Positions 1 to 64,000 of a stretch of DNA of 64,000 nt are shown piece after piece. Position numbers and translations under genes: made by a program. The DNA is from an uncultured delta proteobacterium (lineage in GTDB: Bacteria > Desulfobacterota > Binatia > UBA9968). Numbering within the stretch: the first letter of the stretch is position 1; each line of letters starts with the position of its first letter. The stretch is taken from the NCBI GenBank assembly GCA_963804165.1, contig CAWDPO010000008.1:1-64000 (forward strand), written 5' to 3'. The notes under the pieces were generated by a model, which was not told the DNA's origin, made no database searches, and saw only the letters and a list, made by a program, of their open reading frames with translations.

Positions 1-297
1 AGCGAAGATACAGAGGAAACTGAGTAACGCGGTCAAAAGCACCATGGAGATGCTCAAGCCGTCGACACCCATCGTGTAACTAATGTTGAAGCTGGGAATC
101 CAGTAATAATCTTCGACAAATTGAAAACCTGCCTTGGCGCGGTCGAAATTCTTAAACAGCCAAACCGCCATGAGTAGAGGCGGTACTGTTGCCGCCGCCG
201 AAACCCAGCGGATCAGCTTGGCGTTATTCGGGAGCGCGAGCACGATCACCGCCCCGGCAACGGGAATAAAGGTCATGTAGGTGAGCACGTTTTCCAT
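1..297 (-). CDS. nuoM: NADH-quinone oxidoreductase subunit M (5' part, runs off window)
   Basis: Manual translation from ATG at 297: MENVLTYMTFIPVAGAVIVLALPNNAKLIRW..., hydrophobic, directly downstream of nuoL. Confidence 0.9.
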   Translation of the reverse strand, partial: MENVLTYMTFIPVAGAVIVLALPNNAKLIRWVSAAATVPPLLMAVWLFKNFDRAKAGFQFVEDYYWIPSFNISYTMGVDGLSISMVLLTALLSFLCIFA

Positions 298-318
298 CGG
301 CTAGATTCTCCCTATAAC

Positions 319-2355
319 TCAGCTCGCGTAACGCAATTTGGCGATGATGAGCAGCACCACCGCGATCAAAATGCCGTAAAGATAGCTGTTGATGTTGCCG
401 GTCTGGACGCGGCGAATCTTATTGCCGATCCCGAAAGTGATATTGGCGATCGCGTTGACCATGCCGTCGATGATGTACTGGTCGAACAAACCGTTGAGCC
501 AAGAGGCGAACCGGACTAACGCCGCTGAGCCGTTGACGATGCCGTCGATAATATACTGGTCGAACAACGAACCCAGGCGCGCCAGCAGCAAAGTGCCGTC
601 AACGAAAATCACTTGGTAGATTTCATCGAAATACCATTTGCGGTCGAATAAACGATAGAGAAATCCGCCCGCAAGGTTCACGAATATCTCCGGCGACAGT
701 ACTTCACGACGATACATGAGATAGGCGATCAACGCGCCAAACGAAGCCACCGATACCGATACGGCCATCAACCCCCATTCGAGCGCGTGTGAAGCATGTC
801 CCTCTCCGTGCGCGTGGATTACGGGTTCGAGCCAATGAGCGAACTGGCTGCCGCCGAGCACGCCCGGAAGGCCGATTAAACCGGCGAACACCGCGCCGAT
901 CGCCAAGACGACTAACGGTATCGTCATCACCTGAGGCGATTCGTGCAGATGCTCTTGGATATGGTGATCAGCCCGGCACTTGCCGTAGAACGTCATGAAG
1001 AGCTGGCGAAACATGTAAAAAGCCGTCAGGCCCGCGCCGCACACGGCAAAAAACCAGATGCCCCAATGATCGTTGGAAGCGGCGAGCCAGAGAATTTCGT
1101 CTTTGGAAAAAAAACCGGCGAAGGGCGGGAAGCCCGCTATGGCGAGCACCGAAATGAAAAACGTGGCGAACGTTACCGGCATCCAGGCCTTGAGTCCGCC
1201 CATCTTGCGCATGTCCTGTTCGTGATGCATGGCGTGGATCACGCTGCCCGAGCCGAGGAACAGGCAGGCTTTGAAGAACGCGTGGGTCATGAGATGAAAA
1301 ATCGCCGCCGCATAGCCGCCGACACCGATGCCGATGAACATGTAGCCGAGTTGGCTCACGGTCGAGTAGGCGAGAACTTTTTTTATGTCGTTCTGCGTCA
1401 GCGCAATGCTGGCCGCGACCAGGGCGGTGGCGACACCGACCACAGCGATCACATGCAAAGTTAACGGCGCCATGGAAAAAAAGACATTCATGCGCGCGGT
1501 CATGTAAACGCCGGCAGTGACCATCGTCGCAGCATGAATCAACGCGCTGACCGGAGTCGGTCCGGCCATGGCGTCCGGCAGCCAAACAAAGAGCGGGATC
1601 TGCGCTGATTTACCGGTGGCGCCGACAAAAAGAAACAGTGTTGCCAACGTAATTGCCGGCACTCCCCAGATCATGGAATCTTTAATGGTCGGCGCCCATT
1701 TCACCATCTCGCGAAACGTGAGCGAGCCATGACCCTGCGCATCGAGAGTCCAAAACAGCAAGAACATGCCGAGGACAAAGCCAAAATCACCGACGCGGTT
1801 AACGATAAAAGCTTTATTGCCGGCCCTAGCGTTCGCGTGATCGGTGTACCAAAAGCCAATGAGCGCGTAAGAACACAAACCGACGCCTTCCCAGCCGACG
1901 AAAAGGACAAGCAAGCTGTCGCCTAAAACCAGCGTAAGCATCGCCGCGGTGAATAAATTCAAATAAGCAAAGAATCGCCAAAAGGCCTTGTCTTCGTGCA
2001 TGTAACCGGTGGCGTAGATGTGAATCAGTCCGCCGATACCGGTGACCACGAGAATCATCACGGCAGAGAGAGGATCGATCAGAAAAGCCATGTCGACTTT
2101 AAGCGAGCCCAGATCGATCCAAGGATAAAGATTATCGATGAGAAAGCGCTTTTCCGCTTCGAGCCCTTTCAGGATGAAAAAGGCGTAGAGCGACAAAACA
2201 AAGGCGATGACGACGGGGGCGCAGGCGAGAAACCCGATGGCGCCCTTGCCGAAGCTTTTCTGAATCTTCGCGCCCAGCAATCCGTTGATGATCGCGCCAA
2301 GCAGCGGCAGGAATACGATCCAGCGAATAAAGTCAGTCTGTATCGGATGGTCCAT
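319..2355 (-). CDS. nuoL: NADH-quinone oxidoreductase subunit L
   Basis: 678 aa; GKSAQIPLFVWLPDAMAGPTPVSALIHAATMV and DIKKVLAYSTVSQLGYM motifs. Confidence 0.97.
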   Translation of the reverse strand: MDHPIQTDFIRWIVFLPLLGAIINGLLGAKIQKSFGKGAIGFLACAPVVIAFVLSLYAFFILKGLEAEKRFLIDNLYPWIDLGSLKVDMAFLIDPLSAVMILVVTGIGGLIHIYATGYMHEDKAFWRFFAYLNLFTAAMLTLVLGDSLLVLFVGWEGVGLCSYALIGFWYTDHANARAGNKAFIVNRVGDFGFVLGMFLLFWTLDAQGHGSLTFREMVKWAPTIKDSMIWGVPAITLATLFLFVGATGKSAQIPLFVWLPDAMAGPTPVSALIHAATMVTAGVYMTARMNVFFSMAPLTLHVIAVVGVATALVAASIALTQNDIKKVLAYSTVSQLGYMFIGIGVGGYAAAIFHLMTHAFFKACLFLGSGSVIHAMHHEQDMRKMGGLKAWMPVTFATFFISVLAIAGFPPFAGFFSKDEILWLAASNDHWGIWFFAVCGAGLTAFYMFRQLFMTFYGKCRADHHIQEHLHESPQVMTIPLVVLAIGAVFAGLIGLPGVLGGSQFAHWLEPVIHAHGEGHASHALEWGLMAVSVSVASFGALIAYLMYRREVLSPEIFVNLAGGFLYRLFDRKWYFDEIYQVIFVDGTLLLARLGSLFDQYIIDGIVNGSAALVRFASWLNGLFDQYIIDGMVNAIANITFGIGNKIRRVQTGNINSYLYGILIAVVLLIIAKLRYAS

Positions 2356-2369
2356 CTAATCTTTCAAGC

Positions 2370-2404
2370 CTTGAACTTTTGAACGCTTGACTCGTTGAAC
2401 GAAC
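2370..2404. repeat. Short TTGAAC-core tandem repeat, intergenic
   Basis: cttgaacttttgaacgcttgactcgttgaacgaac; same core at 8921 and 20346-20474. Confidence 0.5.
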
Positions 2405-2715
2405 TATTCTTTCAGCGTCTCCGCCGCTTCGACATCGATAGTGTGGAAGAGTTGGAAGATCGCCAGGACGATAGCCAACCCCACCGCCGCCTCGGCAGCG
2501 GCGAGCATGATCACAAAAATAGCGTAGATTTGTCCGTCGGCATTGCCGCTGCTGAAATGAGAAAACGCCACGTAATTGATATTAGCGCTGTTGAGGATCA
2601 ACTCGACGCCCATCAGCACGCTGATGGCGTTACGCCGAGTCAAAACCGTGAACAATCCCAGAGAAAAAAGAATCGCGCCAATGATCAGATACGAAGAGAG
2701 GTCGTTGGGCGACAT
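2404..2715 (-). CDS. nuoK: NADH-quinone oxidoreductase subunit K
   Basis: 103 aa; RRNAISVLMGVELILN and AAAEAAVGLAI motifs. Confidence 0.96.
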   Translation of the reverse strand: MSPNDLSSYLIIGAILFSLGLFTVLTRRNAISVLMGVELILNSANINYVAFSHFSSGNADGQIYAIFVIMLAAAEAAVGLAIVLAIFQLFHTIDVEAAETLKE

Positions 2716-2717
2716 GG

Positions 2718-3218
2718 CTACTCTTTAATTTCCTTGCGCGACAGCACGACGGCGCCGATCAACGCGCCGAGCAAAACCAACGATGCCAACTCGAACGGAA
2801 GTAAATAGCTATACAAGAACAAGTCGCCGATCGTCGCCGTCGTCGCCGTGTGCACCACCTCTTTGGCTTTAACCCACGGAGTTACTCTAACGGTCTCGAT
2901 CAGGAGATAGACGAGGACGCCAATAATGATCAACGCGGGAATTCTCCCGGCGGCGCGGTTGGTCACCTCGACGTCGGTGATGCGATGGGTCAGCATGACG
3001 GCGAACAGAATCAAAACGAGAATGCCGCCGACGTAAATCAAGACCTGTACCGCCGCCACGAAGTCGGCGCCGAGGAAAATATAAATGCCGGCGACGCCCA
3101 TGAACGTCCCGAGTAACGAGAACGCCGAATAGATAATGTTTCTGGAAAACGCCACCATCGCGGCGGAACCCACCGTAATGAGAGCGATTAGATAGAAAAC
3201 CGCCGTCGATACCGTCAT
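2718..3218 (-). CDS. nuoJ: NADH-quinone oxidoreductase subunit J
   Basis: QVLIYVGGILVLILF and YLLPFELASLVLL motifs. Confidence 0.96.
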   Translation of the reverse strand: MTVSTAVFYLIALITVGSAAMVAFSRNIIYSAFSLLGTFMGVAGIYIFLGADFVAAVQVLIYVGGILVLILFAVMLTHRITDVEVTNRAAGRIPALIIIGVLVYLLIETVRVTPWVKAKEVVHTATTATIGDLFLYSYLLPFELASLVLLGALIGAVVLSRKEIKE

Positions 3219-3336
3219 AGCTTTTCGAACTGTTGGGATCTCGGAAAATTGAAGACGTTCTGGCTCAAATACCGGAAGATCCGATTCGGATCAAGGGGCT
3301 GGTTCTCTAATGCAGCTCGCCACCCCGTTCCCCCGC

Positions 3337-3894
3337 CTATCCCTCCTCGGCTGCGCCCCCTCCATCTGGCGTCGCGAACTCATCAAGATACTTTTGTCCG
3401 ATATCGACTTTAGTCACCAGTTTCGGATCTGTTTCCCCGCCTTTTTTCGGCTTATACAAATTCTGCGGCTGTGGCGCGAAGTGCCGTACCAGCCCTGCCG
3501 GATTGTAACTCGCCCCTTCGAATTCTTGAGAATGACGAATGGCCCCGGTCGGGCAGGCCTCGGAACAGAGGCCGCAGTACATGCACTTGCACACGTCGAT
3601 ATCAAAGTGAGTAAATTGGCGCACCTTGGTTTCTTTGTTCATCTCGATGCCGATCGTAATGCAGGTGATCGGACAGTCTCTTTCGCAAGCCAGGCAGCCC
3701 GTGCAAATATCCATATCGACTTCGAGGATGCCCCGGTAGCGGAGCGGCAAGGTTTGCTGGATCGGCACCGGAATTTTGTCCGGATATTGAATCGTCATCG
3801 GCCGGCGCACCAGGTGCGAAAACGTGATCGACATCCCTTCGAAGGTCGAGCTGATCGCCTGCCAGATATCCTTTCCGTAGCTTACGACATTCAT
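3337..3894 (-). CDS. nuoI: NADH-quinone oxidoreductase subunit I (2x4Fe-4S)
   Basis: CTGCLACERDCP and CMYCGLCSEACP ferredoxin motifs; TIQYP. Confidence 0.95.
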   Translation of the reverse strand: MNVVSYGKDIWQAISSTFEGMSITFSHLVRRPMTIQYPDKIPVPIQQTLPLRYRGILEVDMDICTGCLACERDCPITCITIGIEMNKETKVRQFTHFDIDVCKCMYCGLCSEACPTGAIRHSQEFEGASYNPAGLVRHFAPQPQNLYKPKKGGETDPKLVTKVDIGQKYLDEFATPDGGGAAEEG

Positions 3895-3907
3895 AAATCC
3901 TCAGCCG

Positions 3908-5104
3908 CTAAATTTGCGGTTTAAAATAAAGTTCCGGCTTCGCGCTGCGCACTTGAAATACCACGCGCCTGAAAAAATTGATGATCGTGGCAAGCGCAAA
4001 GCCCAACGTCAGGGCGCCAACGATGCGGCGCACATCGGCCGGCACGAACATGAAACCGATGGTGCCCAGCAAACAGATAAACGACAGCGGCACCATGTAT
4101 TTCCAACACAGCGCCATCAATTGGTCGACGCGCACCCGCGGCAGCGTGGCGCGCACCCACATGGCGACGAACACCCACAAATAAGCCTTTAAGAAAAACG
4201 TCACGAACTGAACGACACCCAAAAGTGCAGGGTGGTTGTCGAAGATGGCGAGCGGGGGAACTTGCCAGCCGCCCAGGAACAGTGTCGTGGCGACGGCGCC
4301 GATGACGTAGAGATTGCCCCACTCGGCGAAAAAGAAAAACAAAAAGCGCATGCCGCTGTATTCCGTAACATAGCCGGCGACGAGCTCCGACTCAGCTTCG
4401 GGAATATCGAATGGAGTGCGATTACCTTCGGCCAGCGCCGCCGTGAAATAAAGAAAGAATGCGGCAAAAGTGAAAGGGTTGTTGAACAGAAACCAGTCCC
4501 AAGGACCCCAGCCTTGGGCCTTTATGATGCCTTGCATGCTCATCGTGCCGGCGAGGAAAACAATGTTGAGCAATGCCAGACCCGCAGGGATCTCGTAGCT
4601 CACGATTTGCGCGGCCGAGCGCATGCCGCCAAGAAGCGACCACTTATTGTTCGACGCCCAGCCGGCCATGAGAATGCCGACTACGACCAGCGACGTGACG
4701 GCCAAAATGTAAAGAATACCGATGTTAAGATCCGCTACGATAAGATCTCCGCCGAAAGGGATCACGACAAAAGTGCAGAGAAAACCCATGAAAACGACGT
4801 AAGGAGCGAACGAGAAAAGCTTGGCGTCCGCCGCCGCCGGAATCAAATCCTCTTTGAGCAAGTTTTTAATGCCGTCGGCAAGCCATTGCAGAATGCCCTG
4901 CGGTCCGACCCGGTTCGGCCCAACGCGCGATTGCATGCGCGCCCACACGCGGCGTTCGAGCCAGCTCGTTACGCCGGCAAGAGGCGCCACAAACACGGAA
5001 AGCACGATCAACGCGGTGAGAACCATCGCGATGGCGTACACGACTTCTTTGGGTACGCCCGCAAAAGCGCCGTCTTGAATGAGCTGGTCAATAAAGGCTT
5101 GCAT
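3908..5104 (-). CDS. nuoH: NADH-quinone oxidoreductase subunit H
   Basis: ERR...RVGPNRVGP and NRTPFDIPEAESELVAGY motifs. Confidence 0.97.
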   Translation of the reverse strand: MQAFIDQLIQDGAFAGVPKEVVYAIAMVLTALIVLSVFVAPLAGVTSWLERRVWARMQSRVGPNRVGPQGILQWLADGIKNLLKEDLIPAAADAKLFSFAPYVVFMGFLCTFVVIPFGGDLIVADLNIGILYILAVTSLVVVGILMAGWASNNKWSLLGGMRSAAQIVSYEIPAGLALLNIVFLAGTMSMQGIIKAQGWGPWDWFLFNNPFTFAAFFLYFTAALAEGNRTPFDIPEAESELVAGYVTEYSGMRFLFFFFAEWGNLYVIGAVATTLFLGGWQVPPLAIFDNHPALLGVVQFVTFFLKAYLWVFVAMWVRATLPRVRVDQLMALCWKYMVPLSFICLLGTIGFMFVPADVRRIVGALTLGFALATIINFFRRVVFQVRSAKPELYFKPQI

Positions 5105-5125
5105 GATGGATTTGCGATTGCGCGC

Positions 5126-6266
5126 TTAGCGGTCGATCTCCGGAGCATCGACGTCGAGGCTGCCGATGAGCGCGATCAGATCGGCGAGCATGATTCCTTT
5201 GCTGATTTTGTCGATGATGCTCATTGCGGTATACGAGCCGGTACGAATTCTGACGCGATAAGGATACTCGCTGCCGTCGCTCACCACGTAAAAACCCATG
5301 TCGCCGCGCGGCGCTTCGACGCGCGCGTAGTATTCGCCCGCCGGCGGGCGAAATTTCTTTGGCACTTTGGAGATGGCCGGACCCTTTCGGCATCATCGCG
5401 AGACACTGGTGCAAAATTTTGCAGCTCTCTTGCATCTCGCGGATACGCACCCAGTAACGATCATAACTGTCGCCCAACGCGCCGACTTGCGCGGTGCCGA
5501 CAGGCACTTCAAAATCCAATTCTGGATAAATCGAATAAGGAATATCGCGCCGGATATCCCATTTTATGCCGGAGCCGCGCAGATTGGGTCCGACGAGATT
5601 GTACGAGAAAGCGTCTTCTTTGCTCACCACGGCCACTCCCGCGAGGCGCTCGATAAAAATCTTGTTGCCGGAAAGCAATCTGTTGAACTCATCGACGATC
5701 GGTTCGAAGTGATCTAAGAATGCGCCGATCCGGGTGCACGTTTCGGGAAAAATGTCGTAGCCGACGCCGCCGATGCGGATGTAATTGTAGGTTAATCGCG
5801 CGCCGCAGATCTCTTCCATCAAGTTGTTGATGGTCTCGCGCTCTCTCAGGGCGTGGACGAACGGCGTCATGGCGCCGATATCCTGACCGAATGTGCCGAC
5901 GGAGATCAGATGGCTGGCAATGCGGTTGAGCTCGCACGCGATCACCCGGCAAAATTCGCCGCGCCGCGTCACTTCCGTTCCCGCCAACTTTTCCGCGGCC
6001 AAGCAGAAAGCCTGGTTGGCGAACATGGCGGCCAGATAGTCGGCCCGATCGGTGTAAGGCACGTAACCGTGGTAGGTCACTTTCTCGCCGATTTTTTCGA
6101 TGGAACGGTGCAGATAGCCGACGTCTGGAATCGCTTCGCTGATCACCTCGCCGTCGGTTTTGACCACAAAGCGCAATACGCCGTGGGTGCTGGGATGCTG
6201 CGGTCCCACGCTGATGGTCATGTCTTCGGTATAGAAACCGCCCGATGCTTGTGCCGTTTCGCTCAT
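5126..6266 (-). CDS. nuoD: NADH-quinone oxidoreductase subunit D (one frameshift near 5382, probably a sequencing indel)
   Basis: [12 protein letters not shown] and GYLHRSIEK in one frame; C-terminal VEAPRGDMG...[12 protein letters not shown] in ORF 5126..5365; removing one G from AAAGGGTCC joins them. Confidence 0.93.
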
Positions 6267-6273
6267 AATGATT

Positions 6274-6779
6274 CTACCGCAGCAGTTTTTCGACCAGCGG
6301 CGCGCGCTGAGTGCTGATACCGTCGTATTCTTCCTGTTCGACGTAGTCTTTGCGCAGCGGATATCCAACCCAATCTTCCGGCAGCATGATTCGTCTCAAA
6401 TCGCTGTGCCCCTCGAAGATGACGCCGAACAGGTCGTAAACCTCGCGCTCGAACCAGTTCGCCACCTTCCAGACATTTTCTACGGTGGCGATCTTGGGAT
6501 TGTCCCGCGGCAAATCGACTTTGAGAACGATCTGATGGTTATGCGTATAGGAAAAAAGATGGTAAACGATTTGAATCTTTTCCTCTTTGGGCCAATCGAG
6601 CGCGGTCAAATCGGACAGCACTTCAAATCGATAACCCGGCGCATTGTGCAAGAAGCGGCAGACCTCGACGATCGCCGCGGCTCTACGCTCAAACAGGGAT
6701 CGAACACATCGGCCTTTAAATCGCCGACTTTTCCGGGGAACAGCTTTTCCAGCGAGGAGTAGATTTCCTTGGCGTCCAT
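6274..6779 (-). CDS. nuoC: NADH-quinone oxidoreductase subunit C (frameshift near 6678)
   Basis: ANWFEREVYDLFG...GHSDLRRIMLPEDWVGYPLRKDY; N-terminus MDAKEIYSSLEK starts at 6779 in another frame. Confidence 0.9.
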
Positions 6780-6814
6780 CTTCTTATTCTTGTCTTAAGC
6801 TCTCGGCCGGAGCC

Positions 6815-7312
6815 TCATCGCCGCGGTCGCGACGGTTTAACCAGCCAGCGCTCGCGCATCATTTTGTCTTGAATTCGCAGCAGTCCCTCAGTGAGCGCCT
6901 CGGGACGCGGTGGACAGCCGGGAACGTAAACATCGACGGGGACAATTTTATCGACACCTTTACAGACCGAATAAGCCAGTTGGAACAGCCCGCCGCAATT
7001 CGAACAGCTACCCATCGAAATCACATACTTCGGATCGGGCATCTGGTCATACAGCAGCTTGGTCCGCTTCGCCATCTTATAAGTAAGCGTGCCGGCGACG
7101 ATCATCAAATCCGACTGCCGAGGCGTAGCCCGGGGCACCGCTCCGAAGCGATCGAGATCGGCTCGAGGCCCGCCGGTCTGCATCAGCTCGATGGCGCAGC
7201 AGGCTAGACCGAACAGCATATACCACTGCGAGGAGGCACGGCCCCAGTTCAAAATATCGTCTACTTTTGTCGTGAAAACGGTTTCGGGTAGCGAGTTTAT
7301 CAGCGGTTTCAT
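6815..7312 (-). CDS. nuoB: NADH-quinone oxidoreductase subunit B
   Basis: [14 protein letters not shown] and [13 protein letters not shown] motifs. Confidence 0.97.
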
Positions 7313-7331
7313 CGCGTCTCTCCTATTCGCA

Positions 7332-7718
7332 TCAGGCCTTGATGTTCTTCACCCATTCTAAATCACCTTTGACCCAAGCGTAAACCAAGCCAAGAAAGAG
7401 AATGCCGACGAATATCAGAACCTCGACCAGCGCGAAGACGCCCGCTCCGCCCTCGACCCAGCGACGAAACACCGTGGCGACCGGGAAAATAAAGGCGATT
7501 TCAACCTCAAAGATAATAAAAATTAATGCCACAATGTAAAATCTGATGTTAAAATTCACCCAGGCGCTACCCATTGCCGGTTCGCCGCACTCGTAGGTCG
7601 ACAATTTTCGGGGTTGGGGATTGGACGGCCGGAGCAGTTTCCCAATCAGCAGATTAACCCCGACAAACCCAAGTCCTAATGCCGTAAACACTAGGACATT
7701 AGCAAAATCAAATAACAT
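7332..7718 (-). CDS. nuoA: NADH-quinone oxidoreductase subunit A
   Basis: KLSTYECGE and [14 protein letters not shown] motifs. Confidence 0.96.
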
Positions 7719-7934
7719 CGTAAGTTTCCGTAATTACAATAGAAGAGGTTACGATTTCTTATAATCACAAAAGCTCCAGAGAATCAACCAGCGATCGGTA
7801 CCTCCTGGACCCCGCTAAGTTTGCGATCAAACTGATTTTTGACTACAGTCGACGCCGATTGGCGCGGCTGTCACTGTAAGCGACATATTGACCGCCGCCG
7901 GTCTGTAAACCGTTCGACTCCAGTTTGATCACCG

Positions 7935-8897
7935 ATGAGCTTTAGAGCGATTATCTGCGAAATTATCGTCATTTGCGCGGCTTGCCTGTGGCAAACCACG
8001 CTGGCCGGGGCGCAAACGCTTTTTACCCCGGTTCGAACTGCTTATAGCGCTCTCTCTGCGGGAATCGGCACACTCTGGTTGACCCACGAACAGGGATATT
8101 TCAAAAAACACGGCCTGGAATCGAATTTAATTTATATCCGTGGCGGGACGACTGCGGTTCAGGCGCTGCTCGCCGGCGAAATCCAATTTGGCCACCTGTC
8201 TCCCGCTCCAATGATGACCGCTTGGGCCCAAGGAGCGGACTTTGTCTGGATCGGCACGACGACGCATCAAATGGTTTTCACGTTGATAACCGACGCCGGC
8301 ATCGCTAAAGGCGCCGATCTTAAAGGCAAGAAAATCGGCATAACCCGGATCGGCTCGGCGAGTGATCTCGCTTTGCGCACGGCCCTGGAGCAGTTCGGTT
8401 TGGCAGCGAAGGATGTAACGATGATCTCGCTCGGCGGGATTCCTGATATTCTTGCGGCGATGAGGGCAGGCGCGGTGAATGGCGGTATCCTCTCGCCGCC
8501 GACATCGACTGCGGCGCGCGACATGGGGTACCGCCCGTTACTCCACATTCCGGATCTAGGGCGAGAATTCACTTTTTCCGGGATCGCGGCAAAGCGTGCC
8601 TTCGTGCAGAGTCAACCGGAAATCCCCCGCGCTTATATGGCATCGTTGACCGAGGGCGCCAAATCGTACAAAGAAGATTCTCGCGCGGCGGTGCGCGTCT
8701 TGCGAAAGTATTTGCGCGCCGACGATCGGATTCTTGAAGGCGGCTACAAAGAATACGGCGCGGCGATCTCAAGCCCGCCCTATCCAGGCCTGAAGGGTCT
8801 CGAGGCTGTCCGCGAAAGTCTGCTGGATTCGACGCCCCAGCTCAAACAAATCGACCTAAGAAAATTTATCGACGATCGATTCGTCAAAGCAAAATAG
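7935..8897 (+). CDS. SsuA/TauA/THI5-like solute-binding protein
   Basis: Signal peptide; GYFKKHGL and DLKGKKIGITRIGS. Confidence 0.85.
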   Translation: MSFRAIICEIIVICAACLWQTTLAGAQTLFTPVRTAYSALSAGIGTLWLTHEQGYFKKHGLESNLIYIRGGTTAVQALLAGEIQFGHLSPAPMMTAWAQGADFVWIGTTTHQMVFTLITDAGIAKGADLKGKKIGITRIGSASDLALRTALEQFGLAAKDVTMISLGGIPDILAAMRAGAVNGGILSPPTSTAARDMGYRPLLHIPDLGREFTFSGIAAKRAFVQSQPEIPRAYMASLTEGAKSYKEDSRAAVRVLRKYLRADDRILEGGYKEYGAAISSPPYPGLKGLEAVRESLLDSTPQLKQIDLRKFIDDRFVKAK

Positions 8898-8920
8898 CCG
8901 CGATTTCCGCGTTCCAGTCA

Positions 8921-8948
8921 TTTGACTTTGAACGTTGAACTTTTGAAT
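8921..8948. repeat. TTGAAC-core tandem repeat, intergenic
   Basis: tttgactttgaacgttgaacttttgaat. Confidence 0.5.
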
Positions 8949-8962
8949 CTATAGGAGTTCTT

Positions 8963-10174
8963 ATGAGAATCGAAACCGAGCGAAAAATGCGTCGCTGGCG
9001 CGAGCAGCGCTGGATCCTGGACCAGGTGATTCAAACCCGCGGCATCGACTGGGACCAGGGACGGACCGGAAAAATTCTCCGCAACTGCGGCCCGGCAGTC
9101 CAAGCGGATCTCCAGGAAGTTTGCCGGCGCATTCAAAAATTCGTCGATATCCCTCGCGAATTCTCCCGCGCTGCGGCGCGCCGCGAAGGTCAAGGCGGCG
9201 AAGCCGAATCTGCCGGGCACCTTGCCGAAGCGCGCGAGCATTACTACATCGCCGCCTGTTTCTACACCAACGCGATGTGGGCGATTTACGAAGACGGCAA
9301 TCCCGAGCGCATCCGTTGGCAGGAGAGGAAACGCGCTTGCTATGACAAGTTTATTCAATATGCCGGCCGCCCGATCGAGCGCGTCGAGCTGCCCTACAAC
9401 GGAAAAAAGATTCAAGCCATCTTGCATCTTCCTCCCGGGAGAAAAGCCAACGAGAAAGTTCCATGCGTCATGTACATTCCCGGTATGGACGGCGTCAAAG
9501 AAGACAACCCCGCGACCGGTGATCCATTTCTAGAGCGCGGCTTTGCAGTGCTCGCCATCGACGGTCCCGGGCAAGGCGAGACCCGGGAAGGCGGCATCAC
9601 CTGCACCGCGGCGAATTACGCCGATGCCGGCAAACTCGCTTGCGAGTACTTGGTTAAAAGGCCGGAGATCGATGCCGAGCGACTCGGCGTCATGGGTTCG
9701 AGCATGGGCTCCTACTGGGCACCGCGCGTGGTCGCTGAAGAAAAGCGGTTTAAAGCCTGTGCCGTGAGCGGCGTCTGCATGGAACCGGGTCAATACGCGA
9801 TCTTCAACATGTCGTCGCCGACCTTTAAGCTGAACTATATGTACATGTCGGGATACGATGACGAAGCCGCCTTCGACGAATTCACCAGAACGCTGTCTTT
9901 GCGCGGCGTCACGGCAAAAATCACCTGTCCTTACATGGTCGTCGCCGGCGAGGACGATGAGCACTGCGATATGAAATTTGTCTACGAGCTGATGGGCGAG
10001 ATTCCCGCGCCCAAACTGCTCTACGTCTTCGAAGGCGAGCGCCACTCGATTCGCAACCCCCGCTCCCGTTCGCTCGTGGTGAACTGGCTGATCGACACGT
10101 TGCTCGGCAAACCGTTCAAGTCGGAAATCGTCCGCGTCGAAACCAGCGGCAAGGAAGTCCGTCGGGATTGGTAG
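8963..10174 (+). CDS. Alpha/beta hydrolase (FrsA/2,6-dihydroxy-pseudo-oxynicotine hydrolase-like)
   Basis: IPGMDGVKE, IDGPGQGE, nucleophile elbow GSSMG, catalytic D/H candidates (GEDD, GERH). Confidence 0.85.
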   Translation: MRIETERKMRRWREQRWILDQVIQTRGIDWDQGRTGKILRNCGPAVQADLQEVCRRIQKFVDIPREFSRAAARREGQGGEAESAGHLAEAREHYYIAACFYTNAMWAIYEDGNPERIRWQERKRACYDKFIQYAGRPIERVELPYNGKKIQAILHLPPGRKANEKVPCVMYIPGMDGVKEDNPATGDPFLERGFAVLAIDGPGQGETREGGITCTAANYADAGKLACEYLVKRPEIDAERLGVMGSSMGSYWAPRVVAEEKRFKACAVSGVCMEPGQYAIFNMSSPTFKLNYMYMSGYDDEAAFDEFTRTLSLRGVTAKITCPYMVVAGEDDEHCDMKFVYELMGEIPAPKLLYVFEGERHSIRNPRSRSLVVNWLIDTLLGKPFKSEIVRVETSGKEVRRDW

Positions 10175-10176
10175 GT

Positions 10177-10240
10177 TCCGTGATCGTGACTCGTGTTCGT
10201 TTTCTCACGATCACGTTTCACGAGCACGAACGCGACACGA
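10177..10240. repeat. Intergenic TCGTG/CACGA inverted short-repeat array
   Basis: cgtgatcgtgactcgtg...cacgatcacg...cacgagcacga forms an imperfect hairpin. Confidence 0.45.
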
Positions 10241-10252
10241 TTAGTGAAACGG

Positions 10253-11416
10253 ATGCGGATAGCTTACGGAGATCTCATCGGTGGGATCAGCGGCGACATG
10301 TTCGTGGCCGCGCTTCTCGATCTCGGCCTGTCGTTCAGAAAGCTCCAATCCGATTTAAAAAAAATCCCGACTCTCAAGTTCAAACTGAATGCAAGAAAGA
10401 AAACCGTCCATTCGATCCGCGCCACCCAATTTCAGGTCATCTGCACGAAAAACGAACCACCGCGATCGTGGAAACAAATCCGCGAGCTGATCAAGCGCAG
10501 CCAACTCGGTGTCGATATCAAAACCAGTGGCATCGAAATTTTTACTCGCTTGGCTGAAGCGGAAGCCAAGATCCACGGCGTGGCCCCCGACAAGGTTCAC
10601 TTCCACGAAGTCGGCGCCACGGATTCCATCGTCGATATTATGGCGGCGGCGATCGGTGTCCATGAACTCGGCATCGAATCTTTCAGTTTTTCACGGATTC
10701 CGTTGGGGCGCGGCATCACCCGTTCCATGCACGGCCCTCTCCCCGTGCCCGGTCCTGCTACCCTTGAACTTCTCAAGGGACTCCCGGTGTTCGGCATCGA
10801 TGTCGAAGCTGAAACGGTAACCCCCACCGGAGCCGCGATCATGCGCGCACTGGGAAAAACTTTCGGCGCTCAGCCGGGCATGTCCGTGGAAATCATCGGC
10901 TACGGCACCGGCCAGAAGGAATTTACCAACCGTCCGAACCTGTTTCGCCTAATTCTCGGCGAGTCAGATTTATCCTCTCAAACAGAAGAAATGATTGTGA
11001 TCGAAACCAACATCGACGACATGAACCCGCAGTTTTTCGACTACGTCATGGACCGTTTGTTCGCTGCCGGCGCGCGCGACGTTTTTCTGGCGCCGATTCA
11101 GATGAAAAAAAATCGCCCCGCAACCCTGCTTAGCGCCATCGCCGAGCCGCGCGATCGAGAAAAGCTTGCCAAAATTATTTTTCAAGAGACTTCGACCATC
11201 GGGATCCGCTGCTATCCCGTGACGCGGATGATCTTGAAACGAGCATCAACGAAGGTAAAAACTCGCTTTGGCGATGTGGCGGTCAAAATCGTTGAGTTGC
11301 CGGACGGAAGCAGGAGAGCGGCGCCGGAATACGACGATCTCAAACGCATCGCGACTGCAAAGAAGCTGCCCGTCAAACTGATCCACGATGAAGTCATGCG
11401 CGTCGCCGGCAAATAG
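10253..11416 (+). CDS. larC: Nickel-pincer cofactor nickel insertase LarC
   Basis: MRIAYGDLIGGISGDM, VHFHEVGATDSIVDI, HGPLPVPGPAT, ETNIDDMNP, MKKNRP. Confidence 0.93.
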   Translation: MRIAYGDLIGGISGDMFVAALLDLGLSFRKLQSDLKKIPTLKFKLNARKKTVHSIRATQFQVICTKNEPPRSWKQIRELIKRSQLGVDIKTSGIEIFTRLAEAEAKIHGVAPDKVHFHEVGATDSIVDIMAAAIGVHELGIESFSFSRIPLGRGITRSMHGPLPVPGPATLELLKGLPVFGIDVEAETVTPTGAAIMRALGKTFGAQPGMSVEIIGYGTGQKEFTNRPNLFRLILGESDLSSQTEEMIVIETNIDDMNPQFFDYVMDRLFAAGARDVFLAPIQMKKNRPATLLSAIAEPRDREKLAKIIFQETSTIGIRCYPVTRMILKRASTKVKTRFGDVAVKIVELPDGSRRAAPEYDDLKRIATAKKLPVKLIHDEVMRVAGK

Positions 11417-11437
11417 CGTCTCCTAGACCAATCAAAA

Positions 11438-12715
11438 ATGTCCGACGATCCTGCCGGCAACGACAAGATGCACGCGCCGCTTAAACCCTGGGCGTCGCTT
11501 CTTTATCGGGACTATAGTTTTTTATTTTTGCTGTCGCTCTTCGCCACCACGGCGCAGCAGATGCGGCTGACGCAAAATCTCTATCAGGTCTACGAACTGT
11601 CCGGATCAGCGTTTCTATTGGGGCTTACCGGTCTGGCTCAGGGAGTGCCGATATTTGCCCTAGGATTATTTGGCGGCATATTGGCGGATTTCCTCGATCG
11701 CAAAACAATACTCCTGATCACGATCTTCGGCAATCTCCTCGTTGCCATCACGCTCGGGATCTTGACGCTCGCTCAAGTAATTCAGGTCTGGCATATCCTG
11801 GCCGGCACGGCGCTCACTTCAGCGCTCAACATCGTCCTAAATCCAACAAGAATGGCGCTCATATCGCATCTCGTGCCGCGTTCGCATTTGACCAACGCCG
11901 TGGCGCTGAACTCCAGCGTATCTCAAGGATCCCATTTCATCGGACCTATGTTGGGAGGTCTGAGCCTGGCGTGGATGAGTACGGGCAACGCCTACCTGTT
12001 CAATGCGTTGTTCTACTTCCCCGCCACCCTCGCCGTCGTGCTGCTCAGAACTCCCGCATTCGACAAGTTGTCGAGAGAGATATTTACCTCGGCGAGTTTT
12101 TTAGGCGGCGTCAAATTTCTTTTCTCCGAGCCGATTATTCTCACTCTGGTGTTGCTCGATTTCATCGTCGTCGGCTTCGGTTATTACCGGCCGCTGCTGC
12201 CGATCTTTGCCAAAGACATTCTTTTTGTTGGCCCCGCCGGCTTCGGGATGCTCTCATCCGCTCCAGCGATCGGCGGCGTTATCGGCACTGCCACGCTCCT
12301 GACGATCGGCGATGTGAAACGCAAAGGGCTTCTCGCTCTGTGCTCTTTTCTCACCTATGCGTTGGCACTTGGCGTTTTCGCGCTCTCAACAAGCTTCTGG
12401 ATGTCGCTCCTCTTACTCGGTGTCATGGGACTGACCAATTCCCTTCAGGCTGTCATGCGCCAAACCAGTTTTCATCTTTTGACCCCTGATCACGTGCGCG
12501 GCCGCGCCTTCTCAGTTTTTAATATGTTCTCTCAAGGCGCAAATTCTGTCGGCGCCACCGAGGTCGGATTCATGGCCGCGCTGCTCGGTGCGCCGGGCTC
12601 GCTCCTGTTCGGCTGCGCCGTCGGTGCGGGACTGACATTGGGGTGTTGGGTGTCAATACCGGGGTTACGAAAATTTGGCGAAGATGGAGTAGCAGCGTTC
12701 AAGCGAACACGCTAA
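11438..12715 (+). CDS. MFS transporter (EntS/MFS_3-like)
   Basis: About 12 hydrophobic segments; GILADFLDRK motif A. Confidence 0.88.
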   Translation: MSDDPAGNDKMHAPLKPWASLLYRDYSFLFLLSLFATTAQQMRLTQNLYQVYELSGSAFLLGLTGLAQGVPIFALGLFGGILADFLDRKTILLITIFGNLLVAITLGILTLAQVIQVWHILAGTALTSALNIVLNPTRMALISHLVPRSHLTNAVALNSSVSQGSHFIGPMLGGLSLAWMSTGNAYLFNALFYFPATLAVVLLRTPAFDKLSREIFTSASFLGGVKFLFSEPIILTLVLLDFIVVGFGYYRPLLPIFAKDILFVGPAGFGMLSSAPAIGGVIGTATLLTIGDVKRKGLLALCSFLTYALALGVFALSTSFWMSLLLLGVMGLTNSLQAVMRQTSFHLLTPDHVRGRAFSVFNMFSQGANSVGATEVGFMAALLGAPGSLLFGCAVGAGLTLGCWVSIPGLRKFGEDGVAAFKRTR

Positions 12716-12760
12716 TCGATAGCGGGTGGACTAACCTGCACTTACCAACCGATCCCCCGG

Positions 12761-13768
12761 TTACGCAATGTGGAGAACTGTCTTTTTCGTCTTTCCGTTT
12801 AACCGCTCAATCCTTCGCCACCCACTCTTATCGTTCATCGTGATCCACCGCCGCTCTTCCACACGGTAAAACCAGTCTTGGTCTTGCTGATAGTAAATCT
12901 GTACGTCTGCGGATTCCCAAATATTAAGAATTTCGTTGCTGTGTTGCCTATTCTCATCGAAGTCCGTTGTCGCCTTTTGTCCCATCTCGCTGTAATACTC
13001 GTTGAGTTCGAGAAGGAGTGGGTTTTATCTGGGTGTCTAAGTGCCTGACCGGCATTTTTATTTTACGCGCCTCGTCATACAGTATCGGATAACTATGAGA
13101 CGGGTATTTGGAGTTCAGCCTGGTAGCTATCTCGTTTCGCACTGTTTCATCACCAACGTGAAACGCGAGCAACTCTCGACAAAGCATGATTGAGAGTGAT
13201 TCCGCTCGGTCCACTGCTCCGATGACCAACGGGTGAACGAATTGAAACAGTGTCTTGTAGGGATTTTCCTTCTGGTCGGAAACCTGAGCTTGCCAGAGCC
13301 TGATCGCTCGGTTCAGCTCATCCAGGCTTACGCTTACCCGACTATTGTCCCGATCGATCGGAGACAAATCATGCGTGAGGGAAGTATCCACCGCCGTCAG
13401 GTATGCCATTGGCCCCATCCGAATCTCATTGGCCCCCAACGCAATCATGGTTGCGGCCGAAGCGCATTCTAACGGCACCAAGGCTACCAGACGATCGCAG
13501 TGTTGGCGGAGCAGACTGACGAGTCGGAGGGCGGCACGTCCATCTCCTCCGTGAGATTTGATAAATAGATATACCGTATCGTGCTTGCCCAGTTTTTCGA
13601 GCAATTCGTACAGCGCCAACAATCGTTGTGGCAAACGGACCCTTGCGGATTATTCCAGTAGGTAATCAGCGTTCCTCCGAGGAGCGCGGTAATCTGCGAG
13701 ACAAGCGCCTGCGTTTTCTCGAATAAGACCGGAGGTTGCTTGATTTTTGGAAGTGTTTCTTCCGCCAC
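12761..13768 (-). CDS. ClpP/SDH_sah-like serine protease, split by two frameshifts (~13620, ~13025)
   Basis: Three consecutive ORF pieces; FIKSHGGD, ASAATMIALGANEIRMGP, YPSHSYPI. Confidence 0.72.
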
Positions 13769-13812
13769 TTTTCACTTCTCCTCTTTTGAAAGAGCCAGTT
13801 GAGAAATCAACG

Positions 13813-14814
13813 CTATTGCAATCGCAAGTCCTTCTGCACTTCTCTCAACAACGTCAAATCCCGCACCTGCGAAAGCGGAATCGGCTTATCCGTTCGCACC
13901 GTGGCTTTGCGTGACTCGATGGCGAACTCGAAGGTCTTGTCGACGGTGCCGCCGTCCGGACTGAACGACGGAAGAATCGAGTCGTAGGAATCCCTGGCCA
14001 CATCGGCAGTTTGGTTCAACCATCTTGTCATGATCGGGATCACGTCCTCCTTGCGCTCATGCATGAAACGAAGACCGCGCAGAATCGCCCGCAGAGCTCT
14101 CTTAGTCTCGTCGCGGTTACTTTTGAGGCGCGCATCGGTCACCGCAAAGGCGGAAATCGGACTGCCGACCTTCAAATCCTTCGGTCCGCCGAGAACATTG
14201 AAACCCTCCCGTGTAAGCCGGATGGGGCCCGGCGGCGCGACACAGATCGCGTCCACCAGCCCTTTTTTCAACATTTCCACACGCACCGGCTCGTCGGCGC
14301 CAAGGGTCACGAACTGAACCTCTTTCAAATCGAGTCCTTTGGCTTGAAGAATCGCTTCCGCGGCGAGATGGTCCGAGCCGCCGATTCGCTGCGTGCCGAC
14401 GCGTTTGCCGCGGAGGTCAGTAATCGTCTTAATTTCCGGACGAGCAACGATATTGTGCAGCGGTTTATCGGTTAACACCGCGAGAATTTTAAATGGCATC
14501 CCCTGCATCGCGCCGCCGATGAGATTACCGAAGCTCAACGTATAGTTCACCTCGCCGCTTATGAGCGCCGGCACGGTAACCTGGCTGCGCATCTGAATCA
14601 GCAGTGGTTCGAGATTCTCGTCCTTAAAAAATCCCTTAGCTGCCGCGATTTGAGCCGGCAGGAACGCATAAGTCCGGCTGCTGTACGAAATGATGACCTT
14701 GTCGGCGGCATGAGCCTGCATGGCCGCGTGCAAACAGCAAAGCAAGGCCATTATTCCGACCAAGCATTGAGATTTAACAGCGATCTGACCGCCTCGCGAA
14801 AATCGATCAATCAT
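13813..14814 (-). CDS. SsuA/THI5-like solute-binding protein
   Basis: Signal peptide; KGFFKDENL and DLRGKRVG; 9 bp downstream of bioD. Confidence 0.85.
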   Translation of the reverse strand: MIDRFSRGGQIAVKSQCLVGIMALLCCLHAAMQAHAADKVIISYSSRTYAFLPAQIAAAKGFFKDENLEPLLIQMRSQVTVPALISGEVNYTLSFGNLIGGAMQGMPFKILAVLTDKPLHNIVARPEIKTITDLRGKRVGTQRIGGSDHLAAEAILQAKGLDLKEVQFVTLGADEPVRVEMLKKGLVDAICVAPPGPIRLTREGFNVLGGPKDLKVGSPISAFAVTDARLKSNRDETKRALRAILRGLRFMHERKEDVIPIMTRWLNQTADVARDSYDSILPSFSPDGGTVDKTFEFAIESRKATVRTDKPIPLSQVRDLTLLREVQKDLRLQ

Positions 14815-14823
14815 GATGGCTTC

Positions 14824-15540
14824 TCATCGCCCAAAAAGAATCGGTTCGATCAAGCGAAAGTTGAATTCTTTCTCAAGCAGATCGACCGGCAGCTGCCTTT
14901 CCGTCTCCGCCGTCGCCACGAACGGCAATTCGCCGAGACAGGGAATTCCTGTGAGGTTGGCCAACACCTCTCGGTTGGTCTCCGCCGCAAGCGAGGTTTC
15001 GTTTGAAATACAATTCAGCACGTATCCCAGAACGCTCAGGCCCTTGCAACTGGCGTGCTCCAATGTGAGCAACAAATGATTGATAGCGCCGAGCTTGTTC
15101 GCGGCAACGACTAAGATCGGCAATTTCAGGACAGCCGCGAAATCGGCATACGTGTAACTGGGCAGAAGCGGTACCATCAGACCGCCGGCGCCCTCAACCA
15201 GCGTGACGTCATACTTCGAACTGATCTCGTGATGGAGCTCGCGCAGATGATCGACATCGATTCTCACGCCGGCTCTCTCCGCGGCAATGCTCGGCGCCAA
15301 CGGCTCGGGCAATCGATAGGGGCAGATTTTCTCAATGGGCTCGGCGCACGCCGACGCTTCTTTGAGCCGTTCGGCGTCTTGCGCCACCCATTGTCCGTCT
15401 CTTTCTACACAGCCGGTCTCCGCCGGTTTCATGACCCCGACGCGATAGCCGAGATCGCGCAGCAGAACTGCCAGCCCGGCTGTCACCAAAGTCTTGCCCA
15501 CACCGGTGTCGGTTCCGGTGATAAAAATTCCGCCGCCCAT
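14824..15540 (-). CDS. bioD: Dethiobiotin synthase
   Basis: FITGTDTGVGKT, VEGAGG, LGAINH. Confidence 0.96.
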   Translation of the reverse strand: MGGGIFITGTDTGVGKTLVTAGLAVLLRDLGYRVGVMKPAETGCVERDGQWVAQDAERLKEASACAEPIEKICPYRLPEPLAPSIAAERAGVRIDVDHLRELHHEISSKYDVTLVEGAGGLMVPLLPSYTYADFAAVLKLPILVVAANKLGAINHLLLTLEHASCKGLSVLGYVLNCISNETSLAAETNREVLANLTGIPCLGELPFVATAETERQLPVDLLEKEFNFRLIEPILFGR

Positions 15541-16900
15541 CTAATTTCCCGTCACCACGTCAATGCAGTCATACACGACATCGAGCAGGGACGTGAGCTC
15601 GTCGTCGCTCATCGACAAAGGCGGCATCAAGATCACGACATCGCCTAAAGGTCGGATCATCACACTGCGCTTGCGCGCTTCGAGAATGACCTTGTAACCG
15701 ATTCTTTGTTCCGGCGCGTAGCTCCTGCGGCTCCCTTTGTCTTGCGCCAGTTCGATGCCGATCATGTACCCCCACTGGCGCCCATCGCTGACATGGGGCG
15801 AGGCGAAGAAATTCCTCATTGAGACGCTTGTGCAAATACGCGATCCGCGACTGCATGTTTTCGATCGTGTTTTCTTTCGCGAATACTTCCAAGTTTGCCA
15901 GCGCAACGGCGCAGCCGAGCGGATTGCCCGTGTAGGTATGACCGTGAAAAAAAGTTTTGAATTCTTTGTATTCGCCTAAAAACGTCGAAAATATTTCTTC
16001 AGTCGTCAGTGTCGCCGCCAAAGGCAGATAGCCGCCGGTGATCCCTTTCGCCAAACAGAAAATATCCGGAGTCACGCCCGCGTGCTCACAGGCAAACATC
16101 TTTCCGGTGCGGCCGAAACCGGTGGCGACTTCGTCAAGAATGAAAAGAATGCCGTTGCGACGGCAAATATCGCTCAATGCCTGAAGATAGCCCACCGGGT
16201 GCGACCACATGCCCGCCGCGCCTTGCATGAGCGGCTCCATGACTAAAGCGGCCAAGGTGTTTTGATTGGCAGTCAGTTGGTCTTCCGCTTGTTTGATCGC
16301 TGCATTGAGTGCATCGGCCTCACTCATCCGCTGGTGATAACGAAAGACGTGCGGCGGTGTGATCCGCAGCACGGGGAAAAGCAAGCTTTTGTAAAAACGG
16401 TGAAACGTTTCAGAATATCCCATGCTCATCGAGCCCACGGTGTCGCCATGATAGGATTCCGCTAGCGACGCGATTTGCGTGCGCTTGCTTTCTCCCTTGA
16501 GCTGCCAGTATTGCACCGCCATCTTCATGGCGATCTCCACTGCCGTAGCGCCGCTGTCGGAGTAGAAAACCCGCTGTAAACCCTTGGGCACGATGCCGAC
16601 CAATTTTTCCGCAAGCTGAATTCCCGGCACATGGCTTAGACCGAGAAAAGTCGAATGGGAAATGCGCTCGAGCTGGGCACGGAGCGCGTCATCGAGCTCT
16701 TTTTTGCGATGGCCGTGAACATTGCACCAAAGCGAGGACACGCCATCCAAATACTTCCGGCCTTGAACATCGATCAGGAAATTGCCGTCGGCGCGGCTGA
16801 TGATGCAGGGCTCCTCTTCCATCCAGTCGCGCATCTGGGTGAAGGGATGCCAAAGATAAGTATGATCGAGTTGTTTCAGTCTATCGTGATAGGTGGTCAT
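15541..16900 (-). CDS. bioA: Adenosylmethionine-8-amino-7-oxononanoate aminotransferase (frameshift near 15795)
   Basis: [39 protein letters not shown]; C-terminus ([14 protein letters not shown]) in ORF 15541..15906. Confidence 0.93.
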
Positions 16901-18060
16901 GATTGCTGCTTGACTTCCTTGAAGGCATCGAGGGCAATTTGAATATGTTCAGGCGTATGTGTCGCCATCAGCGTGATGCGCAGACGGGACGTGCCTGACG
17001 GCACCGTCGGCGGGCGGATTCCCTGGGCGAAAACTCCTCGCTCTAACAGTTGTTCGGAAAATTGCATGCACTTATCGGCGTCGCCGATGATCAGCGGCAA
17101 TATCGGACTTTGGATTTCGCCCATCGAAAAACCCATTTTTTTCAGTCCGTCCGAAAGCAAGCGACAGTTATTCCATAAAGCCTCGCGCCGCCCCGGTTCG
17201 CGCTCGACCAAATCGATTGCCGCCATTGCCATCGCCATGATCGCCGGCGGCAGCGCAGTCGTGAAAATGAAACTGCGGCAGCGGTTGATCAGCAGATCGC
17301 GCAACTCTTGGCTGCCGGCGACGTAGGCGCCGAATCCGCCGAGCGCCTTACCCAACGTGCCCATCTGCACCAAAACTCGGTCGACCAGCCCCAGCTTGCT
17401 CACAACGCCCGCGCCGCCGGGACCGAAAATCCCGGTCGCGTGCGCTTCATCGACCATCACCGCAGCGTCGTATTTTTCAGCGAGCTCGACGATCCCCGAC
17501 AACGGAGCTTCGTCGCCATCCATGCTGAAGATGGTTTCCGTCACAATCAGCTTACGTCGAGAGCCGCCAGTCTGTTTGAGCGCCTCTTCCAGTCGATCAA
17601 GATTGCAATGCCCATAAACGATCGTTTTCGCGCGCGACAAGCGGCAGCCGTCGATGATGCTAGCGTGATTGAGCTCATCGCTGAGGATCGCGTCTCCTTC
17701 GCCCGCCAGCGTCGAGAGAATTCCCGTGTTGGCCTGGAATCCGGAGTTGAACACCAGTGCCGCTTCGGTGCTTTTGAATTCGGCGAGCCGATTTTCCAAC
17801 TCTTCGTGGAGTGTCATGTTGCCCGAGATCAGGCGAGAGGCACCCGAGCCGCAACCGTAGCGATCGATAGCCTCTTTCGCGGCTGTTGCCAAGGCAGGAT
17901 GATTGGCGATCCCCAAATAATTATTCGATGAAAAATTAATCACCCCGCGACCGTCGAGCAGCAGTGTCGGCCCCTGCTCGTTTTCCACCCGCCGCAAGCG
18001 TCGATAGAGCCCTGCGTTCCGGATTTCTTTCAGCTCGTCTTGGATGCTACCCGCAGTCAT
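16897..18060 (-). CDS. bioF: 8-amino-7-oxononanoate synthase
   Basis: [41 protein letters not shown]. Confidence 0.95.
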
Positions 18061-18156
18061 TGCTTGAATTAGATAATATACGCCCCACGGCATCGCAACA
18101 CGATCGCCTCAGAGCCGCAATGACCCCATCGAGTTTCTAATTGTGATGAATTGCGC

Positions 18157-18804
18157 TCAAGCGGCTACCAAACCACGCAGCTTGCGCTGGACAAGTTTCA
18201 TTTCGCTCACGAAGTGACGGTACTCTACTTCTCGTTCAGCTTTTTCACGCCGCCGAAGGATCGATGAAGGATGGATGGTGACGAAAATTGGCTCACCGTG
18301 ATGTCCGTCATAAAATTTACCCCGTTCTTGCGCGATACGGACAAGCCGGCCAAGAACTGATTGGGCGGCCGTGCCACCCAGGCACACGACCACTTTGGGC
18401 CGAATGATCTGAAACTCCGCCTGTAGCCATGGCTTGCAAGCCTCGACCTGTCTAATTAGCGGTTTTTGGTGCAGCCGCCTCTTGCCGCGCTGGATCCATC
18501 GAAAATGCTTTACGGCGTTGGTGATGTAAACTTCGTCGCGCTCGATGCGCGCTTCGGCGAGTGCTTTGTCGAGCAGACGACCCGCGGGTCCGATGAACGG
18601 CCGACCTTGGCGATCTTCCATATCGCCCGGCTGTTCACCGACAAGTACGATGCTCGCGTCCTTTGCCCCCTCGCCAAACACCGTCTGCGTGGCCTTCTTG
18701 TACAGATCACATCCTTCGCAGGAGGACGCCGATGCGCGCAGGTTCTCGAGGGTGCGCCGTTTTGGCAAAAACTCTGCAGCCGATCGCTTTTCTTTCGCTG
18801 CCAC
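18157..18804 (-). CDS. udgX: UdgX-family uracil-DNA glycosylase/binding protein
   Basis: CxxC, VGEQPG, R-loop KHFRWIQRGKRRLHQKP, TIHPSSILR. Confidence 0.88.
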   Translation of the reverse strand: MAAKEKRSAAEFLPKRRTLENLRASASSCEGCDLYKKATQTVFGEGAKDASIVLVGEQPGDMEDRQGRPFIGPAGRLLDKALAEARIERDEVYITNAVKHFRWIQRGKRRLHQKPLIRQVEACKPWLQAEFQIIRPKVVVCLGGTAAQSVLGRLVRIAQERGKFYDGHHGEPIFVTIHPSSILRRREKAEREVEYRHFVSEMKLVQRKLRGLVAA

Positions 18805-18981
18805 TCATTCATAACTAACACTCTCGCTGCAGAGCGGCTAGACAGGCTACAAAGTTCATACAAAACTTTATAAATTCACCAAGAATCACCGATCGCGCTT
18901 GCCAGTTCGAATCGGACTTGGTTAAAGTGTTGAGAATTTGCTGTGCCTTTCCAATCGATAAACACACATAGATAAATTCAA

Positions 18982-20343
18982 ATGGCTAAAGCTAGAACCA
19001 TTTTCGCATGCCAAAACTGCGGCTATCAATCGCCCAAATGGCTCGGCAAGTGTCCCGATTGCAATCAGTGGAACACCTTCGCCGAGGAACGCTTCGAGAA
19101 AGCATCGACACCCCGCGGCGAACTAAGCCTCGGGACGAAAGAAGACCCGGCGCCGATTCACGAAATCGACACATCCGAGGAAGGCCGCGTCCTCTCGGGC
19201 ATCGGCGAGTTCGACCGGGTGCTCGGCGGCGGCCTCGTGCCCGGCTCCGTGATTCTCATCGGCGGCGACCCCGGCATCGGCAAATCGACGTTGCTCCTTC
19301 AAGCTTTCGCCGCCGTGAGTCAAAAAGGACTGACCTGCCTTTACGTCTCGGGTGAGGAATCTCCTCGGCAGATTAAGATGCGCGCGGAACGTCTCGGCAT
19401 CGAGGCACCGAACTTGCTCGTATTAAGTGAAACCTCGCTCGAGCGAATTCTCGACCACGTGAAGAAAATCAAACCTGGATTGTTGGTGATCGATTCCGTG
19501 CAAACAATTTTCTCTTCAGCGATTCCCTCAGCACCCGGCAGCATCGCCCAAGTCCGAGAAGCTTCTGGTGCCATCATTGTCCTCGCAAAAAAGACTGGGC
19601 TGACAACTTTTCTAATCGGTCACGTGACCAAAGACGGCGCCATCGCCGGGCCGCGTTTGCTCGAACATATGGTCGACACGGTGCTCTATTTCGAAGGGGA
19701 GCGCGGCCATAGTTTTCGCATCCTCCGCGCTGTGAAAAACCGCTTCGGCTCGACCAACGAAATCGGCGTTTTTGAAATGAAGGAAGCGGGTTTAAGAGAG
19801 GTCACCAATCCGTCGGAAATTTTTCTCATGGAACGGCCGCTGCAAGTTCCCGGCTCCGCGGTTGTCTGTAGCATGGAAGGGACCCGGCCCATCCTGGTGG
19901 AATTGCAGGCGCTGGTTAGCCGGTCATTCCTGGCCGTGCCGCGGCGAACGACCATCGGCGTCGATCACAATCGCGTCGCGTTACTCGTCGCCGTCCTGGA
20001 AAAGAAAATGGGCGCGAAACTCTTCGATCAGGATATCTTCGTCAATGTCGCCGGCGGCGTCCAGGTCGACGAACCGGCGGTCGATCTCGGCATCGTCGCC
20101 GCGATCGGATCGAGCAGTCGAGAGATCGCGCTCGATCCCAAAACGGTATTCTTCGGCGAAGTCGGACTGGCCGGAGAAATTCGCGGCATCTCACAAGCAG
20201 AAGCGCGCGTCAAAGAAGCCGGCAAACTCGGCTTCGAGCGCTGCGTTCTACCGTCCAGTAACGTCGCGCAATTGAAACACGTCGATTATCCTCAGCTCTT
20301 GGGCGTAGGCTCGCTGGGCGAATGTTGGAAGTTGCTGTTTTGA
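18982..20343 (+). CDS. radA: DNA repair protein RadA/Sms
   Basis: Zn finger CQNCG..KCPDC, GGDPGIGKST, KNRFG. Confidence 0.97.
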   Translation: MAKARTIFACQNCGYQSPKWLGKCPDCNQWNTFAEERFEKASTPRGELSLGTKEDPAPIHEIDTSEEGRVLSGIGEFDRVLGGGLVPGSVILIGGDPGIGKSTLLLQAFAAVSQKGLTCLYVSGEESPRQIKMRAERLGIEAPNLLVLSETSLERILDHVKKIKPGLLVIDSVQTIFSSAIPSAPGSIAQVREASGAIIVLAKKTGLTTFLIGHVTKDGAIAGPRLLEHMVDTVLYFEGERGHSFRILRAVKNRFGSTNEIGVFEMKEAGLREVTNPSEIFLMERPLQVPGSAVVCSMEGTRPILVELQALVSRSFLAVPRRTTIGVDHNRVALLVAVLEKKMGAKLFDQDIFVNVAGGVQVDEPAVDLGIVAAIGSSSREIALDPKTVFFGEVGLAGEIRGISQAEARVKEAGKLGFERCVLPSSNVAQLKHVDYPQLLGVGSLGECWKLLF

Positions 20344-20345
20344 GC

Positions 20346-20474
20346 GGTTCAAAGTTCAGCGTTCAAGGTTCAAAGTGCGCGCCTCGCGCATCCTGAGCTC
20401 TCGGCGAAGGATCTGTTATGGCGGAAAATCCTTCATCTCGTTCGGGACCGACATTGAACCTTGAACTTTGAACG
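20346..20474. repeat. REP-like intergenic element: GTTCAA heptamer array, CATCCTGAGC...GAAGGATC core, inverted TTGAAC array
   Basis: ggttcaaagttcagcgttcaaggttcaaag ... ttgaaccttgaactttgaac. Confidence 0.6.
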
Positions 20475-20504
20475 ATTAGCATCAAGCGAAGAGGTGATTT
20501 TGCA

Positions 20505-21725
20505 ATGTTATCCAACGAGCACAACGAGCTGCTGACCAGAACCCGCGCAGGCACGCCGATGGGGGAGCTGATCCGGCGCTATTGGATTCCCGCGCTGTTG
20601 TGCGAAGAGATTCCCGAGCTCGATTGCCCGCCCGTGCGCGTGCGGATTCTCGGCGAGGAACTGGTCGCGTTCCGCGACAGCCAGGGAAAAATCGGCTTGT
20701 TGGAGGAGCACTGCCTGCATCGCGGTACCTCGCTGTTTTTCGGACGCAACGAGGAATGCGGCCTCAGATGTATTTATCACGGTTGGAAATATGACGTCGA
20801 AGGCAACGTGCTGGACACGCCGGCCGAGCCAGCAGGGAGCGACTTTAAAACCAAACTCAAGCACACCGCTTATCCGACCATAGAAGCGGCGGGAATCGTC
20901 TTTGCGTATCTCGGACCGCGGGAGAAAATGCCGCTCTTCCCTAATTACGAATGGACGCAGGTGCCGAAGGAGCAGACTTACGTGACCAAGGGCCTGTTGG
21001 AGTGCAACTATCTACAGGGACTGGAAGGCGAATGCGACTCGTCGCATCTCTCTTTTCTGCATCGTGAGTTCACCGCCTCGGGCCGGCGCCAGCTCTTCGC
21101 TCTGGATTCTGCGCCCATCTATGAAACTGAAGAAACAGACTTCGGCGTGCGCTTGGTCGCGACACGCAAAGCCGGTCCCGATACTCAGTACGTGCGCGTG
21201 TCGAGCTTTGTCATGCCGGTGTCTTGTTGGGTACCCGCGCGAAACCGGGAGAATCACATTTACGTGCCCGCCGACGATGAACACGCCTGGCGCTACGATC
21301 TGGGCTTTCTGCGCAATCGCAAGCCGGCGGTAGAAGACTGGAATCGCAAAACCCAAATTGGCCCCGACTACCGCAGGATCCGAAATCTACAGAATAACTA
21401 TCTCCAAGATCGCCGGCGCCAGGCGACCACGGATTACACCGGCATCGAAAACTTCCTCAACCACGACGGCTGCGCCACCGAATCCATGGGGTCGATCTTT
21501 GATCGCTCGCGCGAGCACTTGGGGGTGAGCGACAAGGCGGTGATCGCTGTACGCAAATTCCTTATCAATGCGGTCAAGGAGTTTCAGGACGGTAAAGAGC
21601 CGCCGCACATCGTGCGTGACCCGGCGCTAAATCGCTTTTCGCACATCGACACGTTCGCGCAAACGATCCCCGCGGGTATCCACTGGCGTGAACCTTTCGC
21701 ACACTTAACCTTGTCGTCGACGTGA
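20505..21725 (+). CDS. Rieske non-heme iron oxygenase (phthalate 4,5-dioxygenase-like)
   Basis: CLHRG...CIYHGW Rieske motif; DSSHLSFLH iron site; EHLGVSD. Confidence 0.9.
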   Translation: MLSNEHNELLTRTRAGTPMGELIRRYWIPALLCEEIPELDCPPVRVRILGEELVAFRDSQGKIGLLEEHCLHRGTSLFFGRNEECGLRCIYHGWKYDVEGNVLDTPAEPAGSDFKTKLKHTAYPTIEAAGIVFAYLGPREKMPLFPNYEWTQVPKEQTYVTKGLLECNYLQGLEGECDSSHLSFLHREFTASGRRQLFALDSAPIYETEETDFGVRLVATRKAGPDTQYVRVSSFVMPVSCWVPARNRENHIYVPADDEHAWRYDLGFLRNRKPAVEDWNRKTQIGPDYRRIRNLQNNYLQDRRRQATTDYTGIENFLNHDGCATESMGSIFDRSREHLGVSDKAVIAVRKFLINAVKEFQDGKEPPHIVRDPALNRFSHIDTFAQTIPAGIHWREPFAHLTLSST

Positions 21726-21766
21726 AAAGATAATGCGGACTTGACCGTGACGCGACGAGCCCACCC

Positions 21767-22900
21767 CTAACGAATTAACTGGCGCGCGATCTCCATGGCC
21801 GGACGCCGGTACTGATTGATGGCGTCCTCCAAGTGATTTTGCCGCTTGTAATAATCGTCGATGCTGAGCGAGTCCTTCCCGGCGTAGACACCGATCGTCG
21901 CGAGCCATTTGGTATCTACGTCAAGGCGGCGGGTTGCTTGCCCCATGGCTTTGCTGAAGGTTTCCTGTCCTTCTTTGCTAAGAAGCCAGTTAACGAAAAC
22001 TTTTGTGGCGTTCGGATGAGGCGGATTCTTGACGATCGCGATCGTCCCGCTGCCGTTGCTCGTGTAAGTACCTTCTTTGGGCACCGGCACCGCTTTGACC
22101 GGCAACCCCGCTTTGATGAACGGCTCCAGCGTATAGTAGGAAATCCCAATGGTCGCTGAGATTTTTCCCTTGGCGAGGCCCTCGCCCAGCAGTCTCTGAT
22201 TGGTGCTGATCAGCAGGTCCTGCTGCACGAGTTTCTTGAGATATTCCTCGCCCCTGATCATCCAAAAAAACGTCCAAGTGGAATGGCCGGCTCCCGGATT
22301 GCGCGGATCTAGGAGGCCGATCTTGCCTTTCCACTTGGGTTGCAAAAGATCGTCGTAGGAACGGATCTCTTCCGGCTTCACGAGCTCCGTGTTGTACCAG
22401 AGATTATCGCTGGTAAAAGCTTCGAATGAGTAGATCAGTCGTTTACCGCCTTTATTATCGCCCCAGATGTGGCCACCCCACCATTGCTTGGGATCTTTTA
22501 CGTCCGGCAGGACCATGAAAGGCTCGAAAGGCTCGGCGATGCCCGGCTCGACGAAACCGTAGAGCATGGTGTCGGTGCCGCCGATGCTGAGATCAGAGTT
22601 GCGAATGCCGGCTTTGTATTCATCGGCGATCTTTCGCGCGTTCTGCGCTCCGCGGCTAGGCGTCAGTTCGAGCTCAATTCCGGGAAATCTCCCTTTGAAC
22701 ACCGCTTCGATCTGTTTTCTCAAGTCGGCGCTCGCCGGGATACCGGCGACGAGTTTACCTTCCTTCCTGGCCGCCGCCAGGATGCGCTCCCATTCCGCCG
22801 AAGCGCCGGTTTGGGAAAGCGCTGGGCCGGGAGAAAGCAGAAATGCGCAATGCGTACCGAAGGCGATCCAAAGAATTACGACGATGAGCTTCGATTTCAT
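21767..22900 (-). CDS. Solute-binding protein (Fe3+/thiamine ABC family-like)
   Basis: Signal peptide; AAARKEGKL, PKWKGKI, PHPNATKVFVNWLLSKEGQ. Confidence 0.85.
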   Translation of the reverse strand: MKSKLIVVILWIAFGTHCAFLLSPGPALSQTGASAEWERILAAARKEGKLVAGIPASADLRKQIEAVFKGRFPGIELELTPSRGAQNARKIADEYKAGIRNSDLSIGGTDTMLYGFVEPGIAEPFEPFMVLPDVKDPKQWWGGHIWGDNKGGKRLIYSFEAFTSDNLWYNTELVKPEEIRSYDDLLQPKWKGKIGLLDPRNPGAGHSTWTFFWMIRGEEYLKKLVQQDLLISTNQRLLGEGLAKGKISATIGISYYTLEPFIKAGLPVKAVPVPKEGTYTSNGSGTIAIVKNPPHPNATKVFVNWLLSKEGQETFSKAMGQATRRLDVDTKWLATIGVYAGKDSLSIDDYYKRQNHLEDAINQYRRPAMEIARQLIR

Positions 22901-23102
22901 AACTTCTCCCATTGAATCCAGCATGGGCTAATCTTCCGCGGGCTTGCCCGAAGTCTGTCGTTCTCGCACGCCTTAAATCCAGACGAGTCCGGACCTGGCT
23001 CACCGACAAAAGCATTCGGCGCTGACGACTTTTGGGCAAGTTTCATCATCAGATTCGAAAACGTTTCCCATTTCGTTCTCTGAAGTGTCTCGACACGGAG
23101 AC

Positions 23103-24068
23103 TTACGCGCTCAAAGTTTCGCGAAAAAACAGCTCTTCCAGCGCGGGCGCGCTGATTGAGCAGCCCTGCTGCATCTGGCAGCGGATCAATGCGTTCAGAG
23201 ACTTTCGAGTCGATGCGTCAAAAGTGTAGCCATAGGGATCGTAACCGATGGCTTCGCTCAGCCACCGGGCCTCGTCTTTCTCGTCTTCCATCATGTATTT
23301 TTCTTCCAACGCACGGGCTTTGCGAAAAGCGGTGAGGAGGCTGTCCACGACCCAGGGGTGCTTGTCCACCATTTTTTCTTGCAAGACCAGCGTATGAATC
23401 ACGGGAATCACCTGAGTTCTGCGGAAATACTCGGCTTCCTCGGCGCGATGATCTTTCAGCAGGCGGCGCAGCCTGGGATTTTTTTCCAGGGAACCGTACG
23501 GCTCCAGGGCCGCGTCGATGACCCCGGTTTCCACAAGCTCGATGGCATGCTCTCGGGTTCTCGGCTGAGAGATGAAACTCACGTTCACGGACTGCGGCGG
23601 CGCCACATTGGCCTCCTCGCCCACGTCGGGCTCGGAGACGTACCACTGCATCTGGTCGGGAGACACACCGTATTCGTCCTGAAGTAGCGCACGCAACCAA
23701 ACGGCCGTCGTCGCGTTGTAGCGATGCGCGCTTACGCTCTTGCCTTTGAGCTCCGATGGATGGCTCAGAGGAGATGTGACGGAACAATAAATGCAGCGAT
23801 GGCGAAACTGGCGCGCCGGAAAAACCGGCAGCCCGCGAAGCGGGGCTCCTCTCATCCGCGCTAGGATCAGAGAGGAAGTTGAACATTCGCCGCCGTCGAT
23901 GGCGCCGTTAAGAATGGCCCGATGACGGGCTCCGGTATTATCCAGGCCGTCGCCGAATTGACTCTCGCAGCGCAGCTCGATCCCCTCGGGCCGAACACTC
24001 CCATCGAATAACGCCCGGGTCCGCGGCGTCACCGCCATACCCAAAGTGAGTTTGATCGTTTCGGCCAC
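23103..24068 (-). CDS. 4,5-dihydroxyphthalate decarboxylase-like protein
   Basis: RTRALFDGSVRPEGIEL, LPVFPARQFRH, YFRRTQVIPVIH, DPYGY. Confidence 0.82.
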   Translation of the reverse strand: MAETIKLTLGMAVTPRTRALFDGSVRPEGIELRCESQFGDGLDNTGARHRAILNGAIDGGECSTSSLILARMRGAPLRGLPVFPARQFRHRCIYCSVTSPLSHPSELKGKSVSAHRYNATTAVWLRALLQDEYGVSPDQMQWYVSEPDVGEEANVAPPQSVNVSFISQPRTREHAIELVETGVIDAALEPYGSLEKNPRLRRLLKDHRAEEAEYFRRTQVIPVIHTLVLQEKMVDKHPWVVDSLLTAFRKARALEEKYMMEDEKDEARWLSEAIGYDPYGYTFDASTRKSLNALIRCQMQQGCSISAPALEELFFRETLSA

Positions 24069-24086
24069 GTCACTCCCCAGAAAAGA

Positions 24087-24854
24087 TCACGTCCATCCCC
24101 GCATCCATTTTTCTCTCAGCCTCACCTTGTTCGCGTAAAAACGCCATTCGTAAGAATAACCGCTTCCCGCTCTGCGTATGCGCGCAATATCGGGGCGATT
24201 GAGCAAGGTGTCTTTGCTCTTTGCCATTTCGGCGACAAACTCCGCCGTCGGTCCGGCAAACCCTATCGCGTGCGCCAAAACCTGGATCTTCGCCGTCCGC
24301 TCCAGCCAGAGCGCAGTCATGCACGCTTCATCGATACTTTTGCCTGCGGTAACGAGCCCGTGGGCTTTGATAATTACGGCTTTGGCCTGCCCCAGAACGT
24401 GGGCGAGGTCTGCGCCTTCCGCGTCGTCCTTGATGTGAATAGGCCGCGCGTACAGTGGCACACCTTGTTCGAAAGGAATCGACTGCATGTGCACCGCAGC
24501 GACGGTTTTGTCCGCCAAACTCAACACGATGCACATCGGCGCATGCGCGTGGGCGATCGCTTGCACATCCGGCCTGGCTTTGAAGATCTGCGTGTAGATC
24601 GGCGCCTCGAATGGCGGCGAGCCGACGCCCGAGATTTTTTTCCCGGAGTAATCGAAGCGGACGAGCCAATCTTTACGCTCGTCCTCGCCTGACGCCGGAC
24701 GGATCGATTTCACCATGATCCCTTCTCCGCCAGGTAACCGTACTCCGATATGGCCCCAGATATCGCCCATCTCCCATTCGAGAATGCTGGAAGCGATTTT
24801 GAGATCGCGCTCCAGTGTTTTTACGGAATTCGCGCCGTTGAAAGTTTTTTTCAT
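24087..24854 (-). CDS. Class II aldolase/adducin family protein
   Basis: WGHIGVR, EAPI, HAH and AHG zinc-ligand motifs. Confidence 0.85.
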   Translation of the reverse strand: MKKTFNGANSVKTLERDLKIASSILEWEMGDIWGHIGVRLPGGEGIMVKSIRPASGEDERKDWLVRFDYSGKKISGVGSPPFEAPIYTQIFKARPDVQAIAHAHAPMCIVLSLADKTVAAVHMQSIPFEQGVPLYARPIHIKDDAEGADLAHVLGQAKAVIIKAHGLVTAGKSIDEACMTALWLERTAKIQVLAHAIGFAGPTAEFVAEMAKSKDTLLNRPDIARIRRAGSGYSYEWRFYANKVRLREKWMRGWT

Positions 24855-25082
24855 ATCGGCAAAAGATGCTCGGTTCGAAACTCAGTAACCGGTTTGGTAT
24901 CGATGATACCTTCAGTTAACCCGCCCGCGAACATTGCACAGGATCGTCTCCGTTGCAATTCTCCAACTCGTATCTAGTGATCCAAATCTTTCGGCCATTC
25001 TGATCGGCCGCTGCTGACGCGACAGATGCATCGATCCTCTTGTATCCCAATCGCTGCTTCGTTATTAATATTAACTCTCCGT

Positions 25083-25168
25083 GCCGGAGTGGTGGAATGG
25101 CAGACGCGCCGGACTCAAAATCCGGTAGGGGTAACCCTGTGGGGGTTCAAGTCCCCCCTCCGGCACCA
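25083..25168 (+). tRNA. tRNA-Leu(CAA)
   Basis: GCCGGAG acceptor, D-loop TGGCA, anticodon arm CCGGA-CTCAAAA-TCCGG, long variable arm, GGTTCAAGTCC T-arm, 3' CCA. Confidence 0.96.
25114..25168 (+). repeat. attL core (3' part of tRNA from the anticodon loop)
   Basis: ctcaaaatccggtaggggtaaccctgtgggggttcaagtcccccctccggcacca, identical at 52877. Confidence 0.93.
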
Positions 25169-25225
25169 ATAAAAATAGTCACTTAGCAATCATACCCGCC
25201 AGTATCACCCGTTCCGTTTAGCCGG

Positions 25226-25248
25226 CTTTAACTAAACTTTAACTAAAC
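25226..25248 (+). repeat. Putative integrase arm-type sites (CTTTAACTAAA x2)
   Basis: Same tandem at 52751-52772; variant at 37157. Confidence 0.65.
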
Positions 25249-25468
25249 GGTTTTCCTTAACTCCTTTGCCTGGTCTATCGGTACGACTTTGGCGTTCTCT
25301 CTCTGAACCAAAATACGCTCCGATGTTTTTCTTGCCGCTTCTTTGAGGTCTTCCTCATCGACGATGTCATAGCGGTCAAAAACGCTTCGCGTTTTATGTC
25401 CAGAGATCGTCATGGCCACCCGCTCATGAACACCTGCCCTCACCATGTCTCTAACAGCCGTTCGCCGA
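25243..25468 (-). pseudogene. Tyrosine integrase C-terminal remnant
   Basis: [33 protein letters not shown] (box II R, GH, catalytic Y); everything upstream is missing. Confidence 0.88.
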
Positions 25469-25850
25469 CGACCTCTTGTCCTCCGATGCGGTCATCGTCG
25501 GTTCGCCGGTATATGTCGGCAACATGTCGGGGCAGGTCAAGACATTCTTTGACAACTGGGGGCGCAAGTTCGATCTCGGAACCGCAACCGGTAAGATGCG
25601 CAACAAGGTCGGAGCGGCGTTTGCGACTGGCGGGGGTGTCTCCAGCGGTAAGGAAGTCACGATGCTTACCATCCTCGGCGCTATGCTCATCCATCAGATG
25701 ATTGTCATCAGCGGCGGAGGATTCGGTGCGAGCGCGACCACTGGCCCTGACTCGCCGGGCATTGACGCGAAGGAGATCGCAGAAGCTCGCGACCTGGGCA
25801 AGCGCGTTGCGGAAGTCGCCGCTCTTGTTAAACGGGGAGCGAGCAAATAA
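25464..25850 (+). pseudogene. Flavodoxin/WrbA-like protein, 5'-truncated
   Basis: [23 protein letters not shown]...KVGAAFATGG; N-terminal S-x-T-G-N-T loop absent. Confidence 0.75.
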
Positions 25851-25861
25851 CGCTGATGTAG

Positions 25862-26398
25862 AGGCTAGAGGTACTTAAGGATGCGGTTCCCAAGCTCGCC
25901 CGAGTTGGGCTTCTGCGACCGCCGCAAAACGTCGCCATTTCGGACGAACTTCAAATCAAAGAAATTCGCATTGCGGCTATGGCACTGAAGCTAAAATTGG
26001 AGGAGGTAGAGACTAAACTAGATTCAAAAAATTTAGAGAGTGCGTTTCAACGCGTCAAGCAAAAGGAAGTGGGCGCAATTATGACGGTATCTCGCCCCTT
26101 TTTTGCTGAACGAAAACGCTTCGTCGAGCTTGCGAGCAAATACCGATTACCGTCAATCTATCAGCAGAAGGAGTATGTCGATGAAGGCGGTCTCATGTAC
26201 TACGGGCCGGACTACATTGATCTCTATCGGCACGCGGCTGTTTACGTGGACAAGATCTTGAAGGGTGCCAAACCGGCTGATTTGCCGGTGCAGCAGGCAA
26301 CGAAGTTTGAGTTTGTGATCAATCTCAAGACCGCCAAGCAAATCGGTCTGACGATTCCGCCCAACGTGCTGGCTAGAGCGGATAAAGTGATTCGATGA
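25862..26398 (+). pseudogene. ABC_sub_bind-type solute-binding protein, 5'-truncated
   Basis: RLEVLKDAVPKL...YVDKILKGAKPADLPVQQATKFEFVINLKTAKQIGLTIPPNVLARADKVI; no N-terminal half. Confidence 0.8.
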
Positions 26399-26420
26399 TG
26401 CCGGGGAAACAAACTGCGTT

Positions 26421-26526
26421 GCTAGGTTTGAACTGAATTCTCCTTCTGCTTAATCCCGCCAGATTTCATTGAAGCGTCGTTCAGTTCAATTTCAGGCTAA
26501 ACTTGGCCTTGCCATTTGATGAATAC
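26421..26526. repeat. Hairpin repeat copy A (TTGAACTGAA...TTCAGTTCAA plus conserved tail)
   Basis: Inverted arms at 26428-26437 and 26480-26489; tail shared with copy D. Confidence 0.75.
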
Positions 26527-26670
26527 TGTCGAAGGCATGGCCTCGGAACGTCTGATATTCGATCAGGAGATCGTCCCTATTCGATGTGTCGGTGGCGAGC
26601 GGCATGTCATCGAAAAACGAGAATGCATGTCGCGCTGCTGGACCTTTGAGGTGAGCCAATTGATTGACAG

Positions 26671-27324
26671 TCATTTTCGTTCTGGGCTTGGCCGTTGCGC
26701 TTTCGTGGGTACGGCTGCAATGCGATGGAATATCCCAAAGACGTTCCGTCGTGCGCTCACGATCCGCAAACCCGCACTGTTGGCAAGTTCCAACGGTTCG
26801 CGATTCCAGTGACAGGCAGACGGTTTCGCAAAGCTGTCTGCATGACGATCCTGCCACCGACCAAGCCATCCGCGATCACTTCGACCGTGTTCCAACAAAA
26901 GAATTTGACCTGCCGGCTTGGTAACACGGGCCATCTCTCGAAGGGCGGTCGTAGGATTGGGGAACGTGCATGTGCTCAGAGATGAAGCAACAGTATCGAA
27001 GCATTCGTCAGGAAAAGGCAGCGCTTCTGCATCCGCTAGAGCGAACCGAATCTTGATATTCAATTTGGCTGCGCGTTCTCGCGCTATCTTCAGCATTTCA
27101 CTGCTGAGTTCTGCCCCAAAGATTTCGCAGCCGGTGTGGTAATACTGAAGATTCTTGCCCGTCCCGATAGCAACCTCAAGAACTTTGCCTGAAGCCTGAG
27201 AAAGAACTGATTGCCGGAGCTTTCCCAGGCCTAAAAAGCCTAATACCGTCTCTATAACGTCGTACCAAGGCGCGAACCGGTTGTATTTAGCGGCTATCTC
27301 TCGGGTGGCAAATTCCACCGACAT
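26671..27324 (-). CDS. Class I SAM-dependent methyltransferase (PmtA/UbiE-like)
   Basis: VLEVAIGTG, ADAEALPFPDECFD, LCTF-like STCTFP, LLEH. Confidence 0.88.
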   Translation of the reverse strand: MSVEFATREIAAKYNRFAPWYDVIETVLGFLGLGKLRQSVLSQASGKVLEVAIGTGKNLQYYHTGCEIFGAELSSEMLKIARERAAKLNIKIRFALADAEALPFPDECFDTVASSLSTCTFPNPTTALREMARVTKPAGQILLLEHGRSDRGWLGRWQDRHADSFAKPSACHWNREPLELANSAGLRIVSARRNVFGIFHRIAAVPTKAQRPSPERK

Positions 27325-27359
27325 GAAACATGAAGGCCGGGGGGAGCTATACCGCGTAG

Positions 27360-27617
27360 CTATTTCGTCGGCCCATCGTTCTTCGGCTGTGAGGCATTTC
27401 CCATCATCTGACTGCACATATCCATCATTTTGGACATCCGGGCCATTATGTCCTTCATGTCGCTCATCATCCTGTGCGATGGATCGCCCATCATTCCGCT
27501 CATACCTCGCATCATGCCGCCCATCGCTGAACCTTTCGGCTTGTCTTCAGCTTGGTATGCGCCTACTACCGTCGCAACAAGCAAACCTAACAACATTCCC
27601 GTGATAATCTTCTTCAT
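27360..27617 (-). CDS. Small exported Met-rich protein (possible Cu/Ag-binding)
   Basis: Signal peptide followed by MGGMMRGMSGMM...MMSDMKDIMARMSKMMDMCSQMM. Confidence 0.7.
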   Translation of the reverse strand: MKKIITGMLLGLLVATVVGAYQAEDKPKGSAMGGMMRGMSGMMGDPSHRMMSDMKDIMARMSKMMDMCSQMMGNASQPKNDGPTK

Positions 27618-27627
27618 ATGGTTAACC

Positions 27628-28111
27628 TCACTTCCGGACTTGCCAAAACTCTTTGAAATTGTCAGGAACCGGTGGCGTGGGAGTGGGTGGTCCTTTCTTG
27701 CCGTGCGTTTTCTCGATGTATGTTCTAATGTCTTTTAGTCGTCTGCCGTCGTCCATCAGCTTCATCACGTCACGCGTGATGTCTATGCAAATTTGTCAGC
27801 CAACGCTCATAGGATCAAACTCCGGTTTTTCCACCGGGGATTTGTCCTTCACGTAGCACGAAGCGTTACTTGTATGTCCAACCGAATCCCAGCAGCCACA
27901 GTAACAAGGAATATATTTGAGGACGTCCCGATTTTAGGACCGCGAAACGATAAGCATCACGCGTTTCGACAGGACCGTTTCTGACCTGCTCCGGCAGGAT
28001 TGAAGTTGGTGCCAGTTTGTAGACGTATTGCGCCGCCCCAAATGCAGAACCTGGAACGGATAAACTAGCCGCTATACCGACGCCCGTAATAAGAAAATCT
28101 CGCCTGTTCAT
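27628..28111 (-). CDS. PCYCGC-motif protein with Tat signal, candidate selenoprotein (UQIC); one frameshift near 27932
   Basis: MNRRDFL signal; after removing one A from CTAAAATCGG it reads NRDVLKYIPCYCGCWDSVGHTSNASCYV...FDPMSVG(TGA)QICIDITRDV...GPPTPTP...VRK-stop. Confidence 0.82.
27763..27781 (-). promoter_or_regulatory. Putative bacterial SECIS hairpin
   Basis: mRNA CAUCACG-CGUGA-CGUGAUG, a 7-bp perfect stem starting 15 nt after the in-frame UGA (27798-27796), with GU in the loop. Confidence 0.68.
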
Positions 28112-28146
28112 GGACTTTAATCTAACAGGCTCGGAAAGTCCGTCAA
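28112..28146 (-). promoter_or_regulatory. Putative sigma70 promoter with overlapping inverted repeat
   Basis: TTGACG-16-TAGATT ending 7 nt before the ATG; GGACTTT-N16-AAAGTCC dyad. Confidence 0.4.
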
Positions 28147-28269
28147 GTCAAAAGAATCAACAAGACAAATAGCATCACGTAGTAAATTAGGGGCTGAGTC
28201 GAAATACGTAAAGGGCATAAGGCGGGTTACGCAAAAGCGTCAATGTTCCGTTCTCGTCCGCTCTGGACT

Positions 28270-28296
28270 TGACTGTTAATCACCGGGTCGGGGGGT
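28270..28296 (+). other. tRNA-Asn(GTT)-like fragment, possible relic att site
   Basis: TGA-CTGTTAA-TCA anticodon stem-loop followed by CCGGGTCGGGGG; no D-arm or acceptor. Confidence 0.45.
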
Positions 28297-28300
28297 GTTC

Positions 28301-28344
28301 TGCGACGCTAGGATTGAACTGAATTCTCCTTCAATTCAATCCTA
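28301..28344. repeat. Hairpin repeat copy B
   Basis: taggattgaactgaa-ttctcc-ttcaattcaatccta; left ~30 bp nearly identical to copy A. Confidence 0.72.
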
Positions 28345-28528
28345 AGTTACAATTAGCCGTTTCCCCCTCGACGAATCTGGTTGCCCCTCTGTTGTAAATA
28401 ACACTTTTGTCAGCTTCTCTGTTCATGATAAGTAGCTTCAAGGCCTGGGATATGCCCTTATCATTAAGTGCTACTCCGCAACAACAAAATCGGGTTGTTG
28501 CTTTTATTTCTGTGGCAAGGACGTAGTA

Positions 28529-29368
28529 ATGACTGGCAAAGGTGTTGAGAAGCGGGAAGAAAGCCTGCGAGTGTTCAGCCAGGCTGCCACAATCTATGAC
28601 CGGATCGGTCCACAAATTTTCTCTTATTTCGGTCAATGCTTGGTCGATCTTGCCGACCTGGATTCGGGCGATAAAGTGCTCGACGTAGCGGCTGGGAGAG
28701 GCGCGTTGTTGTTTCCAGCGGCCGCAAAGGTCGGACCGACTGGCCATGTTACCGCTATCGACTTTTCTCCGGACATGGTACGCGAAACAGCTAAAGACAT
28801 CGAGAGTCGAAAACTAAGCCACGCTGAAATCCGTCATATGGACGCTGAACAAATGAATCTACCGGATGCGCCGTTCGATTGGGTTATGTGCGGCTTTGCC
28901 CTTTGGATGTTCGCTGAACCCGCGTGCGTTCTCCAGGAGTTTTACCGTGTGCTCAGGCGCGGAGGGCGGGTAGCTCTCAGCACTTGGGCCGCTGATAATC
29001 CGTTTCAAACTTGGTGTAATGAGGTGCTTAGACCCTTTGTGTATTCGCCGGCGGCAAATGATTTGCCTGCCAAAATCGATGTTAGGTTTGACACGCCGTT
29101 ACAGATAGAAACCGCGTTACAACAAGCCGGTTTCGAACACATCCGCATTACCGTCGAAGAAAACGATTTTATCTATACATGTGAGGAGGAGTTTTGGTTG
29201 TCTCTCTGGTCGGCTGGAATACGGCGGCAATTGGAGAAAATGACACCGGAACTGCTCGAACAAGCAAAGAGTGAAGTGTTTAGAAAATTGCAGATGCTGA
29301 AACAGGAAGGTGGCTTTCATAAAGTGAGTCGCGCCTTATTTGCCGTCGGGACAAAGCCAGCGCAGTAA
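28529..29368 (+). CDS. Class I SAM-dependent methyltransferase
   Basis: VLDVAAGRG, IDFSPDMV, MDAEQM, RVLRRGGR. Confidence 0.88.
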   Translation: MTGKGVEKREESLRVFSQAATIYDRIGPQIFSYFGQCLVDLADLDSGDKVLDVAAGRGALLFPAAAKVGPTGHVTAIDFSPDMVRETAKDIESRKLSHAEIRHMDAEQMNLPDAPFDWVMCGFALWMFAEPACVLQEFYRVLRRGGRVALSTWAADNPFQTWCNEVLRPFVYSPAANDLPAKIDVRFDTPLQIETALQQAGFEHIRITVEENDFIYTCEEEFWLSLWSAGIRRQLEKMTPELLEQAKSEVFRKLQMLKQEGGFHKVSRALFAVGTKPAQ

Positions 29369-29401
29369 GCCGTGGCACTTTTTATGTGAAGTGTCCCACG
29401 T

Positions 29402-29433
29402 AATCGAACTGAAGCGTCGTTCAGTCCAATCCT
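29402..29433. repeat. Hairpin repeat copy C
   Basis: aatcgaactgaa-gcgtcg-ttcagtccaatcct; right arm matches copies A and D. Confidence 0.68.
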
Positions 29434-29473
29434 CGGGGCGTCTGCAGGCCCACAATCTCGCGGAGATCGCCTG

Positions 29474-30187
29474 TTGAAGGATCAGTACTTTGGGGATGTA
29501 AACGATTATCGAAAGTATGGTCTGCTTCGTGTACTAGGCTCCGTCACGCGACTCCCAGTTGGGGTCTGCTGGCTTTTGACGGTCGCCGATGGACGCTCAG
29601 ACGGTGAGTTCCGTCGATATCTCGATGAGCCCGCTCGCTGGAGACGGTATGACCCACAGCTCTATGACTGTCTTCAGGGTCTCCTGGCTCCTGGCATCAG
29701 CCGCTCAGTCAAGCAGGCGCGGACATGGGAGTTGATTCCCGGGGCAACCTACTACGAGCAACTCCTCCAGGATGACATCCACTCTCGGCGCAATTACTTC
29801 GAGGGTGCATGGAACGCGCTGAAGTCATGTCCCATTGTGTTTCTCGATCCGGACAATGGTATCGAGGTCCCAAGCAAACGCCTTGGCACGAAGAACTCTG
29901 CCAAGTATATCTATTGGCAAGAGATCGCGCAGGCGTATGGCCTCGGCCATTCCCTCGTCATCTATCAACATTTCGTACGTGAGACGCGGGAGGCCTACAC
30001 CGCCAGATTGGCGGAGCAACTCGCTAGTCGGCTTCACGCTCCGCTGGTCGACTCATTTCGGACATCCCACGTCGCCTTTTTCCTGATAGCTCGGCCGGAG
30101 CACACGGGAGCTTTCGAGCGGGCTCACGAAGAGGTTCACGCCCGATGGGGTGGCCAGATCCTCGCATCCGCGCACGTTATGACCTAA
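29474..30187 (+). CDS. Hypothetical protein, possible methyltransferase-like fold; integron gene cassette
   Basis: MKDQYFGDVNDYRKYGLLR and VFLDPDNG motifs; stop codon lies within the attC R'' box. Confidence 0.75.
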   Translation: MKDQYFGDVNDYRKYGLLRVLGSVTRLPVGVCWLLTVADGRSDGEFRRYLDEPARWRRYDPQLYDCLQGLLAPGISRSVKQARTWELIPGATYYEQLLQDDIHSRRNYFEGAWNALKSCPIVFLDPDNGIEVPSKRLGTKNSAKYIYWQEIAQAYGLGHSLVIYQHFVRETREAYTARLAEQLASRLHAPLVDSFRTSHVAFFLIARPEHTGAFERAHEEVHARWGGQILASAHVMT

Positions 30188-30311
30188 CCCGCGCACGCAG
30201 CCGGCGGGCCGCAGGTGCGCGTGACACCGCACGAGCGGCATCCTCTATGGAACGTAGGCTTGTGCGGCCGCGCGGCATGAGAGCCTACAGCTAATGCGCA
30301 AGATGTTAGCG
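30182..30311 (+). mobile_element. Integron attC site (solo)
   Basis: R'' ACCTAAC, L'' GCGCACGCAGC, central GGCCGCA/TGCGGCC, L' GCTAATGCGC, R' GTTAGCG; 130 bp. Confidence 0.78.
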
Positions 30312-30315
30312 GCAA

Positions 30316-30423
30316 GATTGAACTGAATTCTCTACGAACCAATCTTTCGTGAGATCAATCTGACGCGTCGTTCAGTTCAATCTCAGGCTAATTCTGGCCT
30401 TCCCACTCGACGAATACCTGTCG
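30316..30423. repeat. Hairpin repeat copy D
   Basis: 13-bp arms AGATTGAACTGAA / TTCAGTTCAATCT, then tail caggctaa..tggcctt.cca shared with copy A. Confidence 0.75.
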
Positions 30424-30727
30424 CCTTCGGTCGTAGATCTCAGTTTCCCTCTAATACTGCCCGCGTGATACACATGTGTTCAATGAGGAAAAGCTCGTGC
30501 CTTATCAATCCTGCTTGCAGTGGTGCTGCTTGCAGGTCTCCGGTGTGATCAGTTATTCCGCTGCGTTATAGGGAGCCCGACTATGGGTTTGCTTAAGGAC
30601 TTCGAAAGTCGCTTTATGGTCGGAATAATGGCTGCCAATTCTGAACAGATCTATTATAATTAAAGGCCGACGTCAGAAATCTTGAAAGGAGTGTCGCCAC
30701 AAGGTAGCCCGTTGGAGACAGCGCGCA

Positions 30728-32968
30728 TTGGTGGATCCACCCAACACTGACCCACAAACACTGAAACAGGGAGAATCGCCGGAGCCGCAAACAATTATCC
30801 AAGTCGGCGCGGAGTACTATATTCTTGCCTCGTCACTGTCTTCGCGACGTCCAACGAGGGAACTCACAAATGGCGAAAGTTTCGCCGTTTTCGATGTTGG
30901 AGGCGACATCTTGGAATCGCCTCTAGAGGCGATGGGCTATTTTCACCGTGACACTCGCTATCTGAGTCGTTTCGAGCTGAAAATCGCCGGCCAAACGCCC
31001 TTTTATCTCAATTCTAACGCAAGCAACGAGAGTGCTCAGCTACGAATCAATCTTAGCAATCCCGACCTGGGAGTCCAGGGTGATACAATTCAATTACCTC
31101 GCGATTCGATTCAGATTGAGCGGGATTGGGTCCTTTTGGACGGGACCATGTTTCACAAAGTTATTGCGCGAAATTATACGCGCTCGGTTTTGCAAGTTCC
31201 GCTCGACTTCAGATTTGGAGTTGATTTTGCTGATCTCTTTGAGGTGCGGGGTATCCGCCGTGCCTGCCGGGGTAATCTGTACGAACCAGTCATCAATACT
31301 AATACAGTAAGGTTCTCCTATCGTGGGCTCGACGGTATACTCCGCTTTACCGACATTGTCTTCGAGACGCTTCCCGTAGCAATCGATGCAACCCGCGCCT
31401 CATTTCTACTGATTCTCCGCCCTGGCATTGAGATCACTATCGAGGCACGCGTTGCCGGCGGATGTGACCAACCACCGCAACCTCAAAAGCGCGTAGGACC
31501 TCTCCGATTTGATGATGCGTTGGCCGCGCGAAGAGCAGAGATCGCTGCTTTCGATGCAGGATGGAGTAAGATTACGGCGAGCAATGAACTGATCGATTCG
31601 CTGCTACGTCGCTCGTCAGCCGATCTCACTGCGATTATCAGATACACGCCCGAAGGCACGTTCATTATGGCGGGAATCCCCTGGTTCGCAACACTGTTCG
31701 GGCGCGACAGCATCATTACGTCGTTATTCACATTGCCATTCAATCCCGGCCTTGCCGCAGGTACCCTGAAGACACTCGCTAAAATGCAAGGCTCAGAGCT
31801 AAACGAGGAACGAGATGAACAACCCGGGAAGATCATCCACGAGATCCGCGCTGGTGAAATGGCGGCGACCGGGGAGGTGCCGTTTGGCAGATACTATGGC
31901 AGCATCGATTCGACGCCGCTTTTTCTTTGGCTACTCGGCCGCTATGTCGAGACTAGCGGTGATCTCGGGTTGGCAGAGGAATTGTGGAGCAACGTGGAAC
32001 GCGCGCTGCAATGGATAGAACGCTGGGGTGATCGAGATGGCGACGGATATGTCGAGTACCTCCGCGAGACACCGCGCGGTCTTGGTAACCAAGGGTGGAA
32101 AGATTCGTTCGATGCAATCTCGCACGTCGATGGCACGCTGGCGCGAGCGCCGATCGCCCTCTGTGAAGTGCAAGGCTACGTTTATGCGGCTTATAGCTCC
32201 ATTGCAGAAGTTGCGATGCGCCTTGGACATGACGCACTCTCAGACCGATTGCTGCAACGTGCTGCCACGCTTAAAATCGCCTTTTCCCGCGATTTTTGGT
32301 TTCCCGACGAAGGGACTCTTGCGCTCGCGCTCGACGCTGAAAAGCGACCGTGTCGTGTCATGGCCTCGAATGCGGCTCATTGTTTGGCAACAGGCATCCT
32401 CGATAACCATCAGGCGATGGCGCTGTCACAGCGTCTTTTAGGAGACGAGATGTTTACGGGATGGGGCATCAGGACGTTAAGCACTCGGGAACGGCAATAC
32501 AATCCAATGAGCTATCACAACGGTTCTGTCTGGCCGCACGACAACGCGATTGCGGCATGGGGGTTATCGCACTTCCAACAGCGCACGCAACTACTTCGTT
32601 TGATGGACGGACTATTGGATGCTGCGGTGCATCTCAACACGGGCAGCCTGCCGGAGCTTTTCTGTGGGTTTCCACGGGATGAACGGCTGGGTCCGGTGCC
32701 ATATCCGGTGGCTTGCCATCCTCAGGCTTGGTCCGCGGCGAGCGTTTTCATGCTGCTGCAGGCGGCGCTTGGACTGCAAGTCCTTGGGTTCGAGCAGAAG
32801 CTCGTTATCCATTCGCCGATTCTGCCTACAAGACTGGACTGGATTAAGATAGAAGACCTAAAGGTCGGCGCCGGGACAATTTCGTTAACCATTCACCGCA
32901 CGGTTGCCGGAGCGGCTGTCGAGATGACGAAAGTAGGGAGCGATGTTAGCCTAGAAATCAGGCAATAG
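30728..32968 (+). CDS. Amylo-alpha-1,6-glucosidase/glycogen-debranching-like glycoside hydrolase
   Basis: AGIPWFATLFGRDS, EQPGKIIHE, NQGWKDS, YHNGSVWPHDN, PQAW. Confidence 0.92.
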   Translation: MVDPPNTDPQTLKQGESPEPQTIIQVGAEYYILASSLSSRRPTRELTNGESFAVFDVGGDILESPLEAMGYFHRDTRYLSRFELKIAGQTPFYLNSNASNESAQLRINLSNPDLGVQGDTIQLPRDSIQIERDWVLLDGTMFHKVIARNYTRSVLQVPLDFRFGVDFADLFEVRGIRRACRGNLYEPVINTNTVRFSYRGLDGILRFTDIVFETLPVAIDATRASFLLILRPGIEITIEARVAGGCDQPPQPQKRVGPLRFDDALAARRAEIAAFDAGWSKITASNELIDSLLRRSSADLTAIIRYTPEGTFIMAGIPWFATLFGRDSIITSLFTLPFNPGLAAGTLKTLAKMQGSELNEERDEQPGKIIHEIRAGEMAATGEVPFGRYYGSIDSTPLFLWLLGRYVETSGDLGLAEELWSNVERALQWIERWGDRDGDGYVEYLRETPRGLGNQGWKDSFDAISHVDGTLARAPIALCEVQGYVYAAYSSIAEVAMRLGHDALSDRLLQRAATLKIAFSRDFWFPDEGTLALALDAEKRPCRVMASNAAHCLATGILDNHQAMALSQRLLGDEMFTGWGIRTLSTRERQYNPMSYHNGSVWPHDNAIAAWGLSHFQQRTQLLRLMDGLLDAAVHLNTGSLPELFCGFPRDERLGPVPYPVACHPQAWSAASVFMLLQAALGLQVLGFEQKLVIHSPILPTRLDWIKIEDLKVGAGTISLTIHRTVAGAAVEMTKVGSDVSLEIRQ

Positions 32969-33332
32969 CTTTTCGCCCCGTTGGTAGAACACAGCTAAAA
33001 TGCGATCCAATCTCGCGAGGAGGAAAACTCATCCACATAGACCCTTGGTCGGGAGAGCGACTCCTTTTCTTCTTTCCGCCAAGGCAGCAACGATAAATCC
33101 ACGAGCTAAACGGATTCGCGGCAGCACCCTATCGACAGCCGTACAAACGAATTTAGATTTTTCATGGCTCTCACCGCCCCTTTGGCGATGGATCACACAT
33201 AATCGGCACCACCGAGCGACAACTCACTAATCCACCGATGTTAGACGGTGAGGTTAGCTCGGAACCGGAAATCGAGGATGGTGGATTCGATCGATTGGCT
33301 GCGTGCATCTTGCGAATAGCCCACATCCATTT

Positions 33333-34544
33333 TTAGCGCTCAATTGTTGATGGTCTCAACGCTGACTTCCGGTAGATGCGATTGACGCGCGGAGTAGCGG
33401 GCAAACACTGGATCGTCTTTTGGACGTTGGGCCAACTTGACGTTCGCTGCCTCTTCCAATAATTCGCGGCGAGCTGATAGTACACCCCTTCGTAGTTTGC
33501 AGCCATTACCTCGCTCGTGAAACGAGTTTCGAATTCCTCACGGCATTGTTGTCGCGAAATATCACTAATTTTATGAACCGCGGTGACAAGGTCCGCGATC
33601 GAACGACCGAGGAATCCGGTTATCCCATCACGCAGCACCTCAGGGACTGACCCACACGGTCGCGCAATTACCGGAGTGCCGCAGGCCAGCGCTTCGATCA
33701 TGACGAGCCCAAATGGCTCGGGCCAGTCCACCGGAAAAAGCAACGCAACTGCGCCCCCTAAAAACTCCTGCTTCTCGGTCTCGCCTATTTCCCCGACGAA
33801 TTCGACGTCAGAACTGGACAGCAAAGGCTTGATCACCGTTTCATAATAGTCGTAATCGACCCGGTCGACCTTGGCGGCAATTTTAAGCGGTACGCCAGTG
33901 CGTCGTGCGATCTCGATGGCTAGGTCCGGACGCTTTTCAGGAGATATTCTGCCGAGGAAAGCCAAGTAGTTATTGGGTTTCGGCCTGAATCTTAATAGGT
34001 CGCGTGGTAAACCGTGATATATGGTGCGCACCCAATTCAACTCACGGATTGGACGGCGCTGATCGTCACTGATCGAAACTAGCGGCAGATCCTTATAACT
34101 TCGGTAGATCGGCAACATTTCTTTAAGGTCAAGCCGGCCGTGCATCGTCGATACTGTAGGCACCTGCGCTTGGCGAGCGAGTGGAAAGCTTAAACAGTCA
34201 AGATGCGAGTGGATGATATCGAAACGGCCCGCATTGTCATACACATCACTGAGCATCGGCAAATGATAAAGCGGCCCGAGATGATCGAGTCCACTGAGCC
34301 TCAAGGACTGGGGCCATCCTGGTACAACCGGAACACTTGTAGTCGAATCGCCCGATGCATAAAGTGTAACCTCATGCCCGCGGCGTAGCAGTTCTTCAGC
34401 CAAATACGACACGACTCGTTCCGTCCCGCCATAAAGCTTCGGTGGCACGCTTTCGTAGAGCGGTGCTAATTGAGCGATACGAAGCGGTCGAGCCGATGCA
34501 GGAAAATTGGCTGCAAGCGTCCTCTCATATTGTATTTTGTTCAT
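33333..34544 (-). CDS. Family 4 glycosyltransferase
   Basis: VPPKLYGGTER, LGRISPEK, WPEPFGLVMIEALACGTPV. Confidence 0.92.
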   Translation of the reverse strand: MNKIQYERTLAANFPASARPLRIAQLAPLYESVPPKLYGGTERVVSYLAEELLRRGHEVTLYASGDSTTSVPVVPGWPQSLRLSGLDHLGPLYHLPMLSDVYDNAGRFDIIHSHLDCLSFPLARQAQVPTVSTMHGRLDLKEMLPIYRSYKDLPLVSISDDQRRPIRELNWVRTIYHGLPRDLLRFRPKPNNYLAFLGRISPEKRPDLAIEIARRTGVPLKIAAKVDRVDYDYYETVIKPLLSSSDVEFVGEIGETEKQEFLGGAVALLFPVDWPEPFGLVMIEALACGTPVIARPCGSVPEVLRDGITGFLGRSIADLVTAVHKISDISRQQCREEFETRFTSEVMAANYEGVYYQLAANYWKRQRTSSWPNVQKTIQCLPATPRVNRIYRKSALRPSTIER

Positions 34545-34936
34545 ACAATCTACTCTGAAAAAACTCACTGGTTGTGCCGCAGGTCGCGGTGAAAAAAATA
34601 CAGAGCGAGTCTTCGAGCGACTCTTCGTACACGACTTTGTTATAGTGCGACGCGACCAGGCAATTCAAGCTCTCCACTAAGGAAGGGCCCAAAATCTCTC
34701 TTCTTCAGTACGGCCAGATCGACTCAAACAAATCGCGCTGTTAAAAGAATTATCCGCGGTAGGGCTCATTCGATTGAACTGATCGAAGGAAGTTTCACGC
34801 CGGCTCGTGTGCGATATTCCCGAACCAGCTGTAAGGATTCACCTTAAAGATGCCGTCGGAACCGGACTAGCGTTGCGAAGTAATATGCGATTTGCTATCG
34901 CTCACTCGCCGGCAGAATCAAAAAGGAGTCCTTTTC

Positions 34937-36148
34937 ATGTCCGCTTCGGGCCGTTTCGGCGATTCATCGTCGACGGACGCGCTGAAAAAATTCATCCTGC
35001 TCTATGCCGCGATGTATGCCGCGTTTGGAGTCGCTTCGCCATTCCTGCCCGCCTTTTTGAACGCTAGAGGGTTGGCACCCGAGCAGCTCGGCCTGGCGCT
35101 CGGCGCAGGCACAGCGGTCAGATTGCTTACGGCACCGCTCGCGGGGCGCATTGGCGATCTGATGCAGGCCCTCCGCATGGTGCTCGTCACGTGCATGGCG
35201 CTCGCCGCTGCCGTGACAGTTGGCTATCTGAAGGCACATGGATTTTGGATTTTAGTCGGAACCAGTTTGCTCCATGCCGCGTCGCTGGCGCCGATTACAA
35301 TTTTAGCGGATGCATTGGCGCTTGGATCCGCGTCGCCGACGCCTAAAACTGAGCGTCGTGGCTTCGAGTATGGATGGGTGCGCGGCACCGGATCGGCTGC
35401 CTTCATCGCCGGCACCTTGCTGTCTGGACAGGCGGTAAGCGCATTTGGCCTCGACGTGATCGTGGGCTGGCAGGCCACGCTACTCGGCGTGGCAGCTTTG
35501 CTCGCCACCCTGGTGCCGGAACTGAATCACGATCGCACGCCCGATGCTGTGCGCGCGCCGGCGCGCGGTGTTCTCATTCTGCTACGGCTGCCGCCGTTTC
35601 GGAATACCGTTCTGATCGCAGCGCTTATCCTCGGCAGTCATGCGATGCACGACGCGTTCGCGGTGATCCGCTGGAGCGCCGCAGGTATCAGCCCCGTTAC
35701 GATAAGCTTACTTTGGTCGGAGTCGGTCGCTGCGGAAGTAGTCGTGTTCTTTCTCATCGGCCCGTCGCTCGTGATTCGGCTGACGCCGGCTGGGGCGCTC
35801 GCCGTTGCATCGCTGGCCGGCATGCTTCGTTGGGTGGTAGCTACCCAGACCACCGATGTGATCATCCTTGCATTAGTTCAGCCGCTACACGGCATCACGT
35901 TTGCGCTCCTTCATCTCGCCTGCATGCGTTTGCTCGCCCGCATCGTGCCGCAAGGCCTCGAAGGGACGGCGCAGGCGGTCTACGGCACGATCGGCATTGG
36001 TGCAGCCAGCGCATTGCTCACGTCTATCTCCGGCGCCCTCTACGGACACCTCGGTGCGGGAGGGTTTTGGGTCATGGCTGCACTCTGCGCGCTTGCCTTC
36101 CCGTTGACATGGAAGCTAAGGCAAGCCCAACGGTTTCTTAGTATTTAA
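34937..36148 (+). CDS. MFS transporter (HcaT/MFS_1_like)
   Basis: YGWVRGTGSAAF, LWSESVAAEV, QPLHGITFAL. Confidence 0.88.
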   Translation: MSASGRFGDSSSTDALKKFILLYAAMYAAFGVASPFLPAFLNARGLAPEQLGLALGAGTAVRLLTAPLAGRIGDLMQALRMVLVTCMALAAAVTVGYLKAHGFWILVGTSLLHAASLAPITILADALALGSASPTPKTERRGFEYGWVRGTGSAAFIAGTLLSGQAVSAFGLDVIVGWQATLLGVAALLATLVPELNHDRTPDAVRAPARGVLILLRLPPFRNTVLIAALILGSHAMHDAFAVIRWSAAGISPVTISLLWSESVAAEVVVFFLIGPSLVIRLTPAGALAVASLAGMLRWVVATQTTDVIILALVQPLHGITFALLHLACMRLLARIVPQGLEGTAQAVYGTIGIGAASALLTSISGALYGHLGAGGFWVMAALCALAFPLTWKLRQAQRFLSI

Positions 36149-36197
36149 GAATAACAAAAGCTGATACCGCCGGCATTTTTTGTCAGGGGGTTGCTAA

Positions 36198-36527
36198 TCA
36201 GGCAAAATGTCCTCTGCCGTTCCCGTTTTTGTTTGTAAGTATGGCCCTAGCCTTCTGTGCCGCCGTTTGAAAAAGGCCCAGACTACCGCGCCGGATAGCG
36301 GCTTTGCTCGAATACGGAGACTCAGGGTGATGGTCGTCGATGAATCTTGATTCTTTCTCAGCCAGCCGTGTGATTTCGGTCAGGCAATCAGCATCCCTCA
36401 GCCTCACGGCACACTGTAAGCCAACCAAGAGTAGATGATAGGCGATATTATATTCGCCTTCAGTAAAGGTGGCGCGGTTGGTGATCAAGGACATTTGGTA
36501 AATCTCTCTAATCCGGCGCTCGTTCAT
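36198..36527 (-). CDS. Hypothetical protein
   Basis: ~109 aa helical ORF (AYHLLLVGLQCA); no recognisable motif. Confidence 0.55.
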   Translation of the reverse strand: MNERRIREIYQMSLITNRATFTEGEYNIAYHLLLVGLQCAVRLRDADCLTEITRLAEKESRFIDDHHPESPYSSKAAIRRGSLGLFQTAAQKARAILTNKNGNGRGHFA

Positions 36528-37156
36528 GACAAAGTCTCGCTTTTCGATGTTTACCGGCCCCATAAACATGACGGCCTATCTTTAATCAGAGCGTGATTTA
36601 GACTGGCGGGCTCACAGACTAGTCCAGCAATCCAGAAACTTTGAGAGCCGCGCAGATAATCAACATTAGGGTTGGGTGGCTGCCAATCCCGAGAAACGAT
36701 AAAACCATCCACACTTATATGATTGCCGTTGCCCACAGGACGTAAGGACCTCTGTTGGCAACGGATGAATGCCCAGCAAATTCGATTCCGCCGAGCAAAA
36801 ATCGGTTCCGCACTATATTCCGGTTACTTACGTTTTGATTGGCCGCATGTTTGTCGGCCAAACGCCTTCGATACTGAATGATCATTCCAACAGTCGAAAG
36901 ATGCCGCGAAAATAAAGCGTCTGCCGAGTTTTACGGTATGTTCTGTTCGACCAGAATCGCCATGCAACGACGCGCTCGCGATTGAACCTATAGCGCGTGT
37001 TAAAGGGCCTAAAAAACGCTCCAAGCGCCGGCTAGTTGCTTACTTAAGGCGGTTAAAGCGGGGGTAAGGGCCTACTAAGGCTAAAATCCAAAAACGCGCC
37101 GGTTTATATAACCGTAGCGGCGTATTAACTAGTTAATTTGCAACCTGAAATAAAAC

Positions 37157-37196
37157 GCTTTAACTAAAGTTTAGCTAACCTGCCAGAATCAACCGC
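37157..37196 (+). repeat. Internal copy of att-arm-like sequence
   Basis: gctttaactaaagtttagctaa followed by ctgccagaatcaaccg (compare ccgccagtatcacccg at 25196). Confidence 0.5.
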
Positions 37197-37374
37197 GGCA
37201 AATAAACCGAGTCTATGGGCGTTTTTCCGCTCCAAATTGTCAAACACCTTAAGCCGCAAATACGACACTTGTCACGGGAAAATAGTTCAAGCGAGAACTC
37301 GGACTAGACCTCTTGAATGCCATTCGAAAATCATTCGTGACCACAGCCTGAAATAGCCACCGAAGCCCAACAAA

Positions 37375-37420
37375 AACAAGCCCCGAGCACTGCCGTAAAT
37401 GGTAGTTCTTGGGGCTTGTT
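37375..37420. other. Long stem-loop
   Basis: aacaagccccgagcactgccg-taaa-tggtagttcttggggcttgtt, pairing with G-U. Confidence 0.55.
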
Positions 37421-37553
37421 GTAGCTCCTGCGGGTCGGGGGAAGCTATGCGCCCTCCGCGACGTTTCTTCCGCAAGTTCTCGCGGCATTTCGAAAGAGAT
37501 ATCCGACCGTCCAGCTCAATTTAAAAACACACGATAGCGCCACACTAGAGCGA

Positions 37554-38042
37554 ATGCTGCTAGAATCGGAATTGGATGTCGCGTTACTCAACCATCGTCC
37601 GAAATCCGCTGCCCTTGCTTCAGAGCCCTATAGTCTTGAGAAGCTTGTGCTTTTTACCCAAGCAAATCACGCACTGGCAAAGATAAGACGGTTAAGCTTG
37701 CGCGAATTAGCCCGTGCTCCACTAATCATCAGGGAGGGCACGGGATCACCAACTTTAAGCGAGCGCATGTTGAGGGAAGCAGATTCAGAATTACGGCCAA
37801 ACATCGTGCTTCGTTGTGAATCACCAGCTGCCGTTAAGGCAGCGGTTAGAAATAATATGGGCATCGGTCTGCTGTTTCTCAGCAGTGTGGAAGCAGACTT
37901 TCATAGTGGCAGATTCAAACGACTTAGGCTTATCGATGCAGACCTAGATGTTCACACTTTTATCGTCCATCGGAGCGAATCATTAGCGCCCATCGTCTCC
38001 AGTTTTTTAAGCATTCTCCGTCAAAGACGCGATAGGCGTTAA
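37554..38042 (+). pseudogene. LysR substrate-binding domain fragment (no HTH)
   Basis: ELDVAL, PLIIREG, AVKAAVRNNMGIG. Confidence 0.75.
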
Positions 38043-38165
38043 TCCCATCCGAAGTTTCGCAGACCGACCACAAGATTTCTAACCGGCTTCGGTACTTTGC
38101 CACCTTATGTTGTCGAATCAAAAAGTTGCCCTGGTCCGACCCGCGCTCGGCGATGTTGCTTGCCA

Positions 38166-39182
38166 TCAGCGCGACTTCATGACCTCAGTATAGCTCTTAA
38201 TCGTTCCCTCGTAATCCTTGTACCCCTCGGGATGCACCGCGATGCGTTTGTAACCGCGCAATAATCGCGGCGGCTTGGGCTCGACATCTTTGCGCACGGG
38301 GACCCGATTGGAGTCCCAAAGCAATTCTTGGCCTGCTTTCGACAGGCTGAAGTTAATAAAAAGCTTCGCCGCGTTTGGGTTGCGCGCCTTGTCCGCCAAC
38401 TGAACCGTCGTGATTGAAAGCACCACCGGTTCGAGGGCCAGCCAATCCAGAGGCGCGCCTCGGTTCGCGTAGTTTTGAATAATCGGAGCGTACGCAATCA
38501 GCATTGGGTGTTCGCCGGCCGCTGCAAGCTGCACCCTGACCGTAGTCCCTCCCATAACCGCGAGGTCTTGGGCCGCAAGTTTCTTCAGATAAGCGACGGC
38601 CTTTTCGCGGCCCCATGCATTTATAAGCCCCTGCAAAAAAGTAAAATAATTGTCATCGAAAGATATTTTCCTGCCTTTGAATTTCGGGTTCAGAAGATCG
38701 TCATACGTGCGCGGCGCTTCGGCGGCTTTAACCAGATTCGTGTTGAATCCCAGCACGACAGGGTTGACGTAGACAGCGGTCCAATGGCCGTTTGGATCCT
38801 TCAAATCCTCATCGATCATCTTGGCTTCCGGCGAGAAAAACGGGGCAATAAGATTTTTTCCCTTAAGCGGCATCACCATGTCGCCAGTCCCGTGAATCAC
38901 GTCCCATTCGTGTTTCCCGGCATTGGCTTCCGCGATGGCTCGGTTGAGCAAACTTCCGCCGCCGGACCGCAGGACGACTGGTTTTACAAACGGATATCTC
39001 TGGTGAAATCGGTCCGCGAATTGTTTGCTGTGATCGGTACTCATGGTCGTGTACCAGACCACTTTCCCCTCGCGCCGCGCCGCTTCGATCAGTTTTGCGT
39101 CGTCGGATTCCTGGGAAAATGCGGAGGCGGCCTTGATGAGCACCAGGGCCATAAAAAGAGGCCTCCAGGAATTCAGTTTCAT
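38166..39182 (-). CDS. Solute-binding protein (Fe3+/thiamine ABC family-like)
   Basis: Signal peptide; AARREGKVVWYTT, PNAAKLFINFSLSKAGQ. Confidence 0.87.
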   Translation of the reverse strand: MKLNSWRPLFMALVLIKAASAFSQESDDAKLIEAARREGKVVWYTTMSTDHSKQFADRFHQRYPFVKPVVLRSGGGSLLNRAIAEANAGKHEWDVIHGTGDMVMPLKGKNLIAPFFSPEAKMIDEDLKDPNGHWTAVYVNPVVLGFNTNLVKAAEAPRTYDDLLNPKFKGRKISFDDNYFTFLQGLINAWGREKAVAYLKKLAAQDLAVMGGTTVRVQLAAAGEHPMLIAYAPIIQNYANRGAPLDWLALEPVVLSITTVQLADKARNPNAAKLFINFSLSKAGQELLWDSNRVPVRKDVEPKPPRLLRGYKRIAVHPEGYKDYEGTIKSYTEVMKSR

Positions 39183-39214
39183 GGCGCACCTCCGGCACGC
39201 ACGCAATTCTCTTC

Positions 39215-40375
39215 TTACAAGGCAAACAGCCGGCGTGCGTTTCCGACCAGGATCCGCTGTTTGTCGGTGTCCGAAAGATGCGGATTTCCGCGAATTAATT
39301 TCACGGAATTCGGCCAGGTGCCGCTCGCGTCAGCGTGAGGATAATCGCTGCCGAGCACTATATTGTGTTCCGGCCATGCCTCAATGAGGTGGTGCAACCA
39401 CTTCTCGTTGGCCGTGGCTCCGGGAAATATGTGATCGGTAAAATATTCGCTCGGCTTGCGTTTGATTCTGTGGCGCTTCCATTTCACCTGGTCCAGCGCG
39501 TCCATGAGCGCGGAAACGAAAGATGGAACGCGGCCTTCGAGCGTACAGATGCGGACGTTTGGAAACTCATCGAATGTTTTAGAAAAAATCAGACTGGCAA
39601 TGTCGCATGCGTAGGTAAAAGGAAAGGTGTAAAGCAGCCCTAATTCGTTCACCTTCTGAACCGCGGGGTGATTGGTCGCGACCATCGTGCTCAAGTTGAT
39701 CGTCTTCAGATTGTAGCTGCTCCAGTCCCGATACGCCTTGATACTTGTGTGAAAAATGATCGGCATGTTGAATTCGTTCAGTGCATCAAAAATAGGCCAG
39801 AGACTCGGCGACCCCAGATCGAAATCGGCGTAGCGTTCACCGGTGGCGGTGAGAAACACTCCCTTGAAGCCAAGGGCATGCATGCGGCGAATTTCTCTGA
39901 CCGCATCTTCGACCCAGGGCCAATAGATCGCGGCGACCGGAATGAATCTGTCCCGATGCTTGGATTCTTCTAGCAATTCGACGACCCCGTCGTTAAAAAC
40001 ACGGCAGACATCCGCGCCGATCCCCGCTGGGTAATGGGATATAAGAACGCCCTGATCAAACCCCAGCACCTGCACGCATTTGGGATCTTCCTTGTTCATA
40101 TCCGCAACCTTGGTATCGAGATTGAGCCGGCCGTGCGCGGCTGAACCGAGAATGTCGTCATCCGCCCGGCTCCTGTGGATCACCCGGCCTTCGTAGAGAA
40201 ACTTGATAATTTTCTCTTCCACTATGAGCTGGAAATGGCCGGGATAGAGTTTTGCGAGCTTCTCCAGAGCGGGCATCGACAGAAAATGCGTATCGCAATC
40301 GATAAAGGAAACATCGTCGGGGAGTCGAAAGGTTGATTCCTTCCGGGCGACACTGGTGAGTTGCGCCATAAACAT
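39215..40375 (-). CDS. Amidohydrolase_2 family protein (ACMSD/LigJ-like)
   Basis: IDCDTH, PIIFH, FDEFPNVRI, KPSEYF, GSDYPH. Confidence 0.87.
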   Translation of the reverse strand: MFMAQLTSVARKESTFRLPDDVSFIDCDTHFLSMPALEKLAKLYPGHFQLIVEEKIIKFLYEGRVIHRSRADDDILGSAAHGRLNLDTKVADMNKEDPKCVQVLGFDQGVLISHYPAGIGADVCRVFNDGVVELLEESKHRDRFIPVAAIYWPWVEDAVREIRRMHALGFKGVFLTATGERYADFDLGSPSLWPIFDALNEFNMPIIFHTSIKAYRDWSSYNLKTINLSTMVATNHPAVQKVNELGLLYTFPFTYACDIASLIFSKTFDEFPNVRICTLEGRVPSFVSALMDALDQVKWKRHRIKRKPSEYFTDHIFPGATANEKWLHHLIEAWPEHNIVLGSDYPHADASGTWPNSVKLIRGNPHLSDTDKQRILVGNARRLFAL

Positions 40376-40529
40376 GTCCTCCTTAGCTGATCTTCGTTTA
40401 AGCCACGCGTCTAGAACTTAGTCGGCGGATTTCTCAATCGCGCATTGGATTCGATACCCGCGCAACCCGTTTGTCAAGATTAAATCTTTGCTGTATGAGC
40501 TTTAAAAGAATTTAAGATAGAATGGCGCT

Positions 40530-41435
40530 ATGGACTTAAAACAGCTTCAAGCGTTTTACCTGGTTGGAAAACACGGCAACCTCGCCAAAGCGGGCAATTA
40601 CTTGCAATTGACTCCTCCGGCTATTTCAATCCAACTAAAAAAACTCGAAAGCGAATTGAAGGTCAGGCTCTTCGAGCACCAGCCAAACAAACTGGTTTTG
40701 ACAGACAAGGGTCGCGTTCTGGTCCGGGAAGTTAAGAATGTGTTCGACGCAGTTACAAAAATGCAGGTGGCATTGGGTACCAAAGAAGATGGTTATGAAG
40801 AAACCATTACGATTGCTTTTGGAAGACACCGGGCGAGGGTTTTTGCGCCGCAAATCGCAGCCTTCAAGAAAAAATATCCTCGCTTAAGGATTTCAATTCA
40901 CTCCAAAACGTCATCGGAAGCGCTATCGATGCTTTTAGAGGGAGATCTTGACCTCGGGATCAGCAGTTTGCCGCGCGTGCCGCGTGGGATTCAAAAAAGA
41001 ATGCTTCTCGACAACAAACTGCATCTTATATTCTCCAAGACCAATGCATTGGCAAACAAGCGATCGATATCGCTCGCGCAGGTCGCCGAACAGTCAGTCG
41101 TCTTGCACCCGCGAGGCGTAACCACCAGGAAAATTATCGACGCCGGCTTCGCCGCTCAAGGATTAGATCTTGAGAACATTCTGGAAGTCGGACACTGCGA
41201 GTCGATCATCGAATTCGTTCGGGTAGGGCTGGGCGTAGGATTCGTACACGGGACCTGCTTGCCGACACTGGATAGGCGAAATATCGGATGGCACGACATG
41301 ACAGAGCACTTTGAGCGTATGGAGCTCTCGCTCGTCTACCGGAGGTCATCGGTTCTCAAACCTATGCACCGTGCGCTTTTGGAAAATCTGACGCAATCGG
41401 CAAAGAAGATGCTGCTATTGCCTCCACGGACCTAA
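40530..41435 (+). CDS. LysR-family transcriptional regulator
   Basis: MDLKQLQAF...LTPPAISIQLKKLESEL HTH; divergent from the amidohydrolase. Confidence 0.92.
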   Translation: MDLKQLQAFYLVGKHGNLAKAGNYLQLTPPAISIQLKKLESELKVRLFEHQPNKLVLTDKGRVLVREVKNVFDAVTKMQVALGTKEDGYEETITIAFGRHRARVFAPQIAAFKKKYPRLRISIHSKTSSEALSMLLEGDLDLGISSLPRVPRGIQKRMLLDNKLHLIFSKTNALANKRSISLAQVAEQSVVLHPRGVTTRKIIDAGFAAQGLDLENILEVGHCESIIEFVRVGLGVGFVHGTCLPTLDRRNIGWHDMTEHFERMELSLVYRRSSVLKPMHRALLENLTQSAKKMLLLPPRT

Positions 41436-41555
41436 TTTTATTCCAATCGTGAGTCTATTCCCGTAAATTACCGCGACGCTCTTTGAACGCCTTGAACCAG
41501 TGCAGCCTCTGAGGATCTGCTCAGTAGAGGCTTCAGAATAGTTTTGTTTCCGACC

Positions 41556-41890
41556 TTAGCGAGGCATAGGCCCGGGGCCCACCAGTTTCTTGAAAAGCTC
41601 AATAACCTCGGCATCCCGGGGAATTTCTCTGACTGCTCGTTCTTGGTCTTCGGGCAGAAGCGGCGAGGGATCATCTCCCGTGAGCTTTTTATAGTATCTG
41701 AGGAATTCCGGATCCTTGTAGGCTTGCCGGAACGCCGCTTTCAGAATATCCGCCCGTTCTTTGGCCACGCCCGGCGGAAGCACAAACGGCCCGCCCGTCG
41801 CGCGAAACGTACGTTGCATGGCAATCAATTTTTGCTCTTTGGCGGAGCGCGCAAAGCCTTCGAGCTCAGGCAGATGGCTGAAAGCCGGGA
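41556..41890 (-). pseudogene. TctC/Bug tripartite tricarboxylate receptor C-terminal fragment
   Basis: PAFSHLPELEGF...GPFVLPPGVAKERADILKAAFRQAYKDPEF. Confidence 0.7.
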
Positions 41891-42003
41891 ATATTGAAGC
41901 ATTGATCTACGCGGTCAAGCTCAACTCTCCTTCGGAAAAAGTCGGCCCCATCGAAGATTTGTACACGGAAAATTTTGTGAATAAGGCACTGGCGGGACAA
42001 TAA
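41890..42003 (+). pseudogene. C-terminal fragment of an SsuA-like binding protein
   Basis: IEALIYAVKL...EDLYTENFVNKAL-stop, no start. Confidence 0.4.
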
Positions 42004-42133
42004 GAACATGCGGTAAGTCGCACCGCGAAATTTTAGCTGACGACCTTGGTCGGGCCATATCACTACTTTGTTCATCCAACGCGATATATCTTTCCAAGAC
42101 CTGAGCCCGAAATTTTCCCACGGTAGTATCCAA

Positions 42134-43132
42134 CTAGCGGTAGAGCTGATCAACGAAACCGCTATCTATTTGCCGCTGAATAAACGAATTATTTAAAAGC
42201 TCACCTATATTAATATCCTTTATGCTAGGATTTTCCTCGGCCAAATCTGCCATAAGTTCTTCTAATGCAAAGCGAGGGAAAACAGGCTCCTTTGGAACCT
42301 GTTGTAGGACGTATGCTTGGTAGTTAAGTTCCAGGGTAACATCGTCACTGACTCGCAGGTTCTTCGCATAGACCCTTTTTGCTAGCTCCTTGTTCTTTCT
42401 TGCCAAACTAATCCCTTCCAGAAACGCTCGAACAAATCGATTCATGACATCCGGCTGTCCTCGCGCGAAATCCTGAGTAGTTATAAGAGCACTGCCGTGA
42501 TCCTCAACTCCGGCCTTCGTCACTTCTACCAGTCTATTGACCTTAAGTGAGATACTCGACAAAGTTGTTTCCGTCCCTAACGTACCTTGTATTCTGCCCT
42601 GCCCGAGCGCAATGAGTCGATCTAAGGAAGGACCGGCCGAAACGATTTTGACATCCTTATCTGGCGAAAGCTTAAGTCTCTGAAGCAGTCTGCGAAGTGA
42701 GTAGTAATCTGGCGAACCTATCCGACCAACACCGATTGTCGCGCCCTTGAGCTGCGACACTTCTTTAATTTCGGGGCGAGTAAAGAGTACATAAGGTGTT
42801 GAACCGAAGGTGCCAAACACCGTCAGCTTTGCTCCTTTTGCAACTGCTTGCAGAACAAGCGACACTCCACCGGCGAGAACTTGCACATCCCCGCCCATTA
42901 GTGCGGGTAAGCCGACGGGCACATTACGCATATAGATCAAGGCGACGCGCAATCCATGCTTTTCAAATAACCCGGCCTCCTGAGCAATCCAAAAAGGAAT
43001 CCTATTGCCGGTAATGGATGTATAGGCAACACTAATAGAAGGTGGCGAAGTAGCGCTTAATGCAAATTCCCCGGTGATATACAGAAAGACAAGCATGCAG
43101 CACAGCCGAAGAGAAGCATTGAAGAGTTTCAT
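42134..43132 (-). CDS. SsuA/TauA/THI5-like solute-binding protein
   Basis: Signal peptide; WIAQEAGLFEKHGL, QLKGATIGVGRIGS. Confidence 0.87.
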   Translation of the reverse strand: MKLFNASLRLCCMLVFLYITGEFALSATSPPSISVAYTSITGNRIPFWIAQEAGLFEKHGLRVALIYMRNVPVGLPALMGGDVQVLAGGVSLVLQAVAKGAKLTVFGTFGSTPYVLFTRPEIKEVSQLKGATIGVGRIGSPDYYSLRRLLQRLKLSPDKDVKIVSAGPSLDRLIALGQGRIQGTLGTETTLSSISLKVNRLVEVTKAGVEDHGSALITTQDFARGQPDVMNRFVRAFLEGISLARKNKELAKRVYAKNLRVSDDVTLELNYQAYVLQQVPKEPVFPRFALEELMADLAEENPSIKDINIGELLNNSFIQRQIDSGFVDQLYR

Positions 43133-43331
43133 CCTCCTAGTGCCTCATTCAACAAGATTCCGCCGCTGTCCCAGAAGAAACAGCTGGTCGTCTAAATAGC
43201 GGGCCCCATCCTTCAGCCGCTTCAACACGCTAAGGCTATCGTCAAGCGGATGCGACGGTAGCACTTAAACCGGTATGCACGCGAACCCGACCAAATTGTA
43301 CCACCGTAGTTTCTTGTTTTCGCAATTTCTA

Positions 43332-43748
43332 TTAATCGAGCACGGCTACAATATCAGCTTGAAACAGAGTTTCGCCTCTACCGGCAGCTCCTACGAAGCC
43401 AAAAGGATTCCATTTTTTTGCGTTCCGGGCTGGCCTGTCGTTATCGTTTGGAAACATTCTTAGCCATTCCTTGTTAATGGCTTCCATGCATTCTTCGTGC
43501 TTGCCCTCCTTAATCCACAACGCAATATGAATAATGTTAGCTGGAGAACCGCCCGCTTGCTCTAAGAACGTTCTTATATTTTTGAATAGATTTTCTGCTT
43601 GCCGACTCGGTTCAGCAGGCATTTCACCGGTCACCGGATCTCTGCCAGCCAGATCCGACGAGCAAACTACATTGCCGATTTTCGCTCCGAGCGGAATGGG
43701 ATGGTGAAAAAATCCCCGCGGCGCCGGGATAGTCGTTCTCTTGGCCAT
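43332..43748 (-). CDS. Rid (YjgF/YER057c/UK114) family protein
   Basis: HHPIPLGAKIGN, QAENLFKNI, AINKEWLRMFP...RPAR. Confidence 0.82.
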   Translation of the reverse strand: MAKRTTIPAPRGFFHHPIPLGAKIGNVVCSSDLAGRDPVTGEMPAEPSRQAENLFKNIRTFLEQAGGSPANIIHIALWIKEGKHEECMEAINKEWLRMFPNDNDRPARNAKKWNPFGFVGAAGRGETLFQADIVAVLD

Positions 43749-43942
43749 AATTCACCTCCTGAATGGTTTGAGACTAATTTAAATCCAGCACGTCTTTTCG
43801 CCGCGGTAATATCACCACAGCAAAGGGCTGTCAAATTAAATTCCATCTGATCTCGTTCGCTTCCCAAAATTCTGGCGCACCTGCGGGAAATTGTGTCTTT
43901 CAACCTTCACTTCCTCTTTCAAGATCAACCCAATCTTCTGCC

Positions 43943-43972
43943 TTGACAAGAAAAGTGGTCTCCGAATAGATT
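43943..43972 (+). promoter_or_regulatory. Putative sigma70 promoter of the cupin gene
   Basis: TTGACA-18-TAGATT. Confidence 0.45.
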
Positions 43973-44080
43973 ACGCCTGACAAGCGAGCATCAGAAAAAA
44001 TACGGAATCAGCGAGCCAAATTACTTTGCTCGCGTTCTAGGGCTTAATGGCACATCGATTCTTTAGGAGGTCGCCGTCCC

Positions 44081-45173
44081 ATGAATAATAAGCCGACTAA
44101 TTTTGATGACTGGTATATCGGTAGCACGTATCGACAGTTTGTCGAACGAGAAGGAGTACCGTTGTATGAAGGAAGCTACCTCGAAGATCTCGCAACCTTA
44201 CCATTGGCAGACTGGGAAAGAAGAGGGGGCAAGGCTGCATATACTCGCTTAGGCGATCAAGAAACAAATGGACTTCATATTGTGGAAATACCACCCAAGT
44301 CGGAACTACGGCCTGAGAGGCATATGTACGATGAAGTCATGTTTGTGTTTAGCGGGCGAGGCGCGACTACAGTATGGCAGGAAGGAGAGCCAAAGCAGAC
44401 GATCGAGTGGGGACCAGGCGCTCTTTTGGCGATACCGCTTAACGCGTGGCATCAGGAATTTAATGGCTCTAGCGACGAACCCTGCCGCGTTATTTTCGGC
44501 TCGAACATTCCTCACGTACTGAATTTTTATCATAACGTCGATTTTGTATTTAACAATCCTTACACGTTTAAAGACCGATATTGTGCTGAAATGCAGAATT
44601 ATTTCTCGGCGGGAATGAAGTGGAAACCAAAGGTTTACGAAACAAACTTTATCCCAGATGTCAGACGATTTGAATTAGATCTTCTTCCAGAAGGTGGTTA
44701 CCGAACCAAAGTGATGCGAATTTCGATGGCGAGCACATCGTTGGGGCTCCACATCAAAAGTGTCGCTGAAGGAACCTATACGAACGCCCACAGACACCGC
44801 GCGGGGGCGCACGTGATGGTTATTTCGGGCGAAGGCTACGAGCTTTTATTTATGCCGGGTCAGGAAAAAAATAGACGGAAAGTATTAACTAAGCCGTACT
44901 CGGTATTGGCTCCGAAAGATAATGAGTTTCACCACCACTTCAATACTGGAAAAGGTGAATATGTGCAACTCGCTTTCAGGGGTGGTCCGGCAAAATATGG
45001 CTTAGGCAGGAAGTATGAACCCGAGCCTAGCTTTCAAGATAGGACCCCAATGCGGCGTCATTTAAAATCAGCTACGAGAAAGAGGATCCCTCAATCAGAG
45101 ATGAGTATTATCAAGAGCTGAGAAAAGAGGTATTACCTTGCGGCTGCCTCCAATCGACCAAGGACGAGATTAG
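44081..45173 (+). CDS. Bicupin protein (gentisate-1,2-dioxygenase-like fold); frameshifts near the 3' end
   Basis: ERHMYDE...PLNAWHQEFN and AHRHRAGAH...FHHHFN cupin motifs; C-terminus ISYEKEDPSIRDEY in another frame. Confidence 0.8.
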
Positions 45174-45218
45174 CACATATTTATGAATAGCGAATGAAAC
45201 GTCGGAAAGGGCGTGAGT

Positions 45219-46355
45219 ATGCGAAAATTGTTGGCTAGTTTGATATTCGGCCTCAGTTTGGCGTGCACGATGGTTCCGACCGACTGGCGGTGTTTTCGCA
45301 GCTGACGCAAAAGGTGAGCCTTCTCAGTGGAAAGGTTTAGTCAATGCAGCAAAAAAAGAAGGCCAATTAAATCTGTACATCGGTCGCTTAAGCTGGGCAG
45401 ATATCATTTCCAAAGCATTTGAAAAAGCTTACCCGGAGATTAAGAGTACCACGTTCTATGGTCGGGACAACTTTCTCAATGAACGGATTATGACAGAACG
45501 AAGAGCGGGTAAAAATATCGCCGACATATCCGCACAAGGTACAACATCGAGTATACAGTTGTTAAAGGCTAATGTGCTTGAGCCGATAAAATCCGTGTTA
45601 CTTCTTCCCGATGTACTAGATCAACAGAACTGGTATGGCGGAAAGCACCAATACATGGATCATGAGGGATATGTATTTTTATTTGTTGCCAATTCCCAAT
45701 CGGAATCAGCAGTTCAATATAACTCGAAACTAGTTGACCCGAAGGAAATCAAATCATACTGGGACTTCCTGAATCCTAAATGGAAGGCCAAGATGGAGGC
45801 GCGAGACGTAAGAACTTCCGGTCCGGGGAACGGTGTGATGCGATTTTTCTATCATAACTCGGAGCTCGGCCCAAAGTTCATCAAACGCCTGTTTAGCGAA
45901 ATGGACATCACGCTCTATCGAGAGTTGCGGCAAGGTGCAGATTGGCTCGCTACAGGCAAATTCGCGATATGCCTTTTTTGCGAGATCCGCCAGGCGACCG
46001 AACAAGGTTTACCGGTTGCTGCGTTCGGCTGCATTAAAGGAGGGGGCCGGCGTTTCGGTTGGTGACGGAGCTTTAACTCTGCCCTCAGGGAGAGCGCTCA
46101 TCCGAACGCCGCTAAAGTTTTTGTTAACTGGTTCCTTTCCCGGGAGGGACAGCTCGCTTTCCAAACAGCAGCAGCAAAATTTCCGAATGATGCCGTAGAC
46201 TCACGGCGGGTTGATATTCCCAAGGATAACGTTCCTAGCGATAGACGACGTGTACCGGGCTATAACTATATTGATATCGACACTCCCGAACGCCGTGATA
46301 ATGGGCCGCCATGAAAATCTTCCTTGAAGCTTTGGAAGAAGCCAAGAAAATGTAA
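45219..46355 (+). CDS. Solute-binding protein, several frameshifts (paralog of 21767..22900)
   Basis: AAKKEGQL, WYGGKH, LNPKWK, HPNAAKVFVNWFLSREGQ across frames. Confidence 0.75.
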
Positions 46356-46395
46356 TCGGAGTTGCCCCACACACAATGCCGAAGGATTTTAGCGT

Positions 46396-46424
46396 TTGAC
46401 AGGACTGGTACGCCGCAATAGGAT
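46396..46424 (+). promoter_or_regulatory. Putative sigma70 promoter of the Rieske gene
   Basis: TTGACA-17-TAGGAT; GGAGG RBS upstream of the ATG at 46465. Confidence 0.5.
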
Positions 46425-46464
46425 CATCTACAAGACGAACTCCAATTTATAAAAGGAGGATCAC

Positions 46465-47607
46465 ATGTTATCCCGAGAAGAGAATGAGACGATGACTAGG
46501 GTTGGTCCAGGAACTCCTGCTGGCGAGATGCTTCGGCGTTATTGGTGGCCTATTGGATTTGCCGAAGAAGTAAAGGCCAAGGCCCGCCCCGAAAAGGTCA
46601 AGCTATTAGGCGAGGAGTTTGTGCTCTTCCGGGACGGCACTCGTAAATTGGGTCTTTTCGGGATTCACTGCTGCCACCGCGGGGCACCACTGGAGTTCGG
46701 CAGAGTCGAAGATCAAGGAATCCGGTGCTGTTATCATGGTTGGGTTTACGATGTTGATGGTAAATGCCTGGAGCAACCTGCTGAACCCGATGACAGTACC
46801 TTTAAAGATCGGGTGAAGCAGCCAGCCTACAGAGTGCAAGAATTAGGAGGGCTAATATTCGCCTACATCGGCCCAGAGCCGGCACCTATACTTCCTCGCT
46901 ACGACTTGCTGGTTAATGATGACGGCACCCGCGTCTTGAGCGGGTGGGAAGAGCATTGCAATTGGCTCCAGCGTGCTGAAAACCACGTGGATCAATCGCA
47001 TATACCGTTCTTACACGCGAGCGGTTATCCTGATATGGCATTCAAAAAGCCGATCCTTGATTACCAGAGGACGTGGTATGGAGTTAGAGCATCGCTCTCG
47101 GTAGATGGCAGAAGTAAGCCCAAAATTAGTCATTGCATTTTCCCCTCTCATTTGCGATTTTCTTCTGCGCGTGTCAGCCATAAACCTCAGCATCGTTTGG
47201 CATTCCGTGTCCCGGTCGATGATACCGAAACCATATCTTACACTGTGACTTTTTATCCCGGGTCCGGCTCTGGGCTGGTCCTTACGACTAAAGGCTTAAG
47301 AAGAAGATCCGCCGGACAGTATGGCCGTGTAGAGGATGGTTACTGGGGCATTGAATCCAACGACCAAGATGTGGTTGTGCTCGAGGGACTCGGGCCAATT
47401 TTCGATCGCAGCAACGAGCATCTAGCCGTCACTGACCGTGGCGTCGTGATGCTACGCAAAATGATACAGGAATCGATCGAGGCGGTATCCAAAGGAAAGG
47501 ATCCTATAGGGGTGATTAAGGATGAGAGTCAGCAACCGCATGGGATCATTTCTTTTGACGCAAGCATTCAAGAAATTGAGCCGCTGAGCAAAGCCGCAAG
47601 CGCATAG
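46465..47607 (+). CDS. Rieske non-heme iron oxygenase (phthalate 4,5-dioxygenase/LigX-like)
   Basis: CCHRG...CCYHGW; DQSHIPFLH; EHLAVTDRG. Confidence 0.9.
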   Translation: MLSREENETMTRVGPGTPAGEMLRRYWWPIGFAEEVKAKARPEKVKLLGEEFVLFRDGTRKLGLFGIHCCHRGAPLEFGRVEDQGIRCCYHGWVYDVDGKCLEQPAEPDDSTFKDRVKQPAYRVQELGGLIFAYIGPEPAPILPRYDLLVNDDGTRVLSGWEEHCNWLQRAENHVDQSHIPFLHASGYPDMAFKKPILDYQRTWYGVRASLSVDGRSKPKISHCIFPSHLRFSSARVSHKPQHRLAFRVPVDDTETISYTVTFYPGSGSGLVLTTKGLRRRSAGQYGRVEDGYWGIESNDQDVVVLEGLGPIFDRSNEHLAVTDRGVVMLRKMIQESIEAVSKGKDPIGVIKDESQQPHGIISFDASIQEIEPLSKAASA

Positions 47608-47634
47608 ATGCCGAAGGGAGCAGCGGAGGCGTTC

Positions 47635-48629
47635 TCATTCTTTAATCCGCCAACTGTTTTCAAAAAATAGGTGCTTAGGACTTAGCTGGCGGTCACTGAT
47701 TCCTTGTGAATGACAATACGTCAAAAATTTATTTACGACATGCATGTTAGCGTCTAAGCCATAAGTCCACGCATCACCATTAAATAGTTTCCTCTCTTCG
47801 CTTAGCTCGCTACCCGGCCACACTCTCGGCAATTCTGGATTAGTTCGATTGCGGCTTCTTTTCGAATCCACGAAGAGTTTAAATAGCTTCTCCGGAAGAT
47901 CCGGGAAACACTCGAGAAGCGCAGTCCGTGCAACCACAAGGTGCATTATCGGAAAGATCCCTGTCCTCTTGAAATAACCCATCTCGACGTCTCTGTAAGG
48001 TTCAAATAGTCGTTTTATTCGCCGTCCCCTGATACAAAAGAAGCTGGAGCAGGAACCATCCCAAGTACGTCAATCCGGCCGTCAAGCAAAGCCAATTCCG
48101 CGCTTTCACCGGGATTCTGTCCGTACTTTTCCAACCAATGAATTTCAAATTCCCCTGCAGAATTTAGGTTTGCATCGTGACCGCCGTCCCAATGGTGCAT
48201 TGAGACTGTGTGCCAAGTAGCATTAGTTGGGCGAAATTTTGTAATCCTCCGAGAGTATTCCCCTAATCCAGACGCTTGCTGTTTCGACCCACTGTCGAAA
48301 GCCGATTTTTTTTCCCCTTCAAATCCTGCGGGTCCTTTAAGAGGAGCACTGAGCATTGTAAAAAATAAACCCGTGTCTAAATGCTCGTGTTGGGAATACA
48401 GGGATGGCCTAGAAGGTCAGTGCGATCGCCTGCGATATTGTTGACGAGTTCAGCGAGAGAAAATTCCCCAGCGTCATATTCTCCCGCCAATCAGACCAGA
48501 GAATAGTTTTTGTCCATCGCTCACTTCCAGCGGCAAGAAATTCATTCCGCCGATTTTCACGTCACCGTTTAGGATAGCGGCTGTTCTTTCTGAGCGTCTG
48601 CAAGCTAATTTAATCAATGAATTGTCCAT
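47635..48629 (-). pseudogene. 4,5-dihydroxyphthalate decarboxylase-like protein, multiple frameshifts
   Basis: MDNSLIKLACRRSERTAAILNGDVKI start; YFKRTGIFPIMHLVV and DAWTYGL at the C-terminus. Confidence 0.72.
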
Positions 48630-48723
48630 TGGCAATTACGTTCCGTGGATGACAAGCCCGGTGTCGATCGACACGGGATCAATTTCGATTAATATTTTTC
48701 TTCCAGCAGAAGCCGCTTAACTA

Positions 48724-49130
48724 TTAAACGACGGCAAGAACCTCAGCCATAAATTGGCAGTCTGGTTTAGCATCGAAAAGATAAAGATCCGCCCACATTG
48801 TATGCCGAGCCGGACGGTGATTTTCATCGGGAAACATTTTAAGCCAAGGTCTATTTAAAGCATCGTGAGCCTCGCGATGGCGCTCTTTTCTAATGAATAC
48901 TCGCAAGAAAACGATATTTTCAGGGCCGCCACCCGCCTGTTCCAAGAAATTGGTAATGTTTTTAAAGAGCAACTCGGCCTGTTCCTCGAGATTGGCCGGA
49001 AATGTTTCGTATCAAAGTTCATTCCCCAAAGACTTGAGGAGTGTACGACATTTCCTACCTTAGCTCCCATCGGAATTGGGTTCGCTCGCGCTCCGACCCC
49101 AGGTAAATATATAGAGTTCACTCGTGCCAT
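48724..49130 (-). CDS. Rid family protein (frameshift near 48995)
   Basis: ANPIPMGAKVGN...FKNITNFLEQAGG...WLKMFPDENHRPARH. Confidence 0.78.
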
Positions 49131-49456
49131 AAAAGTATCCTTTCCTATTTACGGTTTTTAACTGAGCGACGCGGCGATCTATATCACGACGAAACGGTAT
49201 CATGTCAACACCGAAAAACAGTCAAGATCAGAGAGTTAGCTGCGCCTTCCGTCTCCGCAAGCGATTTAGATTGTTCAACAACACTGGTCGCCAAAGATGT
49301 ACAGTCCTGCGCAAAACATGGTTAGAATTCTCACAGTTGGCCTAAATTACATTGACAGACTGCGAATTGCGGAATTAATATCCAGTGCTCGTAAACACCA
49401 GTAACGTTAAAGGCGGATTCGTAACACTGCATTGACGAGAGGAAACGGATTCCAAC

Positions 49457-50254
49457 ATGCAGCGGCAAACCTTCTTTAGGTCGCCAGAGAATTATCCGGA
49501 TTTGACTCCTGCGGCCGCTAGAATTGGTGATTTTCTTTTTTCTTCGGATATTTTTGGATGGGACGATTCGCAAAAACAAATTCCGCACGAGCCGCTAATT
49601 CAGGCGGAGGCGCTATTCCAAAATATAGAAGAGCTGTTACAAAAAGCCGGTGGTTCATTGGAAGATATTGCTTACATGATGGTATGCACCAGAAAGGACC
49701 GACACCGAGAAGCGCTTCCTGCGTTCAATCAGCCATGGCTGAAGCCTTCCAGACCCAAATCAGAGACCAGCACGCCACGCCTTTCAAGAAGACGCGTTTC
49801 CCTTAGAGGCAATGCTGTTAAGAGTCAACTTGATCGCGGTCCTCGGGACTGACAAACGAGAAACGATTCACTTCGAAGACCTGAGCCACACCAACCCAAT
49901 TCCAATGGGTGCACGACGCGGTAAATTTGTATTTTCATCAACAATTTTTGGGGCTTCATCGGGAACTGATTCCGAAAGCAAATCTATCCGAAGGATCCGA
50001 TTGAGCAGGCGGAGATCATGTTTCAAAATATCAGAAATTTCTTGGATCAGATCGATGGCACGCCAGATGATATAGTACGGCTTAGACTCTTCATCCGGCG
50101 CGGCCAAGAGCAGGACGTCTTGCTCAAGGCAATTGATCAGGAATGGGTAAAGATGTTTCCGAATGAAATGGATAGACCTGCCCGACCATGTACTCAGGAA
50201 GATTTCGTTCCTGGCGGCATGCTATTTCGTGCCGAAATAATAGCCGTGCGCTAA
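49457..50254 (+). CDS. Tandem two-domain Rid protein (two frameshifts)
   Basis: Domain 1 ...PDPNQRPARH runs in frame into domain 2 HTNPIPMGARRG...EWVKMFPNEMDRPAR. Confidence 0.72.
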
Positions 50255-50289
50255 TTAAAGCTTTATAAAAGTCGCAATTCAAAACTGTG

Positions 50290-50579
50290 TCCGCCGCTAC
50301 CGTAATGTTCGGTCGAATCGGAAGGCAGATGTCGTCTTTCGAACAGCGAAAGTATGCGTATTCATTGATGGATGCTTTTGGCATGGTTGCCCAACGCATT
50401 TTCGACCGCCAAAAACTAACGCTGAATGGTGGTTAGAAAAACTGCAGGACAACAAGAACCGAGACGAGAGAAAGGCGCTAATAATCAAGAAACATCGTTG
50501 GGTCGTTTTGCGTTACTGGGAGCATGAAATCCGACAAGACAATTTAATTAAGATTGCCAAAAGGATTATCAGCTCGTAA
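50290..50579 (+). pseudogene. vsr: Very-short-patch-repair endonuclease, 5'-truncated
   Basis: Manual translation ADVVFRTAKVCVFIDGCFWHGCPTHFRPPKTNAEWWLEKL..N..RD...WVVLRYWEHE; no start codon. Confidence 0.85.
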
Positions 50580-50771
50580 TGAGGCGTGTTTCTAGAAGTC
50601 GACATGAATTGTCTTCTAGCCCCAGATTCGAGAATGGTTTGAACCAAAGACATCGGCTCAGTGCTTCAAACGCGAAGCGAATCCCAGCATCTGAGAAGAC
50701 ATACATAAAGATCCTGAGAGGCGCAAAAGTGAAAGGTTCCGTCTAAAACCACACTCCGCATTAAGGAACAG

Positions 50772-51380
50772 ATGCGTAAGTCTAACCTAAAACAAAATCA
50801 TGTGGGATTTGACATAGCAGTGATCCGATATCGTGCTTTTATGGATAAGATTATTAATGCTCAAAGAGTTATTAGCAATGCTGAAGAAAAAAGAGACATC
50901 GCGGAATCAGTCCTGCTACGGCTTTGCGCCGTTTGGGAGCGCTTCGTAGATGAACATTTGGTGGACTGTGTAAATTGCGATCACACACAACTTTCCAAAC
51001 ACTTCGCCGTTAAAATTCCGGAGCATCCTTCTTGGAACCTCTGCCATGCCCTGATTATAGGATCGTCATACACCGACTTTCGCAGCTTTGGCGATCTCAA
51101 GGGATTCACGAAAAAAATTCTGCCCGATGCCAGCAATCCATTTCTCCAAGTAGGGCCAGCGCATGCAAAAAAAATTGATGAGGTTTATAAAATCCGTAAT
51201 TACTTATCCCATTATAGTGCTGCCAGCACCCGCAGCCTCCACCACATCTACCGGACAGAATATGCGATGGAGCGATTTTTGGAGCCGGGGCAATTCGTAT
51301 TAGCTTATAGTGCCCGTCGTCTTTGGGCATACTTTGATGCTTTTCAAGGTGCATCAACCGACATGAAGGCTTGGTACTGA
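50772..51380 (+). CDS. HEPN-domain protein (putative RNase)
   Basis: LRLCAVWERFV helix with conserved E; RNYLSH Rx4H motif. Confidence 0.7.
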   Translation: MRKSNLKQNHVGFDIAVIRYRAFMDKIINAQRVISNAEEKRDIAESVLLRLCAVWERFVDEHLVDCVNCDHTQLSKHFAVKIPEHPSWNLCHALIIGSSYTDFRSFGDLKGFTKKILPDASNPFLQVGPAHAKKIDEVYKIRNYLSHYSAASTRSLHHIYRTEYAMERFLEPGQFVLAYSARRLWAYFDAFQGASTDMKAWY

Positions 51381-51526
51381 CGTGGGGCTAACCTTGGCCG
51401 CGAGCGAGCAGGTTAAGCAGAAAGTTGCTTCGGTTTTTGCGCGTGGTTAGTCAAACGCTGCTCACTACGACGGAGACAATGGGTTAAACTAATCCTTGGA
51501 ACACAAACGGATTCGCACTTTAACAT

Positions 51527-51731
51527 TGTGGGGCTTGCTCGTCACCGCCACAATCGCAAACGCGGCGACCGCCGACGATGAGACCGAGTGGAAAAGCGCA
51601 TCATGGTCGCATGGAAGCTGCCGACGAAGAGCGACGGGCTAAAGGTGACGCTCCGCTATACGCTCGCCAAGAACGACTCGGGTGTCGTGGTGCGCGTGGA
51701 AAAATCTTCAGGGGTGGAAAAATCGCTCTGA
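51527..51731 (+). pseudogene. Possible TonB/TolA C-terminal-like remnant
   Basis: Signal-like LWGLLVTATIANA, then KRIMVAWKLP...VVRVEKSSG in a shifted frame. Confidence 0.35.
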
Positions 51732-51740
51732 ACGGAGTAT

Positions 51741-52043
51741 ATGAACGGCCCCGGTCGACTCTGGACGATTTCTTTTGGCTTAATGGTGGTGAGTTTTATG
51801 GTTCTACCTGAAATCAAGAGAAATCCTCCCGTGAGACGCGGCCGCTTTGGCCAAAAGATTCGCCGATCTGGCCCTGCTGCAGTAGATCATCACGGCGTGT
51901 GGCCGCTTCTGCTCATTGGCCTGATCAATGGTATCGCTTTTACTCACGGCGGACTGACGTGGGAGATTGTCATGACTAGCGTTAATTTTTTGGCCACGCT
52001 ATTCCTAATTTTGGTGACTATCGAAAGACTATCGAAGAAATAG
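51741..52043 (+). CDS. Small hypothetical membrane protein
   Basis: Three hydrophobic segments. Confidence 0.4.
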   Translation: MNGPGRLWTISFGLMVVSFMVLPEIKRNPPVRRGRFGQKIRRSGPAAVDHHGVWPLLLIGLINGIAFTHGGLTWEIVMTSVNFLATLFLILVTIERLSKK

Positions 52044-52260
52044 AGCCTCATGTTTCAGTGCGCCTTGCACGTTTCGTCGCGCTTGGCGCGCCGATCTTGC
52101 TTACCGTTGATCAAGAACCTGTGTTTCTTGTCGGCGCCGCGCGTGCTCACTGAATTTCAAAACCGGCAGACCGCCGACCGATAACAACTAGCGCTGGATT
52201 ACATCAATTTGCCATATCATCCAATGCAGAAGTCTGTCGGATGTATTCTCGCTAAGCGTT

Positions 52261-52712
52261 TTATTCCCGCCTAACTCCATGCGCCCTCACATACCGCTCA
52301 AAAAACCTGTTTCTAAGTACACTTGGCCGCATCTCTCTCGCCCGACGGATTGCTTCGGCGGGGTCGCAGCCAGTCAAATTAATAATCGATAGAATCGCGA
52401 TCAGTGCCGACCTATTACAGCCTTGATTGCAATGAATCATCACACTGTTACCGCTATTCACTTCCGCCACTACGGTTTGCACCAGCCTCTTCACCTCGTG
52501 TTCAGCGACGCAAGAATTATCCCGCAAAGCAGCGTGGCAGTAGGTTATCCCGGCAGCGTCCGCCGCTTCGACAAACGTAGTGTCGCTGGTGGAAGCAACG
52601 TTCAATACAAGCTTTACGTTCCTTTTTGCAGCTCGTTGATTAGCCGCTCAGTTGATATGTACTTGGTGTGTCGGCGGATATAAATGTTCTCATGAAGTCG
52701 TAGGATCATCAC
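52261..52712 (-). CDS. Dual-specificity/tyrosine protein phosphatase (frameshift near 52625)
   Basis: HCNQGCNRS CX5R motif; N-terminal part upstream with GAGGAG RBS. Confidence 0.8.
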
Positions 52713-52750
52713 GTTTCCGTCTCCTCGTTCTGGGAAATTATTTTTAATCG

Positions 52751-52772
52751 CTTTAACTAAACTTTAACTTAA
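52751..52772 (+). repeat. Putative integrase arm-type sites near attR
   Basis: ctttaactaaactttaacttaa. Confidence 0.65.
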
Positions 52773-52876
52773 TCAGGGGCGTACACCCGCAACCAATCAG
52801 CAATTGCAGTCGCGTAAACTTAACGATATAGCGGGGTAGTGGCGGGTAGGTTTTGCTAGGTAAATATTTATACGGT

Positions 52877-52931
52877 CTCAAAATCCGGTAGGGGTAACCC
52901 TGTGGGGGTTCAAGTCCCCCCTCCGGCACCA
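52877..52931 (+). repeat. attR core (duplicated 3' part of tRNA-Leu)
   Basis: 55-bp identity to 25114-25168; tRNA 5' half absent. Confidence 0.93.
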
Positions 52932-53119
52932 TGATCATCGATATTTCGATTGTCTGACACTCTCAGTTTGCGCCACTTCCGCGCCTTCTACTAATTCGTG
53001 CGCCGGACCTTAGGCTGCTCGCTCTGTATGTCTACAGCGTACGAGTTTTGTCTCTCTGACGATTTACCGAAAGAATACAGCAGACGGGAAACGAACGAAC
53101 GAGGCAGCTCCGATTACTG

Positions 53120-56100
53120 CTACCGAAAATTACCTGCCGTCAACGGAAATCTAGCGGCTTGAGTTGGTGCGGGGTCTACGATCTGAGATAATTCCATCTT
53201 GATATCATCGGCCTGATCGGAATGGTTACTTTCTTCCGCAGCCTCCATCTCCGCACAGAGAAGCGGAGCCCATGCGTCGATGTAGACTTTTTCTCGCAAT
53301 TCCAAGTGGTCACCGGGAACCTCGAAAACCTTGAACTGTCCCATAACCAGGGACCCCCATCCCACTTGAGGGTTGGATCGGTTCATTGCGGATTTGAAAA
53401 AAATCACCCGTCCGGGGTAAGGCTGCGGCACATAAAACCGTGCCGCTCGCCGATAGACGTTCAGGATGTAGGGACTACGAAGCTGAAGAGGAATCGAATA
53501 CCCCAAGCTCGCGTACACTTGAGATAAAGCCGTCTTTACCCGGACGACTACGTCGCGGAAACATCGCCCGGCGAAGATTCGCACAAAATCACTGAGACCA
53601 ACTCGCGATCGAGGCGGGATTGCATGAGCGCGATGGTTCGCCGGATCGGACATCTCGCGAATTGTTGATTCGTAGACACGCGAGATTTTCTTGGCCGCAA
53701 CTGTAATCCGCGACATCAAAGATGGCGTGTCGTGCTCGCGATCGACGGTCATCGTATCGAGCAAGGCGAGGAGCGCAACTTCCTGTTTTTCGCTCTGTAG
53801 ACGCTGGGCAATCTCAAAGGCAATCACCCCGCCGAAGGAGTAGCCGGCGAGCAGATAGGGCCCTTCCGGCTGCACTGTACGAATCTCTTCAAGATAATGC
53901 GCCGCCAATGTTTCGACCTGCGTGTAACGGGCTTTCGTGCCATCTTGGCTCTGATGCTCCAATGAAAAGACCGGTCGATCCTTACCGAGATAGCCGGGCA
54001 AGAATAGATTGATGGTATCCGCGTGAATCAAAAATAGTGGGGTCTTGGAGCCGTCCGCTTGAATAGGCACGAGGCTCGACCACGGTTGCGGTTGATCACG
54101 GTCAGCTAGGATTTCTGTCAATTGCCGTATGGTCGGCGCTCTGAAAAGTGTCGCCGCAGGAATCGTAGTACCCGTTAGTTTTTCGATCTGGGCGATCAAC
54201 CGGATTGCCAGCAGGGAGTGTCCTCCCAAGTCAAAAAAGCTATCTGTGACCCCCACTCGGTCGACCTCGAGAAGCTCCCGCCAAATCTTGACGAGCTGTA
54301 ACTCCAAAAGCGAATGGGGCGACGCCTTGCCATGAGGAAGTTCTGGCAGCGGCTCCGGCGCCGGTAGTCTGTTGCGGTCTATCTTGCCGTTCGGCGTGAG
54401 TGGGAGTGAGTTCAGCAGGATGAAACTGGTAGGTATCATGTAGTCCGGCAATTTCTCTCTTAAGTATCCCTGAATCTCACTTTGGTTTACCACTTGGTCG
54501 GGTACCGGAATGATATAGCTGACCAAATGGTTTTCTCCCACCGCGTCCTGCTTGGCAATCACGACACACTGCTTCACCGACGGGTGCTCGGTCAACGCCG
54601 ACTCGACTTCGCCGAGTTCAATCCGGTAACCGCGAAGCTTTACTTGAAAGTCGCTTCGTCCAAGATGCTCGATCGTGCCGTCCGATAAGTAACGCGCCCG
54701 GTCGCCGGTCTTGAATAGTCGCGCCGATGCCGCGCGGCTAAAAGGATCCCGAATGAACTTCTCACGCGTCAACTCGGGATTACCTCGATAACCCCGCGCC
54801 AAGCCGATTCCGCCGATATAGAGATCCCCTTCAACGCCGATTGGCAAAGGCTGCAGGTTTGCGTCCAATACATGAATCTCGGTGTTCGCGATGGGATGAC
54901 CAATGACAATCGGGCCACTGTCCGCTGCCACTTTCCACAACGTCGACCAAATCGTCGTCTCCGTCGGTCCGTACATGTTAAAAACCGACGCGCTTCTGGC
55001 GAGCAGGGCTTCGGCAAGGTCTCTGGGTAGCGCCTCTCCGCCGCATAGAATCTTGAGGTCACGTTTTCCATGCCAGCCGGCTTCGAGCAGCATGCGCCAT
55101 GTCATCGGCGTCGCCTGCATCACGGTCGCGCCATTAGCGTCGACACGCTCTTTCAGCAACCTCCCATCCACAACAATTTCCCGTGGCAGTAGGTTCACCT
55201 GCGCCCCGACCGTCAACGGCAAAAAAATCTCCAAGGCGGCAATGTCAAAAGCCAAAGGAGTAACCGATAGCATGACATCGTTGCTGTCGATCCCGGGCTC
55301 TCTCGCCATCGAATCAAGGAAGTTCACCAGAGCCTTATGCGTGACTTCCACGCCCTTCGGTCGCCCCGTCGATCCGGAGGTGAAAATCATGTAGGCAAGA
55401 TCGTCCGATGCTCCCGTCGTCGTTAGGTTCCCGTCCCCTCGGCGAGAGATGTCAGGCCAGTCCTGATCGACGCATACGACACGGGCATTGTTCTTAGGCA
55501 TCCGGTGGCGCAATTTCGCTTGCGTCAGAATAACCGGCGACGCGCTGTCCTCAACCATCATCGCGATGCGCTGCGCCGGATAATCAGGGTCGAGCGGTAC
55601 ATACGCTCCGCCCGCTTTGAGAATCCCGAGCAGGGCGACAACCGTTTCCGCGGATCGTTCCATAAAAACGCCAACGGGTGTCTCGGGACCGACACCCAAT
55701 GTGCACAAATGGCGGGCCAATTGGTTGGCTCGGGCATTTAACCCTTTGTAAGTTACCCGATCGCCTTCGAAGATGACGGCTACAGAATCCGGCGAGCGCT
55801 CGACTTGCGCTTCGAACAATTCATGCATGCGTAGATTCGATGGGAAATCCGCTTGCGTGCGCGCGGATGATTCAAGTAAAAGCTGCTTCTCAAACTGAGA
55901 TAGAAAATTGACACGGTCGATCTTTTCATCCGGATCATTGATAAATGCATCGAGCAAATTTGTGTAGTGCTCCAACATTCTAGTGGCGCGCGATTCATCA
56001 TAGAGGTCCGGATTGTAAACCAGCACGATCTTGTTCAGGACATTCGGATCCACCGCTAGACATAGATCAAATTGCGAAGCTCCCAGCTCAAATTCAAACG

Positions 56101-59100
56101 GCGTCCACTCCAAACCATGCAGCTTGACTTCACCCAACGGTGCGTTTTGAAAGTTAAACAGGACTTGCACCAAAGGTGACAGGCTGGTGTCACGTTGCGG
56201 GTGGAGTTCCTCGACAAGTTTTTCAAATGGCGTCTCTTGTCGGGCAAAGGCATCGATCGTGACATCACGCACCCGGGCCAGAAGGTCACGGAAGCTGGGA
56301 TCGCCGCTGAGATCAGTGCGCAATACAAGTGTATTGACAAATGTCCCCACGATATTCTCGACAGCGAGCCAATTGCGATTCGCAATCGGCGAGCCGACGG
56401 CAATATCCGTCTGACCGGAATATCGGCGAAGCAAGGCCTTGAATGCGGCCAGAAAGGTCATGTAAAGCGTAGCGCCTTCTTGCGCGCTCAGATCCTTTAA
56501 GCGATCGATCAAAATTTCGGGTATATCGAAAGTGAGGTAAGCACCATTAAAAGTCTGTACGGAAGGCCGTGGCTTATCTGTCGGTAAAGCAAGCGGCTGC
56601 AGTCCTTTAAGTTTTTCTTTCCAATACGCCAGTTGTTGTTGTAACACTTCGCTAGACAGCCATTGTCTTTGCCACACTGCGAAGTCTGCGTATTGCAGTG
56701 CTACCGGTTTTAGCTGCGCTTGTGAGCCTGTAGAGAACGCGCTGTACAAGTGAGTTAGTTCCCTCGCGATGATACCCATGGACCATTGATCGGAGGCGAT
56801 GTGGTGCATGTTGACAGCTAACACATGCTCGTTTTCGTCCACTCGGACCAGCAGAACGCGGATCAGCAGATCGCGCTCCAAATTGAACGGCCGCCGCGAT
56901 TCCTCAGAAACGAGTTGCTTAGCCTTCGCCAATCGCTGATCCAGCGGCAAATTTTGCAGATCGATCAACCGGACATTGACCGGTTGCCATTCGGTACTAA
57001 CTTGTCGTGGTTGGCCGTCTACTGACGGAAACACGGTCCTGATGGCTTCGTGACGCCTGACGATCTCATTGAGGCTATTTGTAAGGGCGACGCGGTTCAG
57101 TCGGCCCTCGAGTCGCAGGGCCACCCCGAGGTTGTATGCGGGGCTTTCCGGCGCAATCCGGTGCATAAACCACATGCGCGCCTGTGAAAAAGAGAGGGGC
57201 AGCTCTTGAGAGCGGCTAACGTGGACGATCGGCGGACGTTCTACTGCGCCGCGACTGTTCTGCAATGCCAATTGAATTTGGTTTGCCAGTCCGGCGATCG
57301 TCGGTGTTTCGAATATCGAACGCAGCGGCAGATCCACATGAAAACTTTCTCGCGCCCGGGACATGACCTGGGTCGCGCTCAGGGAATGCCCCCCCACTTC
57401 AAAAAAGCTCCTGTGAATGTCGATTTGCTCGGCACCTAAGATCTCGCTCCAGATATCCGCCAAGCGTTGCTCGATGGGAGAGCGCGCAACGACTGCGCCG
57501 GCATCGGCAGTCGTTATCGATGATACCGGAGCGGGCAGAGCCTTGCGGTCAATTTTACCGCTTGCAGATCTGACAAATTGCTCGGTAAAAACGATTGTTG
57601 CCGGAATCATGTACGCGGGAAGCTTCCTTGATAGATACGCTCGTAACTCATCAGCCGTCACGTCCGAGCCTGCCTGGAGGATGACGTAGGCTGCTAGACG
57701 TCGTCCGTCATTTTCGCCGTCGAACGCCGTTACGATCGCTTCCTTCACCCCAGGATACCGCGTCAGTGTGCTCTCTATTTCCTTTGGCTCAACGCGATAG
57801 CCCATAATCTTGAGCTGATCGTCCGATCTGCCAAGAAATTCCAGTTGGCCGTCCGACCGATAGCGGACGATATCGCCAGTACGATAAAGTCGTTCTTCCA
57901 AACCCAAGTCGAAGGTCTTGGTGATAAAGTTCTGCGCGGTTAAAGCGGGCTTGTTGTGATAACCCAGCGCCAGACCAGCGCCCGCGATGCACAATTCGCC
58001 CGCAACGCCGATCGGCACTGGATCCAGGCGTCGGTCTAGGACGTAGGCTCGAACATTCGCGATCGGTCTCCCGATGGACACGGGTTCTGAAAGCACCTGA
58101 GCGTCGCCGGCATCATCGGTCAGGTCACAAGCCGTGGTGACAACGGTCGCTTCCGTCGGTCCATAGGTATTCACCAGCCGGCAGCGTCTTGAAACCAATT
58201 TTTGCCATTCCGTCAATCGCTTCGGCGAGGCTTGTTCGCCACCGATAATCACCAACCGGATTGACTCCGGCAGGGCAGCGTTTTCGCGATAAAGTGTTTT
58301 CGTCAGCTCATGCCAATAACTCGTCGGCAGATCCAATACCGTCACTTTCCAGTCGCGGCAATTGTCTACGAACGCCCGGATTGACGCCAACGATCGCTCC
58401 GTGCGCAGCACCAGCGCGGCACCCCGAATAAGCGTTGGAAATATTTCTTCAATTGCCGCGTCAAAACTGACAGCGGCGAATTGTAACACTCGGTCGCTCG
58501 GTTCGAGGTTATAGGCTACGGTCGCCCACGACGAAAAGTTCGCGAGCGCTCCTTGTGAGATTTCGACACCTTTGGGATCACCGCTGGAACCTGAAGTGTA
58601 AATTACATAGGCGAGATCATCGCTATTCGGCCTAGTGCCGAGGTTTTGATCGCTTTCGTGAGATATCTTGTCCCGGGCGGAGTCGAGACAAATAACGGCA
58701 CTCGGGATTTGCGGCAGTCTTTCCATGAGCGCCCGCTGAGTGAGCAGCAACGGTAGCCCCGTATCGTTGATAACGAATTCCACGCGGTCAGCGGGAGAAT
58801 TTGGATCGATCGGAACGTAAGCTCCTCCGGCCTTGAGAACGGCCAGCATCGCCACCAGCATTTCGAAGGAGCGATCTAGATGAATTCCAACCAACGTGTT
58901 TGGCCTGACACCGGCTCTCTTGAGGTATCGGGCCAATTGATTCGCGTGCTGGTTGAGCTCGCCGTAAGAAAGCGTGCTGTCTTCGCTCACCACAGCAATA
59001 GCGTCGGGATTTTTTTCCGCTTGCTCCTCGAACGCCGCATGCACGCACGGATTCGGTAACGCCGCGGTCTCTGTCGCATTCCATTCACGGAAAAGAAGCC

Positions 59101-60415
59101 GACAATCGTTTGGAGAGATCAAATCAAGCCGAGCAATCGCTCTGTTCGGGCTCACCGCCATGGCGTCCAGCACAGCGAGGAAATGACGCATCGCCGTTTC
59201 CGCCTGCTGTTCTGAGAACACTTCATCATGAAAATCGAAGCTCAGAAGCAACCGACCGGCGGAGCTGAAGTCGTGAACCTGCAGCATGAAGCTTTCAAAA
59301 CCATGGCCGGTATGAATCCATTCGGGGTGAGCCGGCATGCCGCCAAAATCATTGAATGCGGCCTTGTGATAATTCAAAACCACGTCATAGATCGGCCCAT
59401 GAGTAGGGTTGGTGACGGGAAAGTTCCCATGGCGCACAGTTTCAAAGACTTCCGCACTAATTTTGCGCGCCAGAGACGCAAAGCTGTCTTCTTCGTCCAC
59501 GCTCACACGAACGGGTAGAACCTCAGAAAAAAATCCAATGGTCCGCTTTGAAGCGTTTCGGCGGCGGTTGTGCGAGGCTATGCCGACAAAACAATTCCAG
59601 TGATCATGAAAACGCGCCAGATACGCGCAAAGCACCGCATAAAACGCGTTGAGCAGTAAAACATCGTCGCCGGCGTCCCGATGCTCAACTTCGCGGATAA
59701 CTCTCTGTAGCTTCTCGGATCGCTCGCTTCCAAGGTCGTAAACCCTTCTAGTGACGCGAGTGCCGGCTTTGTTGACCGCCATCCCGTAAAAACGCAGCGG
59801 ATCAGAGTCGCCGCTCAATTTCCGCTTCCAGTACGCCTCCGCTTTACTCGCGCGGGGCGAATGTCCCACGCGGCCTTCCGGAGCTGCAACGACCTCAAAT
59901 GAATTTAGAGCGATTTTATGGGGCAGGTTTCCGTCGATCGCCAGCCTATAGAGTTGGGCCATGGATTGATAGATCAATTGGACCGACCAGGCATCGCTGA
60001 TGAGGTGATGCATGTTCAGGTACCACACGAATGTATCAGCGCTCACCTTGAGCAGCGCCGTGTCGAACAACCTACGCTCCAGATCGAACGTCGTTATCGC
60101 ATTCTTTTGTAGCCAAGTCCGCGCGGCGGCCGGCGGATCGGATCTAGTGGAGAAATCAAAGAACGGCAGGTCGTAGCCAAGCTCAGGAACGACTCGCCGG
60201 ATCGGTACCCTTCGGACGTCTTCAAAGACCATCCGAAGGGCATCGCTCGAGTTTACCAGGGTTTGGAAGGCGCGCTGAAAATGGACAGGGTCAATGTTCC
60301 CGGAGATAGTTAGGGCAACGGGGAGATTGTAAACGGGCTGATTGGACAGCAATTTCTGCGCGATCCACACCTGCAGCTGGCGTGGCGGGAGATTTGACTC
60401 GTCGAATTCGCTCAT
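53120..60415 (-). CDS. Non-ribosomal peptide synthetase C-A-T-C-A-T-TE
   Basis: C: HHLISD, HHIASD; A: YTSGSSGDPKG, FTSGSTGRPKG; T: FFEVGGHSL, FFDLGGHSL; TE: GYSFGG. Confidence 0.96.
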   Translation of the reverse strand: MSEFDESNLPPRQLQVWIAQKLLSNQPVYNLPVALTISGNIDPVHFQRAFQTLVNSSDALRMVFEDVRRVPIRRVVPELGYDLPFFDFSTRSDPPAAARTWLQKNAITTFDLERRLFDTALLKVSADTFVWYLNMHHLISDAWSVQLIYQSMAQLYRLAIDGNLPHKIALNSFEVVAAPEGRVGHSPRASKAEAYWKRKLSGDSDPLRFYGMAVNKAGTRVTRRVYDLGSERSEKLQRVIREVEHRDAGDDVLLLNAFYAVLCAYLARFHDHWNCFVGIASHNRRRNASKRTIGFFSEVLPVRVSVDEEDSFASLARKISAEVFETVRHGNFPVTNPTHGPIYDVVLNYHKAAFNDFGGMPAHPEWIHTGHGFESFMLQVHDFSSAGRLLLSFDFHDEVFSEQQAETAMRHFLAVLDAMAVSPNRAIARLDLISPNDCRLLFREWNATETAALPNPCVHAAFEEQAEKNPDAIAVVSEDSTLSYGELNQHANQLARYLKRAGVRPNTLVGIHLDRSFEMLVAMLAVLKAGGAYVPIDPNSPADRVEFVINDTGLPLLLTQRALMERLPQIPSAVICLDSARDKISHESDQNLGTRPNSDDLAYVIYTSGSSGDPKGVEISQGALANFSSWATVAYNLEPSDRVLQFAAVSFDAAIEEIFPTLIRGAALVLRTERSLASIRAFVDNCRDWKVTVLDLPTSYWHELTKTLYRENAALPESIRLVIIGGEQASPKRLTEWQKLVSRRCRLVNTYGPTEATVVTTACDLTDDAGDAQVLSEPVSIGRPIANVRAYVLDRRLDPVPIGVAGELCIAGAGLALGYHNKPALTAQNFITKTFDLGLEERLYRTGDIVRYRSDGQLEFLGRSDDQLKIMGYRVEPKEIESTLTRYPGVKEAIVTAFDGENDGRRLAAYVILQAGSDVTADELRAYLSRKLPAYMIPATIVFTEQFVRSASGKIDRKALPAPVSSITTADAGAVVARSPIEQRLADIWSEILGAEQIDIHRSFFEVGGHSLSATQVMSRARESFHVDLPLRSIFETPTIAGLANQIQLALQNSRGAVERPPIVHVSRSQELPLSFSQARMWFMHRIAPESPAYNLGVALRLEGRLNRVALTNSLNEIVRRHEAIRTVFPSVDGQPRQVSTEWQPVNVRLIDLQNLPLDQRLAKAKQLVSEESRRPFNLERDLLIRVLLVRVDENEHVLAVNMHHIASDQWSMGIIARELTHLYSAFSTGSQAQLKPVALQYADFAVWQRQWLSSEVLQQQLAYWKEKLKGLQPLALPTDKPRPSVQTFNGAYLTFDIPEILIDRLKDLSAQEGATLYMTFLAAFKALLRRYSGQTDIAVGSPIANRNWLAVENIVGTFVNTLVLRTDLSGDPSFRDLLARVRDVTIDAFARQETPFEKLVEELHPQRDTSLSPLVQVLFNFQNAPLGEVKLHGLEWTPFEFELGASQFDLCLAVDPNVLNKIVLVYNPDLYDESRATRMLEHYTNLLDAFINDPDEKIDRVNFLSQFEKQLLLESSARTQADFPSNLRMHELFEAQVERSPDSVAVIFEGDRVTYKGLNARANQLARHLCTLGVGPETPVGVFMERSAETVVALLGILKAGGAYVPLDPDYPAQRIAMMVEDSASPVILTQAKLRHRMPKNNARVVCVDQDWPDISRRGDGNLTTTGASDDLAYMIFTSGSTGRPKGVEVTHKALVNFLDSMAREPGIDSNDVMLSVTPLAFDIAALEIFLPLTVGAQVNLLPREIVVDGRLLKERVDANGATVMQATPMTWRMLLEAGWHGKRDLKILCGGEALPRDLAEALLARSASVFNMYGPTETTIWSTLWKVAADSGPIVIGHPIANTEIHVLDANLQPLPIGVEGDLYIGGIGLARGYRGNPELTREKFIRDPFSRAASARLFKTGDRARYLSDGTIEHLGRSDFQVKLRGYRIELGEVESALTEHPSVKQCVVIAKQDAVGENHLVSYIIPVPDQVVNQSEIQGYLREKLPDYMIPTSFILLNSLPLTPNGKIDRNRLPAPEPLPELPHGKASPHSLLELQLVKIWRELLEVDRVGVTDSFFDLGGHSLLAIRLIAQIEKLTGTTIPAATLFRAPTIRQLTEILADRDQPQPWSSLVPIQADGSKTPLFLIHADTINLFLPGYLGKDRPVFSLEHQSQDGTKARYTQVETLAAHYLEEIRTVQPEGPYLLAGYSFGGVIAFEIAQRLQSEKQEVALLALLDTMTVDREHDTPSLMSRITVAAKKISRVYESTIREMSDPANHRAHAIPPRSRVGLSDFVRIFAGRCFRDVVVRVKTALSQVYASLGYSIPLQLRSPYILNVYRRAARFYVPQPYPGRVIFFKSAMNRSNPQVGWGSLVMGQFKVFEVPGDHLELREKVYIDAWAPLLCAEMEAAEESNHSDQADDIKMELSQIVDPAPTQAARFPLTAGNFR

Positions 60416-60672
60416 TGCTGGACCACCGTCGGCGTAAGGAACTGCTGCAAATGCGTTGAATGGATGATTCGAGCAATACTTAAGCCAGAATCCCGGCTAA
60501 CTATAAATAGTTGAAAAATAATATAATTATGGCTCTAGCTGTCGGTGTTCGGAAGGCGCCCGCGCAGTCCTGAGACAAAAGTGACAAGAATTACTGACAT
60601 GATGAAGAACGCGTGGCAAAATCATTTCTCACCTAATTTTTGTCATTCCTCACTTGCGCGACGCCGCGCACC

Positions 60673-60688
60673 TGGCACTCAGTACGCT
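60673..60688 (+). promoter_or_regulatory. Possible sigma54 promoter
   Basis: TGGCAC-tcagt-ACGC (GG-N10-GC); GACA/TGACA repeats about 75-100 bp upstream. Confidence 0.3.
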
Positions 60689-60939
60689 TAAAGCCACCGG
60701 GACTCATGAAGTGAGGAATTCATGTGACATGGAATTTCAGCAGTTGTCTTTAGAAGTACAGCCTTCGACAGAGGCTATTCGGCACCCGCGCCTCGGGAGA
60801 AGTTCTCAGATGAATGTGGGTATTTTGTGTTTACCGAACGTGCTGCGCATGGTTTTTACGTTGCTGGACAAGGAAGGTTCGATTGAATCTCTCCGCCGAA
60901 AATGAGCATGATGACGAATCGCCGTCCAATTTTGTAAAA

Positions 60940-61665
60940 ATGAATAAATTTCTCTTCCCCTACTTGATGTTCTGGAGCTTGGGCGTGCTGGCCTTCACTG
61001 CTGAGTGGTTCTTCCCCGAAAGGCGAGTTGCCTATCGATCCGTTTTTCTCCGAGATCTAGTCGCCCTCGGAGTGTACAGCCTTTCTTTCGCGCTCGTTGT
61101 GCAGTTTACCGACCGCGTTCCGATCCCGAATTACGCGCCGACGAATCTCGCGGGAATGCCAATCGCCTTCAAGTTAATTCTATTTTACATTGTTGAAGAT
61201 TTCGGCCTCTATTGGGTTCATCGCTTGATGCACACGAAATACCTATGGCGGACCCACAAATGGCACCACTATCCGACGTATATGTACTGGCTTGCCGGAA
61301 TCCGTACGTCCATCCCTCACATCATTCTATTCAATTTGACCTATGTGGCGGCAAAGCCCTTGTTGGTGGGAGTACCCGGATGGGTATTTCCGCTCATCGC
61401 TTTTGAGCACATCGGCCGAAACAACTGGATGCACCTGAACGTGTCCTGGAGATCGACGTGGTTGGAGTGGCTAATTGTCACGCCGCGATACCATCACATT
61501 CATCACAGCAACGACCCGGTGCATTATCGCTCCAACCTCGGGTCGTTGTTCACTGTGTGGGATCGACTCTTTGGAACGTATTTGGACCCGGATAAAGTAA
61601 AGCACGAATTTACCTTCGGCATCGGTGAAAGAGTACCCCCCCTGCGGCTGGTCCTGGGAGTATAG
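60940..61665 (+). CDS. Fatty acid hydroxylase/sterol desaturase family protein
   Basis: His boxes YWVHRLMH, HKWHH, WMH, YHHIHH; WDRLFGT. Confidence 0.9.
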   Translation: MNKFLFPYLMFWSLGVLAFTAEWFFPERRVAYRSVFLRDLVALGVYSLSFALVVQFTDRVPIPNYAPTNLAGMPIAFKLILFYIVEDFGLYWVHRLMHTKYLWRTHKWHHYPTYMYWLAGIRTSIPHIILFNLTYVAAKPLLVGVPGWVFPLIAFEHIGRNNWMHLNVSWRSTWLEWLIVTPRYHHIHHSNDPVHYRSNLGSLFTVWDRLFGTYLDPDKVKHEFTFGIGERVPPLRLVLGV

Positions 61666-61798
61666 GCGGGCAAAGACAGAAACAATTTTTAGCTCCCTAG
61701 GGATCGATTCTTCCTTGGATCGAATCGACCATCGAGAGCTTTGGACTGGCGCAGATCATCCTTGCTGTTTGACAGTTCGCGGAATGGAGAATTAGCGC

Positions 61799-62920
61799 AT
61801 GGCAAAAAACGGCTTCAAGATCTTGGACAGCGACATGCATATCATGGAGCCGCCGGATCTTTGGGAGCGCTACATCGATCAGAAATTTAAAGCGCGTGCG
61901 CCGCGCGGCGTCACCAGTAGTAACATACGTGATCTACGCATGGTCTATCCTGACGGCCGCGATTGGGCGCGCACCACGACGCGGCAAAACGATTCAGCGC
62001 GCGGGCATAACTTTGAAAGAAATCAGAACGTCTATCGCGCTGACGCGGCGCGCGGGTGGACACCGGAGGTTCAGCTCGAAGCCATGGATGTTGAAGGCAT
62101 CGATGTCGCTGTTCTCTATCCTACTCGGGGACTGCGTGCGTTAGTCGTACCGAACATGGAAGCTGATTTCGCCGCGGCGATCGCGCGCGCTTACAATGAT
62201 TGGCTTTATGATTTTTGCAAGAAGCAGCCGCTGCGTTTGATCGGCGCCGGCATGCTCTCACCGTATGATATGAATGATGCGGTTGTCGAGGCGCGGCGCT
62301 GCGCCGAAGAACTTGGTTTCCGCGCGGTTTTTCTGCGCGCGAATCCACTCGTGCAGCATCAGTGGCACACTCCTTACTATGAGCCGCTTTGGCAAGCGCT
62401 TGCGGATCTGAATCTCGCTTTGGGCTTTCATGAATCCACAGGCACCGGCAAGCAACAAATCGGTGAACGCCTCGAACCGAACCTTATGTTGCGCCGAGTT
62501 TATGCGCAGCCGATGGAGCAAATGTTGGCGCTCGGCAGCTTTTGCGCGGGCGGCGTGCTGGCGCGCCATCCGAATCTGCGGGTCGCGTTTCTGGAAGCGA
62601 ACTGCAGCTGGTTACCGTGGCTATTGTGGCGGTTGGACGAAGGCTGGGAACGGGAAGGTGATGTCTGGGCACCAGATGTAAAAATGGCGCCGAGCGAATA
62701 TTTCAAGCGCCAGTGCGTTGTCTCTGTGGAACCGGACGAAGTTACTATTGCCTATGTGATCGAATACACGGGCGGCAAAAATATTGTTTTTTCCACCGAC
62801 TACCCGCATGGCGATTCAAAGTATCCAAAAGCAGTCGACCACTTCCTCAACTTGCCGATCAGCGAAGCCAACAAGAAAAACATTCTCTGGGACAATTGCG
62901 CGACCTATTACGCGATGTGA
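61799..62920 (+). CDS. Amidohydrolase_2 family protein
   Basis: LDSDMHIMEP, AYNDW, PSEYFKRQ, FSTDYPH. Confidence 0.9.
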   Translation: MAKNGFKILDSDMHIMEPPDLWERYIDQKFKARAPRGVTSSNIRDLRMVYPDGRDWARTTTRQNDSARGHNFERNQNVYRADAARGWTPEVQLEAMDVEGIDVAVLYPTRGLRALVVPNMEADFAAAIARAYNDWLYDFCKKQPLRLIGAGMLSPYDMNDAVVEARRCAEELGFRAVFLRANPLVQHQWHTPYYEPLWQALADLNLALGFHESTGTGKQQIGERLEPNLMLRRVYAQPMEQMLALGSFCAGGVLARHPNLRVAFLEANCSWLPWLLWRLDEGWEREGDVWAPDVKMAPSEYFKRQCVVSVEPDEVTIAYVIEYTGGKNIVFSTDYPHGDSKYPKAVDHFLNLPISEANKKNILWDNCATYYAM

Positions 62921-62982
62921 TTTAATTTTGTCACTGTCCACCCGCTCCGGCATTTCGAAGCGGGAGCGGGTATATATTTGAT

Positions 62983-63093
62983 TCACCGCGAATAGTATCC
63001 ATTGGAATAATTGTGACGGTGGTGGCGTCCGTGACAACCCGACGCAATGAAGAGTCCGACCGTCAACAACGCCAAAAGTGCGATAGTTTTCAT
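62983..63093 (-). CDS. Small putative lipoprotein, His-rich
   Basis: GGAGG RBS; MKTIALLALLTVGLFIASGC lipobox, then HGRHHRH. Confidence 0.5.
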   Translation of the reverse strand: MKTIALLALLTVGLFIASGCHGRHHRHNYSNGYYSR

Positions 63094-63593
63094 AGTGCCT
63101 CCTTTCTGTAAGCGCTTTTCATACAATACAGTCCAAAGTGGATCTGCGAGTTGTGTTTCGTTCCACTCCACTTCTTAGACGTTGCTGGCAGTTGTTTGTA
63201 ACGGGCGAAAAAACTGAAAATGCTCAGCGAGTCCAAAACACGTCACCGGCCTGGGCCGCGAGCCATTTTCGCTAAAATCCGCGGCTGCTGCGAACCGATT
63301 GAAAACTTTTCAGAAGACGCTTCTCGCTGCAGACGGCGCGTAGGCCTAATAATCAGCGCAGGGTGCTACGAGTTCTTGTGGACGTGACTGTGCGTGCTGA
63401 CTCGATCCCGCAATGGGTCGGCCGACCCGGTGATGATCACATCGAGTTCACGATGCGTGTCACTCAACAAGGAAAAGGCACGACATCACTCGTGTGTCGC
63501 GCAGGTGACGTTTCATCTGCGCATGGATGGTTACTGGGGCTAGATTCGCATGGGTTGCTTTAGTCGGATTCGGAAGCTTAGCACAGAATAATC

Positions 63594-63866
63594 TTAGTCT
63601 TCACGACGATCCCGCCGTTGTCTATCATAACGCTGCTTGATTCGGTCGCGCTCGTCCTGTGGTAAACGCTGCCAGCGATTCCATTCACCGCGCAGGTGCT
63701 CTTTGTCTTGCGGGGGCAACCTCTGCCAACGCTGATAGTTTTCCCGGACTTTGTCTTTCTCCGTCGGCGTGAGATTGCGCCAATTGTCGTTTGCCGCCAT
63801 GACTCGCTGAGAACTCGCGAGCAATAGCAAACCAAACATCAATGCTAGGAAATTTCGCCTTTTCAT
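63594..63866 (-). CDS. DUF3106-like exported protein
   Basis: Signal peptide; repeated W-x-x-L-x-P-x-E/D-K/R units. Confidence 0.75.
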   Translation of the reverse strand: MKRRNFLALMFGLLLLASSQRVMAANDNWRNLTPTEKDKVRENYQRWQRLPPQDKEHLRGEWNRWQRLPQDERDRIKQRYDRQRRDRRED

Positions 63867-63896
63867 ATTACTGTCGATCTAACCGAGAATTAAAGC

Positions 63897-64000
63897 CTAG
63901 GCGACTGCATGTTCCAGCCGCACTCGACTCGTCTGGGTATTCGTCGAATCGGTGTCGAGGTCGTCCTGCTTCTCAAGTGTGCCGAGGGATTCGAGCAAGT
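63897..64000 (-). CDS. 3' end of an unidentified gene upstream of DUF3106
   Basis: Open frame LLESLGTLEKQDD...HAVA-TAG running off the window. Confidence 0.4.
   Translation of the reverse strand, partial: LLESLGTLEKQDDLDTDSTNTQTSRVRLEHAVA

Follow-up and report, generated by a model that had tools for sequence, protein, structure and literature searches.

A frameshifted PCYCGC-family gene with a probable selenocysteine codon on a tRNA-Leu genomic island

The stretch of DNA analysed here (64,000 nucleotides, referred to throughout as the window) carries on its minus strand a gene that is interrupted twice, once by a change of reading frame and once by an in-frame TGA. We asked whether this TGA encodes selenocysteine (Sec), what the change of frame means for this copy, and to which family the gene belongs. 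The gene (28111–27628, ~160 codons) is spread over two frames by a 1-nt insertion and ends in a stop codon of its own, TGA 27630–27628. Its N-terminal frame opens at the ATG 28111–28109 and reads MNRRDFLITGVGIAASLSVPGSAFGAAQ...AYRFAVLK, after which the family sequence is lost; the translation up to this departure is MNRRDFLITGVGIAASLSVPGSAFGAAQYVYKLAPTSILPEQVRNGPVETRDAYRFAVLK. The C-terminal frame, shifted by +1, runs from 27933 as NRDVLKYIPCYCGCWDSVGHTSNASCYVKDKSPVEKPEFDPMSVG-TGA-QICIDITRDVM...GPPTPTPPVPDNFKEFWQVRK to the final TGA. Between the internal TGA (27798–27796) and the final one it reads QICIDITRDVMKLMDDGRRLKDIRTYIEKTHGKKGPPTPTPPVPDNFKEFWQVRK, with 55 in-frame codons following the internal TGA. 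The signal, IPCYCGC, GHTSNASC, TGA-QIC, the 55 codons and the GPPTPTP tail that the original prediction had described were all recovered in these translations, each where it had been placed. The features of the gene are as follows.

27628–28111, minus strand: whole PCYCGC-family (seleno)protein gene, from translations and an alignment with 28 relatives
28034–28111, minus strand: twin-arginine signal peptide (MNRRDFL, hydrophobic stretch, SAFG/AAQ), with a predicted cleavage site
27932–27935, minus strand: run of four A, one base longer than in relatives, giving the +1 frame break (aligned with L001, L002, L004 and L007)
27892–27909, minus strand: PCYCGC motif, invariant in alignments A1 and A3
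27856–27879, minus strand: GHTSNASC motif with conserved His and Cys, from translation and alignments
27787–27798, minus strand: UxxC, consisting of TGA (27798–27796, probable Sec), Q, I and Cys (27789–27787), from the alignment of relatives
27763–27781, minus strand: candidate SECIS-type hairpin, a 7-bp stem with a CGUGA loop within the codons of (D)ITRDVM, from folding and alignment

In the C-terminal frame, the Pfam profile PF13798 (PCYCGC) spans the internal TGA (E = 3.4e-22, 79.4 bits, profile positions 64–151 of 153). Membership was defined by a score above the gathering cut-off of 25 bits together with the PCYCGC motif, and since the locus has both, it is a member of the PF13798 family. 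DNA alignment with four relatives traced the change of frame to one surplus base within the A-run at 27935–27932, where the window reads CCTAAAATCGG and L001, the closest relative, reads CCT-AAACCGA. The original prediction had attributed the broken ORF track to an extra A near 27932 and had corrected it. The surplus base is there, one more than in relatives, but the frameshift may be real and the correction is therefore an assumption. With the extra A in the run, the window copy as sequenced is unable to make the full protein.

The island, the neighbouring genes and the frame break

The gene lies on a 27.8-kb island that is bounded by a direct repeat of the 3′ end of a tRNA-Leu gene, the arrangement expected of a tRNA-targeting island, and its placement on mobile DNA in the original prediction agrees with these boundaries. 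Island G+C is partly lower than that of the flanks (0.465–0.511 versus 0.53–0.57). An intergenic repeat that we compared across all loci was present in the window alone.

25083–25168, plus strand: tRNA-Leu(CAA), whose 3′ 59 nt (25110–25168) form the left copy of the direct repeat
52873–52931, plus strand: right copy of the 59-nt direct repeat (98% identity, one mismatch)
25243–25491, minus strand: possible remnant of a tyrosine-recombinase C-terminus near the tRNA, weak, with PF00589 below cut-off

The possible recombinase remnant is an 82-aa stop-to-stop frame beside the tRNA that matches PF00589 below the cut-off (E = 0.064, 13.5 bits, profile positions 133–168 of 172) and has no Pfam match at E ≤ 0.01. 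The island looks old and immobile. In L001, a module of a CDF transporter gene, the Sec gene and a gene for a Met-rich protein abuts an intact Phage_integrase gene (E = 5.1e-13) and tRNA-Met, which supports carriage of the module on integrative elements.

Three neighbours of the gene recur in relatives or belong to a recurrent cluster.

27360–27617, minus strand: small exported Met-rich protein of 85 aa, with a homologous ORF at the same position in L001
26671–27417, minus strand: SAM-dependent methyltransferase (Methyltransf_11), a conserved neighbour, from Pfam and the blastp cluster
28529–29368, plus strand: second methyltransferase of the same blastp cluster, divergent and on the other side

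The Met-rich ORF starts 10 nt past the stop of the selenoprotein gene and is therefore probably co-transcribed with it; DNA similarity to L001 and L002 extends through this ORF, and its product has no Pfam match. A genome scan with one genome per species yielded 36 loci with which these surroundings could be compared. By blastp clustering, a methyltransferase of the cluster adjoins the gene in 18 of the 36 loci as well as in the window (the L004 example was confirmed by Pfam), and a CDF transporter of ~210 aa is a neighbour in 15. This CDF gene, the companion of the module in those 15 loci, is absent from the window. Neighbour examples checked by Pfam include Cation_efflux, a P-type ATPase with YHS/HMBD domains, two CusF-domain proteins, a CusB-like protein, an OEP outer-membrane efflux protein, cytochromes c, AhpC/TSA and an ECF sigma factor. 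The conserved neighbours suggest a role in handling metals or redox chemistry in the periplasm.

Whether the frameshift is real, we infer from the state of the gene and of the island around it. We give an even chance to a real frameshift, in which case the island is decaying and immobilised and the window copy has become a pseudogene only recently. The island holds several gene remnants: an FMN_red fragment that begins at profile position 64, an ABC_sub_bind fragment that begins at position 121, a LysR-type ORF without its HTH domain, short RidA-like fragments at 48724–50254, and at best the remnant of an integrase, and the CDF partner gene is missing. The Pfam-scanned genes in the ~25-kb core part are full-size, which disfavours pervasive indel errors, and in our judgement a change from three to four A involves a short homopolymer for a sequencing error. 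Selection on the gene argues the other way, since dN/dS between the window and L001 is low on either side of the break (0.21 in the N-terminal frame, 0.12 in the C-terminal frame, and 0.21 after the TGA), and the TGA, the hairpin and all conserved residues are intact. Homopolymers are, moreover, a classic site of assembly indels, and 3 of the 36 copies from metagenome-assembled genomes (MAGs), namely L006, L031 and L036, are also frame-broken and may equally be MAG errors.

A little under an even chance falls to the reading in which the surplus A arose during sequencing or assembly, so that the selenoprotein gene is whole and expressed in the organism itself. The homopolymer position, the intact remainder of the gene and the signs of purifying selection in the dN/dS values fit this reading, as does the downstream Met-rich ORF, which retains its coupled start. 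The degraded state of the island around the gene speaks against it, and we noticed no further error-type frameshift in the window. We therefore treat a recent pseudogene and an assembly error as about equally likely; as the copy is frameshifted, this particular gene may be dead.

The in-frame TGA and the hairpin downstream of it

A protein search over 5.8 billion clustered proteins returned 76 matches, 72 of which cover just 42–44% of the query, the part before the TGA. When 18 of the matches were inspected, 15 were found to end exactly at MSVG, MSIG or MSLA, at the residue preceding the TGA. Two full-length matches carry Cys at the TGA column (GCSVCIGITRDVM and GCSICVDITRDVM) and continue with ICIxITRDVM...GPPTPTPPVP as in the Sec forms; Cys occupies this column in the close Cys forms P0002 and P0003. 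In the genome scan, TGA was found at the column in 35 of the 36 loci, comprising 33 with full downstream sequence together with L035, which is cut by a contig end, and L036, which has an upstream frame break. The sole Cys form among the 36, L034 (Caldilineaceae), has TGT. The many labelled lineages of the TGA loci included Binatia, delta proteobacterium/Syntrophobacteraceae, Verrucomicrobiia/Udaeobacter, Pyrinomonadaceae/Acidoferrum, Eisenbacteria, Chloroflexia/Anaerolineae and Rokuibacteriota, and in these loci xICIxITRDVM...GPPTPTPPVP follows the TGA in frame.

A family profile search of 1.84 billion representatives (50% identity) found 1603 members at E ≤ 0.001. The column holds Cys in 131 of the best 150, and 13 of them stop immediately ahead of it; the rest have Gly (2), Trp (1) or a gap (2), or end earlier (1). 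The family is therefore mostly Cys-containing, with a Sec branch. These comparisons bear out the expectation that PF13798 proteins have a CxxC at this site, the TGA taking the place of its first Cys, and the proposed check for Cys/TGA pairing gave the pairing in both searches. Bacterial selenoproteins are recognised by an in-frame UGA that faces Cys in homologues, as here (131 of the best 150 representatives, L034, P0002 and P0003), and by conservation of coding downstream of the UGA, for which dN/dS after the TGA (0.21) provides the measure. Over the 35 codons tabulated downstream of the TGA, most of the variation falls on third positions.

The original prediction had also noted a perfect 7-bp stem with a CGUGA loop 15 nt after the TGA. 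We located it at 27781–27763, with the 5′ arm CAUCACG at 27781–27775, the loop at 27774–27770 and the 3′ arm CGUGAUG at 27769–27763. The stem begins at the 15th nt after the TGA (a 14-nt spacer), so that 21 nt separate the UGA from the loop. The bacterial SECIS (bSECIS) model, as given in the available text of a 2026 review (PMC13188914), has a loop of 3–9 nt, a stem of 4–16 bp, a G at loop position 1 or 2 (mostly as G[G|U]), a distance of 16–37 nt from the UGA and a minimum free energy of at most −7.5 kcal/mol. With a loop of 5 nt, a stem of 7 bp, G at loop position 2, a spacing of 21 nt and a consensus energy of −8.46 kcal/mol, the hairpin falls within every one of these published bounds, in keeping with the SECIS-like G at the start of the loop on which the prediction had drawn.

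The hairpin is kept in all 34 TGA sequences with enough downstream DNA (33 loci and the window), which answers the proposed check of its conservation among homologs. Of its pairs, four are invariant, a fifth is AU except for a GU in one sequence (33 versus 1), a sixth is CG in all but one (33 versus 1, the exception being CC), and the outermost, broken in 3 sequences, is otherwise CG (29) or UG (2). Synonymous choice within it is nearly frozen: codons +6 to +10 after the TGA are ATC (33/33), ACG (34/34), CGT (30) or CGG (4), GAC (33/33) and GTG (33/33), compared with at least two codons in use at all 17 other well-conserved degenerate codon columns of the tabulated stretch (4 of 5 versus 0 of 17 frozen columns; Fisher's exact test by hand calculation, p ~7e-4). 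The sole variable loop base is U (30) or G (4) and lies directly 3′ of the G. The hairpin is thus under constraint at the level of the sequence.

This constraint bears on an alternative in which the hairpin is a mere by-product of the conserved ITRDVM peptide that it overlaps, and any Sec insertion uses another signal. The peptide is present in the Cys forms P0002 and P0003 too. RNAalifold found compensatory base changes in 0 of the 7 pairs across the 34 sequences, and no extended lower stem, so that covariation gives no support to the hairpin. Folded as a single sequence it is unremarkable: z is −1.05, and 32 of 200 shuffled sequences do equally well. Its weight comes from the comparison with relatives. 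What counts against a by-product is that synonymous variation is abolished in the hairpin codons only, and that variation in the loop is confined to U or G at one base, in line with the bSECIS model. Furthermore, the hexapeptide varies among the 131 Cys-form representatives of the best 150 (at the respective positions, R in 26, T in 74, V in 59 and M in 52), and L034, the sole Cys form whose DNA was compared, lacks the hairpin. We consider a by-product improbable. In Rfam searches, the whole window at gathering thresholds gave tRNA only, and the interval 27600–28150 at E ≤ 10 gave two chance matches to eukaryotic families only.

Dozens of entries of 100 to 130 aa in public protein sets match what would be seen if the TGA were an ordinary stop and the product were the 104-aa N-terminal protein that gene callers annotate, with the rest untranslated. 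This is very improbable, since 45–55 codons past the TGA are kept in frame across lineages with mostly synonymous variation, at a dN/dS of 0.21 between the window and L001, and have their homologues in the C-terminal half of the Cys forms. Least credible of all is a programmed +1 ribosomal frameshift at the break or a genome-wide reassignment of UGA, for which nothing speaks beyond the frame break and the in-frame TGA themselves: programmed frameshifting is rejected because 35 of the 36 loci cross the break site in one frame, AYRFAVxNRDVL (L035 has no sequence there), UGA is not reassigned because the gene's own stop and the stops of 19 of 33 relatives are TGA, and the ORFs of the window are normal under table 11.

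The pairing with Cys, the conservation of frame after the TGA and a conserved hairpin that fits the bSECIS model together support the original proposal that the UGA encodes Sec. Very probably, the TGA is the Sec codon of a PF13798-family protein and the hairpin at 27781–27763 is its SECIS; by extension, Sec would be inserted in the source organism. Genes for selA, selB, selD and tRNA-Sec were not found in the 64-kb window, nor was tRNA-Sec found in the 36 loci. A mechanical scan of the window listed 46 other candidates for TGA read-through, and those that we looked at were neighbouring genes that share a frame by chance.

Export, structure and place in the family

The RRDFL twin-arginine signal that had been predicted is present in the window, and the motif RRx[FL][LVC] is common to 26 of 28 full-length relatives; 12 of the 28 also have a lipobox-like site. 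A twin-arginine motif, a hydrophobic region and a cleavage site, the features by which Tat substrates are recognised, occur together in MNRRDFL...SAFG/AAQ, and the protein is accordingly a predicted Tat substrate. A confident AlphaFold2 model of the L001 protein was helical (pLDDT 84.8, pTM 0.77) and placed the Sec position directly before a helix (106–120). This is how CxxC motifs that are redox-active or bind metals are usually placed.

Searched against the PDB with Foldseek, the L001 model gave 0 matches at E ≤ 0.001, and a profile search against PDB sequences gave insignificant ferredoxin and saposin matches only (E ≥ 0.007). The best-shaped of the weak structural matches was the periplasmic domain of CcmH (PDB 2hl7 and 2kw0; TM normalised to the target, 0.57–0.59), a thiol-disulfide oxidoreductase that is, like the predicted protein here, small, helical and periplasmic and has a CxxC. 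As this match is insignificant (Foldseek E 3.0–5.4, probability 0.16–0.18), we take it as a lead only. A twin-arginine leader combined with SECIS-directed insertion of Sec is known from other Tat-exported selenoproteins, such as periplasmic formate dehydrogenase, a large molybdoenzyme of known activity that is unrelated in sequence and fold.

The family itself is already of a known kind, as it is catalogued both in NCBIfam (NF041379) and in print (PMC13188914), which confirms the suspicion in the original prediction that related (seleno)protein families might be on record. Table 1 of the 2026 review lists UxxC with one Sec under PF13798 ('hypothetical protein OS_HP4') and credits the entry to Zhang & Gladyshev 2007 (PMC13188914); in the accessible text of the latter, the main text names only OS_HP1-3 (PMC1976440). 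Full-text literature on PCYCGC, CYCXC and PF13798 gave nothing on selenium besides that review (PMC13188914). The literature joining selenoprotein with twin-arginine, periplasmic and copper gave nothing beyond a general review.

NF041379, the 'CYCXC family (seleno)protein', was the sole NCBIfam match for the window protein and its relatives. It is an equivalog model with a cut-off of 90 bits, and scores fell below this for P0002 (56.9), P0004 (41.8) and the C-terminal frame of the window (50.3), the window protein being scored in two pieces only because of the frameshift. The CYCXC proteins share with the window's branch the Pfam family, a UxxC with one Sec and a Cys-rich core, the identity of the Sec column being read from the motif. 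They differ in extent: the NF041379 model has 90 positions, whereas the branch is ~150–160 aa long and adds a twin-arginine (often also lipobox) leader, an N-terminal helical region and the GPPTPTPPVP tail. Cys-containing forms are the majority in PF13798 (131 of the best 150 representatives). They are exported, with a lipoprotein or signal peptide, and share the fold family, PCYCGC, and the His/Cys and CxxC positions, but have Cys for Sec, a variable peptide after the CxxC and no frozen hairpin. One of them is the lipoprotein AOT13_14730 of Parageobacillus thermoglucosidasius (PMC13068155).

Together, the evidence supports reading the window gene as a frameshifted copy in the known PCYCGC selenoprotein family, within its Sec-containing branch. 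In an intact copy, UGA 27798–27796 would be recoded as Sec by the SECIS hairpin that begins 15 nt downstream, and the product would be a ~160-aa Tat-exported protein with the PCYCGC motif, the conserved His and Cys residues and, where a helix begins, the UxxC pair. Outside the cytoplasm, such a protein could work beside metal efflux systems, using a selenol/thiol centre for the binding or redox handling of soft metals or metalloids, and the module would travel on tRNA-targeting integrative islands. An extracytoplasmic soft metal or metalloid binding or redox role, drawn from the neighbouring genes only, is a reasonable possibility that falls short of probable.

More tentatively still, the branch might form a clade of its own, widespread in environmental MAGs and lying below the NCBIfam cut-off, whose UxxC selenoproteins are exported by Tat, often lipidated, and annotated as truncated proteins (~100–160 aa) in every public entry inspected. 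Its members could serve as extracytoplasmic selenol partners of CDF/Cus/P1B efflux modules, spreading with them on tRNA-targeting islands, and the SECIS would have frozen the RNA and the ITRDVM peptide together.

Sec forms in the PF13798 family are already in print, and no known principle is altered by these findings. In public protein sets, the Sec branch is systematically cut at the Sec codon (72 of 76 matches, and 13 of the best 150 representatives), and an HMM for this branch, which now lies under the cut-off of the curated model, would correct many MAG annotations. The hairpin clearly illustrates how a SECIS within a coding region can freeze codons and peptide alike. With CDF, Cus and P-type-ATPase genes as neighbours and integrative islands as carriers, an exported UxxC selenoprotein is a testable candidate for selenium-dependent extracytoplasmic metal handling.

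Variation among relatives of the selenoprotein

We examined the first position of the UxxC/CxxC pair, occupied by Sec or Cys, in the best 150 of the 1603 family representatives. Three of these (P0126, P0145 and P0175) carry Trp or Gly at this column, residues whose codons are each a single substitution away from TGA, and the tails of P0145 (Trp) and P0175 (Gly) retain the second Cys of the pair. Frame breaks were also found in the Sec gene copies of three other metagenome-assembled genomes (MAGs), lying upstream of the TGA in L036 and in the C-terminal part in L031 and L006. These breaks reflect either frequent decay of the gene or MAG assembly errors.

Sec gene copies with frame breaks in related loci
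L036, 10001-10330
L031, 3576-3842
L006, 5169-5450

In the alignment with 28 full-length relatives, a lipobox-like site (e.g. LAGC) was present in 12, most of which also bear a twin-arginine motif. Judged from these motifs, such relatives are suggested to be Tat-exported lipoproteins; the window copy of the Sec gene has no lipobox Cys.

Island ends, gene remnants and flanking chromosome

A 23-nt repeat, GCTTTAACTAAACTTTAACTAAA, occurs just inside each end of the island with a third copy mid-island, and may represent recombinase arm sites or else mark a composite island. A 114-aa ORF just inside the right end has matches to two phosphatase families: PF00782, the dual-specificity phosphatase domain (E 4.3e-10), and, with a weaker score, the polymorphic-toxin-associated PF22785. 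Gene remnants also lie in the island. One is an FMN_red fragment that aligns to its profile from position 64 onward, another an ABC_sub_bind fragment that aligns from position 121, and a third a LysR-type ORF that has no HTH domain. The remnants further comprise several short ORFs at 48724-50254, and the one of these that was scanned (49457-49852) gave a weak RidA/L-PSP match. Outside the island, a non-ribosomal peptide synthetase with two modules and a thioesterase domain starts ~190 nt beyond the right repeat. On the left side of the tRNA-Leu, the genes at 319-7718 are ordinary chromosomal backbone.

Features of the island and its flanks
319-7718, nuo (NADH:quinone oxidoreductase) operon, then biotin-synthesis genes, radA and larC
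25225-25247, 37157-37179 and 52750-52772, 23-nt repeat
25455-25850, 25862-26398, 37425-38042 and 48724-50254, gene remnants
52261-52605 (-), 114-aa ORF
53120-60415 (-), non-ribosomal peptide synthetase, 2431 aa

A repeat-bracketed module and its counterpart in L001

A structured intergenic repeat with inverted arms GATTGAACTGAA / TTCAGTTCAATC is present in four copies. Their layout resembles a cassette, bracketing the methyltransferase, Met-rich and selenoprotein module together with the two genes that follow it. The copy at 30300-30440 has a folding energy of -41.9 kcal/mol (z -2.52). Compared with the window, none of the 36 related loci was found to carry this repeat.

Copies of the intergenic repeat
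26414-26526
28300-28342
29403-29431
30316-30417

In L001, the closest relative, the module consists of a CDF gene, the Sec gene and the Met-rich gene, in that order, and directly after it come a tyrosine recombinase gene, which is intact, and a tRNA-Met.

Module in L001
9128-11799, CDF, Sec gene and Met-rich gene, then tyrosine recombinase gene and tRNA-Met

L001 holds a second tRNA-linked island, distinct from the one in the window, with the same module.
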